NCBI GenBank assembly: GCA_044892525.1 | Contig: CM097886.1 | Coordinates: forward strand, 1,178,001 to 1,242,000 | Direction: 5' to 3' | Source of the DNA: Schmidtea polychroa | Taxonomy: Eukaryota | DNA: 64,000 nt | Part shown: piece after piece, positions 1-64,000 of the stretch | How the letters are laid out: the number at the start of each line of letters is the position of its first letter | Numbering within the stretch: position 1 is the first letter of the stretch | Translations under genes and position numbers: made by a program | The notes under the pieces: model-generated | What the model was told of the DNA's origin: nothing | The model's input: only the letters and a program-made list of their open reading frames with translations | Databases searched by the model: none

Positions 1-214
1 TCGATATAAACTCCTTGGAATTCGGAGAAATAATGCAATTGGATCAAATCAAACCCAAAAAAATCGAAACACCCTAATTTCTCACAAGATATCGATGCTT
101 CAAAATATCTTACCACAAATCCCTGTATAAAAATCCTGGGATCAAATACATACTTAGACTTTTAATGAGGGCCGAAGACTTTAATTTACTTTAAAATACC
201 CTCTGACTATAGTT

Positions 215-330
215 CTTCACATTGACATAACCCCAATCGGACATTGCACCCTAGTTCATTTTGCTTCACATTGACATAAACCCCATCCAGATGGGGGGGT
301 CGGGTGCAGTGTCCAGATATTTACCTACTC
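215..330. mobile_element. Right end of a Sola-like DNA transposon/MITE (left part not seen)
   Basis: Ends in TTACCTACTC, like the CTACCTACTC terminus of the 2027-2791 element. Preceded by a G-run, an inverted pair GGACATTGCACCC/GGGTGCAGTGTCC and a direct repeat CTTCACATTGACATAA. Confidence 0.4.
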
Positions 331-2026
331 GAGATAAATATTATAGTAAATAAAAATTACAGCGCATCTTGAATAGCCTAAATTGAAAGTAAAAAAATTG
401 AGTGTAAATTTATAATTGACCTATGATAATAAGTTAAAACAAAAATAGTGACTAATCATAACAACTGATAATATTTGATTAAAACTTTGATTTTGTCAAT
501 AACTTTAATTGGATTAACTAATTTATTTTCACATGTGACGTAAAAATTATTTATTTTAATATTATTATTATTTTGGATTTTGTTTTTATTTTCAAAGTTA
601 TCCGATAGCGTTTTATTTCTTTCTTTTTATCAGCTTTCTTTTTATTTTTGTCACTATAAAACAAAAGGAAAACAACATAAAATAAATCCTTTTTTTCTAA
701 AAATAGATGCGGGTGGATCTGTATTTATTTTTAATTCTTTACTCTTTCTCCTGAGCCTAACTAATTTTTATTGTCTTGGCAAGAAGAGATGAATCCTTCA
801 AAGAAATGGTTCTCTGTTTGATCTAATTGACAAACCTAACTATTAATATGCAGTCAAAAATAAGCAAAAATCATAATTGTAACTCTGTAAAACGTTTCTT
901 CAAAAAGAACTGAAAAAAAACTTGAAACAAATCCTTAAAATTTATTTAAAAAAATCAAATTTAATTTAATAAAATAAAAAATGTACACATGGGAAACGCT
1001 TACAAATATAAATCAACAGGCGATGAGCGTCACAGTAACCGTAAATGAACGCAATTTGGATAAGTTCATTTACCGCAATCTAATGATGGCTTTAATCTCC
1101 TTAATTAGCTATTTAATTGGTTCAGACCAGGGTTAATGCCCATATTTGACACACAAAATGTCAAATTTAGCACAAAATTACAAATCAGTTATAAATTATA
1201 CTCCTTTAAGTTTATTTTTCATTTTTCCCCTTTATGTGGCTAAACGTGTGTGTAAAATGTGTAAAATGTGTTAAGTTCAAGTAACAATAAAATTACTGAT
1301 TTTCTTTTCATAATTTATTAAAAATAAAATTTTTATTAGATAACAACAGATCAATAAACTTTTGAAGATAAAAACAAATTATTTGGAATATCTAAAAGCA
1401 AGACGTTCAATATAAAGGTTAAATTCCAGAATAAATCATAAACATTAAATTAAAGATGCAAAAATAATAAATTTCATAGGGACACGATAGAAATGAGTGA
1501 TACTGATAAAACAAATAAATGAAAGATAATTTTAACGTAATACCAGATCAAGGGGAGGTAGAAACATCAAAAAATTAATTAAAAAGTTATTATCATCATA
1601 AATCATTGGAATTGGGTAAATATTGATTGTTGACAACTGTAATAAATCATTAGAATATAAGTTAACAATAGGGAGGACCTAATAAATGAAATGTAGATTT
1701 ACGTTATCTGTATTTAAAATAAACATCAAACTTTTCATCTTCAAAATCTTGTAGAATTAAATTTTGAAATAAAACCTTGCAAAAACTATAAACTTTAATT
1801 AAGATGATGAATGTAATTTTCCGTAATTTTATGTAATCAAGATCAATAAAATGTCACACAACTTGCAATCATCAATTCAAGAGAAGAAGGATAATAAAGA
1901 TGACAATTTTTCAAACCTGAAGAAAAATCGATTACAAAAAAACAAAAATTGATATCAAATCAGTAATCAATGAGTAAATTGATTATTATTTTATTGTGCA
2001 AGGTTTCAATATACTCGATGACAGTA

Positions 2027-2791
2027 GAGTAGGTAGTTATATGCACTCCAGATCCAGATACCCCCCCCCCTATTTTTTAAAATACCCCCCATACTTTTTT
2101 TAAATCAAAATTTTTGTTTTAATCATCGATTACATAATATTTTTGTTTTAATCATCGATTACATAATATTTTTGTCTTAATCATTGATTACATAATATTT
2201 TAATTTGTTTTAATCGTCGATCGTATAACAATTTTAAAATTGTTGATTACGTCATTGATTTTAATTTTTTATAAGAATTTTTTATTTCAATATACTTGAA
2301 ATTTAATTCTCTGTTTAATGAGACTATGATGTAATCAAAATTCTGAAATTTCATTTTTTAGTACACCATTTTTGAATTTACACATTTTTTTAAACAAATT
2401 GAGATATTTTCACTCAAATAATATATAGATAGAATTTTAATCTCTATAAAATGACATCATTATTTACACCAATACATGGATATAAAATAGATGAGAAAGA
2501 TGTCATATCACCGATTTGGAGATTAGATAGTGCTCGAATTTCTCTGGGATTTTAATAAAAGTTTAGTTTTTAATACATCTTTTAATATGTCTTTTAATAT
2601 TTACTATCATAATGAGTTAAGTATAGATGAATAATTTGTATTTTTTAAAAGTTAAAAATATGTGTGTGTATGTAAAAGTTGGCTGAAAAATACATTGTTT
2701 AAGGTGTTATGATTATGAATTTGAAATTTTAAAAATTTAAAAAAAATAGGGGGGGGGTATCTGGATCTGGAGTGCACATAACTACCTACTC
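2027..2791. mobile_element. Non-autonomous MITE, Sola2-like
   Basis: ~50-bp TIRs (GAGTAGGTAGTTATATGCACTCCAGATCCAGATACCCC... / ...GGGGTATCTGGATCTGGAGTGCACATAACTACCTACTC), 4-bp TSD AGTA (2023-2026, 2792-2795) and GAG..CTC termini. Internal ~30-bp tandem repeat x3. Confidence 0.75.
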
Positions 2792-3276
2792 AGTAGAAAT
2801 CAAACTATCGGTAATTACTTTTGTGGTTTAAACAAATCAATGAATAAAATTGAAAAACGAGTTGAATAATTTTGCAATGAAATATGACAAATTGCCAAAA
2901 GAGGAAAGTCACATCCACACAGAGTAAAGAATGCATGTAAAATGCCAGAATCACGTTTATTTTAAACAGTTTTATATTTTTTATAACCACCTGTTTCCAC
3001 CTGAAATATATTGACTTTTGGATTCGAAATATGATTAATTAATCAATTTGCACAATATAATGAAAACAAGATTATTTTTATTACATTTATTTCATTCTTG
3101 AACAATAGTAAAAAATCTCATAGATAATGTCATCATATATATATATATATATATTTATTACCTAGACTGGCAATCAGTCAAAAAGTGACAGACCAATCAA
3201 AAATAAGAACCAATAATTGATTCAAAATAAAACCAACACAAAAAATCAAAAAAATTCTGGAAAATTTATTAACATG

Positions 3277-5219
3277 TCACCATAGGCTCCAAGGAGTTAA
3301 TTTTTGTAAATATGTAGGAATGCCGCTTACATTATATGGAAGTTCCACTGATATCTGGGAAAGATTGTGCATAGTCATTATCGATGATATAGTTTTTCTA
3401 AAAAAAATATTGGATATAGATGCTGTTTTGATCATATTAGTGATGGGATAGTTAGATTTGGATTTAAACTTTTAGTTGTTACCTAGGAAACGGGTTTGTG
3501 TAGTTGCAAAAATATGATATCAGCATGGTGGGCAAACCTTTCATATATCGGTATGTGCCTTATCCTGTCGACGCTTTCGCAGTAACTACATTCCCCCACA
3601 ACCACACATAAATATTTATTTCATCACTAAACGCCCGATGAGAGTGAAGTTGGTACTTCTATTTGGAGATTGGAAGTCAGTAAAAGATAAGTCCCATCAT
3701 ATCAACTGCTAATGTCCTGACGCTCCTCTGGGTCATGTGCTTACCGTAGAAGGTGCAGCGCTCTATTTCTTCTTGTTCACCCATCATTTTATTACTTATT
3801 TTAACTCATTATTGTTGATCTTCGTCTTAGATTTCTGTGCTCAGAATTTTTACTTAAAACAAATGAGATTTTCAAAGAATTCGAAACACGAGAATTTGCT
3901 ATCGGTGGCCTCTGTCGAAACATCTATGATCATGTTAACGAAATAGATCGAAGTTATCCATATTATGAATTTATTCAGTCAATTGTTCAATTTATTGTTT
4001 GGTCAAATTCATTATCCCATTTGGTTTCAAGACGATAACAGCAAAATATTTTGATTGATTCGCGTTGTTACTAATTTCCCGTCATTACTTTAATAAAACT
4101 AGCTCTAAATAAAACATCCAATTGCAATTACAAGCAAATAAAACGAGCTTCAACCAGGAATGAGCATCTATTTCTCACTAAATTACCTAAGAATTGTTAC
4201 CTTATATAATTATGTATATAAGTTCCTATATTGCTAAATGATATCCAAATCACTATGAACAGCTACAGTATTGTAACAAAGATAGAAATTTGATTAAATT
4301 TCCCAAATTTTACTTAAAATGATACATTTCTACCTAAATTTCATAAATTATCAATGAAATAATGAATGCAGTTAAATGAAATTATGTCGCAAAGCAGTAA
4401 CTTGTGGACTTAGCAACAATTAGAATGTGATTACGCTTAGACACTGGAATTGAAGGAATTAGTAGAAACTTTTGCGAGAAAGGCAAGAAAAATTAAATCT
4501 TAATTTTGTAACGATTATGCAATTGATAATAAATTGTTGTCACTTTAAATTTATTGTTTTCTTATATATATTTATTTTTTTATTAATCTGTGTGAAAGGG
4601 GGCATTTTAATAAGTTTTGCTTAGGGCGATAAATAAGCTGGCGCCGGCCCTGATATTATGTACCGACACATTTCAGTCACGAGCTTAGTTTTTGGGTCTA
4701 GAAATAAGTTCTAGCTCAACACCATTTACTCGCATTTGTTTACTTTCTGTTATTTATCAATGCTATGTTTGAGTTTGTTTCTTGCTCTTGTTCTTATTTT
4801 ATTTTATTTTTGTGTTTTATCTTTTTGGTCTTGTGTAAGTTCTTTTAATGGTGTTTACTTGATGTTTTATGTGTTTTGACCAGGTGCGAGACACGACTTA
4901 AAGCTATGGGTTAGTCAGTGTACCGGATGCAAACATTACGAAATCATGAGATATACCAAACAACCTATGGTCCATTATCCTACTGCAGGCGCGTACGCAG
5001 GATGAATCCATGGGGGGAGGGGGGGGGTTTCAGAAAACATATTTTGTATATGTATTTTTATTTTTTCACGTAATAGCTAGCACTATTTGCCAAATTATAT
5101 TTCACTTTATTTCAATATAAAAACAATTACCTATAGGTATATGAATAATAATTATACATTATAAGAAAAATTAATACAAAATCAATAAAAAATTAAGCAA
5201 GAAAAATTAATAGAAAATT

Positions 5220-5301
<82 letters not shown>

Positions 5302-7583
5302 GCATTCGGAATATTTCTTAAATTGTTTTAAGTTTATATATTTATTAATTATAGTTTTTTATATTGTTGTTGGAATCATGGGTGGGGGGGGGGGGTTAAA
5401 CCCTCAGTAACCCCCCTGCGTACGCGCATGTCCGACTGGAAATAGAATCGAAATTCTTCTTATTGAATTCGTTGGCCCTTTGTCTGTTTACTGTGGGTTT
5501 TCTTACCTTTTAACGACGATTAACCTCAAGACACATTGGTAAAGACAAAATCAAAAAATTGTTTTACGTAAAATTAAAATATTTTAAAAAATAAATTAAA
5601 AATCATCAAAAAAGAAAACAGAACAAAAGTGACCAAAAAATAGAGATTTTATTGATATTTTCTCAATTTTCTGATAACTTTGTAAAACAAATTTTTGACT
5701 TTGCCTTTTCAAGTTTTTTGCAAAAGGCAGGATCGAAAATTTGTGTTGAATAGAAAACATTAATCTATAATCGAAAAAAAATGAAAATGAAGGAATTTTT
5801 GGCAATAATTTATCTTTTACTGACTCAAATTATATAATAATTTTATAATACTGGAAAACCAAACGAAATCGTGAATATAAAAAATTTGAAATACGCGCCA
5901 AATAAACTGAAAATAGAAAAATCTTAATGCGCCGCTTAACTCTAAATATCCTAAACTTATTCCTCGGGAATCCACAAATAGTTCAGACAACTAAATTATT
6001 AAGTGATTTAACTGTCGAATGGGATTTAGATTGTTATACAAGTAGTAAAATATTTACGGTTACGCCAGTTATCTACCTATATTGGCCATTACTTTTTAAC
6101 GAATAAATATTGATTTAATTAATAATTTTCAAAAAATTCACCCATCTTCATAAATCATAAACATTGATGGAATTTGTACAGTTCGGTTAGTTTCATCGTG
6201 TGCCATAGTTATCACCATATTTTGTGATAAATCATAAACGATCATTGCAATAGCCCCAGCCTTTTGGCTCATTATTGCCTTGGTAACGAATGTACAGTTT
6301 CTGAATGGAAACGTTTGCACATCAAGATAACCAAACATCCACATGAACATTCAAATATAAATCATTAAATTTTAAAAATGTTTTTTCAGATTTGATTGGT
6401 TATTTACAAATTCTGTCACTTATTTTATTGAGCATAATTTGGAATTAGAGTAATATGAGAAACGGTTTTATTAATTTAAAAAGTCAAGCGGAGAAAAATA
6501 CGCATTCAAATGTGTTTTATAGTGCGTTAAAATAGTGAAATGTGTCAGAAAGTCTATTGTTCGCCCTGGAAACATTATCCTGAGGATCTCAAATATGCTG
6601 AAGGACATTAAATTGTAAAATAACACGCATTGAAATACTAAATACTAAATCAAATGTGTATATGAAAGGGGGTCAATAAATGTACCTGTCAAATTGAACT
6701 GAAGCACGTAAAGTGGGATAATAAATATTAAAAAATTGTCAATGCAAAACTCCAAAACATAATCAATCAATAAAATTAGCATATATAATGCAGGTACATA
6801 ATTATCAGTGTTGACAATCAGGGGCAACCAAATTATTGGGAACTCAAAGAGTTATAGCAATTATTTATTCAATGCAACAAATACCCTCATTTTAAAAATC
6901 AATTGTTCTGTTAAATAAGAAAAATTTGGAATTTTAATTCTTTTTAACATGGGAAATCGAAATATTATTTAAAAGATTGTAAATATTATATTAGGAAAAT
7001 TATATTTAACCGATAGAAAATAATATAGAAAAGCATTTCAGTCCCAAATGGTAAAAAACAGTTTGAATATTTTTACAGTTGTCGATTTCTTTTCTTTAAA
7101 GGTTTCCAGTCTTTATTTAAATATATAGCATAATACATAAACTCCAAATGAAAATTTGCTGTCAATTATGAGTGAAGTTAAATTTTGATGATCATTTATT
7201 AGGATTTAAATTTAAAGTAAGTTTGATTTTGTGATAGGTTCTAAATGTTTGCAAGATATTCCGATAATTGTAGCCTTTGAAGATAATTTGGAATTGATTG
7301 TTGTTTTATTGTATCAATGAATAGTTATTATGCTTGGTAACTTAATAAAGAATTTAAACGTACTGATTGTCGATAATATAGTTTTTGGTTTTAAAAAATT
7401 TTAAATTGTTCTTAAGTTCAATGAACAATTAGTATCAGATTAGAAACTGGTGCTCGAATAATATCGTTGAATGTGTTCTAGATATATGTACATAGGCTAA
7501 CAGGCAAACCTGGCCTATCTACCTGAGAGCAGTGGCGTACCGTGAGGTTCTTGCGCCTGGGGGCAACTGAGAAATTAGCGCCC

Positions 7584-7670
<87 letters not shown>

Positions 7671-10600
7671 AATTTTTTTAAAGAATATTAATGACGAATA
7701 ACAAAAAACACGGTTAATCAATGTAATTTTTAAAATTACAAATTTAGTAACTACTTGTCTTGTATTATTTACGTAGAGAATAAATAAAGTATATATATTT
7801 TAACACTTACCTTTTTTTAGTATTATGACCAAAAATGGATTAACTATAACGTAAACGTACTAAAATTTAAAATAATAAAGTTTTTGTGTTTTTATTTATA
7901 CACTACACGTATAAAAATAATAATAACAATCTAATAATAGTAATAGATTGATATCTACCTATCTCTATTGCCTTTGCCAATGATTTTAAACCTGAGATAT
8001 TTTTATTGAAATTTCCTTATTCGACCCCCCCCCCCTTATCATCCCCACACTACCTGGGAACAATAATATGAATAATAATATTAACACTAACAATAATAAT
8101 AATGATTCCTAATAATAACGNNNNNNNNNNNNNNNNNNNNNNNNNNNNNNNNNNNNNNNNNNNNNNNNNNNNNNNNNNNNNNNNNNNNNNNNNNNNNNNN
8201 NNNNNNNNNNNNNNNNNNNNNNNNNNNNNNNNNNNNNNNNNNNNNNNNNNNNNNNNNNNNNNNNNNNNNNNNNNNNTTCGAATTAGTCGAAAATAATTAA
8301 ATTTGTTGAAAAATTTTTTGTGGTTCAACTTAGTTAAAAGTAATTAAATTTGTTTTGTTTTTTTTCCGACTTTTGACTACTTTTACACTAGGAGGTGTCA
8401 CTTTCCCTCTTCTCTCGTGTGTGTGTGTGTGTGATAGGCTAGCTATAGAATGAGATAGACGCGTGACTAGAGCAGTAACGTGTTATCGTTGTCGTAATCG
8501 TTGGCTGCTTCTTCTTATCAATCTCAAAAATTTCAAAACTGTATCTATAATAACATACATCCAACTACTCAGCGTGTTTGACGAAATTAAATTTTACGAT
8601 TAATTTCATTACTAGTTATTTAAAGACGGTAAAATGTTCTAATATCTCTAACAGGCCTGCTGAAACGATAAACAAAATATTTGCTAATTTAATTATCTTG
8701 GCTAGTAATTTCGAATAAAATATCACCACTACATAATTTTGTCATTCGTATTCTGTGAGAATAAATCACAAATTTGTTTCAACAATCCAAATACTCCGGA
8801 ATTTGAAGAAAACCATGAACCCATTGCCGAATTCGCCACCCACAATATGTTGGATATGACCAAACTTGATCAACAAACATATTTCAATTCTTTCAACGGA
8901 AATCCGTTTACAAAAAAAATTTTGATTTTAAATGGGATGATGCATTTTCGAAAGATTCGTTATTTGGAAAAAAGGGATCATTAAAATAGCGTAGGGTGGT
9001 TATGAAAGAATTTGTGTTTAATTTAATATTGCTGCAATGTATTCACAAGTGGCTGAAACAGCAAATTTGTCTGATGATAGTGGCCTAAAAACTGCAGATA
9101 AATATTTTCAAGTTTTATTATAAATAAAGCGAGATTTTAAATTTTATGATGATATACTTGAAATTGATTATTAAAAGGCTAAATTTATTATTTTAAAATA
9201 TAATGTAACAATTTGTCAAAAGTTAATATACTAAAATATTTTATAGACCTTAAATTATTTTGGCTTTTTAATTATAAAAATTAGTCAATTTTAAATTATA
9301 TAATACCAATTGAATTTGTAAATATAATTGAATTTAAAGTGAATTAACAATAATAGATCTTTCCTGATTATAGTCTTAACAATCAATACTTAGTGTTTCT
9401 TTAGTAATATATATTAAGATCATTGGATAAAATATTTACTGCATTATTGTATAGCAAAAATAGTTTATTGCTAAGTTAAAAACTACAAAGGTACAAATAA
9501 TTAATTTTTATTTTTTAACTTTTATGTCGTAAATGGTTTAAACCTGCAGAGATTGGAATTGAAGGCAGGAGTAGAGAATTTGAGGAAGTATACAGGTTAA
9601 AAATCTACCAAATTAAAGCGGTAAGTGAAAGTAAACTTCGTCTTTGAAGGTTCGACTCAAATAATAAACGACTGAAATAAAAGGTTGTGAATATATGTAG
9701 TCGTGTAGATTAATGCATGTCAGAGTTACGTCTTTAACAACTTATTCAATGGGATGAATGAATTTCAGGAAGCTGTTTTATCGATATCTATATTCTGCTT
9801 GATTCTATATTCTACTAATTTGAAGGATCTCTGTTTATTATTATGATGCAATTGTATTAGTATCAACCATAACATTCTGAGATATTAACTTTACATAAAG
9901 ACATAGCAATTTGAATTTTGTATTAAATTGTTATTGTTTTATAAACATTAAATTGCTAAACTTAATTATGAAGTTAGTATTATTTACTAAACATATATTT
10001 ATTGAAATTTATCCATAATTATTAGCTGCTAAATATTTATCTATGTATTTAATAATATTTTAATTAAATCGATTTTAAAATATTTAGATGTTAGAAAATT
10101 TTATATTTATATATAATGCGTCAATATTTATTTTGTATTCCTTATTTAATTTTTGCTGCTCACCAGAACAAAATTTTATTGAAAATAAATTTCTAAATGA
10201 GCTTCTCCTAAGCTTTTTCCATCGCGGTGGCATGATTTTGTGACGGAAAACGAACAAAGCCTGACAAGGGTGATACAGGCAGTTCACACCTCTTACAATC
10301 TATTGTTGTTTTTAAAAAAAATTCTATTAATGTCGAATGAATAGGTATTTTTTATTTAACTATTTTCTAATTAACAACACACTGTGGCTACTGACAACTG
10401 CACATTTTGAATTGTTGTCCAGGGTAGCCAAACTCCGCCAATTGGGAATGTGTTTGTTGTTATTTATTATTGATGATATGTCAATGAAGTTTTATTTAAT
10501 TATTTACCCATTTATTTATTTTTTCAATTTTTCATTTGGGGTTTTACTGATGAGCTACTAATTGATAAATGAGACAACGCGAGTTCGCATTTATTTATTT

Positions 10601-13600
10601 TTACAAGTATTATATATATATATATTTTAATTCATTTTTATCTCCAATTGTTTGGTTTCATGTCGATACCGGATTATTGTTTCTTCCCGCTCATATATTA
10701 CCCCTTAGATGGTTACTGTCTCCAACATCGATATTCGAAATGCTTTTCCTTTTCTTCGCTTGTCGACATTCGAGCATTGGTCCATACTCAAGTATCGGGT
10801 GTATTCTTACCATCGACACATTTGTCATTAATGAAACACGTTCTTGTGAAGTTTCCAAAAATGATTCGGTGGCCCACTTCGCTACATTCTCGTCGATTGT
10901 CAAATCAATTTCTTCTGATTCCATTACATCGTCAACCTGAATTTGTGTCACTTTCTCCGTTATTGTAGTCGATGTTGATGCCATTTCTCGAAGTTTCCTA
11001 TATTCATCCAACGAATATCTCTTTGATGGTTGGTTTTTGGGCATTGGTATATCATCAAACCATTGATTTTCCTCTCTCTGATATACCTTGCGAATGCTTT
11101 TTACGTCCTCGAGAGCCGAATGCACACCAACTTGTTCTCCACATATTTCTCTTACTACGGTTTGTAATTTAAACCAATCCCTTCGTATTGTTACTCCCAT
11201 GTTCTGGAGTACTGGTGCTGCTGCCAAATCCCGAATGCCATACAATTGTTCGATCCATATTCCCAAATATTGGAGTTCTGCATGAAGGTCATGGCCTACT
11301 AAAATCTTACAAACTGTAAGCTGTTGGATGTCTTTTGTTGCCACATATTGATCGTATTGATTTCTGCTGGCCACTTCTGTGATTCCGTGGATTCTCGAAT
11401 TGAAGTGTCGAATTTTTCCTCTTGGAGTCAGGTATATATTCTTTATTATTTTTCTATATTAATTCATGATCGCTATTGCTAAAGGGACCATTTTTCCTTG
11501 TTCAGACGTGCCATATTCTGCATCAATAAATAATATTCTGTTGCGGATTTCTTCCAAATCCATTTCCTTTCTGAGAAGCGACATTTTCTTTTTCAGCATC
11601 TCTTTTGAAATTTTCAGTAATATTGGATCTTCTCTTTCACTTGGCTGCATCTGTGGGATTTCGTTGGCTTCATTTTCGGTTCTGATTTCCACTAACATGG
11701 TTGTTTCTTCATTCGCTGCTCGTAACATTCTCCACATGAAGTCTCCGCAACTTCCACGACGTGAATTTTCTAAGTTCCCACCATACTTTATTGTCATTCG
11801 TCAGTACCTCAACTGTACCCTTGATTACATGCAGGTGATATCTCAACTTCTTCTGCCAATCGCAATTTCGACTTCCTTATTATCGTGAACATTGTAATCT
11901 TCATTTCTCTGTCATCGATTCTCAAATAATTTGGGATTAGGAGATTGTCATTGATCCGGTATACTTGTTGTTCGGCATGATTGTTTATCATTTTGATATA
12001 GCGTCGTAGGTTGACCTTCCCCATTGTATTTGTTCCATTTTTTTTGCTAAAATAGTTATATAATTAAAATTTGAAATTAATTTAATTTTAGAACTAGGGT
12101 TGAGATGGGGTACCCAAAGGATACCGTCCCACCGACTAGTTATATAAATAAATAATAATTACCGTTTAATTAATTGTTGATTTTGTTTTTTTTTCAAAAT
12201 TAATGAATTTAACCCGCCTTTAATACCCTTATGAAAATTTTCTCTCCTCCTTAATACAGCGCTAACCAATCAAATTGATTCTTTCCGTTGACATTGCAAA
12301 GTGCAGATTCACAAGTAAAATAAAAAAAATGTTGATTATATCCATGATGAAATAAAATATTAATAATATCCATAAAATATTTGTACTATATTACTACTAC
12401 TACTTTATCAATTTTGCATGCAAAGTATTCATGTCTTACTACACAAATGTTTCTTCATAAACGATCCAAGGTCTCGCAATCTCGGATCGATTCGTAGAAG
12501 ATTTGGGTATTGATCGAAATTCAATTAGCACAATGATGATGAGAATAGTGAGAGTAGTTACTAATGTTACACACACAATTTCACTGTTAGTTTTTAATGA
12601 CGATATGGTTTCGTTATTAGTCATTGACTCATTGATGCTAGAAAAGATGATTCCGTTGGCAGAGCTTGTGGTTCGGTTTGACTGATTTGATTTCCATATT
12701 GCAAGTTGATAGATGGAATTTGCACAAATTTATTTTCCACTAAAGTTAATTGCCGTAGATTTGAAAATAGAAAACGTCTATAATATTTTATTTTGATGAA
12801 CACTAATTTTGACGTCGATATTGGTGAACGTTGACGAAAAGTTAATATTTGAGATTTATTTTTTTCATTTAATATCGATCCAATTTTTCCATAATATAAA
12901 ATAGCTTTTTGATTGGGTTCCGCTTGTCGGTTAACATTCACTGTTTGATTGAAGATATGAAAGATAACCCGGTTTGTTTCATTAACTAATCGTATCATAT
13001 GTTTACTAGAGTGGATTCTGATCCATTGACTATTAATCTCAGTTCCATTTTCATAATAATGAATCAGAATATTATAGTTATGTAATTTCAAATTTGCATA
13101 CTTTATAAAGGGTTTTCTGCATCTTTATTTGGTTATGATCTCAATGGATAACGTGATTCATCTTCTGCTATTATCTTCTTGCATCTATTTACATGAACGA
13201 TGATTGTCCCAGCCTTTTTATTGTTTTGTGGACGCAATTTTAAATTAGAATCCTTCTGGTTTGTTTATATACACGAGATCTCCAATTTCATGCGCCCATG
13301 CGCGTTTATCATAGCATTCTTTATACGCTTCTTGACTAATTTATAATCTGATACATCCATATATTAAATTTTTAAAAATAAATTTTATCTAAAAATGAAT
13401 ATATGCAAAATAGATCAGCCTCGTAAATCAACTATCCAGCAATCATTGTATATATAACTAGTATAAATAAAATATAATTTTATTAATTGAGATAACTAAA
13501 TTATTATTTCCAATAACATAAAATTAAATACGAAATAGATAAAAATAATTTTACATATTTTACACTGTAAATAATTAATTGTGCAATAAACAATTAAAAA

Positions 13601-13994
13601 TTTCAATATTTACCCTCTTAAAATAAATGCAACATTATTTTTGATAAAATTCCCATTCAAAAATGGATTACATCCATTTTCTGGTTCAGATTTGACTAAC
13701 AGAGATTTAAAAGGAAGTGATCTCTAAATATTAACTTAATAACAATCAAAAATTAACTAAAGAATTAACTTGTAAAAAGGAATTGCTGAATTTCGCTTTA
13801 TATAATTTATAAATGTAATTTAATTCTCTTGGTTGTTCAACATGCATGTAAATAATATCTGATAAATCATAGAGATTTTTTACGACAAAAGATTTATCTT
13901 GAAATTAAATTACTTCAGAGATAAGTTTTAAAAAATTACCTGATTTATAGCAAAATGAAAATATAGATAAGACAATGATAACTGTACGAATCAT
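3277..13994 (-). CDS. PRADC1: Protease-associated (PA) domain-containing protein 1, secreted, 190 aa, 5 exons
   Basis: Exons 13994-13940, 13897-13770, 13723-13614, 6300-6142, 3397-3277 join in phase at GT-AG sites (573 nt). Protein: signal peptide MIRTVIIVLSIFSFCYKS, ...KSEPENGCNPFLNGNFIKNNVAFILRGNCTFVTKAIMSQKAGAIAMIVYD...IPSMFMIYEDG...PYNVSGIPTYLQKLTPWSLW*. This matches the PRADC1 layout, including the C-terminal PWxxW. Confidence 0.9.
3500..3760 (-). mobile_element. Decayed Gypsy-type integrase core fragment (PRADC1 intron 4)
   Basis: Minus-strand translation with stops: ERCTFYGKHMTQRSVRTLAVDMMGL...KYQLHSHRAFS...TAKAST...KGLPTMLIS. Resembles the zinc-binding/rve junction (xVDxxGP, KYxL, GxPxxxxSD). 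Confidence 0.45.
4380..4652 (+). mobile_element. hAT transposon 3' fragment (dimerisation-domain tail and right TIR)
   Basis: MSQ..LVDLATI..ECDYA..LELKELVETFARKARKIKS* resembles the ZMYM1/Tip100-type hAT C-terminus. Followed by the terminus AGCTGGCGCCGGCCCTG. Confidence 0.65.
4986..5430. mobile_element. hAT MITE with internal (TA)n
   Basis: TIRs CAGGCGCGTACGCAGG / CCTGCGTACGCGCATG. 8-bp TSD TCCTACTG / TCCGACTG (7/8 match). (TA)n at ~5225-5298. Confidence 0.8.
7530..7666 (+). mobile_element. hAT MITE left end followed by a (TA)n microsatellite
   Basis: CAGTGGCGTACCG...GCGCCTGGGGGCAA...GCGCCCC is a typical hAT end. The matching right TIR was not found (gap at 8121-8276). Confidence 0.5.
8121..8276. 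other. Assembly gap (other gaps: 21366-21625, 24949-25237, 60882-61069)
   Basis: Runs of N. The first three are flanked by simple or low-complexity repeats. Confidence 1.
8715..9111 (+). pseudogene. PDCD6IP: ALIX/PDCD6IP Bro1-domain N-terminal exon, decayed, antisense within PRADC1 intron 3
   Basis: Frame-hopping translation GYDQ...FKWDDAFSKDSLFGKKGSLK*..GGYERICV*FNIAAMYSQVAETANLSDDSGLKTADKYFQ matches ALIX (FTWKDAFDKGSLFG...GYEKSCVLFNCAALASQIA...GLKIAAKHYQ). Several stops and frameshifts. Ends at a GT donor-like site (9112). Confidence 0.8.
10691..12024 (-). pseudogene. Intronless DEDDh 3'-5' exonuclease ORF (REX4/ISG20/RNase T-like) with one in-frame stop and an upstream frameshift
   Basis: ORFs 11797-11459 and 11374-10691 share a frame and are separated by a single TAA (11461-11459). 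Joined: ILFIDAEY (ExoI, D at 11524)...MN*YRKII...IHGIT...ILVGHDLHAEL (ExoII-like, E for D)...VHSALEDV (ExoIII, H at 11122). Confidence 0.8.
12094..12180 (-). mobile_element. Helitron-like 3' terminus / mini-Helitron
   Basis: Minus strand: hairpin GGTATCC-TTT-GGGTACC 11 nt upstream of CTAG followed by T (CTAG = 12097-12094). Possible A^TC 5' end at 12180. Confidence 0.45.
12439..13091 (-). pseudogene. Decayed membrane glycoprotein ORF (env-like position after integrase)
   Basis: Frameshifted ORF with many N-glycosylation sequons (NGT, NET, NQT, NQS, NRT, NES, NET), a single C-terminal hydrophobic helix IVCVTLVTTLTILIIIVLI and a short tail. Begins ~40 nt after the integrase stop. No clear signal peptide or ATG. 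Confidence 0.5.
13133..13360 (-). mobile_element. Gypsy/Ty3 integrase C-terminal remnant
   Basis: With frameshifts: KECYDKRAWAHEIGDLVYINKP...KLRP...IVHVNRCKK...RYPLRS*. These are typical Gypsy integrase C-terminal motifs (YDKR, GDLV, KLxP, VHVNRxK, RYxLR). Confidence 0.7.
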
Positions 13995-14279
13995 TCAAAA
14001 AATCTTTAAAAATCAGAGTTTTTAAACAACCAATTTACAAAATTCGTAATATTTATGTTACAAAATGCAACTTCAATTTCATACTGCAAAATATTTATAT
14101 TTCAGATATCTAGATTTTAATATGAATTGTAAATGGGTAAAAAATTTCGCCAACGCTGATAAAAATTACTGAAGTTATTTAAATTTTTACAAATTTACAA
14201 CATGTTTATTTGTAAACATTTGTCATATTGTAAGAGATCAGGTCATTGTGTTGATGCATAAATATATATATTAACTGAT

Positions 14280-15600
14280 GGCCAAACGAGAAGAAGCAGA
14301 TGAGCGCCTATCTAAGGACTACTCCTTTGTCCCATTCCGACTCACTTCATCTGACTGCCGGTAGAAGGTTTTACGTCTTATCTTCACACAATGTTCGCCT
14401 ATCGTTCCGTCGTTACTTCCATCTAACTTGTCTCGAGATATATTGGAAGGACCTCAGTTTAACCATTTCGTCACCGCTCGGTATTTTTACCCCACTTCTA
14501 TGACTCAATCAACGAACTAATGAAACAGAACAATTTACTACTACAAAAAGCATTACACCACCACATTTTGACATAAAGAAAAATTAAAAACAACAACAAC
14601 AACAAAACAATCGGATACGTTCAGTCTATTAAGTTCTAGATGAAACACTGAAGAATTAGTAAGGACCATGGTTCAAGTTTGATTCGCGGCCGCTTCAGCG
14701 AACAGAGCTTCGAGATCGAATAGCTCAGCAGCATTCTCTTCCGACGTCATACCAGTGGACGTTACCACTCGAAAACCCGGGGCCATACTGAGAGACTGCA
14801 TCATAACGTTTTTACTGGAAGATTGTGCACTAGCAAGATGTTTTTTTAGCCTGTCCTTCGAGTCGTCGCATTTTCTGCTTGTTCTTGCGCTCGGCGCGAG
14901 ATAATTGCCGATGTTTGGGTTTTTCCGGTACTGCTGCTTTCTCGATTGTAACAGGGGGTGGAGAGATTTTCGACGACACACGGCTAGTGCCTGTAATAAC
15001 CACTTCCGAGGTGGAAGGAGATAAATCGGCCTATACACAGTCGCGACACCCTTTCTTTGCTGGAATATTAAAGTGATCCAACCGATTGTGATAGAGAGGG
15101 AAAAGATTATCGGCTTCTGCAATCGGGATATCCACTATCTTTCTTGTAATTGTGGCCTGTAGATAGACCTTGTGCAAGGCCTCCGACTGCTCTTTGATAA
15201 GGGAGCGTTGGGTCCTACTCTCCTCAATTAGGCTCTTCCTGCAGTTGTCATTGCGGAACAGCTTCTTCTTCACCTCCTGCATTTGGGGTGGAGAAAATCA
15301 TGTTCCCTCGAGGTGGTCAGTCTTCTTCTTGAGAAGCCCTATCTGTGTTTGGAGAGTTCGGATAATACTGTTCTTGTCGGCACAAGAATAGCTAATTAGT
15401 TTATTTTCATTTCTACGTACTCAGTTATTTTTACTTCCCATTTCGATTGGTATTTTACTTTATTCTATTTATTTATCTGTTTTATTTTCGTCTTATTTTA
15501 TTTTACTGACTATTCCACTGCACTGTATCATTTTAATATTAAAAATTAAAAAATAGAAAAAATTAAGAAGCGCTGTGAATATCTCAGTTCTTAGCCCAAC
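14280..15600 (+). mobile_element. LTR-like sequence related to the 44793-46600 solo LTR, containing a decayed antisense ORF (~15390-14673)
   Basis: Shares blocks with the solo LTR: GCAGATGAGCGCCTATCTAAGGACTACTCC vs GCAGGTGAGCTCTATTGCTAAAACTACTCC, GCCGGTAGAAGGTTTTACGTC vs GCCGATAGAAGGTCTTACGTC, and 3' end GTTCTTAGCCCAACA vs GTTCTAGCCCAACA. The 5' TG end and TSD were not identified. Confidence 0.6.
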
Positions 15601-16486
15601 AGTTATATGTACCATATTTTTTATTTTATTAAAATTGATTTAAATCAATCTATTCGTTCTCACTCTTTTATGTTATCTATTTGTGTTCTATTTTAGTTTT
15701 ATTTTGATTCTTTTAATGCAGGTTCCAAAAATATTTATCAGCAAGTCAGGGAATGTTTCCGCGTATTTTTACCTAGCTGATAAGAGAAGGTTACAACCCT
15801 AAAGTCACTGATTACACTGAGTATAGTAATTGGCATTATGTCGACTAGAAGGGCCACTGTACTTTAAGCGTTAGGTGTCATCTTAATCTCTAGTATTACT
15901 TTTATTACGGACATCCCAATCAAAATCTTGGCAATCCGTACTATCATTCTTAGGATCATTTATCATTTTTCCTAATCATTATTTGTAGTATCAGGGACAG
16001 AATAATCGTTACTAGGTATTTTCACTACCATCACTAGTCATCAATATTCGAATCGGCATATGTCTACATAAGATCAATGATGACAGGCTTAACATTTTCA
16101 GGATTTCTTTACGATTAATTCCACCGTTATCAGGACTACCCGGGGTATATTAATAAGATGGGCTCTTAAGAGTTCAACTATGGTTATGGTCAGGCATAAC
16201 TATCGTTAGCAGCACTACCATCATTAATTATCATTCACATCATAACTCGGAGTGCGACCAGTAATATCTATCCATGTGATGACTAAGGTTAACATTAGCT
16301 TTATGGTTATTAAAATCGTTGGTATTATTTTTCTTTGGGTTAATGCCGATGGCACCAGAATGATCACCCTTACACATACCTTCATCATCTAATTGTAAAA
16401 TTTAGCAATTATTATGAGGGTGGGGTATTTTACTTATGTATTTGATGACTCAAAAGAATGTTCAATTGAAACCCTGTTTCTCGTGT

Positions 16487-16680
16487 TCGGGTAAAAACAC
16501 GATTATCCGAGCACAAGAGAAGAAATAAAACGGCTGAAGATGAAGATTGACCAACCGGAGGGGACCTGGTTCACCCCGGACCAGATGAAGGAATCCACTC
16601 AGAAGGTGCTGATATTGGAACACTGCAGAGATAACCTCATCGAAGAGAGTCGGGTCCAACCTACCTTGATACGGGAGCAG
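16487..16680 (+). pseudogene. Inverted paralogue of the 15390-15200 ORF segment (unknown protein)
   Basis: SCSGKNTIIRAQ..EIKRLKMKIDQPEGTWFTPDQMKESTQKVLILEHCRDNLIEESRVQPTLIREQ aligns with SCADKNSIIRTLQTQIGLLKKKTDHLEGT*FSPPQMQEVKKKLFRNDNCRKSLIEESRTQRSLIKEQ on the minus strand. Confidence 0.7.
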
Positions 16681-18624
16681 TTTTGTCCTGTGTACTTTAC
16701 TTCATTTGTTAGTATATTTTTAAAAGACTAATAATTAAATCATCGCCGATTCTACCTTCAGTGTCATCAGTCACGCACCATCTTCCAGGAATCGATTTTA
16801 TCAAAATTTAAAGGACTAGATTTCTCTTCAGAAGTGACAAGCATCGACGTTGAGAAGGTCTGTAGAGGAGTAGTCTTAACACGAAGGCTCACCTGCTCTG
16901 TAGCTTTTGCCGAATTAGTACAATTCCAACATGGTTGCAACCATTGGTGTTTAGTCGTTATGAAGTAGTCATGCGGCGACTTTCTGGAACTTGTACTCAT
17001 CGCAACCTATGACCATACCCTCATTGTCACTTTTCTCATACATTCTCTTTGATTCGCTCGATAGTTAGAGCATTAGCCAAACATTATTATTAATATTAAA
17101 AATATTGTAAGCTTGTACTTCAAATTTTTTAGGCCGATATTTCTTTGTTGAAACATTCTTGTTCATCCTCAGGAAATTCTAGCCGGATGGTGTTCTCTTC
17201 CACATCAGTTCTTTCTGATTTTATTCTAATTTATTACAATTAATTGATTTTAGAAATTGAATAATTCTTTTCCCAAACATGATCGAAAGTGAAATTTATT
17301 TATTGTATATTTATTACTGAATTTTTATCGTTCAATATTAATTGTTTGTTTATCAAATTCAAAATAAATTGAATGCAATATGAAAAATTTATTCAGAAAG
17401 TTTAGAATAGATAAGTTTCATGTTTTCAAAGGTCATTTTTAATGTATCAATACATCCGTAAATGTCTATGAGAGAGTGTGCACGGTCATTGTTGTGCTAT
17501 TATTTATTGATTTTTCAGATAAATTATGGCGGTGGAACCGCAAATACGTAAGGATTTAGTGAGTTGGGGAGGGTGCAGATTCTATGGATGATTAAAGGCA
17601 TATAAAAATATAAAATATTTATTAACTAAAGACCAATGTCTCACAGGTCAAATGTTAAAAACAATCATAGTTCGAATTGTTTGGCCGTCTGAATAATTTC
17701 TCTGTTATAAAAGATGACATACATGAAACATTCAGTTCCAAATCTCTTGTTATTGGGTTAGCCGCGTCTCAACTCAATCATTGATATGTAGCTCAACTTT
17801 AATGTTCATATTTTTGAATAATCATTCATGAAATATATGAAAATAAATCTAATGCAGATATTTCATATGATTCCCCGTAGTTGGAATATTTATCATCCTT
17901 GTGGCCCTCTAAGTCTTTCAGAGCGGTCCTTGGACAATTATACGATATTTTGTAATTTTTAGATTTTTACTTAAATTTATAATTCAAAATAATACAACAA
18001 AATATTATAATTTATTTTACAAATAAAAAAAAAATCATCAGAAAATTAAAAATTTTCATAAAAGAAAAATAAAAATCATTTTTTTCGTTTGACTATTTAA
18101 TTAAAGAAAAATGCTTCTTGTATGATTTCAATAAAAAGATTTAAAATTAAATAAATTAATTTTAGTGCTAAATTTAATGAAATAAAGTAAACAATATCGT
18201 TAGTTTAATATTGCATTATTTATCGATCAATAATTTAATAGGTGAAATTGTCAGCTTTGTATGAAATTTATTAAGTGCTCGTGCTATTATCGAATTGTTT
18301 CACCATATTTCACCATTTTTGAAAAATTCTAATTATTTTTATTTCAACCACAAATAGCAGAAATGTAAAAATCACATTAGTTATTATTAATTTTACCTCT
18401 TACTTTTCTCGGGCACTATTGATTAATCAATTTCTCCATTTTTAAATTAATTTTGAATTTCAATTTGACATTTAAATTTTAATTGTACCGATTTATTTCA
18501 CCTCAACACGCATATATATAGAAACATTTGCCTGAAGAATGTGAGAAAAAATTCATAGATTTGGGCATTAAAGAGTCATTGTTTGAAATATTTTCACTGC
18601 GAATTAAAATTCAAAATTGAAAAT

Positions 18625-18862
18625 CACTGGCGTAGCCAGGAATTTATGAAGGTGGAAGGGGGGGGTGGAGTTGAGAAATATTTATTAATATTATGGTCAA
18701 TCATCAATAATCACAATGTACTGAGAGTACAGACAGATGTCACAGTAAATAAAATAATGGAAAAAGCGCCTTTATTTTTACTTATTAAGGGTTATGATCT
18801 TTTAGGCATTTGACGTCGACAAATATTTGTACATGAAAACCCCAATGGGGGGGGGGCTCATT
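18625..18862 (+). mobile_element. Truncated hAT MITE
   Basis: CACTGGCGTAGCCAGG left end plus G-rich subterminal runs. The right TIR is missing. Confidence 0.45.
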
Positions 18863-19814
18863 GATACGATAAATATCGATTCAATAATAAAAAATAAACT
18901 ATGTGAAATTTTTCTTAAATGTTATAAAAATAAAAAATATTGCACTTTTTGTTAGTATAATTGTCTTTTTGTAATTTTATCTTCTTATTAATAAAATTAA
19001 ATAAAACAACGAAAAGATATAAATATAACAATTAAAATTAACTTGTCCATTGTCACTTTTTTATTACACAGTGGAAAACTGTGAAAGACTAAACAAGATT
19101 GACCCACATGTATTTTATGGACATTTAATCTAAACTGCCTATTGAAAATATTGCCATCCCTGCTTAGTTTATAATTCAAAATATGTGATCCATTGAACAC
19201 ACCATGTTGATCCTAATTTAACGATTTTATGTTTAAAATTCAAGACACTCACCAAGACTTTATTCTTTTTAATGCAATAATTTGGTAAATAAAGAACACT
19301 TGATTATTATTATATAACGGTTGAAAAGACAACGTAAAGCAATTTATGATGGCGAGTTTTAGATAAAAATTATACATAAAATTCCAATAAAAGCATTTGA
19401 ATTATGTTACGCATGACTGAACTTGTCAATGGAATCAACAAATGATGTTAAAGCGTGGCACAAACATCAATTACCAAAACCAAATTAGTAGTAGTACTCC
19501 GGTACAGGCACAGGCCCGTGGATCATCAACCTACGGTATATTTTTTCAAATTTCCATTATAACCTTGAGTGCATGGTGTAGGTCGTTTTTATCCAAGTAA
19601 TAAACGGCACTAGTATGGTAAGGCTAAAATGCAAAAAATATGGCATTGAAATAATAATACGAACTTTTATTTCTTCCAATTTCACCACTGATTATTTTAT
19701 CCATTGAATTTAAAAGAGAGTTTCAAAAACGCAGTGCCGAAAATTCGTGAGTATCAACAAACATCGATATATTACTGATTTATACTCTTCAAACTCTCTT
19801 TTTAATAAATATAT

Positions 19815-20797
19815 GGCATTACTTTATATGGAATATGAAGTGATGAGCAATATTGATTGCGATATGATAATAGATAGTTTGCACAAGTTAAAGCAAGAAA
19901 AAAGCATATGGAAATACAGTAATTAACTGTTCCTTTTTATTTTTATTATTTTTTGATAATTTAGTTTATAGAAATAAGATTTAAATGAAATTGTTTTTGT
20001 TTAATTTATTTCATTAAATTTAATTAATATTGTTTTAATAATATTTTTTTAATATTTTAATTAATATTTAATTAATAATTTTTTAAATACATGATAGAAA
20101 TTAATCAAGGATATTTTCAAGAGACATACAACTAATTTGAACAAAGAATTTATTGTAATTAATATTGTTGAAGATCTTGACCATCACCAGAGATATCATT
20201 GTTAATAAAACAATAAAATGATAATTTAAGTCTTGCTGCAAGTAATGTATTTAATAAAAAATTTTAATTCTGATTTTTACAAATTTGTACAAGCAGAGGC
20301 GATTTTAACGGTGTGAGGGCCCGTGGCGGTAAAAAAACGGCCCTCTACCCTATAAATTATATGGATAAATTAAAATTGTAGTGCCTCTGACTAGCACTAT
20401 TATCAATTTAATAATTAAACTAAAAATATATTATTAAATTAATTAAATTAAAATAAAAAATTAAAAATGATAGTTTAAATAATCCTTTACTTCTCACTTT
20501 TTTCAAAAATATTCATCAAATTCAATTTAAAAAATCATTAAATTAAAAATATGTCTAACGAAGTCACTGAAGTCGAACAAGTTGAAGAAACTGAACAAGT
20601 CAAATCAATTGAAGCAGTTACTGAAGAAATTGAAGAATCATCAAATCGAGTCAAAATCAATGGATCAAATATACCAGAAATGCAGGAAACAGAAACCTTC
20701 GTCTGATTAACAATGATATCTCTGGTGATGGTCAAGACCTTCAACAATATTAATTATAATAAATTCTTTGTTCAAATTAGTTGTATGTCCCTAGAAA
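19815..20797 (+). mobile_element. Cluster of hAT relics: dimerisation-tail fragment, left end at 20295, acidic N-terminal ORF 20551-20706
   Basis: ALLYMEYEVMSNIDCDMIIDS..QVKARKK (19815-19915) and a CAGAGGCGATT...GGGCCC end. ~92-bp inverted duplication 20113-20205 / 20706-20797. Confidence 0.5.
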
Positions 20798-21720
20798 AAG
20801 GCAGTGCTGAAAATTCATGAGTATCCGGATATATATAAAATAGATTGCTTGACTATGAATCAGTAAATATATCAAAAACATCGATATTATTTACAAATTT
20901 ATAGTCAAGCTTTTTAACCCTTAAATGCGTGAATTTTTATTTTGTATTGTATTAACACTGACCACGTACTATCACAATTATTATTGACAAAAAAACATAG
21001 ACAAAACATAGATTTTTTTTTTCACTTGAATCTTATTGCCAGACTAAAAAAATATATCGCTGTCATTAATCATAAATAATTATATTTAAATATTTGGTAC
21101 GATGGAAATTCCCATCACAATGCATTTGAAGGTTAATAAATACAATGGAAAAGAAATCAGTGGTGAAATTTGAAAAAAATGTTCTTATATCTTATATTCT
21201 TATAGCTTTTGGGTGGTAGAGGCTTTAATAATAGTTGTGATAACCATATTTACACTAATAATAGCAATAATAATAATAATAATAATGGTAATAATAATGG
21301 TAACAGTTGCAGTAATAGTTGCAGCCAAAATCATAATAATACTGATGATGAAAGCTATGATAATANNNNNNNNNNNNNNNNNNNNNNNNNNNNNNNNNNN
21401 NNNNNNNNNNNNNNNNNNNNNNNNNNNNNNNNNNNNNNNNNNNNNNNNNNNNNNNNNNNNNNNNNNNNNNNNNNNNNNNNNNNNNNNNNNNNNNNNNNNN
21501 NNNNNNNNNNNNNNNNNNNNNNNNNNNNNNNNNNNNNNNNNNNNNNNNNNNNNNNNNNNNNNNNNNNNNNNNNNNNNNNNNNNNNNNNNNNNNNNNNNNN
21601 NNNNNNNNNNNNNNNNNNNNNNNNNTTTATGTTGCGAATAATGAATTTAATAAAAAAATTTCGAATATAAGATAATCCTTGTCAATCTCCTGGAATTTAA
21701 CAAACTTGTTCCTTAACATA

Positions 21721-22502
21721 CATTTCTATCTTTCTTTTATTTCCTTTTTCTTACTTCTCATTGGTTATTTTACCTTTGATCAAAATATCTATTGGAAACC
21801 CGAGCTAATGGGAAGCCCGAGCCAATGGAAAATCCGAGCGAAGAAGAAAACCCGAGCAATTTGGAAGGATAAACAAATGGGGAATTCAGAGAGCAATTAT
21901 CCAAGCAGTCGGATAAACGAAGGTAGACAAAAGAAGGGGAATTAGGAAGAGGGTCAACAGAAATAGCTAATTATGGAATGATAACTAAGGAAGTCCAATC
22001 CAATTAGGTCAAAAATAGGGCAATTACAACGGTTATGGGAGTATATAAGGAAACTCCAAATTCACATAATCGGCGATAGCTTTAGGTAGGGAGGAAGAAA
22101 ACGACATTAGGAGTTAGAGGAATAGAATAAAAGAAGAAAAAGAATTATAGGAAAAACTGAAGAGTTAGACAAGGAGTGTCAAAAGAGATTGGATAAGAGA
22201 GCGGAACTAAATCAAAAGGTGAAACTTAATTTTTTAATCATACAAGGTTGAAACCTTCCAGAGCGGGGTCCGATCTGAAATTGTGTGAGAATTGTGGTTA
22301 ACACACAGTGTAATTAATTGTTGAGAGTTGTAAATTTTTATAAAACAACTATACGTTGGAGTTTGTGTTTATTGATTTTGGAACACGTGGAGTCAGAGTA
22401 ACCAACGGTTGATTTTGATATCATAAAACCCAACAGTATACTATATTTATATTTATAACCAATGAGAAGTAAGAAAAAGGAAATAAAAGAAAGATAGAAA
22501 TG
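21721..22502. mobile_element. TIR-bounded element of unknown family
   Basis: Perfect 48-bp inverted repeat 21721-21768 / 22455-22502, with subterminal CCGAGC repeats. No TSD established. Confidence 0.5.
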
Positions 22503-22626
22503 TTCGGGAAGAAGATTGCTAAATTCTTATAGTCGAAAATTTTTTCATTCAATACAAAAATTCACAGCAAAAGGCTTGAATTATCACTTTATTGTTTTAA
22601 ATAATAAATGCTGCTACCAAGAAATC

Positions 22627-22635
22627 ATTAATAAT

Positions 22636-22711
<76 letters not shown>
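22627..22711. repeat. (TAA)n microsatellite
   Basis: Direct inspection. It explains the spurious poly-Tyr ORF. Confidence 0.95.
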
Positions 22712-22986
22712 CAATTAAATGATAATATAAGCATTTTCTTATGAAGTATATATTCAATAAAATGAAAGAATTTTCAACTGTAAAAATAATACTTTTAAAT
22801 TTTCTGGAATTTAGTTGTTTCAATTTTCAAATGTTAATCTTCTCTTTTATTTCCATTTTCTCAATAGTTCAAAATAAATCTTTTTTAAGAATTTAAAATT
22901 AAATTTACTCTAAAATTCAAATTAAATAAAAAAATTCTAAGTTTTTAAAGCTTTTACAACTGATTTTTTATTTTTTTTAATAAATA

Positions 22987-23450
22987 CAGGTATATCTCGG
23001 TAATATGGTTCCAGAGTCATTTTTTTTCAATGCAAGTCATTTGCTCTTTTTTCACTCGCTGCATCTTAAAACTTGTTTACACTATCATTTATTATTTGCG
23101 CAATAGCGCTAGGCTAAAAATAACAGTTTCAATTTAAAAATAAAATACGTATAAAGGGTAATACTTGTCATATGAGCCTTCAACAAATCGAATTCTGTTT
23201 CTTGGTGAAGAGTCTAGCGTTAATGTTGATGGTTGTTGAGGCGATGATGGATGTTGAATGATAGTATATAAATGTGTGTGTATTCGAGTCACTGGCTTAA
23301 AATAAGATGTCAATGACTTTTGCTTCATTGAATTTCAAGAATTTCAGTGTAGCCTGTGATGTCTTTTAGCAATATTTTGCCAACTTTCGAAGTTATCAAT
23401 TCCGACTCTTCTTTTTACTAGATTGCGTTATTAGACGTATTATTAGAAAA
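22987..23450 (-). mobile_element. pogo/Tigger-like transposon 3' fragment
   Basis: TA|CAGGTATATCTCGGTAATATG terminus. Minus-strand C-terminal KQKSLTSYFK motif typical of pogo/Tigger transposases. Confidence 0.5.
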
Positions 23451-23748
23451 TTTAACGTATATTCATCAAAAACATTTACTTTTAATTACAGTTATAATTA
23501 ATAACGTATTATAAACATAACTTTTGTTCAATAACATAAACTGCGCCGCCAGATGATGGGCAGCATGAAAATCGGCGCCGACGTGAACGTGTTAAATCAT
23601 AATTTCATACAATTAATATTGAATTAGCAACAAATTTAGAGATTAATTAATTAATTCATCAAATTATTGGTTTCAGATGCAGTATTTGATATTGATTATG
23701 ATGGTAGACTGATGATGAGGAGCATTTCTTCGAAATATATTTCTATTA

Positions 23749-24176
23749 CAGTAATACCCCGCACTTACGTACACTTTGGGACCGGAGCGTGTACGTAAAA
23801 CAAAAATGTACGTAAAATGAATCTACTGCTTTTATTGATGAATAATATGTTTGAAATAAACTAAAACAATAAATATATAAATAAAAAGAAAAAGAAAAAG
23901 AGGGATATTATGCATGTAGTTTTATACTTTTATTTCATACAAAATTTAGGATCCATAGAAATAATGTACACACATAGTAAACACGTTGTTACAAGTGTAC
24001 ATTCATAACTTATTAGCCTAGTACATAATTTTTTCTCCATAAATTGCAAAACCAGAAAAAATGTAAGTAATAAAAGTACTTGTACGTAAGTGTGAATCAT
24101 TGTACGTATAATGGGCAAATGGGGACAAAAATGAGATGTACGTAAGTGCGAGTGAGAGTAACACGGGGTATCACTT
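23749..24176. mobile_element. Tc1/pogo-type MITE
   Basis: TA|CAGTAATACCCCGCACTTACGTAC ... GTACGTAAGTGCG[14-nt insert]GGGGTATCACTT|TA. Internal TGTACGTA motifs. Confidence 0.7.
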
Positions 24177-24898
24177 TATCTGGCGTATTCGTTTATCTAT
24201 TTGAAATTTCTCATCATTTTTCCTTATATAAAAATATAAAATTGCTCATTTTAATTTGTATTATTTCTGTACAAGTTTAAACACTTAGTTCATAAAAATT
24301 ATGGAAATTTTTGTTATTTACTGTAGAGAATTCTGAAGGGAAAGGGATTGTAGCTAGGTTAACTGGGTAATTGAAAATTTCCTCTAACAGTTGAATACAG
24401 ATTTCCTAGACACAATAGGCTCTTAGCAAACCTCGGAGAATGATTCTGAGAACCTGATATACGACAACCGTTGTCGTATATTCACAATTCTGAGACAATA
24501 AAGTATCAGTTTCCATGAAAAAATATAACAAGACTCAAAAAATGTTTCGATTTTTCAATGTTAAATGTTGATTTGACCCGTTGGTTATCGTCTGGAATCA
24601 TTCAATCCGACGCCTAACGGTATGATTAATGTAAAAACTGTCTGTTTATCAATCGCTGAAATTTGTCATATCGAATTTGGTGTTTGGTCGAAAATGTATT
24701 TCATAGTGAAATATTTTAGTCACTCCAAACCAAATTTCAAACACAATTTCATCAGACAATAAAAAAATTTGCTCCCACCTTCCCACTGAAACAACTGAAA
24801 ATCATTCAGAAAAATTTGTGACTAACAGATTGCAATAATGAATAATAATAATTCTTTATTGAAAATGAAATTGTTTGGCAGATATTTCATATACATAT

Positions 24899-25298
24899 CT
24901 CCTATATATCCTATATATATATCCTATATGTCGTATATCCTATATCCTNNNNNNNNNNNNNNNNNNNNNNNNNNNNNNNNNNNNNNNNNNNNNNNNNNNN
25001 NNNNNNNNNNNNNNNNNNNNNNNNNNNNNNNNNNNNNNNNNNNNNNNNNNNNNNNNNNNNNNNNNNNNNNNNNNNNNNNNNNNNNNNNNNNNNNNNNNNN
25101 NNNNNNNNNNNNNNNNNNNNNNNNNNNNNNNNNNNNNNNNNNNNNNNNNNNNNNNNNNNNNNNNNNNNNNNNNNNNNNNNNNNNNNNNNNNNNNNNNNNN
25201 NNNNNNNNNNNNNNNNNNNNNNNNNNNNNNNNNNNNNATCCTATATATCCTATATCCTATATCCTATATCCTATATCCTATATATCCTATATATATCC
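24899..25298. repeat. (ATATCCT)n-type satellite spanning a gap
   Basis: Heptamer variants on both sides of the N run 24949-25237. Confidence 0.9.
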
Positions 25299-27707
25299 TA
25301 CTCTCGTGTCTGTGATTACAGCATAAATATGTTTGGACACTTTTTATAATAAATTAATTTTTGAATATTACAAATCCAAATGATTAAAATTTAAAAAAAT
25401 ATTAGAAACCATAAGAAAATTTTGGTAGTGTTTGTGTCGATAAACAATATCAAATATTGTACAGTCAGCACAGATTATTATTTTGACAAAGGTCACAGAA
25501 ATTGTCTAATATTAGAAGATGCTTGTTTAAACATGCCAGGACAACTTTACAATTTATCAGTAGTATTATTCACGTGTTAGAGTTGGTGTGTAAAAGTATT
25601 ACTCATATCATCTGCTAGTAGTAGAATTTTTATATTATTATTATTATTATTATCATCATCATTATTGGACTGAACAAAGCTGGCTGTTCTAAAAGAAATC
25701 TATGACGCATAGGCATCATCAGACATTGTCATCCAGGCAAGTCATGCGATTTCTGTGACTGACAAAACAATTGCAGATGTTAGAAAATTCTAGACAATTT
25801 ATTAAAATAATATCAAACTGCAATGAGCAACCAAAATGAAATATAACTCAATTTTTTAAAAATTAGAAAATTGTTTTTAATAAGTGTTTTTTTTTCATAC
25901 AATAATTTTTTACTGATATTAACGAACAAGGAAATTTTTGCGTTGTTAATACAGGTCAATTTGACAGTAGTAACAAGTTACACAAATATCCTCCACATGT
26001 GGTGTTCAGTTACAACCAATTTTGTCTTTGTTGAAGTATTTGAGATCTGCGAACAGAAAGTAGTGACTAATGTAGTGTCATGTAACAGTCATGTCGGTAA
26101 AAATAGTAACAGACAACTTCTAGAAATTAACAAGGAGAAACCATGTGATTATTAATGAAAGCAGCCAATAGAAATCGAGTTACGAATGAATTTTCCTTCC
26201 ATCGATGCCAGTCTGAGAGTTGCATCATCAGACAAAGAAAAATCAATAATTTATTAGCGGAAATGAATAATGAATTAAACATCCATTAATCATTTTGGAA
26301 AATTCGTTGTTAAACATCAAACATCGTTTTGGAACTGAACGCCCATTGTTACACTGATTTGTTTTAAAATCTCGGAAACTGATGCAAGTTTAAACTTAAT
26401 ATATCACTGGCTAGCCTAGCCTACACTGGCCTAGTATACAAGTTGCATGTGCCAACAGGCAGCTGCTGAAACCTTCATCAATCTGCGTGAGTGAGTGAGT
26501 GTGTGCGTATTTAGTAATGATGACACGTCATACACCTAATTCTAATGATAATATTATTAGGTAATTATGCTTCAGGTTTGTTAATAATAAATTATTTATT
26601 CAAATAACTCTCAAATAGCAAACAAAATTTCAAATCAAGACAAATAAATTAAGATAAACTCATTTATTTAAATAAAATAATTGCTACAACAATAATTCAA
26701 ATAATAGGGCTAAAAAATCAATTACAAAACTTGAACCAGCAATGCAACACGGATAATAGAAATTATCATTTTGAAAATAGTCGATAAATGATCCTGGAGC
26801 TAAGCAGCAAGAAATATTCTAACAAGTAACAGGAACAAAAATTAATTGGTACTCTAGTGATTTAGACTCTCATATTACAGCTGGTTTTCTTTTCTCGTTT
26901 TCTTACGGTAGTTTGGCGGCCAGAAAAAACAATACAATTAACATAATAATAATTTCAAACTACCTACAGAAACAGTTATTTATCAAAACTGAAAATGTAC
27001 AAAAATATTAGAAAAATAAAAACTGCCAAATAGTAACAACAGAATTACATACAAGTTTCACTCGAATGTTGTTATTATTCATTTAAATTCAAAATAATGT
27101 TCACCATCAAATTCTCTCTCTCTCTCTCTATTTCTTCAAAGCCAAATATATTATGTCATCAAGCTTAAATAGAAATAATCTGCGATTTGCATTGTATTAT
27201 CTGGATAAATAAGATTAACCCCTGGTTGTTGATGATAACTCGAAGGAAAAAAAATCAACAAAAAACATCTATTTACACACACACACACACACACGAGCCA
27301 AAGCTTAACTTGTTTATAACATAAAATGTTTATCGATGGTACACCATTGTACCGAATAACGCCGCCGCCGCCGCCGCCACTGCTGCTGCTATGTGATGGA
27401 TATAATGAAATCAGAAAATATTTTGTGACATCTTACAATATGAATTCGATAAACAAGAACAATTATTCCATTTCTGTTGAACCCAGCAAAGAAATCAATG
27501 CGCAAATATTCTTTTAGAAAAATATAATAATAATAATAATAGCAACAATAATAATAACAATAAAAAAGAACACCAAACTATACACGAATCTACATTTATA
27601 AAATTTACCAAACATAAATATATGTTTGAAACTGCAAGCACCAACGTTTGCACATTATCCATCAATGGAGGAGTAAATGCCAATTAACAAATGATAAGCA
27701 ATATGGT

Positions 27708-27738
<31 letters not shown>

Positions 27739-28107
27739 AATAAAATACAATTACACGCAGATTGAAACCAAGGTAAATGCAGACGGATATCTAAATAAAC
27801 ACATAAAAAGAGAACATTTGGACATTCATCAACCTACAGCAATAATTAATTTAATAATAATAATAATGCAAATCATTACAAATCGGAAAAAATTATTCTC
27901 AATAACTCAGAATAAAAACATTTTCAGAGAAAAATGTAATACAACTCTTGTAATTTCTACCAAATCACCAAATAATCAATAATAAAATATATAAACGGGT
28001 GCTCGAACAAGAGTAAAATCGTGAATTGATAGTTCATGAGGATGAGGGTGATATATAGCGTCCCCCGATAACTCTCATCACTATAGTAACAATCAAATAA
28101 TAATAGC

Positions 28108-28142
<35 letters not shown>

Positions 28143-28388
28143 ACTAATCGAGTAGACATCTAGTAACCCAATCGAACCGAATAGCACGCGCAATATAAAA
28201 GTGAAAACACAGGATAAATATTAATAATGATAAACGAGGGAACAACGGCACGCACACACACAAAAACAAAAATCAATAATAAATAGTACAAGGACATCAA
28301 TATATTTCTATAAATCATCAACTCTAATGTCAGTAGAATATTTTGTTCTGGATTAATTTAACTCTTGATTAATTAATTAAATTTCAAT

Positions 28389-30993
28389 TTATAAATCTTC
28401 TCTTTCATCGCTGTTACTGGCGGCCGAGTTGCGTTTCCGTCCGTCACCAATCGTACCGAACATCGATTCGGGAGGTGGTGCGATTGTCCGATTGGACTGT
28501 CGCAGAAGGACCCCACCAGCCGTGGCAGCGCCGGACGAGACTTGCTGTTGCTGATGGTGGTGATCGTTGCCCCCATTGCTGTTGTCGAGTTTCGATGCCC
28601 AGGACGTGACTGAATCATGATTATTCGAATCACTGGGACAGTTCTTCCAAAGATATTTTACATTGCCAAATCGGGAGTCGTCGGCATAATTCTGATGGTT
28701 GCAACAGCCTCCTCCAGCACCACCATTGCTACTATTATTGTTGGGGTTCGCGCTCGAAAAGAAAACAGGTTTCGACGCGGTCCACGAATCCGAGTTGTTG
28801 CCAACATTCCCATTGACAAGGTGGTAATGATTACTGTTGTTATTATTATTGCAATTAGGCGGCGGGGAATCGGCTGAAATGTGGTCGAGAATGTAGTTGT
28901 TATCCGACAGGAATAATTGCTGATTACTATCGCGGTTGGAAGGCGGAGAATAGACGTTCGGATAATACGAATCGTAAAAGGCGCTGTCATTGCTAGGGTA
29001 ATAATGATTGCTGACCGCCGCCGAGCGATGGTGGGAATCTGTGGCTGACATTGACGGCTGCATGTTTGAGTATTGTGGCTGATAAAATACAGGAGTATCC
29101 TTGAATCCATTGAGTCGGTTGCGAACTTGAGCGTCAGTCGATGACGAGTAACAGTCGGAAATGCTGTTACGGTTCCAACTATCTTCGGGCATCATTTTGA
29201 ATGGGGTAGAATTAAGGGAATGGAAGCCTGACGATGATTGTTGCTTAGTTGAGTCATGGAGAGACGACATAGAGAACTGGGGAGACATTCCGGTGCTAGT
29301 CGGAGGCGGCATGACGATACCGTCGATATTTGTTCCTTCTGTTGAGCTGGTCGACGGGGTGATTTTCGCTTTCGATGACCGCAAAATTCGATCGATGATT
29401 TCTTTGGCATCCCCGTCATCCATCCGAGACACTTCCGGCCAAATCCATTCGGGACTGCAAGTATTCGGGGTACAGTTGCCCTCATCACTCGACGGGGTGG
29501 AATTGCGAGGTTGTTGATCCCAGACTCGCATCACAAGATGAGCAATCAATTGTTTGGCTCGATGGATTTGTAGCCACGCCGTTTCCTCACTGTTTACTGT
29601 TCCATTCTCATAAACTGATATCTCAAAATCTGCTGTGTCTCCAGGAGCACGCAACTCATCCTTCGGGGGACTTTTGATCTCAGTTCCTGTTTCTTTCTGT
29701 ACCGTCGTGATGATTGATCCCTGTGTACCAATAACCTTGCCAACTAGTCGTTGTGGCACTCCGATTGTCGCCGTTGCCAATGGCGTTCGATTGCCGAGCA
29801 TTGGAGGACTACGAGGTCGTTCACCCATCAAACCAGCTATGTTACCGAGTTTATTGCGAGTTATTTGATCAGCTAATTGCTGGATAATCTGGCCGACTTT
29901 AATTGCAGTTTCTGGAACTGCTTCGATCAAGAAAACGTGATCCTCTTTCTCGTTTGGAGTAGCGATTAAAGCGCCTGTTGTTTGACGGATTGTTTTGATT
30001 TTTTTGCCTGAAAATTATAATTATTTGAATATAATAATTAATAAAATGAAAATAGGTAAATATCAACAACTCAAATTGAGTGTTATATAAACCACGGATC
30101 CAAAAAAAGTTTCCAACCAATGAAAATACGATCCAAAATAACGAAGAAAAAAAACGTATATGATAAAACAGAGAATCGAATAAACATAAGAAATACTAAC
30201 CTTCTTTTCCAACGATTTCTGAAACATGCTCCTTGCTGGGAACGCGAACACCTAGCACCAAATATTGCTTTTGGGTTAAATGAGACCCAGAGCTGCCATG
30301 CTTATGCTTGAAAAAGTTAGAAATCCTACTACTATTGCTGTTTTTCATCGTCGCAGAACGATTAAGCACTTCATCTAAATCTTGACCGACAAGAAATCCC
30401 ATTTTCGACGCCATTGATTGATATTCGATTAATTCCACGGGACTTTGTCTGTTCATTGAGTATGAGTTTGCCGTGTTTGAGCTGGGAGAATTTTGAGGGA
30501 ACAGCTGCATTATTGGGGCATTTAATCTCATCATATCCATTTCTCGGCCTAATCGGTTTGAAACTGGAAGGGGTGTATTTGATGTCGACTGTGAAAAATG
30601 ACGTGGAGTTACACGATTATCGTAAGGAGAATTATGTGCACTGTTTGATCGACTTATATTGCAATTAGGTTTGATATTCATGGCTTGAAGTCTCGAAGAT
30701 AAGATATAATCAAAATCTTTGTTGTGGTCCAATTGGGGCATATCATTCGAAATGGAATTACTATTGGAATGGTGGTGTAGGGAATCTACTTCAGAAATAG
30801 AATACATCTTAGAATCTTGATTTAAACTTTGCATAAAATGACTGGTTTGGTTATAAAATTGATTATACATTTCTGGTTTAGGGATATAATTATCGTGATA
30901 TCCGATTTGAGATGAGAATTCATTCATTGGATTATCAGATAAATTAAATCGAAGGCCTTGATTTTGTGTTTGGTTGAACGAAGCACTTAACAT
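28389..30993 (-). CDS. mex-3: MEX-3-like RNA-binding protein, two KH domains, 803 aa, no RING
   Basis: Exons 30993-30201 and 30007-28389 (193-nt GT-AG intron, phase 1). KH1 VRVPSKEHVSEIVGKEGKKIKTIRQTTGALIATP matches the MEX3 signature VPxSEHVAEIVGRQGCKIK. KH2 is IGVPQRLVGKVIGTQGSIITTVQKETGTEIKSP. Confidence 0.9.
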
Positions 30994-32650
30994 CGGATAA
31001 ATACTAAAATTGTCTAAAATTAAATAACAATAATCATCGATTTTTTATAATAAAATGCACATTTAAGTATTTTAAACTTTGATAACAAACAACCAATCAG
31101 AATCAGGGTAGCCATTAGTTAATAATTTTCCATTGGCTTATTGACACAAGGCCAACTGTGAATGAAATTTGTATAACATGAGTCAGGTAGGTTAATCTAT
31201 CACTAGCGTCAAGTAATTCAAAGTGTGTGTACTTTCGCGTGTACAAAATATCCAATAATAAGGATATATGCAACAAAGAAAATAAATAATATCATGAGTA
31301 ATATCTTTGTTTCTAAAATAAAAAATTCCAAAATATCCTTAAATCTTATTAACAAGATAAAAATTAAAATTTTAATCTAAATACTTATCGGCAGAAGCGA
31401 TGAAATTATTAACAAAAATTATTAAAATACAAACTTCCTATATCACTATTAAAATTTATTTCATATATCAATGGCTACCGCACTTTCTTTTATAGAAGTA
31501 TAGTTAGCCTGTTAAAATTAAAGAAATCAGATAATTTCTTAATAGTATAATTAAATAAAAAAGCTATTATATAAATTTATAAAAACGTGTAAAATAAAAT
31601 ATTAATAACTTTAAATGAATAAATGAAAGTATGATTGAAAACGCATTCCAGCACTGAAATTTTAAAACATTTAAACAAATATGAATGTGTTTATTTAAAC
31701 AGCTATGAAATCTTTATATAGCATGATGTTGGTAGGAAAAGCTTTATTACATTAATTTTTATTAAAAATAATATATTTTATGAAAAAGAGTAATATTCAA
31801 TTTAATAAAATAATATTTTGCCTACCTTTTAAAAATAGCTGTCCAAATATAATAAAATATAATGAAATCAAGTAACTAATCTTCAAGTAAGAAAAATTAT
31901 TTTAAGTTAAATTTTAAAATTTATAAACAAAATTAAAAATTAATGCATTAGATGCCGTAATAGATTTTTAACTATGACGCATTCAGCAATTATCCTCATT
32001 GGTTATTTGTTGGAACAAGTTTATTTCATGTGCCAATCGGTTGAAGGTTTATGCCAAATTTTAGTTGTTTTGGAAAATATTATCACTGTACAATGCAATG
32101 CCGTGCGGTAAATTACGAGAAACGTGTAATTTATAACTTGTTTTTGGATCACATCAAATTTCGTTTGAAACTTGAAACAAAATAAATTTTTTTGTTAATT
32201 ATTCAATATTTATTTTTTAATTATGAAACAAGATTTTATTTCATTGTGTTGATGATTATAAATCATTTTATTAGAAAAATAGTACAATTTGTAATTTATA
32301 AAAATTAAATCTTATTTATTTATTCCAAATTGATCTATTCTCTTGTAAACCGATTTATGTTATTCCATTTCCATTTCTTGAACTTGATCTGCCAAATATC
32401 CCCATATGGGGACATCCATTTTTCTTACATATTTAATGCATACTTTTTAGTAATGAAATAGTGAAAACTCGAATTGAAATATAAAAATATTTAATGTCAA
32501 TAAACTACAGAATATACAAGGACATTAGAAATAACGAAAAAATAATGAGAACAAAAATAAAATATTTCGCAGATAAAAATAAAATTGAACACCAACCAAC
32601 ATGTGTATATACATAGAAAAATTAGCACAATTTTAAGATTAGAACTCTCT

Positions 32651-35600
32651 TTATATCACAGATTCTTTTTCACAGATTTTTTGATCAATTGCCTTGAAAT
32701 TTCCATTAGGATTCAGGTGAACATTTCTCGTCAGATCGTCACTTTCAAGTTCATAATAATTGATGTACTGATCATTTGGATCAATCTGAGTATCAGTTAA
32801 ATGAGTAAATTTGTCATCATTTTGTATCCTAGAAATATAATAAACGCAAATTGAGAGGTATTTTTCAAAAAATTTTGTCGATTACATACTCGCTATATAC
32901 AGATCCAGCACTCGGTGAACAAGTGATCTTTGATCGGTTTCTGTAATATAACAGAGACAACAGTCCGACAATGAACACCAAGCACATGACCGTGACAAGG
33001 AGCACTATGATCGTATTTTGCATAAACCTCGCCGTAGAACTCTGTCAATAGTGAAAAATAGAAATTCAATTTTATTGTGTAATATTGATTAAAAGGTCTT
33101 ATGTCATAATCAAGTATTTGATAAGGCTAATTGTTATTTTTAATTCCTTTTATGGTGGCGCAACTAATATTTGGATTGCACAATTGATAAACACACGATT
33201 TGAATCATCGTGGCGGTAGGACGAATACATGTGGTATTACGATCATAATTAATATTAGATATGTCCAATTTGAGTTTCGTAAGATGACATTAATTTTAAT
33301 TATTAATTTTTTATTAATCCATCGAAAAATGTGATTAGCATTTCTCATACAAAATCACACCACAATCACAAAGTATATCACGATGGTTTATGGGTCATTT
33401 AAATGTGTCAAGTGATCAAATCCAGACAAACACACAATTATCAGTTTATTTATGCTTTGACATTGAACATTTTCGTTTGTCAAATGGAGCTAGCCAAGAG
33501 TCAATACACGATGTGTTCATTTGAATGGATTATGCATTTGGGTACCCTACAAAGATGATGGCATGGAGAGGTGCGAGAGAATTTTCACACACACGGACAA
33601 ACAAAACTCCATACCTCTTACGGTTACATAGAGAGTTAATGTAGTCATACTCAGAGTTAACATCTACATCAGGGATTTCAAACTCAAACTGGCCTGCGGG
33701 CCGCATTAGACTAGTATCATGAGCCGGCGGGCCGCAACATAAATAATTGTTTTTCAGAACATGTGGAGTCTGAAACACCGACGTTATTATTTATTTAATA
33801 AAAAATTCAACAAAACTAAAAAACATTTTTTTATTATTATTAATAATAATAATAATAAAATTTGAAGAAAATGTGGTAACATTTGAATGCATCAACTTGG
33901 TCACACATGTTTGTAATGATTTGATCCTTTCCTTGCAGTTTCAAATTTAAATCGGATAAGTGTTTCGTTATATCAACCATAAAAGATAAATCTTGCCACC
34001 ACACTGCATCAGAAAACAAGGCGATGTCTTGTTTTTTTGATGTTAAAAACTGACATATTTCGTCTTTCAAATCCCAAAATTGTTTGATAACCTTGGAGCA
34101 GGATAACAAACGTACCTCGGTATAGTACGACAAACCAGAATTTATTTTCGCACCCTAACTAGATTTTTGGGGTTCGTTTCCTTAATTTTTTGTTTAATGG
34201 GCGATATAAACTAAATGTAACAGTTATAAGAAGTGATTACATAGAAAATTTTATTTTTAAGTTTTGTTTTGTTTTTTTGTACTGATATATCAAGTGGGCC
34301 GCAAGTTTGACATATCTGATCTACACTATGGCTTTGCTGATTGACCCCGTATCCAATCAGATAGCTCAAAAGTCAATTTTTACAGAAATGGATACACAAG
34401 TAAAAGAAAATGTCAGAAGAACAAGTAAAGAATATCTAAAAGCATACATTTGTAAAGTTGCGATGATTATTAGACAAATATCATCGCGTAGAAAGTGTTA
34501 GAGAAAACAAACGGGAATTAATCATAACCACATGGACTGAATCAATTTCATCTCAAATGAGATACTTTACAGGGTTAACTCAACACTCAGAATGATCTCA
34601 TAAAATAAATATTTGTTTTTTGTGGTAATAACGGCAATTATTCAGAGACTCGTTTTATGAATCGCTTTATGGGTTCGCTTTATGTTCAATTGAATATTGA
34701 TGAAAATGTCTGTCTTTGGTTGACTAGAGCGAATTAAAAATTATTTTTGACATGGATTAATTAAATTCAAAGCAATAGATTGAAAATAAAATCCTTCTTG
34801 CAGTGAAAGGGTTAAAATTTGATCATCTGTTCTTTTTACCGGTTGCTTATTTAGAAATGGAGTTTGAAAAGTTTTATTCGGTTGATCGAATAGTAATTTG
34901 TGCTTAATAATTTTTTTGAATTATAATTGTTTTGTTTCATCACCGAGAATGAATAAAGTTAAAACACATGTGTAAACTTTTAATGAACAAGAAAATGGGA
35001 AAAGCTAGACCGATGTGCCTTGTAATTTTTTTTATAGTGACATAATAATATATATAGATGCATTCAATGGCATAAAAGGAAATTATGGAAAGAAAGGTGG
35101 AAAGTTTTTATTTGAAATTCAAAGTTGACCTAAATAGAGATGTTCAATATGAATCATTTACAACTTTCCAACTATAGTTAAATTTGCACGGATGTTGGTT
35201 GTACTAGGAATGTTTATTGTAATTAAACAATGTAAGTTTTTATTAGAAAGCCCACTCAAACATTCGTTTTATGACATATTTCGACAATTGTCATCATCAG
35301 ACAGGATAGAAAAAAATATCGATATTATAGATTTTATGGACAATTTTTATTTCAATATTTAAAATATTTTATAATTTTTATTTTTGACAATCTATAAATT
35401 TTTAAAAATCTCAAATTTAAAATTATCTAACATAGACACAATTTACAATCCAGATTATTTAAAATCATTCACAGCATTTGTACATTAATTTTGAGATCAA
35501 ATTACCTTATCAACAAAGCTTCACATATTACTTGTTCCTCATAATTATCAAAATTTTAAAATTAGATATGCCTTATATAATGCTTACTTCGGTCGATAAT

Positions 35601-38140
35601 GCCCACATGCTCGAATTCATGTTCAATAATGTTCAATAACGTCATCAATAATGAATTCTCTCATTTTTTATATTGTTATTTTAATTGTATTTTATAATTT
35701 AATTTTTGGGGGTAAGATAACACGGAAGTACCCAAATAAGTTGATAAACGATATCACAACATAACCCAATGGAAGTTTAAACCTAAACATATTGCGTAAT
35801 TTACATAAATTAGATACGATCTGCTTGAGTATTTTTTTCTGTAAAATCGAGTACCGCAATACCAATACAAATTTAGACTCATTATTATATAAGTTTTATC
35901 ACATTCTAATTTCTTTGTGTTTTTCGTTGAAATTATTTGAACCACAATAAATTATAATCAAATAACAATAAAACTTTTTTCGTCTCGATATTCTATTTTG
36001 CACCGTAACGCGTTTTTATTTTTGTCGTCCATTTCTTTGAAGTGAATTATTTTAAATCAATTTTAAATGAAAATAATTGAAATTGCAAAGGTATTGAAAA
36101 AATAACGAAAATTAGTAATATGGTTAAAACTCCATAAAACTTTGGCTCGATAGGTAATAAGACGTTGGATTCTAAAGGTATAATAACTGTGGTAGTCGGT
36201 AGTTGATGTCATGAAAAAAACCAGATTTAATCACACTTGGCGAATGAAATAAAGTTATAACCTAGGGTCATCTTCAAGCGTAAAACTAAACCCAAAATAA
36301 AACCTAATCCTGGTTCATTTCAGGAAACGAGTGGATAGGCGAAAATCATTTTACAAAATATTTAAAAAATGTGGAGCCATGTGATTTTGTTATGAATGCA
36401 TGATCTAGTTTAAAATAAGGGACTATTATAAAATCATACGAAAAATACGGTATTTTTTATTGGAGTGGATAGTATGAAATGTTTTTTTGTGATTGGGACA
36501 GTGAAGATGACGAGTTTTTACACCAGACTACAAAAAACATTAAGAACCCTTTCATTTATATAAAATATTATTTTTAAGTTATTGCATGTTTTTTATTTTT
36601 TTCAATGTAATATAAAAATATGGGTATGACTAAATATCCTTCTCAGAAATCAATTCCGTTTTGTACCTAGCGCATAATACAAATTACGATTTTAAGAGCA
36701 GTTTCATTTTAAGAGTAATTTTTTACGCCAGTTTATGTTGTATTAATAATATGGCCTGAAAAAGTCATAAACAATTAATTGTGCGTCAACATGATTTTCA
36801 GAGAATTCGCTAAAAGAGCCATTCTGCGTGAGGAAAATAGAAATTTTGTGCACTAACCCGGCGTGGCGATGGTAGTCATATAAATGTACATTCCGAATAA
36901 AAAACATTAAACAAGAATCGACAAGTACGAAATAGAGGTCGTATTAGTTCGTGCGAGAGCAGTAGAGAGATCGCGCTCCTTGGCACTCAAAGGGATAAAT
37001 TAAATTTTGATTTTCACTTCTGATTTTTTTATATTTTCAATTGGCATTATATTAATTAAAGAATTGACTATGAATCAGTAAGCTATCGATGATTTTTTAT
37101 AAATATAATATCAATATTAAATTAAAATGTATATTGAATATTTAATAATAATTACAAATCAAAATAAATATACCTTTTAAATGGAAGTAACACCAATAAA
37201 TGTCAAGGTCAAAAGCCTATATATTAAAAACATTAGGAATCTCAATCTTATTACTATTTCCATTACATTAGGCATAAAAATTCCATGACACAATCGAAAT
37301 TTAAGCATGTGTTCATTTTGAATGTCACGGTCAGTGATTTTTTATATTCGTTATCTAATTGAATTCGACGTAATCTGATATTTACTTTATGCAACTTCAA
37401 CAGCAACGCGGGTTATTCACTGGCAAAAATTAAGATTTCCATATATCTTATATCGGATTCTGCATCACAATTAAAGCTACTTATCCTAGTGTAGCTTTCA
37501 TTTTCGAATTTAGATGAGGTAAAAATGATTTGCAAATTCATACCCGAGTTCATCCGGAATTTGGTTTTTTATAGATATCAATATTTTGGAAAATTTGATG
37601 CTTGATGAAGAGAAACCAGAAGTAACTCAGGTCATCGCGAATAATGCGATTATTCCAACACTTGAATGTAAACAAAATTTTTTGGTTGTGCTTCTGTATT
37701 GATGACAGTGTACAATGGTAATAGCGACTTCATTGACTACTGGCGCTTTAAAGACATGTGGCTTGATATTCATTGGAACAAACAATATAGCGTCTTGTGG
37801 AAAAGGTATTTTAAAACTCTATAGTTCAAAATGAAATTTACGTTTTCAGCTATAAATTACAGATAAGAAAAGCTGTACAAGTTTAAAGATTCCTGATCTC
37901 ATTGTTTTTACTGTTACAGACAAACAGATTTCTGATTTATAGTTAAAATATTTATTTGTTCACCACCGTTTAGTTTTTTGGGGAATGCTAGGAAATTTCA
38001 ACAGACGTATTATATCAAAGATAAGACATAAGCAGATGTAGGGCAAACATGTAAGCAGTAGATGTAGGATATTTGGTAACCGTGGCAATCATGAAGCAGG
38101 TCTATTTAAGGTGATCTTGTTTTAATAAGTGCCCATTTTG

Positions 38141-38207
<67 letters not shown>

Positions 38208-41200
38208 ATTATTAGCAAATATGTTCAAAAATTACGGTTAATAATTAAAAAAACCTTTATGAAGTAGGCGGGATCAATTCCTTTGACACTGAAGACGGGC
38301 GGTTTCTCACAATTGACACCCCAATGATTATTCATACAAATACAATTATATGATCCAAAGACATTGACACATTTCGCGTCGTTTTTGCACGGAGAACTTA
38401 TACACTCATTGACATCGTGTTCACATGTTTCGCCCGTGAAATTTCGAGGACAAACACAAACCGTTTTCTGACTGATCTCTTTCGAATCGATTGGATGCAA
38501 AACACACAAACCCCCATTTAAACATGGGCTTGAACCACAAGGTCGTTTGGAGGTTTGACAATATTGACCTGTATATTTTCAATTAATTGATATTTATCCA
38601 TTTCAATAATGGCGAATCGAGATTCTGTTCAAATTATAGAGGCGATTTTGTGGGGGTTTTATTTCTATCATTCATTTTTTTTCATGAGTTTATATTTTCC
38701 AATAAGAGTATTTATTATTCTTATTGAATTAAAATTAATCGTTTGAATATTCAATTATGAAATATAACAAAAAATCCATTCAAAATATCATAGTATATTA
38801 TTAAAATAACAATTCTCATCTTAATCTACTCGGCTTTTTGTTAATTTGTAGTCAATACTAGTTGTAAAATGTTTTGTATTTTTGCGTGTTTCCTTATGTT
38901 GGAAAAAGACTGCCAAAAATCCCTATTAAATAGAAAATAAAACATTGATCAGAAAGAAATTAAGACAAACTTAGAAGATTCAATTTTGTTCCTAACATAA
39001 TGGATTCATAAGAAATATATTAGATTATGTAGAGGAATCTAATTAGATATAATTAATATTCAATATAGCACATCTTGCAACTCTTATAAAATTCTTTAAA
39101 CTCTTCTACATTTATTGTTCTTATTTTATCTGTTGACATTTTTATCACGAGACTTCGATTATGTATTTTCTTGATGACCGTCGTATCTACATCTGCCTTA
39201 TTATCGACACAAAATTCTCTATTAGTTCGAAATTTTTCTTTAATTCTTTTTTCTTTCGACATATTCAAGTCTTTGTTGCCGTTTGACTGCATTCCTTATA
39301 TATTTTTCCAATTATGCATAAATTACTCTTCTGTTAGTAATTCTGTTTGGTTTTTATAAAGTTTTTCTTCGGAGTTAATTTAAATGTGATCTCATATAGC
39401 ATAAATAGGGACCCACTAGCCAGAAACCAGAAACATAACGACCCAATACAAAATTTTTTCCTTCCTTTGCAATCAACTTTATATTTACCAACTCCGACTA
39501 AAATATTTTCCCATTAAACGTATTTTAATCCTTTCAAAATTTTGCTAACAAACCCTAAATTCTTAAAGATAATTATTACAATTAATTATTCGAAATAAAA
39601 GAATAAATTTAAAAAACACAGTTGCATTCTCGAATAAATTTAGCATATTAATGAGATGGGTGAGCTTGCATATTGCTGACTAGTTCGTTTTGTTTGTAGC
39701 AGATTGTGACGTAGTTTGTTTCATTTTTTTACAAATAGCATCCTTGCGACCCAGCTGGGAAGTTTCCCACATGCGGGTCGCGATTCATAGTTTGAGAATA
39801 GATGTCATATATCTTTCAATTGTTTTTCAATCATTGCATTAGCCAAATTATGAAACTATTTGAATTCGATGAATATTCATTAAATTTCTTTATTAATTTA
39901 AATGAACACACAGATCAAAGATAAGGAGGATTCTAGATTTTAATGAAAATAAATATATGTTTCATTTTAGTTAGAAAGGCAAAGATTCAAAGTAAGAACA
40001 CAACTGCCGACTGTTGAAACTATATTATAAGTCTGCGTTGAATGTCGTATTTGATTTACATCTAAAATCTTCTGGATTCCATAATCTCAATTCTTAATTA
40101 AAATGTCTCCATCAATTAATTGGCTACTTGAAAATAAATTATGTTGAAAAAATGGTATTTGTCAAATGTGCTAGAAGTATAGCAAAATTTCCCACCCCCT
40201 CAGAATGATTAAACTTGTCAACAGTTTCATGTTCAATGTGAATTTGTTTATTACACCACTATCTCCGATATTGAATCATAAAACGCCATCAGACCACTTT
40301 CATCATTCATTACATGTAAATCAAATACATTTCTCACGTCACTCAATATTGAAATTGTTAACCAATGAAAAACGTGTGAATTTAACCAGAATCTCAAGAG
40401 GCTCTTAAATAATTCACAAATAGAAATAACGCATACCCTCCAGTGAATCAGGACAAATACAATTGACAACGGATTCGTTCATTGAACATGATGCACTACC
40501 GTGACAAGGATTATCTAGAATGCACATGTCTCTCTCGGTACAATTCATTCCGGTCCAACCTGAAAGTCGATTTTCCAATGAATCACACTATAGCAATTCA
40601 CGCGTTGATAAACTACTAACCAATCAAACAATGCTTTTGACCGCTGACTTTGTCACAAGCATAGAAGCCAGTTTTCAGTGAAAATGACGGTTTGCAATAC
40701 TGACTACATCCGGGACCGTAATAGAATTCTTTACACTGTCCATAGACTTTTATAATCATCTCGGAATTGAGAGAACTGAGAACGATTTGATTCAAACCGC
40801 TGAGGTCTCCATCATGTCCAATTATTGGCAGCTGAAATACGTGCTGCATCTGGCTGATCAATTGTTGACCAGAAATGTCATCATCAGTAATGTTGATCAA
40901 AATTTTTAAGTTTTCCTGTCCAAACCGAGCAAAATATTAATACTAAATTTGATTGGTTTGCTATTAATTTGAAATAGTTTTTCCCCCCAACTTCTTAAGG
41001 GAGGGATTTTTAATTTTAGTAAGTTTTATTAGGTTTATAATTTATTTCTAGGTGAATTCAAACTAAATATAGCATTCTAGTTCTTAATGTTTTGACTGCC
41101 ACCATTTTCGTATAGAACAATTTACAGCATTTCCTTTTTTACTCGTAACCATTTGACAGTTTCTAAGATTTTTTTTAATGTTGTTTCTTTATTGACATTG

Positions 41201-42442
41201 AATTTATTGTATTCGCAGAATCATTCCAATCGTGGGTCAAAATTAAGATGATTTTTTGGTTTCGATTTACGGTGTTTGAAATGACACAGATGGCATAAGA
41301 AACAGATCATAGAATAGAGGAAATTAAGAAGCGGGTTTTCTAGTTTGTATTGTTAGTTTCATAGGATGATAAAGGCTTCGAAAATTAATCTAATGATGAA
41401 AAAAAAATCGATGCAAGCGCCTTGAAAGTTACGTTTGAACATAGAGTAACTCAATTGGATTCGAGAGAACCTGTAAATTTAATTGGTTTATGGAAGATTG
41501 GTTTTTCCGTATTATTGTTATATGATATTTTATTATCACCCTTGGAACGGTTTGCATGATATTAATTCCTTAAATTTAGATTTCAAACAAAATAAAAATC
41601 TAAAAAAAAAAAAAAAAAAACTAGCAAATAAAAAATATTTAAAATTACTTAATCAATTCTGATAAAGACACCCTGAATATGTTAAATATCAACAGTAATA
41701 CGGTGGTAAATTTATTGCTAAAATGATAACTACTGATAATTTGTAATCGACCAGATAAATAAATAATATAAAATAATTCAATATTAAACTAAAATCATAA
41801 TATTCATTAATTTTCCCATGTAACTTTAATGGTAGGAATTCATAAAATTTATTAACCTAGTGATAACCACTGATAATTTCAAATCAATTATATAATGTCA
41901 TGGAATTAAGCAATAGAAGTTAAAATTATTAAAAACTAAGAATTGAACTAATACAAAAATTACTTGTCAAAATAAATTATAAGAAAATATTATTGTAAAA
42001 TCCAAATTCTATACAAGATTATGTAATAATAATAATAATAATAATGTTACACAATAATTATATTAAATGAAACTTACTGGCATTGAGGTAAGTGTAAAAT
42101 TAAATGGATTTGGAATAAATCCGATAGATGAGTCAAAACGAACATGTAACGTGTTATGAAAAATATTATTCAATGTAGATATATAGCCAACATTGCAAGG
42201 AACACTAAATTGAAATTCTCATAAAAATTGTCTTCGTAATAAAATTATTTAACCAACTTTGGATTTTTATGTTCGACATCTCTTAAACATATACCAAATA
42301 CTAAATCACACTTATCATGAACAAATTGATTAAACCAAGAATCACATTCTACACCATTATCTGTCTTTCCAGATGGATTAATATATGACACAAGGTAGAC
42401 AAATACACTTCCGGGGCCATTTGCTTTTGATTGAATGATAAG
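32651..42442 (-). CDS. Delta-like Notch ligand (MNNL/C2, DSL, 3 EGF, TM, PDZ-binding ESVI); first exon/start unresolved
   Basis: In-phase exons ~42442-42258, 42204-42078, 40915-40621 (DSL: CKEFYYGPGCSQYCKP...FYACDKVSGQKHCLIGWTGMNC), 40559-40437, 38568-38255 (EGFs), 33041-32890 (TM IIVLLVTVMCLVFIVGLLSLLYY), 32828-32651 (ends ...KESVI*). Confidence 0.88.
33670..34318 (-). mobile_element. Internally deleted Charlie-group hAT (GTF2IRD2/SPIN-like transposase remnant)
   Basis: Ends CAGGGATTTCAAACTC...GCGGGCCGC and GGGCCGCAAGTTTGACATATCTG. 8-bp TSD ATCTACAT / ATCTACAC. Remnant: WDLKDEICQFL...WWQDLSFMVDITKHLSDLNLKLQGKDQIITNMCDQVDAFK. Confidence 0.85.
38147..38208. repeat. (TA)n(TG)n compound microsatellite
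   Basis: Direct inspection. Confidence 0.9.
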
Positions 42443-44236
42443 CTTGTAATAAACAATTAAATTAAATAAACATAAACAATATCAAAATTAATTTTTCAAA
42501 AATTTCAATATACTTTGAGAAGACAAGCAATCAATATAAATCTCATATCAAAAAAGTCACAGGGAAATATTAGAACAAATTTTTGCCAAAATAAAATAAT
42601 TAATGAGCTTTTTAAAAAATATTTAAATAATACATCTACTTTTTAAAACGGTTTGCTTAATTTAAACAACATTTAATAATATTGGTCAAATAAAATAAAT
42701 GTAAATATAAAACACTTTACAGACACATGTGATGAATGTTTAGATTTAGATGTTTTCAAAAAAAAGTTATGAATCACTATAAACTTAAAAAAAATTATTT
42801 AAATTAGCAAAAGATAATTGATGTTATTAAAAATCGACACAACGATGACCACCGATATTAACAACTTTAGACGATATTAGTATCAATGTTGTGCCACCTC
42901 ATCATCATTCCAACCTAGTGGTACTCCGCTTCGAAACACTTTACTCACATTTTAAGTGATTGGATTTCGATTTGATTTTGCGTGGCTTGTTCCTGCTACT
43001 CCATGTTTACTAATTTATCTTTCTCCATCTGTTCGGACATATATCAGGTTGCTTTAAACTCGTGACACTTGAGTTTAAGTCGTCTGACTTGCAGTAGGTG
43101 AAAATCTTCCTCCATGATAAAGAAAGGGCGATAATAAAAAATAAAATATAAAAATAAAATTTTAGCCAAATAAATTAAAAAATAGAATAAGAAATGGAAA
43201 ACATATTTATAATTAGTTAAATTATCAAAAATGGAACAAAATCGAATAAAAACTGCAAAATCCAACTTGGAGTTGAAAATAGCAAAAATTAAATAAATTG
43301 GTGGGTTACAAGTAATCAAACATTTTACTCCGTCGTGCTGTTTCCAGCGTAACCCAGAATACAATTGAATTTCGACCACTTGATACCCGTTGAGTGATCA
43401 ATGTATCAACGGTTGGAGTGCTAGCAAAAAGTGAGCATACTCCGTATACTATAATTGTCCGGTACTCCCTTGGGTCCACGGACTGCTGATAAAACCGATT
43501 TTCCTGGTCCCTCTATTTTAGATTGTAATCCCGGATCTCGCTTCCTTATCATGTCTCACTACTCAAACAAACAAATTTGTACTGTAAACAAACGTAAGAA
43601 TAATTTAACATTACAATTACATCTAATTCCACAATAACTGTAATCGTCACAACAAGAGTTTGGATTGTTAGTCGATCAAAGGGGTCTGGCATTTGGCGCA
43701 TTTGTCTGCTGCACTTGCCTTAGTCTTAATCTGAACACTTAAATGAGAAATCACTTAACATTATGACATTCTACGAGATTGGACATTCAATTTATTTCAT
43801 TAATCATAACCGAGCAGAAAGAGTAATAATTCCGGATTTCCTATGCTCTATCATTTGATTGCCGCAAATTAGGTTAAACTTTCCTCAGTCAAAATAAGTT
43901 CCATTGCACAGGGGGTTTCAATTTGGCAGCCCATCCCCTTCTTAAACATAACACTAAAATAGGAGTACATTATATTAAAGTTCGCCATAAAAGTACAAAT
44001 AACCAAAATCAATATAACTGTTTTAAGACATACATAGATTAAGATCTATCATAAGAACAAAACTAAACTAAGGTTAAAGTAAATACAGCAGTTTTATTAC
44101 AAGTACCAGGGTTAAATTCCTTGTCAACACGCAATAATAGTTGTCGAATAATATCACTCTCCTTGGGGCCCTTTTCGATGTCGTCCCCGCTTCCTGGGAA
44201 CGGTTGGAGTAGGCCTTTAAGTTTCGCTCGGCTTGT

Positions 44237-44620
44237 CTAATGGATGGTCAAGACCGCGTTGAATGGCGGCCAGCCTATCTTCGTTGCAGAGTAGTCGGGC
44301 GGTTCTATCGGGGTCTCATTTCCGATCCATCTCAGCCGTCCCACTGCTGCTCCGACGTCTTCGAGGGCTCTCACCTGGGCCTCCTTCCCTAGATTGTTGT
44401 AGGGCTCTAATTTTGTCTGTATTGGTACCGTGTCCTCGCACATCCACTCATGGATCCGGTACCAGATCGCTGTGGATCGAAGACGGGTAATGGATAGAAC
44501 TCCGGATTCATTAGGGTTGATTTGGTTGTTATCTCTGTTCTGGGGTGCTTCGTGGTTGAGAGCGGTTGATGAGGTACTGGGCCGAGAAGCTATTTTCCTT
44601 GCTTTGGACATATCTTTCAA
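44237..44620 (-). other. GC-richer intronless ORF (127 aa) of unknown function in a TE-derived region
   Basis: Open frame with non-low-complexity composition (IWYRIHEWMCEDTVP...LRWIGNETPIEPPDY) inside AT-rich DNA. No recognised domain. Confidence 0.4.
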
Positions 44621-44650
44621 AATAAAAAACGCGAATTTTTTACGTGATAA

Positions 44651-47207
44651 TAGTAGTATATAATTAATTTAGATGAAATTCGAAAATAACAATGTAATCT
44701 GAAAATTAATAATGGATCAGAATAATTCTTCTATAGTTGTATCGTTGGGGGAAATATTCAGCTACTCCACAGGGCCTAAATTAGATCCTACATGTTGGTT
44801 ACTTAGGGGTGTGTCATTTAAAATTTTTAAATGCATTAGGGGTAATCATATATATTCACTCGACTCTTTCCTAAGCACCTCCATGACTATTGCAATTTAA
44901 CCATTTGTGTACCCATGGAGACGACCATGTTGGTACTGTACACAAAGGCGAAAAAACAATGAGCAGGTGAGCTCTATTGCTAAAACTACTCCCCATTGTA
45001 TTTTCTCTTCGGGTTCTAGACGGCCGATAGAAGGTCTTACGTCATTGATCATTTTCTTTTTTTACTTTTCTATCTCATTCGGTTAAGGTCTTCATTTCTA
45101 GTTGTTTTCTATTGTTTTCTTTTCAAAATTTTGTGAAGGGATGCGCCCTTATTTTTCTATTAATAAAGGTTGCTAGGTATTTCTTTTGATATTTATGAAT
45201 ATTTAAACTATCTCGCAAAAAAAAATTTGAGCAGGGATTGGCCCTTATTTTCCAGCTAATAATTATTGTTCTACACTTCCTACAATATCTAAATTATCCT
45301 TTGAAAAATTTGAGCAGGGATTGGCCCTTATTTTCAAGTTAATCCACGCTTCCCATAATATTTAAGTTATACTTCAAAAAATTTGAGCAGGGATCTGCCT
45401 GTATTCTCAGTCCTAACCTATGTTTGGCCAAAGTACTTCCAGCGATAGGACCCGTGAGGAAGCCCCCACATTTCAACCCAATCCAGCTGCGTGATTCAAG
45501 AACCTCATGTCCACCGGCTGAGCTCCCGAAGGCACCTCATGCCATGACATGAAGTTCCTCAACTCCACGTTACTATCGTTCACAATCAACAAATAATATA
45601 AATGAACTCAATAAAAACTATTATTTCAAACTTGAAACTAAATGGAATTAAACAATAATAAAAAAAACTAAACTAAATTGAATATAAAATTTATTTAACT
45701 TAAAACATTACCTAAAATTTCACATTAAAATAAAATTACCAGTCCAATCCACAAGGGCATAAAATCGAAAATTGAGAGCATATGTTCGTTACCTGACAAA
45801 CGATTTGTTGTGTAAAACTGAAAACTAATTTAACAAGTTGAACAACTGAAATTTCAATCCGTATTTATACTGATTGAATTGTACGCCTACGCATTCTCTG
45901 CTACTATATCCAATTAGAATGCGAGGCAATTCTGATTAATTTTTCATGCATGCATGCATGTGTGCAATTATTGTCTTTTGATTTAATTAATTTAGTTAAT
46001 CAAAATTCTAATTTTTATTAACTTTTAAGATTTATTTTTATAAATTCTATAATCAAAATAGTTTTTTTGCTAATTTTAATTTAGTTTTACAAGTTTTGTA
46101 ATTTAAATAAGTTCAGTTAATTTTACTTTAGTTTCATTAATTTAAACAATTTGGTTTTATAAGTTGTATAATTTAAATAATTTTGTTGGTTTTATTTTTA
46201 GTTTTAGTTTTATAAATTTTATGGTTTATCTAATTTTACTACTTTCATTCTACATTTTTTATTATTTCTCCAGTTTACTAGATAATTTATTTTAAATTTT
46301 AAATTTATTTATTTAGAAATTTTCCATATTATTAATTAATTCATTACCCATTATTTTATTTATTATTATTTTAATTTTTAGTTGTTAGATATTCCGAATG
46401 CGATGTTTCTCCTAATTGTGTTAGTGATTGCGACCTTTATTTTCGTTCCTTTATTTTATCACCCGGGTCTTATTTATCATCAATGTGTTATGTACTTTAA
46501 TTTGTATTGATTAGTGTTTTAATTTAACTTGGTGCGATTTTTTTGTTATGTATTTTTTATTCATTAAAACAAGCTCTCGATTCTCGGTTCTAGCCCAACA
46601 TACATAAATATTTTTCTTTTTAGGTGTGTTGATTGTGCCTTGAGAAACTATAATGCTGAACCTAGGATTATAGGTGGTAAATTGTAGAGTTCAATTTGGG
46701 TTGTGGTTGACAGTATGGAACTCCGGAAAGTGATATTCCTGAATTGAATTTACACTCTCGAGTTTTGGGGGTTGCATTTGGCCGTGGACTTAAGAATGAA
46801 AATGGTTGTGTTCTCGATTGGATAAATTCTAGGCCTAGTAGTCGAAATCATAATGGGGAATATTTGACAATAGTAAGTCTCAATCCCAACCCACAATCAG
46901 TGGAGCCGTTGACAGTCCGGAAATTATCGAGTCAATACTCTTTCCGGAGTTCCATACTGTCAACCACAACCCAAATTGAACTCTACAATTTACCACCTAT
47001 AATCCTAGGTTCAGCATTATAGTTTCTCAAGGCACAATCAACACACCTAAAAAGAAAAATATTTATGTAGGATCTAATTTAGGCTCTGTGGAGTAGTTGA
47101 ATATTTCCCCCAACGATACAACTATAGAAGAATTATTCTGATCCATTATTAATTTTCAGATTACATTGTTATTTTCGAATTTCATCTAAATTAATTATAT
47201 ACTACTA
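44651..47207. mobile_element. Long-TIR foldback MITE (Academ-like TAG..CTA termini) interrupted by a solo LTR
   Basis: Left arm 44651-44792 + 46603-46732 is the near-perfect reverse complement of 46941-47207 (~270 bp), with a ~208-bp spacer. 4-bp TSD ATAA on both sides. The family assignment rests only on termini and TSD length. Confidence 0.75.
44793..46600 (+). mobile_element. Solo LTR (1808 bp), Gypsy-type
   Basis: TGTTGG...CCAACA termini and an exact 4-bp TSD TACA (44789-44792, 46601-46604). Removing it restores the MITE arm. ATTAAA ~35 nt before the end. Three ~75-85-bp internal repeats (AAAAATTTGAGCAGGGA) at 45221, 45304 and 45377. Confidence 0.85.
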
Positions 47208-47316
47208 ATAAAAACGCATTCTGGTTGATTATTAAATTCAATTTGCATTGTCATTCCAAATTTTTCATTTACAATAATTTAATACTACTAATATAAAAAA
47301 TGTTGTCAGACACATT

Positions 47317-47884
47317 GTTCAAATTGACGAAAGCATTGTTTTACCTAGAAAATATAATGTGGGTCTTACTGTACGCGATCGATGGGTCTATGATGGCGTG
47401 GATACCACTACGAAGATGGAATTTATGGTTTTTGTTAACGATCGATTTGGTGACACGTTGATCTCTTTAATACAAAAATATAATGCGCTCGGAAGTGAAA
47501 TACACATCGACAAGTAGGCAGCGTATTACGGCATTGCTCAGGTGCCAGCGAATCCACAATTTATAGATTGTCGGATTAATCACTAATAAAATTTTGTGGA
47601 CCCCCACACATTTTCATGTAAGAAGACGATTAAGGGAATGTGGAATCATCTAAAGAGAAATTAAAAGCCATGCCTGGAGCAAATGATGAACTGCTGTGGG
47701 CGAATTCCTGTGGTGTTAACAGTGCCGAAATGGTAATATGTCTATGTTTGATTGTCTTCATATGAACATATATCGGTGGTATCTTGTTCTTCATTGAGTT
47801 AAATAAGCATTATTTTGGAAATTGTTTTTGTATGTATTATTCACGAGACCTCTTAAAATCAATAGGGGTAGTTATTAGGGAACC
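47317..47884 (+). mobile_element. Merlin (IS1016/ISXO2-like) transposase pseudogene with probable right end
   Basis: VQIDES...RKYNVG...WVYDGVD...DR..DTLISLI...GSEIHID..AAY...INH**NFVDP...IKGMWNHLKR matches Merlin DDE motifs. Terminus ...GGGGTAGTTATTAGGGAACC. Confidence 0.8.
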
Positions 47885-48580
47885 AAAAAAGCCAAGATCA
47901 CCTTAATCTTTTAGTTAAAATATGTAAATCAATTATTATTTTGGTATAATATATAATATAATACTAGAGTACTTAATTTGGTTAGAATTTTATTTTCTAT
48001 CCATGTCTTATTATCATATAAAATAAAGACAAAACTTTTAAATAGATTACAACCATTACTTTCATGATTTTAATTACTTTTATAATCTAAATTTATAACA
48101 ATTTGTTTTAAATATCTTAAATTAAACAATCATTTGTTTGAAGTAAACGAAGTATCGATTTCTCTCCTATCTTAATTTTAGCAAGTAAGCATATAATATT
48201 TGTCTTATCATTAGTTTATGATGAAATAATTCTTTATTATCAGTATATCGATGTGAGAATTTAGTAACTTTAATAACTTTGTTAGAAGTCACAGACATTT
48301 TTTGCTTAGTGTACGTATTTAAAAACTCCACAATTACTTTTATATTACATTTGGTTTTTGTTGTATTCAAATTAGTTATTTAACTTAAATAATTTCGAAG
48401 TTTTGAACTTGATTTGTAGTAAAAATTTTAAATTTTATGAAGATTGAATTTCCAATTTCTTAATTCCATTTTGTCTTTAATTTGTAGTTTTTCATTAATT
48501 ATATAAATTTATTAGAAATTCTTAACTATTTAATGTACATTTTACAAACTTATTTAATATAAACTATTTATAAGAGCCAA

Positions 48581-51500
48581 ATGAATCAAAATATATGCAA
48601 ATCATCTTTGTGGAAAGGTCAGAATATAGTTCAGTCTTCAGGTAACTTTAACGCCATAATTTAACATATGTGAAATTTGGTGACGCCAACTTGAGATATT
48701 TTTCTACAAAATTTGTTTGAGTATATATATTTTCAAAAAATCTTTAAGCAGTATGCTTAGAGTGTTTATCTATTTGTCTAGGCGAATATAATATTCAGTT
48801 TACTTATAACTTAGGTTTTGCATTAAATTAATTTCCCTAATTTTATTATAACAATAGAAGCTTTATCTCCAAATGGTGTCATCAAATAATAATTTATTGT
48901 GCTTGCATCGATTAGAGGCCTTGTAGTTTTTTGTTGATTTTTAATTGCAGAGCATGCCACAGGGGCATTGGGATCTAATATAAAATCTATTGATAATGAT
49001 TTGGAATTAAAGAATTATATCAATTCATCGAATAAGCAGTTTGATGGGTCGGGCAGTGGAAATGTATTTGACGATAAAATGTATCATGCCAATGATAAAA
49101 TCAATGATCGATCGTTAAATAGCTCATCTTTCAATCAATATAACACTCAGATTACTACAATATCAACAGCCTGCGACTTTAAGGGTTCCGGTGAAGTGGA
49201 TTCTGAAACATTTTTGGAAGGACCATACGCATCAAATGTTAATATTTTTTGTTTGATATTCCTAAATAACAATTTTTATTTTTTACAATAAGAATTGAAT
49301 TGCTAAATTTATAAGGAAACTTAAAATATTTAGATTTACCCACCTGGCTCCATTTTGGCATCATTAGCCCGCGGTTGAAAAATGTAAAATCATATATGTT
49401 CTGATTACAATGAATCCATAAATTTGAAAGACGTCAGGCGATGTTTTGTTAATCCGGAGTTAGTGGTTAAGTTATCACATTTGATGCCATATAATACGGC
49501 ACGTTTCAACTCTTCTTTGCAATAGAGGATTTAGTGCGCATTTTTAATTGATATACGTAAATTAAATGTATTTTTTCTAACTAAACTTGTCCTAAATTTG
49601 CTAGTCAGGAAAAAATAGTTATAAAGTATAAATCTTAATATTCATATTTATTTGTAACATCGTTCTTCAAACCGTATTCCGAGGAAGGTCATCCGTGTAG
49701 CGGGCCTTATCGTTTTTTTGATGAAATAAAGGAAAAGGCTTAAAATAATTACAATATAATAACTTTTTTTCATTTCTATTCAGTAAAAATGTATTTATGA
49801 TTACTCGTTATAATGAATAATCATTCACTGGAGCAGTGAAAATAAAATACAGAAATATACTGGATGTCAGATTTCGATATTATGTAAAAAATGCAAACAT
49901 ATCTCGATCATTGAACTAAATTAATATTAAAATTATCCAATAAAAGAAAATTATAATAAAATGTAAAATAGCTGTCTTATTATTTTGCACATAATACCGA
50001 TTCTTCCAATGGCTTATAGTTTCAATTGTTTAGTTTTAAAGATTCCTTGAGTATTCAAAATTTGAAGATTATTGGTTTAACACGTTCCATTGTACCGTTA
50101 TGTAATACACGGCTGCTGTATGCTTACATATACTGTTTTGAATGCCGTGTACCATGGATAAAGCTAAGTAAATGCTTTGAATTCTAAAATTCAGATTTAA
50201 TTCCAAAGCAGTTTGCTATCCTTAATTGGCTGTGATCATTACCTTCACCTGGCATTCGGGTAAAAGTTTTTCCTTTTTTTGTTCCTACCCCAAACTCTGG
50301 AAATTATTCTGTTGACCCTTGTGGTTATTGTACAAAATAAAATCAATATATTTTATTAATAATTTTAGAATTCTGTGCCACTTCTGGTTGCTGTTGTAGT
50401 TTTTAAGCAAGTTTAAATGATATACTCTCTTGAATAAAAATCTATATTAATAAAACTTATAAAATAAATATTCTGTGTGATATATAATTCAAAGTGATGT
50501 ATAAATGAACGAATGCCATATAATATCGATGTGCTTGTAAAGTCAAAAACCGATAAAATAGAGGTGATGTAATTATAATTTTTTGGCTCTTTTAATCTAA
50601 ATTAATGAGTTGTTTATTAATGATAAAATATATTTTATAGGATTAATCAACAATTTTTACGAGGAATATAACGAGAAATATATTTTTTTTAAAAATATAT
50701 TTCTCGTTATATTCCTCGTAAAAATTGTTGATTAATCCTATAAAATATATTTTGGTGTTAGTTATAATTTAAATTGAGCTCATTCACTACAACCCAATCT
50801 AAATCGAAACATTCTACTCATTCCGTTAATATTGAATCCTCGAATAATCGTGTTTCACTTTCCTTAATTTTTTAACATGATAATTCCATCCAAATCGTTT
50901 AATTTATACCGACCACTGGATCTGCACTCGTGCATTGGTGCAAGGAAAATTACGTAACACATACGTGTAGCGGTGTGCGAGATAAACCGATGTGCGAGAT
51001 AAACCGATGCGCGATTGTGTTTAACACATGCAACAAAAAATTCAAATTAATTAGAATTTAAATTTGGAAAATTCGTTCAAAATTTTTTTCAAAAATTTAA
51101 TTTAATTTATGCAAAAATTATTGAATTTTTTAAAATTTATCTTTTTTAATCAAAATTAATTTTATTAAATTTTATTTAAATAATAATAATCATAAAAATT
51201 GTGATATTTTGTTTTTATTGAACAAAATTTTAAATTTATAAAAATATTTTAATACAAATGGACTTATTTCAGCGATCTTTCATAAATATCTCGAAAAAAA
51301 GCGATCAGTCAATGTCGCATAGTTCTCCGTCATATGCGAATTCAAACGCGCACGATTCTGCATTAATAATGAAACTTTTACAGCAATCTAAAGTAAAATG
51401 GTTCCTTTACAATTTGAGTTATTTGAGTCGAATATTATCCAGCAGTCGAATGATGTGACTGCATCGAATCTTCGAATCACCAGCAATTCCGACATGTCCA

Positions 51501-54500
51501 GCAATAACAGCAATTCCGATGAATATCTATGGTATTATCTCGATCCGAGGCACAATGTCCAGGGTCCATTCCATGATGATCAGATGTTTCAATGGTGGTC
51601 CCAGGGGATTTATTTCCAGAATTCACTTTTAATGCGCAGGAAATGTGACATCGAATTCTCTACGCTTCGTAAGTCATTCGACACGACATTTGGATTTGAA
51701 ATCTTTCCATTGATCTATTTTTTACAGAAGACTACAGCAAACGGTTCAATGGAGTTCCATTCAATCGGAAAGATATCAGAATTCCACCATTAACAGAATC
51801 TTTGTCAATTAACCATGGAAACAATTTCGTTCCGTCAAAGCTGTTCAACAACGGTCAAATGCCAACTCATTCTCAAATGCATCTCAATTCTCAGATTAGT
51901 GAGCCATCTATGCTCTATCAGATGTTTTCCGGCGCTAGTAATTCCCACGTTGATGAGGTTGCCAAAATGTTACACAAGATCAACTTCACGAATCGGGTTC
52001 CGAATCAGCTCGATCAACCGCATATTATTCCTCCGATGCAGAACGGATCCGATCCTTACATGTACAATGATGTTTCTAGCAGTCTTTCATATGTAAAGCC
52101 ACAATTCAACAATCAGTTCCAACACGCTCCAGTTGACTGTAAATCGATACCGATGGAGTCATTTGTCAAGCAAGACCGAGTTCCTGGTCCTCCTTGGTGT
52201 CAGATCCCCCAGGCTCCGTTGATGGACAGCGTTTGGACCACTAAAAACCGGGACAGAATACCGTGAGATATTTATTTAATTAATTATCCATTCATAAATG
52301 ACAACGCAATCTACAATAATCATTGCACCGAGACAACAACATGTCCTCCGTTGCCATAGATATTATCATTCATTCATTATATAATTCCACCAATTTTCTG
52401 CCTTGCCTGCTATTGAATGCACATTTTATATTGATTCAGTGCCGCCGCCGCCGCCGCCGCCAATCACAATGCAGTCTGGTCTCAGTCCAACAGTGATTCG
52501 GTCAACAATGGCCAATCGATTCTCACTAACATTTTTCAAGAAAACACTAAAACGAAGTTATCGAGCGCGATGCACACAGACCCTCGCCAGTGCAATCCTA
52601 TGCAAGACAGCTGGGATAATCTTGATCCAGCAATAATCAAAATGGTACCGTCTGCCAATTCTCAGAATGTACAGAAAGATAACCTATTACCCAGACAGAG
52701 AACACCGCCGCCACCCCCGCCACCACAGTTGTCCTCGTCGATGACAGAAACTGCCACCAATCGATTCCATTCCGACAGCACAAAATCTGTATGGGCCGAA
52801 ATGGTCCGCAAAACGAATTACACCGCCAATTGTCAGAAATATAAATCGGGTTGCAACTCAGAAAATGAACTCTTTACCAATCATTCTATTTCACCCAATC
52901 AGCACAAAACATCTCTCACATCCAATAGCAGCGATGAGGTAATTGATTTTATTTCCTATAAGCCCAATTATCGATTTTATTATTAGCCATAGACTACTGT
53001 AGGAATACAATTGGCCACTGAACCGCTCCCGCTCCCGCTCCCACTCCCTTACACAATATATGGGTGCATGTCTAAGCAGTGTCACTACATTATTAATCGA
53101 TTAATTTATTGATAATACTCACTGATTTGATTTGGTTTTGACATTATTCTAAGGGGGGGGGGTACATGATAATAAATCAATATGGAAAATTGAATTTCTA
53201 CAATCGGCTTTCATTAAATATTTATATTTCATTCAATACTCAATAATTTTTATCGAAAATATTATAAAATTTACCGATAACACAAAATATGTCAAATTTT
53301 TATTTTTGATACTGGTTTTGGCATTAATAAAGTTATCTCTATACTAATTTGCCTAATCCTTAATATATGCTTAAAATGGTTACAAAGAGAAATGGTTCTG
53401 CTAAGCAAACACTAACATGAATAATTATCATAAAAAATGCCAATATTGCCGGAAATTGGTGAAATTATTTGATATATAAATATTACTATCAATTGGCACG
53501 AAATCACTTTTATTACTACCTAAAATGATTTCTGCGTTGATGCAGTTTAGGTACAAGCTATAAATAATCAATCTTGTGCCATTGAGCAATCCTTTGACAA
53601 ATACATCATCTTTCAGCTTCAATAAATGGGCTCATAATGGATGAAGGAATAAAATATGGGAAATCACTGGCATTATTGGATACCATAGAATAAAGTTCCA
53701 CTGTTTTATGGCTTAAATTCATCACATCAATATTTAATAATATTTAAATTGTTTCTGATATGTACAATAAGAAATATTGTTATTTAAAAACTGAAATCAT
53801 TGTGATAACGGAAATGATTATTTAAATTTGAATAAGCAAAAAAAGGTGTATTCAAAAAAGCGTCATATATATTTAGATAAATAAATCGATTCATAAATTA
53901 TTATCATATTAATTCGAGATAAATATAAAATTAATATTAATAAATAAATCGATTCATAAATTATTATCATATTAATTCGAGATAAATATAAAATTAATAT
54001 TAATAAATAAATCGATTCATAAATTATTATCATATTAATTCGAGATAAATATAAAATTAATATTAATAAATAAATCGATTCATAAATTATTATTGCATTA
54101 GGAAATAGATAAAGAAATTATTGTTATATTATTATTATTTGTAATAGAATTTTTGTAATAATAACGTCCTTATGCCACGAGTACAAATTTATTGATACTG
54201 TTAAATCAATGGACATTTCCACACTGTGGTTTTTGATGAAATCCTTTTTGATTTTGTCTCTATTTTTTTACTCCTACAGGAACTATGAAACATTTGACTT
54301 TCGCTGGATAAGAGATCATCATTCTGCCCTCTGTGAATCATACAAGCATTTTCTTGGTTAACTCAACAGACTTTCAATATTGTGCATCTTAACTTCGAAG
54401 TTATTATCTTTAATTTGAATCCAGTCATCTTTGGTTTTGTCTCTGAATAGCGTTTAATATTGATATATCAAATCAACCAATCGAAAATAACACCATAATG

Positions 54501-55985
54501 GGGCTTCTAATCCCTAAATTATTAAATTAAATCGATGAAAACATTGCATTTAAAGTTTCAAATAGATTAACTCGGTGAAATAATCATGATATTACGTCCT
54601 CGTTTATTAGTTCTCTTGTATGAATATTATTTCAATAGTAAATATTAATTGATAACCAATGTGTAATATATTAAACATTTAAACGAGACAAAGTTAAGTG
54701 AATTTGACAAGTGTACAATCATTATTTAGAACTCTGTAAATCTTATAATTCCAACGGAGTTTCAAGTGTTTGGTTTGGTTTCCCTACTCCAATTTAAAAT
54801 ATAAAATGAATCTTTACAACAACTTAATTATTTTGCACTTCAACACAGTTTAACTCAATGTTTCTCAACCTTTTTTGACCTATTTACACCTACAATCTTC
54901 CTGTGACCCCATTTTTACAAAAAAATAGATTCCAAAAATATATATATATATTTAAATTCAGATAAGAAGTACTTTGATTTTATTAAACCTACATCTTTCT
55001 ATTTGTATTAACTTTCTCATTTGTATATTTATTAATATTCAAATATAATTTATTATATCAATATCAATTTAATTTATCGATTTTTAATTTTCAAACAATA
55101 TATTTATCAATTTATAGTTTTGTCATAATTTAGATATTGCATTTTATTGTCTTCATATATTTTTTCAAAACTTAACCTTATTATGACCCCATACAGTTTG
55201 CTCTGAGCCCCAAATGTAGGTTATCCGACCTACATTTATTGGTTGAGAAACACTAATATGCTAATAGAAATAACAACAAATATCAAGTAAAAAACGAATA
55301 CTCGTAAAATTCAATGTCAAGGTCGCCAATGTGAAACATAAAGATTAAAATCTTATTGATTATTAAAAATCAAGCATTGATTAACCGTACAAATGAATTA
55401 TTGATTATTTGAATCTCGCATTATTGATTATTAAATAACCCCAAATAACGATAAATTAGAATAAATATTTATTTTTGGATTTCTCTCAAATCGCAAATAT
55501 TCGATTTGCATTTGCTGACTTATAGAAAAGTTATTGATTCAGAATGATCATCAATCCTTCGATCCATCCGATAAAGATTTAGAAACGCTGATTTTATGGA
55601 CCAAGAATTACCTGGAAAACAAGCCCGGTCTCAGTGGAGTTGATATTTCAACATTGGTTGAACTGTTGAGCTCTGTCGAATCACCTTATGAGGTTGTCCA
55701 TCGATTATTCTTCATTATTATCAATATTTATCGATTATTGATGATCTCCAGGTTGACGCGCTGATCCGAGAAAATGTCCCGGTGTTCGACAATATCGGCG
55801 AGTTCGTAAAGATGTTCCTTGAGAAGCGAAGGCCATTGCGACAGAAAATAGCCAATGATAATCAAAAGAAAAAGTCCAAATCTCCACCGAAAGCTGAAGA
55901 AAACACAAAATGGCAAGTTAAATCAAAAACTCAAGGCGGCTCATCAAAAAAGAAGAGGAAGAATAATAATAATAATAAGAACTGA
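48581..55985 (+). CDS. GIGYF: GIGYF-like GYF-domain protein (5' exons tentative)
   Basis: Confident exons: ~51441-51668 (GYF: LWYYLDPRHNVQGPFHDDQMFQWWSQGIYF), 51728-52262, 52440-52938, 55543-55692, 55752-55985 (C-terminal WTKNYL...VDISTLVELLSSVESPYEV|DALIRE...EFVKMFLEKR, as in GIGYF). Tentative 5' exons: 48581-48641, 48951-49237, ~51273-51391. Confidence 0.82.
50625..50753. repeat. Perfect palindrome: 63-bp arms, 3-nt loop
   Basis: 50625-50687 is the exact reverse complement of 50691-50753. Confidence 0.95.
53428..53660 (-). mobile_element. Helitron PIF1-like helicase remnant (GIGYF intron)
   Basis: KGLLNGTRLIIYSLYLNCINAEIILG matches the Helitron helicase motif GLCNGTRLxV. Confidence 0.65.
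53878..54093. repeat. 63-bp minisatellite, ~3.4 identical copies
   Basis: Unit ATAAATCGATTCATAAATTATTATC... starts at 53881, 53944, 54007 and 54070. Confidence 0.95.
54856..55255. mobile_element. Charlie-like hAT MITE
   Basis: CAATGTTTCTCAACC ... GGTTGAGAAACACTA termini. TSD not conserved. Confidence 0.55.
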
Positions 55986-57079
55986 AATTTGATTGTTTTT
56001 TATTAATTTTGGAAGTTGAGTGATGTTATTTGTGTTTTCTCGTTAACTAAATTTCGATGATGACTTTACTAATAGATATAATGGAGAGAGTAATCGAGTT
56101 CAGCTTTCTATCGGAATTTATAACCCCCAGCTCGGGCACTTGATAATTATTCAAATCAAGGATTTTTAAATATAAGAAAAATTTGCCTATATATAAAATC
56201 ATAAAAATATGGTTTAACAATCAAATGTGTGTATGAACATAGCTTTTAATTCTGAAGGTTACAAAAAGACAAGAAAAATCAATGCTTAATATTTGATAAA
56301 GAAATTAAATGATAATTTTAGCCTTTTGTTTGCGAATAATATATTTTATAAAATTCAACAATTTCGACTTGTCAATTTTTTATTTGTATTAAATTATTCA
56401 CAACAAAAGGTTTAAATTATCAATTAATTGTTTAAAATTTAATTATTGCTGCTGCCACTTAGATAAAGCACTAGTGACATTCTTGCGGAAGACTAGTTAG
56501 GTACCTCTGATTTAATGAATTTTATTATCACAGTAAGTTTTTGTGGTCAGTAGAAATTTTGGTTTTTTCTTGGTTGCACTGCTGCAGATAATCGTCTTAA
56601 TGAAGACAACCGGTCATTGTGGCACAACACCATAATACTTCTGTCCACAAAATATCTAACTCACTTCTTAGTCTCAGTTTATATGAAAATTTGTTATCGA
56701 ATTTAAATATTTTGGTTCTATTAATCTTGAACAGTATTTTGATGAACTCAGTTTATTGCTGCGAGAACAAAGAGAAGAATCAATAGACGAGACTAAAACA
56801 AAAATCATTTGATCGCTTCACAGGCAGAACTACATTTTCGAGTGAAGCCTTACACTGGTAGTTTCACCTCTCAGATTCCACCAATGTGTTGGGGGTATTG
56901 GTTGGTGCCAATATTTAAAAGTTACCAATAAATTCTCTGACTTGATTCACAAAATAACAATTCTCAGACAATATAAATCTTTATTAAATATCACAATTGA
57001 TTACACGAATTATAACAATACGATCGATTCAATAGTAAAATGACCTGATTCAAAAGTTTGGTAAATTGAATTTCCTTTG

Positions 57080-59545
57080 CTTTGACTAGAATTTATTCAG
57101 TATACTTTAAACATTTCTTATTGAACTCAATTTGGACATTCTGCTCTTATATGGCCTTCTTCATGACATGCCCTACATCTAAACTTTGGCCTATCGTTTC
57201 TTTGGAATTCTTGATTATTAAAATTAATTGTTTGTTCGGATATTCTCGATTCTATTTTGGCTCGCTTAACGTATTTCTTCTAAGCATATTGTTATATCTG
57301 TGTAACATTGGTCTGGCTGGAATATCTACAGCTTTTTATATCATATCCGCGTATCTCGTTTCAGTTTCCACAACTGCCATCGATTCATTTAATTCTTTAA
57401 TTAATTTTTCGTGTTTTTAATTCTCTTTTTCATTTCGTTCACTGATTTATATTCATTTAATCTCAAATATTTTTTCAAATCTTGGTCTCCCACTGTATTG
57501 AATATGAAAATTTTTGAAGTTCATCATTTAACTCGTGTTTCAAAATTCGTTTTGATAATTTCTCAATTTTTTCGCAGAAATCATCCGCGGAATCATCTTC
57601 TTGTCTATAATCTAGCACTTCACTTAAGATTCATTGGTTTTTTGAAGGCTTCTATCAGTCTATTCATATAATCTTGTTTCTCATCGGTTGAATCATATTT
57701 TTTAATTGCATCTGTTGATAAAAAAGCTTTGAAAAATCTTCTTTTGAAGTCCTCAGCTATCAAAAAATCTTTCGGTTTCCTTGATGAAATCTTTAATATC
57801 GGGTACATCTCGAAATTTTCATGTGTTTGATAAAATTGGTTATCGTGAGTATCTGTGAGGCGACAAAATCCCTAAGGACAAAATTTTAAATCTGGATTAA
57901 AGTTGTGACTAAATTCCGAATTTTGTTTTGACAATATTTCATCGAAAATTTATTGACATTTCTCCAGTTTTTTTATTTAAATTTTTAGCTTTCAACAAAA
58001 TTAATATGGGTATAAAACTGTTCTATTAATTGCACTATTTTTCATTATTTGAAAAGTCCGAAAAAAAATAAAGGAACTTTCTTAAAAAAGTGAAAAATCT
58101 ACCAAAAAATTGTAGAAGAGCTTTGACATGAGCTCGAAGTTCTTCTGCAACAGAACGATGTATGCAACGCCACTATGAGCCGAAAGTCAAGCATCCTCCA
58201 AAATCAAAATCATTGACTTGTAAGTTATATATATGTGGAATTGAGTTTAGGTAAGTTTGGTGAGGTAGCTTTGGTTTTGGTTAGGTTATGTCGATTCCAA
58301 CAAAAGCTTTAATATCTTAATAGAATTGCACAATACATATAATGTTTTAAAGGTATGTACATCAATAATGAGGTTAGCGTACAATTTTTTTATATTTTAA
58401 AATTTTCATTTTCAGGTGTATTGATATTTAGGAGTTTTGACGTGTGTGGAAATTCGGAATATTGTCGTTTTTTTAAATTTACGATTTTGTCCTTAGAGAT
58501 TTTGTTGCCCAGCCATTTGTATCATATCGTTATTTACCTTACAAAAATTTATATTTAGTTTATTATTGAATCAAATTCACTGTAATGTTTAAATTTTTCT
58601 TAAGAAGATAAACTTTCTTTGACCTCAGGATGATAATAGCATACACTTTTCGACCCGAACTTTCTCAATGGGTTCGATCTTTTAATGAAGCTTGCGCACA
58701 TGTTACAATCGGAGTTATAGCGCTTCGAATCTTATACATGCTAGTCAAAAACTGAATTTAACCCAACGTAAAAGTAACATGATCAGAATAAGTCGGAAAA
58801 TAGCATGCAGACACAACATTATGTATAGTCAAACTAAAAACACAAATTAAATATAATTAAAAGAACATACGGAACACCAAAAGGATAAACAAAAAAGTAA
58901 AGTAAAATGAAACGGAAAGGAAGAAGTACTGCATGACACGAACTCAAACATAACGGATATAGCAGAAAGTTGAAATGAAAATGGAAAGAGATTTCCACAA
59001 AATACCATTAAAATGAATTATGAATCGAAATCATATTTGAAATTAGAAGAAAGACTAAAATATTGTAGGAAAATAGTGAAACCCAACATGGCCGCCATAA
59101 AACTAGTGTAAGTTAAGGAAAAAATAAGAAAGCATAAATTAAGTGATCAAAAAATTAAAATAAAATAACGGGAAAAATTAAAAGAAATAGGAATTACACA
59201 ATAAAATAATTAAAGTTGCATAGAATATTCTAGAAAATGCCCATATCCATTTTAGGGGCGAAAATAATTAAAAATATAAATTATAAAAAATGAAATTATA
59301 AATTATAAAAATGAAATCACCTTTGATCGTTAAAATTCAAGGCCCATAGCCACCATCCTAAGCCACAGATTAGCATATCACATAGTTCATTAAACGACGA
59401 GGAGTGGGTAGTTGCCACTACACCATTTGTTTGGAGTAATTTTTACTACGCCGTTTATCTGTGATTTCCTAATGGCCTGTGTGGACGATGGGTAGTGATA
59501 AGCGGTAACGAACTTAACGCCCGGGGAAATGAATTACTATTAACA
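57080..59545 (-). mobile_element. 5' portion of a Gypsy-type LTR retrotransposon: putative 5' LTR (59545-58701) and decayed gag
   Basis: CCHC knuckle CRACHEEGHIRAEC (57177-57136) at the end of a frameshifted helical ORF starting ~57830. The 845-bp segment is bounded by TGTTA...TAACA with no TSD, as expected for an LTR still attached to internal sequence. No clean PBS. Confidence 0.6.
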
Positions 59546-59579
59546 AGTTCATCATTATGGTGGACCTGTTTAACGACGA

Positions 59580-60020
59580 TATCCTGGCCTTCACATATTC
59601 AGATTTTTTTCAGAAACATCTGTCTGATACTGTGCTTTCTCTGAGTTCTCAATGTTTTCAACATTATCACCAACATGCTCTGAAATAGGTGGTTGATAGC
59701 CACCATCTTCTGATTCTCCAGATTTAGGTTCTTTCTTCTTGGCTTTCTTTAAAAATCTAGCATGTAATGTACTTGATTTTTTGGCTCCCAGTTTCCTTTT
59801 GCGACAAAATCTCTTAAAAAAGACAGTGCCGAAAAATTGTGATTATCAAAAAACATTGACAAAAATATTATTTGAAATAATATTCATATTTGCCAAAATA
59901 GTTTATTGCAGATTATCACTGTTGATTTATTACCCTTATTCGCTTATTATAATTTAACATTCATGCCTCATTTCAGCGTCCTGGGACACATGTCCTCTAT
60001 TGGCCCTAGCTACGCCTCTG
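59580..60020 (-). mobile_element. hAT 5' fragment
   Basis: Minus-strand terminus CAGAGGCGTAGCTAGGGCC at 60020, followed by a K/E-rich decayed N-terminal ORF. Confidence 0.5.
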
Positions 60021-60329
60021 CATCACAATGAAAGATAAGAATCAAATAATTAGTGTACTCAAAATGAATTAAAATAAAAGCTGATCTGTCAAAAAAATTT
60101 TAATGGAATTTCAGAAATTTAACTTTTTCAATGGCCAAGCATATTAATTAATTATATTACCAATAAAGTATTCATTCTACACTATAAAGGTTATATCTCG
60201 ATAATATAACATTAATCGCTATAACAATTACAATAAAAACGCAATATCTACAACATAATAAAAAGTATAAAAATCAACAAGTGAAAATATTTTTTTTTAT
60301 TTTTCAATAATTAAAAAAACTTTTATAAA

Positions 60330-60658
60330 TCACTTGTTATTTTCTTCCAAAATTATAATTCTTTCTGCTTCTGTAGGCATTGTTGGATGTATTCCTTTCC
60401 ACAGACGCTCTTGTTTCACTTTATTCTTCATATACATTAACATAATCCAGTAAAATAAAATACATTAATTTTACCCAAAATCTTTTACATTCGTTATAAT
60501 TATCAAATTCATTACAACACTTTTCTTTGAAGTAATGATTTTTTTCTAAGCAATCCATTGACATTTTTCTTTCCTAATAATTATTTTAAAATAATGAACC
60601 TTGTAAAATAAATTATGACATCAACACATGGATCATCGTAGGCATAAGGATAAGACAT
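60330..60658 (-). CDS. CHCHD7: CHCHD7/COX23 twin CX9C mitochondrial protein, 77 aa, 3 exons
   Basis: Exons 60658-60620, 60573-60475, 60425-60330 (46- and 49-nt introns). Protein MSYPYAYDDPCVDERKMSMDCLEKNHYFKEKCCNEFDNYNECKRFWNKVKQERLWKGIHPTMPTEAERIIILEENNK*. Two CX9C motifs plus the CHCHD7 RFW and PxMPTxxER motifs. Confidence 0.88.
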
Positions 60659-61295
60659 AGTTTTACAATGTGTAAAACTGTAAATATATTTCAAAATATT
60701 ATTTTTCGAATTCCTTTATTTATTTTAAGTCTATTTATTTTAAATTTAAGATTTAGACTGACACATTTGGAATTTTAAAACAACCTTTGTAATTATTTTA
60801 AAAATGAAAAAAATTATAATTAATTTTTCAGTCATTTCTATATTTTCTGGAATACATTTTTCCGATTGTTAACATATATTTNNNNNNNNNNNNNNNNNNN
60901 NNNNNNNNNNNNNNNNNNNNNNNNNNNNNNNNNNNNNNNNNNNNNNNNNNNNNNNNNNNNNNNNNNNNNNNNNNNNNNNNNNNNNNNNNNNNNNNNNNNN
61001 NNNNNNNNNNNNNNNNNNNNNNNNNNNNNNNNNNNNNNNNNNNNNNNNNNNNNNNNNNNNNNNNNNNNNTTAGTAAAATAAAAATTGTTATTTTTATTTA
61101 TTTATTAAAATAACAATTAACTTAAATTCAAACTTTAAAATCATGAATTTCTTTAAATAATGCTAAATAATTATTATTGTTTACGGTAATAATTCAAGGT
61201 TATAGATTTTTCAATTATTTTGTGAACTTGTTATTTATGATTATTTTGTAATAAGGTTAAAAAATATCTTGTTATTTACCAATAAAAGCATATAA

Positions 61296-63691
61296 ATGAT
61301 TTCGTTTCATTTTTTAATAATTATTTTGGGATATATACTAGTAGTTCCTGGAGATTGTGGTAAGTATTTTGGATTTTAAAGGAAATATATAATAATTTTT
61401 TAGTTTATTATCCCCCAAGTTTTGTCTATCAACCAAATAAAGATGAAGTTTATTATAACTTAGAAGCGTTAATGCTGCGATGTGTAGCAACAGGAAACCC
61501 TTCTCCAACGTAAAATTCCAAAATATAAAAATATTTATTCTTCTTTGATAATTACAGATATACATGGTACAAAAATAATAAAAGATTTGATATGTCTATA
61601 AATGTCGGTCGCTATACTCGATGGCCTAATGAAGGAACATTAATCTTCGCACTTCCTAATGACGACGACGACGGTATTTATCAATGTGTTGCTTCAAACG
61701 ATTATGGAAAAGCATTTTCGGTTAAATCTAATGTAAGAAGAGCGGAAATCCAAAATTTCAAATCAAAAGATGTTGAAAAGCTGTCATTATACAATGGAGC
61801 GTCGGTTAAGTTACAATGTCAAGTTCCGGTGTCATTTCCGCCTCCGATTGTTGCATGGAATAAGGTAAAAAATGGAATTCCGGAATTATTGAAAGAAAGT
61901 AGTAAATACGTGACAGATATCGATGGTAATTATTAGTTTTAATTAAATATTTTGACTTTTAAAAATATATTTTTAGTTAATTTTTTGAATTCAATTGAGT
62001 TTCATGAGGGGGGGGGCTTAATTGATATTTTATTTATTATATTTGATTCATAATGTAAAATTTAAATGTATAAAAGTGAAATTGTTAGAGATTATGATGA
62101 CTAATTCTAGTATAAATTGAAAATTATTGACCTGATATCTTCATTGTAAGCTCATTTCCTGTTGCCATGAGATATAGCCAGAACGTCACAATTCCATCTC
62201 AAATTGGGGTTTCCCTTAATCCAATTAAGATTCTGTAAAATCGAAATATGTTATTTGCTACTGAATCAATGACCATTTTAATTGTTTTGTAACTATTAAT
62301 ATCACCCAATGTGGGGATGGGAAAGAACAAATACTCATTAATAAATGGTGCAATAAATCTGGGGCTAGGATCGAATGACTAAAATGATATTGTTCCAATA
62401 AAAAAATCATGAACAAAGATTTCCGATACGTAATTTACCAGGAATCCTCTCTAGATGTCACTGCTGATATTCTTGTGGCATCCTACAGTTGCTATCGGCA
62501 CTATCTATGCATATTATAATTTGTTAGTCACATAACTTTCTCAATCAGTATTTCCCTAAAGAAGTCATAGGCCCCTCCCCAAATGAGTCACAGTAAAAAT
62601 TAGAAATAAGAAATTTATAAACACACAATAGCCATGGAAACCTTGAATATAATCGCACGAAATATCATGCAATCCTCAATCATATGTTTTTGACACGTTA
62701 GACCAATCAATTATCTAGAGCAAATATGTCAAACTTGCGGCCCACTTCATATATCAGTACAAAAAAACAAAACAAAACTTAAAAATTAAATTTAAAGGAA
62801 GAACTCCAAATAGCGTGAATTGTAGAGATAAACCAAACAAATTTGTCTTAAAATTTTATTCTTTGTGCGATTCTGAATATCTAAATAACTTCACACTTGC
62901 TTGATTTTCAAATTTGTGGAGAAAAAGAAACATCGAATAACATGATAACTAGAATGATAAAACATTATGCAAACAAATATCATCACGAAATATATATATA
63001 TATATGTGTGTGTGCGTGTGCGTGTGCGTGTACCAGAAAAATATATTATGCTGCCCACATGATGTGCAATTATAGTAAATGTGGCCCTCTGTATAAACCG
63101 AGTTTGAGGTACTTCGTATTGTCAACATTGTCGGTTAATCAAGAAGGACCTCCTTATGTTCAGATAGAGTATATTGATGAAATCGATTGGTGGCTTGTCA
63201 ATATCCCAGAAAATGTATTGGGGGGGGGAGCTTATGACAATGGATTGGGCAAATGCTTACGCCACAATAGAAACCCGCGGTTGAAACCAATAATAAGCAA
63301 TATTTATGATTCTGCTACAAGTCGTGCTTCACCAGTTACATTTATCCTTGATTTATTCGCAATAATCTAATGAATATAGGAGCTGCAATATTCCAATTTA
63401 ATGGGCTAATTTTTAGGTAATCTCTATATAACCGGTATTTCAATGGATGATGATAGAGCTCAGTTTTCATGCACCGCATTCAATGAAAGGATGCGTATTA
63501 CCAAAACCGATCATCCATATGAGATTACTGTGATACCGAGTCAATCTAATATTGCAGTGTCAGAGTTGTTTCGTACGTTACAACCGATCAAAGGACGTAT
63601 AGGTGAGAAGCTTATATTGAGATGCATCATGGGAGGGAATCCGGCTCCCACTTATCAATGGAACGTAAAAGGACAAACTAGAAACATTCTT
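61296..63691 (+). CDS. Nrg: Neuroglian/L1CAM-family Ig cell adhesion molecule, first 4 exons (continues past window)
   Basis: Exons 61296-61359 (signal peptide), 61404-61509, 61558-61925, 63417-63691 join in phase. Ig1 PPSFVYQP...LRCVATGNPSPTYTWYKNNKRFD...GTL...DDGIYQCVASNDYGKA, Ig2 CQVPVSFPPPIVAW...DGNLYI, start of Ig3 LILRCIMGGNPAP. Confidence 0.85.
62721..62790 (+). mobile_element. Second end fragment of the 33670-34318 Charlie-group hAT family
   Basis: CAAATATGTCAAACTTGCGGCCCACTTCATATATCAGTACAAAA is a near-exact reverse complement of 34250-34318. Flanked by ATCTAGAG. Confidence 0.75.
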
Positions 63692-64000
63692 GTGAGTCGA
63701 TAATATATATTTTTTATTCCATAATTCATTTTATTGCATACAAATAGTAAAATCACTAAATAAAAGAAATTTCCTATAGCAATTTATGGGGATTTATTTT
63801 TACCTTATTTCCCATCGACCTTTATAAGATTTTCCTTTACCAAGAATGGCAACAAAAGGATTGCAACTATTTCAGTCATTTCAGATTGGCAGCTTGCAGT
63901 TAGGAAAGAACTTTATTCCCTTATTGTATCTGTGTTGTATCTGTCCATTTGGCACCCCACATTCCACAAATCATTGAAATACATTCTTTTAGGAACGCCC

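Follow-up and report, generated by a model that had tools for sequence, protein, structure and literature searches.

Envelope-bearing Gypsy elements are already on record from flatworms. In the available part of PMC6431247 (Arkhipova and Yushenova 2019), the giant planarian element Burro is described with Gag, a Ubi/SUMO-like domain, BCL2, an in-frame env and pol, and a DEDD nuclease is named only for Terminons. GAG-ENV-POL elements with a gB-type env have been reported in flatworms by Chary and Hayashi (PMC13524379, partial text), where the movement of gB-type errantiviruses between cells is called elusive. For arthropods, the accessible portion of PMC10084718 gives no clear Gypsy capture of Jingchuvirales glycoproteins. 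The bdelloid LTR elements Juno and Vesta, and Terminons, carry a separate 3'-5' exonuclease ORF (ORF3) behind pol, a position shared by the predicted exonuclease ORF described here, and 3' processing or silencing roles have been proposed for this DEDDy enzyme (PMC5408684, Rodriguez et al. 2017, in the sections available). In planarians, PIWI targets Burro1 (PMC8532177, available part), and the present work touches on how LTR elements reach hundreds of young copies in animals despite strong stem-cell PIWI silencing.

Our starting point is a window of 64,000 nucleotides from Schmidtea polychroa (contig CM097886.1), the whole stretch of DNA that was analysed. Its minus strand holds, at 13365-10385, a dead, LTR-less 3' fragment of one high-copy Gypsy LTR element. 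The element family itself is already known; new, as far as the literature covered shows, is its 3' accessory module.

A decayed fragment in the window

The fragment consists of three co-oriented, intronless units, as a sequence-only reading of the window had reported: the C-terminus of an integrase, a membrane protein and a DEDDh nuclease (Table 1). The nuclease belongs to a gene, ORF2, that runs here from 12038 to 10627. Divergence from four other copies (79-91% identity over the nuclease gene, and the integrase and membrane values of Table 1), together with 5'-end losses of 58, 68 and ~535 bp and several small frameshifting deletions, shows that this copy is decayed and truncated. It is a fossil and unlikely to have a function.

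Everything 5' of 13365 is absent. The integrase remnant is broken into pieces by deletions of 58, 6 and 68 bp; the matching frame in another copy is open and gives rve and H2C2 Pfam matches. At 13120 the ~535-bp deletion has taken the signal peptide and first third of the membrane protein, and there is a frameshift near 12693. This unit had been read as a single sequon-rich ORF starting ~40 nt past the integrase stop. Its hydrophobic segment and the many sequons upstream stand, but the unit is split over two frames (13124-12621 and 12729-12439) and is not one ORF in that position. The DEDDh motifs do fall in one frame (11800-10694), whose single stop (11461-11459) lies within the exonuclease domain; the Pfam RNase_T match of this core has an E of 0.0039, under the cut-off. 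The description of a nuclease interrupted by only one stop is correct for the core, but the whole gene has several frameshifting deletions besides, with those of the N-terminal domain near 12002, 11841 and 11746, and its tail has a frameshift near 10722.

A piece of the 3' untranslated region lies detached from the rest. Its counterpart in full copies adjoins the polypurine tract (PPT), and the match ends before PPT and LTR. Beyond 55-74-bp matches near 21.8 kb, no LTR of the element's family was found in the 64-kb window, in line with the earlier remark that the window lacks an LTR and a PPT.

Table 1. Parts of the element in the window (identities are to other genomic copies)
Feature	Positions	Strand	Basis or remark
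Integrase C-terminus remnant, end of the pol part of ORF1	13121..13365	-	95-97% identity, four copies
TM2 remnant (TM2, second membrane protein, the C-terminal ~400 aa of ORF1)	12439..13120	-	93-94% identity, four copies
TM2 transmembrane segment, shortened by an in-frame deletion	12517..12579	-	Hydrophobicity, copy alignment
C-terminal ETFV of ORF1	12442..12453	-	ET[FW]V ending in lineages A, B, C, D, E
ORF1-ORF2 spacer, part of the element	12039..12438	-	Conserved in 6/6 aligned copies
GC-rich hairpin (earlier 'Helitron-like end')	12101..12131	-	12 pairs; conserved element feature
ORF2 N-terminal domain, predicted cupin / double-stranded beta-helix fold	11540..12038	-	Model and alignment
ORF2 DEDDh exonuclease domain	11050..11539	-	D 11524, E 11518, D 11290, H 11122, D 11107
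ORF2 C-terminal tail, mostly disordered in the model	10627..11049	-	Basic KRK-type cluster, short terminal beta region
Start of the element's 3' untranslated region	10385..10626	-	Alignment to copies
Detached 3' untranslated region piece	7911..8120	-	79-83% identity, ~200 bp, five copies

Copies, linkage and the origin of the nuclease domain

A DNA search of the species' own genome (781 Mb) with window positions 10500-13600 gave 548 first-look candidates, 40 of which were scored. Most of the scored matches extend colinearly, gaps included, over ~2.6 kb (about 86%). Other genomic copies match the full 2.7 kb at E 0, so the arrangement of the three units is more than chance, and in all ten copies picked by DNA match the order is integrase (IN), TM2, ORF2. 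When the genome was searched with the nuclease domain alone, 1,045 candidates were returned; the best 150 are all at least 86% identical and 144 of these are stop-free in the domain, figures that describe selected top matches and not copy numbers. Twelve loci were picked by the nuclease alone, and in eight of them RT, RNase H (RH), IN and TM2 lie directly upstream, which is the linkage that the sequence-only reading had proposed to look for. The other four comprise one locus between LTRs with pol deleted, one fragmentary locus and two unlinked to pol; the last two are duplicates of lineage F with changed catalytic residues. This lineage was also the sole further type found when the genome was searched with distant ORF2 relatives.

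The ~400-bp spacer between ORF1 and ORF2, hairpin included, is colinear in six of six aligned copies. The 'Helitron-like end', which had been seen as a possible boundary between env and nuclease, is therefore the element's own feature, and a Helitron 3' end is rejected, as every aligned copy continues colinearly to the left and right of it. Lineages A1, A2 and E retain the hairpin (E without CTAG), and two of its 12 pairs are changed on both sides, weak covariation support since the alignment has seven rows, several of them near-identical. Rfam gave no match to spacer or hairpin at E<=1. Also in the spacer are a CCAAT-like box in reverse, a box rich in A and T and, at 12049-12048, an acceptor-like AG. 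Such an AG directly precedes the ORF2 ATG in A1, A2 and E, and also one ORF of the metagenome contig L138; B and C lack it. Contigs from runs guessed to be RNA, covering parts of lineages A2 and E, showed neither a splice joint nor a leader at the ORF2 start.

At E<=0.001, 605 proteins matched in a library search, of which the best 150 were listed, and a cupin-like N-domain is present in 46 of 156 rows. A quick tree of 143 rows (13 of the 156 were left out for short coverage) split 57 element-type from 86 cellular-type domains with an SH-aLRT of 100; the label 'cellular' rests on motifs and PDB hits rather than names, and none of ten element-type proteins looked up is named. A careful tree of 40 chosen rows separated the two groups at 100/99. 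The element nuclease shares its predicted fold and its catalytic set with ISG20, ISG20L2, REX4 and SDN1, whereas the element-type domains take their own side of the tree and most of them carry the cupin-like N-domain. The host REX4-like gene is intron-split and is 46-56% identical to cellular REX4-like matches, but only about 27% identical to the element domain. Grouping the element domains with the host REX4 exon is ruled out by an AU test (p-AU 3e-9, the host row being one exon of 100 aa). By these sequence comparisons the element nuclease falls outside cellular REX4, a host-REX4 origin is rejected, and the domain is not a processed REX4 pseudogene.

These results also decide whether the locus might be a product of two independent insertions, namely a Gypsy remnant and a REX4 copy that was retroposed or carried in by a Helitron. 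The missing LTR of the window's copy and the two duplicate lineage F loci without pol would fit such a history. However, the junction is colinear in many dispersed copies, the nuclease is linked to pol and the AU test and gene structure set host REX4 apart, which together refute this account and leave it a probability close to nil.

Six metagenome loci were examined. Two, L138 and L139, are the same element, three are too short for context and one is REX4-like. L138, an unrelated contig whose RT is 61% identical, carries pol followed by another protease, ankyrins, a tail of signal, ectodomain and TM with the ending GTVV, and two ORF2 paralogues. A scan of IMG/VR confirmed none of 55 candidate stretches.

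The full-length element and its second membrane protein

Ten copies read with their flanks place the length of the element at 16-17.4 kb (~16.5 kb). The LTRs measure about 860-1,000 bp, start with TG and end with CA; eight LTR pairs are 98.0-99.9% identical and all eight have a 4-bp target site duplication (TSD), one of them inside a TA run. In full copies a purine tract lies 5' of the 3' LTR, and the primer binding site (PBS) matches the 3' end of a host tRNA-Trp(CCA) array. This tandem array is called as tRNA; three dispersed pattern matches are not. ORF1 is open over 3,437 codons in one of the ten first copies and over 3,419 codons in one copy of another lineage, and it is 97-100% identical between copies.

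Along ORF1 the Pfam matches follow the order zinc knuckles, ubiquitin-like, Bcl-2, Monjiviricetes fusion glycoprotein, protease, RT, RNase H and integrase. The ubiquitin-like (E 0.05) and Bcl-2 (E 0.012) matches are weak; the pol domains are RVP, RVT_1, RT_RNaseH, Integrase_H2C2 and rve. The fusogen (PF24664, Monjiviricetes/gB-type class III, E 9e-87) covers residues 1395-1771, with hydrophobic segments flanking it, and by the domain order it lies between gag and protease/pol. A comparison of the env ectodomain with PDB sequences gave nothing meaningful.

Full copies therefore combine the features of Ty3/gypsy elements (Metaviridae), i.e. PR-RT-RH-IN order, TG..CA LTRs, a short TSD, PBS and PPT, with those of GAG-ENV-POL errantiviruses, i.e. 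a gB-type env between gag and pol and many near-identical young copies. Almost certainly, this is a Gypsy LTR element with an envelope, young and present in many copies, and it is of the Burro / GAG-ENV-POL errantivirus kind. On the tested features it belongs with the flatworm GAG-ENV-POL errantiviruses, as a compact Burro relative and not as Burro proper. The earlier idea of a Gypsy element with an envelope glycoprotein and a DEDDh exonuclease as one unit between LTRs is borne out in full copies. Its order of pol, env and exonuclease is not: the fusogen follows gag and precedes pol, an arrangement that has been published before (PMC6431247, PMC13524379).

Smed_errantivirus_1 and its kin, in the available text of PMC13524379, share with our element the Ty3/gypsy pol, the gB-type env between gag and pol, young copies and a length of ~15-17 kb, and in the supplement 54 of the first 60 residues of the Smed_errantivirus_1 env domain I-II row match our sequence P0004 by eye. 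Unlike here, the same text describes no second membrane protein and lists no tRNA type for two such elements, whereas our element has a clear tRNA-Trp PBS. The words 'exonuclease' or 'DEDD' occur 0 times in its main text, and 'exonuclease' 0 times in seven supplements. Burro / GYPSM1, so far as PMC6431247 was available, is alike in having one polyprotein with Gag and its CCHC knuckles, ubiquitin/SUMO-like and BCL2-like parts, in-frame env, PR, RT, RH and IN. Burro is larger, with 4,873-5,140 aa against about 3,430 aa for ORF1 here and over 30 kb against ~16.5 kb. It has MATH, BIR and ankyrin domains, for which ORF1 here gave no Pfam match, nor did it give one for the dUTPase-like region named for Burro. 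That portion of the paper names neither an exonuclease ORF nor a membrane protein after integrase for Burro; both are present in our element.

The sequence-only reading had known of no comparable layout. An exonuclease ORF in LTR elements is in fact known (PMC5408684, sections available), but of the DEDDy type. Bdelloid ORF3 is RNase D-like and replaces env, whereas ORF2 here is of the ISG20/REX4-like DEDDh type, is joined to a predicted cupin fold and occurs alongside both a fusogen and TM2. We found no report of a DEDDh or cupin-DEDDh ORF, or of a PDZ-tailed second membrane protein, in such elements in the literature covered, with Grohme 2018, Repbase and Fig. 2A of PMC6431247 lying outside its scope.

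In other copies TM2 is in frame with integrase and forms the tail of the same polyprotein. The TM2 of an open copy (P0003) has a hydrophobic signal at 591-609 and a transmembrane segment at 946-964 followed by a short tail, with 12 sequons and 2 cysteines in 406 aa. Lineages A, B, C and E all have it, at 40-50% identity, and the dN/dS of its ectodomain is 0.20-0.30 between lineages; TM2, like ORF2, is under selection. The ET[FW]V end is constant in lineages A to E and the residues before it are variable. This end is similar to a class I PDZ-binding motif. With its invariant end, TM2 offers a handle on the cell-to-cell movement of gB-type errantiviruses.

The membrane unit had been proposed as the env itself, which would make this a pol-env-exonuclease element. 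A signal peptide, the sequons, one transmembrane segment and a 3' position are what an env of this type would bring. But a true class III fusogen, with 16 cysteines and a dN/dS of 0.04, is already present upstream, and TM2 has its two cysteines and no Pfam, PDB or protein match to any env, making this proposal very improbable. Judged by its sequence, TM2 is a predicted type I membrane protein and very probably not the env. Two protein searches (near or longer lengths) found no TM2 relatives at E<=1e-3, PDB sequences gave no match and Pfam none over the cut-off. An FN3 lead (Atlas 0.85) was followed by profile scores within the shuffle range, with 3 of 30 as high in one test and 4 of 197 higher in another. 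The membrane part of L138 has a TM2-like topology and no detectable similarity (probability 0.09).

ORF2 and its possible roles

ORF2, a gene of ~490 aa separate from ORF1, is predicted to join a cupin-fold domain to an ISG20/ISG20L2-like DEDDh domain. A model built from a 58-row alignment has a mean pLDDT of 81, with most of the N-domain above 90 and residues 370-465 below 50; a single-sequence fold was unusable (pLDDT 31). The modelled nuclease domain matches ISG20 with a Z of 18.8 and an rmsd of 2.2 over 160 aligned residues, Pan2 and SDN1 also match, and profile searches give ISG20L2 (1e-31), ISG20 (1e-21) and SDN1 (5e-18). The ExoI D-x-E, ExoII D and ExoIII H-x4-D motifs lie on a predicted RNase H-like fold. 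The D-E-D-H-D set is complete in lineages A1, A2, E, B and C and in 41 of 53 complete rows; the other 12 relatives have changed catalytic residues. On the model, the nuclease is probably active in most lineages.

Structure matches of the N-domain are to cupins and the vaccinia C16 N-terminus (Foldseek E 4e-5 to 1e-4) and to ALKBH6 (Z 9.0, rmsd 3.7 over 135). The aligned rows contain no H-x-D/E...H set, i.e. no His/Asp/His metal triad; H84 is found in 44 of 50 rows, H82 in 5 of 50 and an acidic residue at 132 in 50 of 54. The best Atlas result, 0.75, was uninformative. The basic cluster in the tail is kept in lineages A1, A2, E, B and C, and from its KRK-type motif we presume a possible nuclear signal.

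Between A1 and A2 the dN/dS is 0.08 for the nuclease, 0.11 for the N-domain and 0.15 for the tail, the only clean ratio because dS is saturated for most other lineage pairs. These values show strong purifying selection on ORF2. A1 and A2 are 97-100% identical over ORF1 and 81-82% over ORF2, and B and C 95-99% and 66-80% (one pair each): ORF2 has been exchanged as a unit among pol backbones that are otherwise nearly the same.

Counter-defence genes tend to be separate genes with exchanged alleles, fast change and dead paralogues. All four apply to ORF2, which changes faster than pol, and for this reason we place counter-defence first as its main role, with a confidence that falls slightly short of even. 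Module swapping, dead paralogues and evolution faster than pol would favour the anti-RNAi/piRNA role suggested earlier, but only mildly. For the explanation as a whole, that ORF2 may be an accessory counter-defence factor in an element of the Burro / GAG-ENV-POL errantivirus kind, we consider the chances to be even.

Under this explanation, processing of ORF1 by signal peptidase and the element's protease would release pieces of Gag, ubiquitin-like and Bcl-2-like type, the last of them an anti-death product, along with the fusogen, Pol and TM2. TM2 would go to the cell surface, be held at PDZ-scaffolded junctions by its tail and could there help particles to bud or pass between cells. ORF2 would be made from its own sub-genomic RNA and might enter the nucleus via the basic cluster. 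Its cupin domain may bind RNA or a ribonucleoprotein while the nuclease trims 3' ends, and this trimming could either lower small-RNA guided silencing or remove by-products that trigger silencing. On the other side, a replication helper, or neutral template switching close to the 3' end, could also account for the module exchange and the fast divergence. Two of five lineages lack the acceptor-like AG, and the PDZ-ligand and nuclear-signal assignments are motif resemblances only.

DEDDh enzymes act on RNA or single-stranded DNA. As a replication helper, ORF2 would trim the 3' ends of element RNA, primer or cDNA, or mismatched ends, for clean copying and integration of a 16-kb or larger genome. 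We regard this as somewhat unlikely, although ORF2 is present in every full-length lineage examined, is under strong purifying selection and has nearest solved relatives that process RNA 3' ends, and a similar role has been proposed for bdelloid DEDDy ORF3 (PMC5408684, sections available). A helper that is separate from Pol, is exchanged between near-identical pol backbones and lacks the catalytic set in 12 of 53 relatives is less easily explained.

ISG20-type folds are antiviral RNases. ORF2 might then manipulate the host or serve in competition in a way unrelated to silencing, degrading host or rival-element RNA and, together with the Bcl-2-like and ubiquitin-like cargo, protecting the producing cell from death. 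The presence of those two domains in the element and the allelic diversity of ORF2 are consistent with such a factor, and host DEDDh enzymes restrict L1 (PMC10123124, available part). Yet an RNase hostile to retroelement RNA must spare its own, and we judge both parts of this alternative quite improbable.

Returning to counter-defence, a broader reading is that planarian-type enveloped Gypsy elements are analogues of complex retroviruses, with a two-glycoprotein surface and an exchangeable anti-silencing cupin-DEDDh nuclease. The surface would pair the fusogen with a junction-targeting PDZ-binding protein, the nuclease would trim host small RNAs or their precursors, dead variants would act as decoys, and the cupin-DEDDh protein would be a family of its own with dozens of sequence clusters. 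Taken as a whole, this reading is on balance unlikely. If it is true, an animal transposon would here encode an enzyme that suppresses PIWI silencing. With an intact-looking site, natural dead variants and exchangeable alleles, ORF2 is testable in an animal with routine RNAi. In L138, too, two tandem ORF2 paralogues stand behind pol, one of them changed and the other intact with an RNase_T match of 1.5e-11.

Deleted, paired and interrupted copies of the element

Several copies of the Gypsy element depart from its usual layout. In the region of loci L061 and L079 (lineages B2, F flank) an internal deletion has fused the start of env to TM2, the second membrane protein that ends ORF1, and pol is gone. 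Since one of these pol-deleted copies has LTRs that are 99.9% identical and an open frame of 1,333 codons, the env-TM2 copies appear to include a non-autonomous form that has moved recently. At L081-L083 (G000:C3:53.22-53.25 Mb, in the species' own genome) two lineage E copies lie head-to-tail, have one LTR in common and are 100% identical across 7.6 kb; this pair is either a tandem insertion or an assembly duplication. The near-identical copies L028 and L030 carry an insertion of about 2.5 kb within the RNase H region, with a 483-codon frame inside it.

ORF2 relatives, host nucleases and the primer tRNA

The lineage F relative of ORF2, the cupin-DEDDh gene of the element, is present as two identical copies 100 kb apart (L071 and L072). 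Its catalytic residues are altered, the nearest LTR piece is about 6 kb away and there is no linkage to pol; either a stray fragment or domestication could account for these copies. Two host DEDDh genes were also seen, one a single open frame of 388 codons that is ERI-1-like by eye (L031), the other REX4-like and split by introns (L144).

A distant Gypsy element in metagenome contigs (L138 and L139) has two cupin-DEDDh ORFs in tandem, one altered and one intact. In L138 the integrase is followed by a second aspartic protease and by ankyrin repeats, and the element also has a membrane protein with a C-terminal GTVV and a ubiquitin-like ORF.

The primer tRNA of the element is the tRNA-Trp(CCA) of a tandem gene array (L112). 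The tRNA-Trp(CCA) pattern has 857 matches across the genome, the majority apparently within this array.

Coordinates of host genes, ORF2 relatives and related features
Feature	Location	Strand	Detail
Host gene, KH-like RNA-binding repeats	window 28389-31044	minus	
Exons, GYF-domain-like protein	window 51392-52986	plus	
Exons, Ig-domain adhesion protein	window 61529-61936	plus	neuroglian/L1-like by eye
Lineage F ORF2 relative	L071 + L072, G000:C1:206.877 Mb and 206.979 Mb		591-codon open frame
tRNA-Trp(CCA) tandem gene array	G000:C4 from 55,022,433 (L112)		period 284 bp
Distant Gypsy element, metagenome contig	L138:1-11518 (and L139)		

Surroundings of the fragment in the window

The two 3′-UTR pieces of the element are separated by about 2 kb (window 8300-10385) with no match to the element copies, which is likely a later insertion. 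Further along, a decayed coding-like stretch of higher GC on the minus strand (14673-17200) is unrelated to the Gypsy element, and part of it is a 67% match to a repeat that flanks another element copy. A MITE-like structure lies at 20114-20798, where inverted repeats of 98 nt, 94% complementary, are set 489 nt apart. The host gene with KH-like repeats we take, by eye, to be MEX-3-like, and an FN3 exon lies directly beyond the window end.
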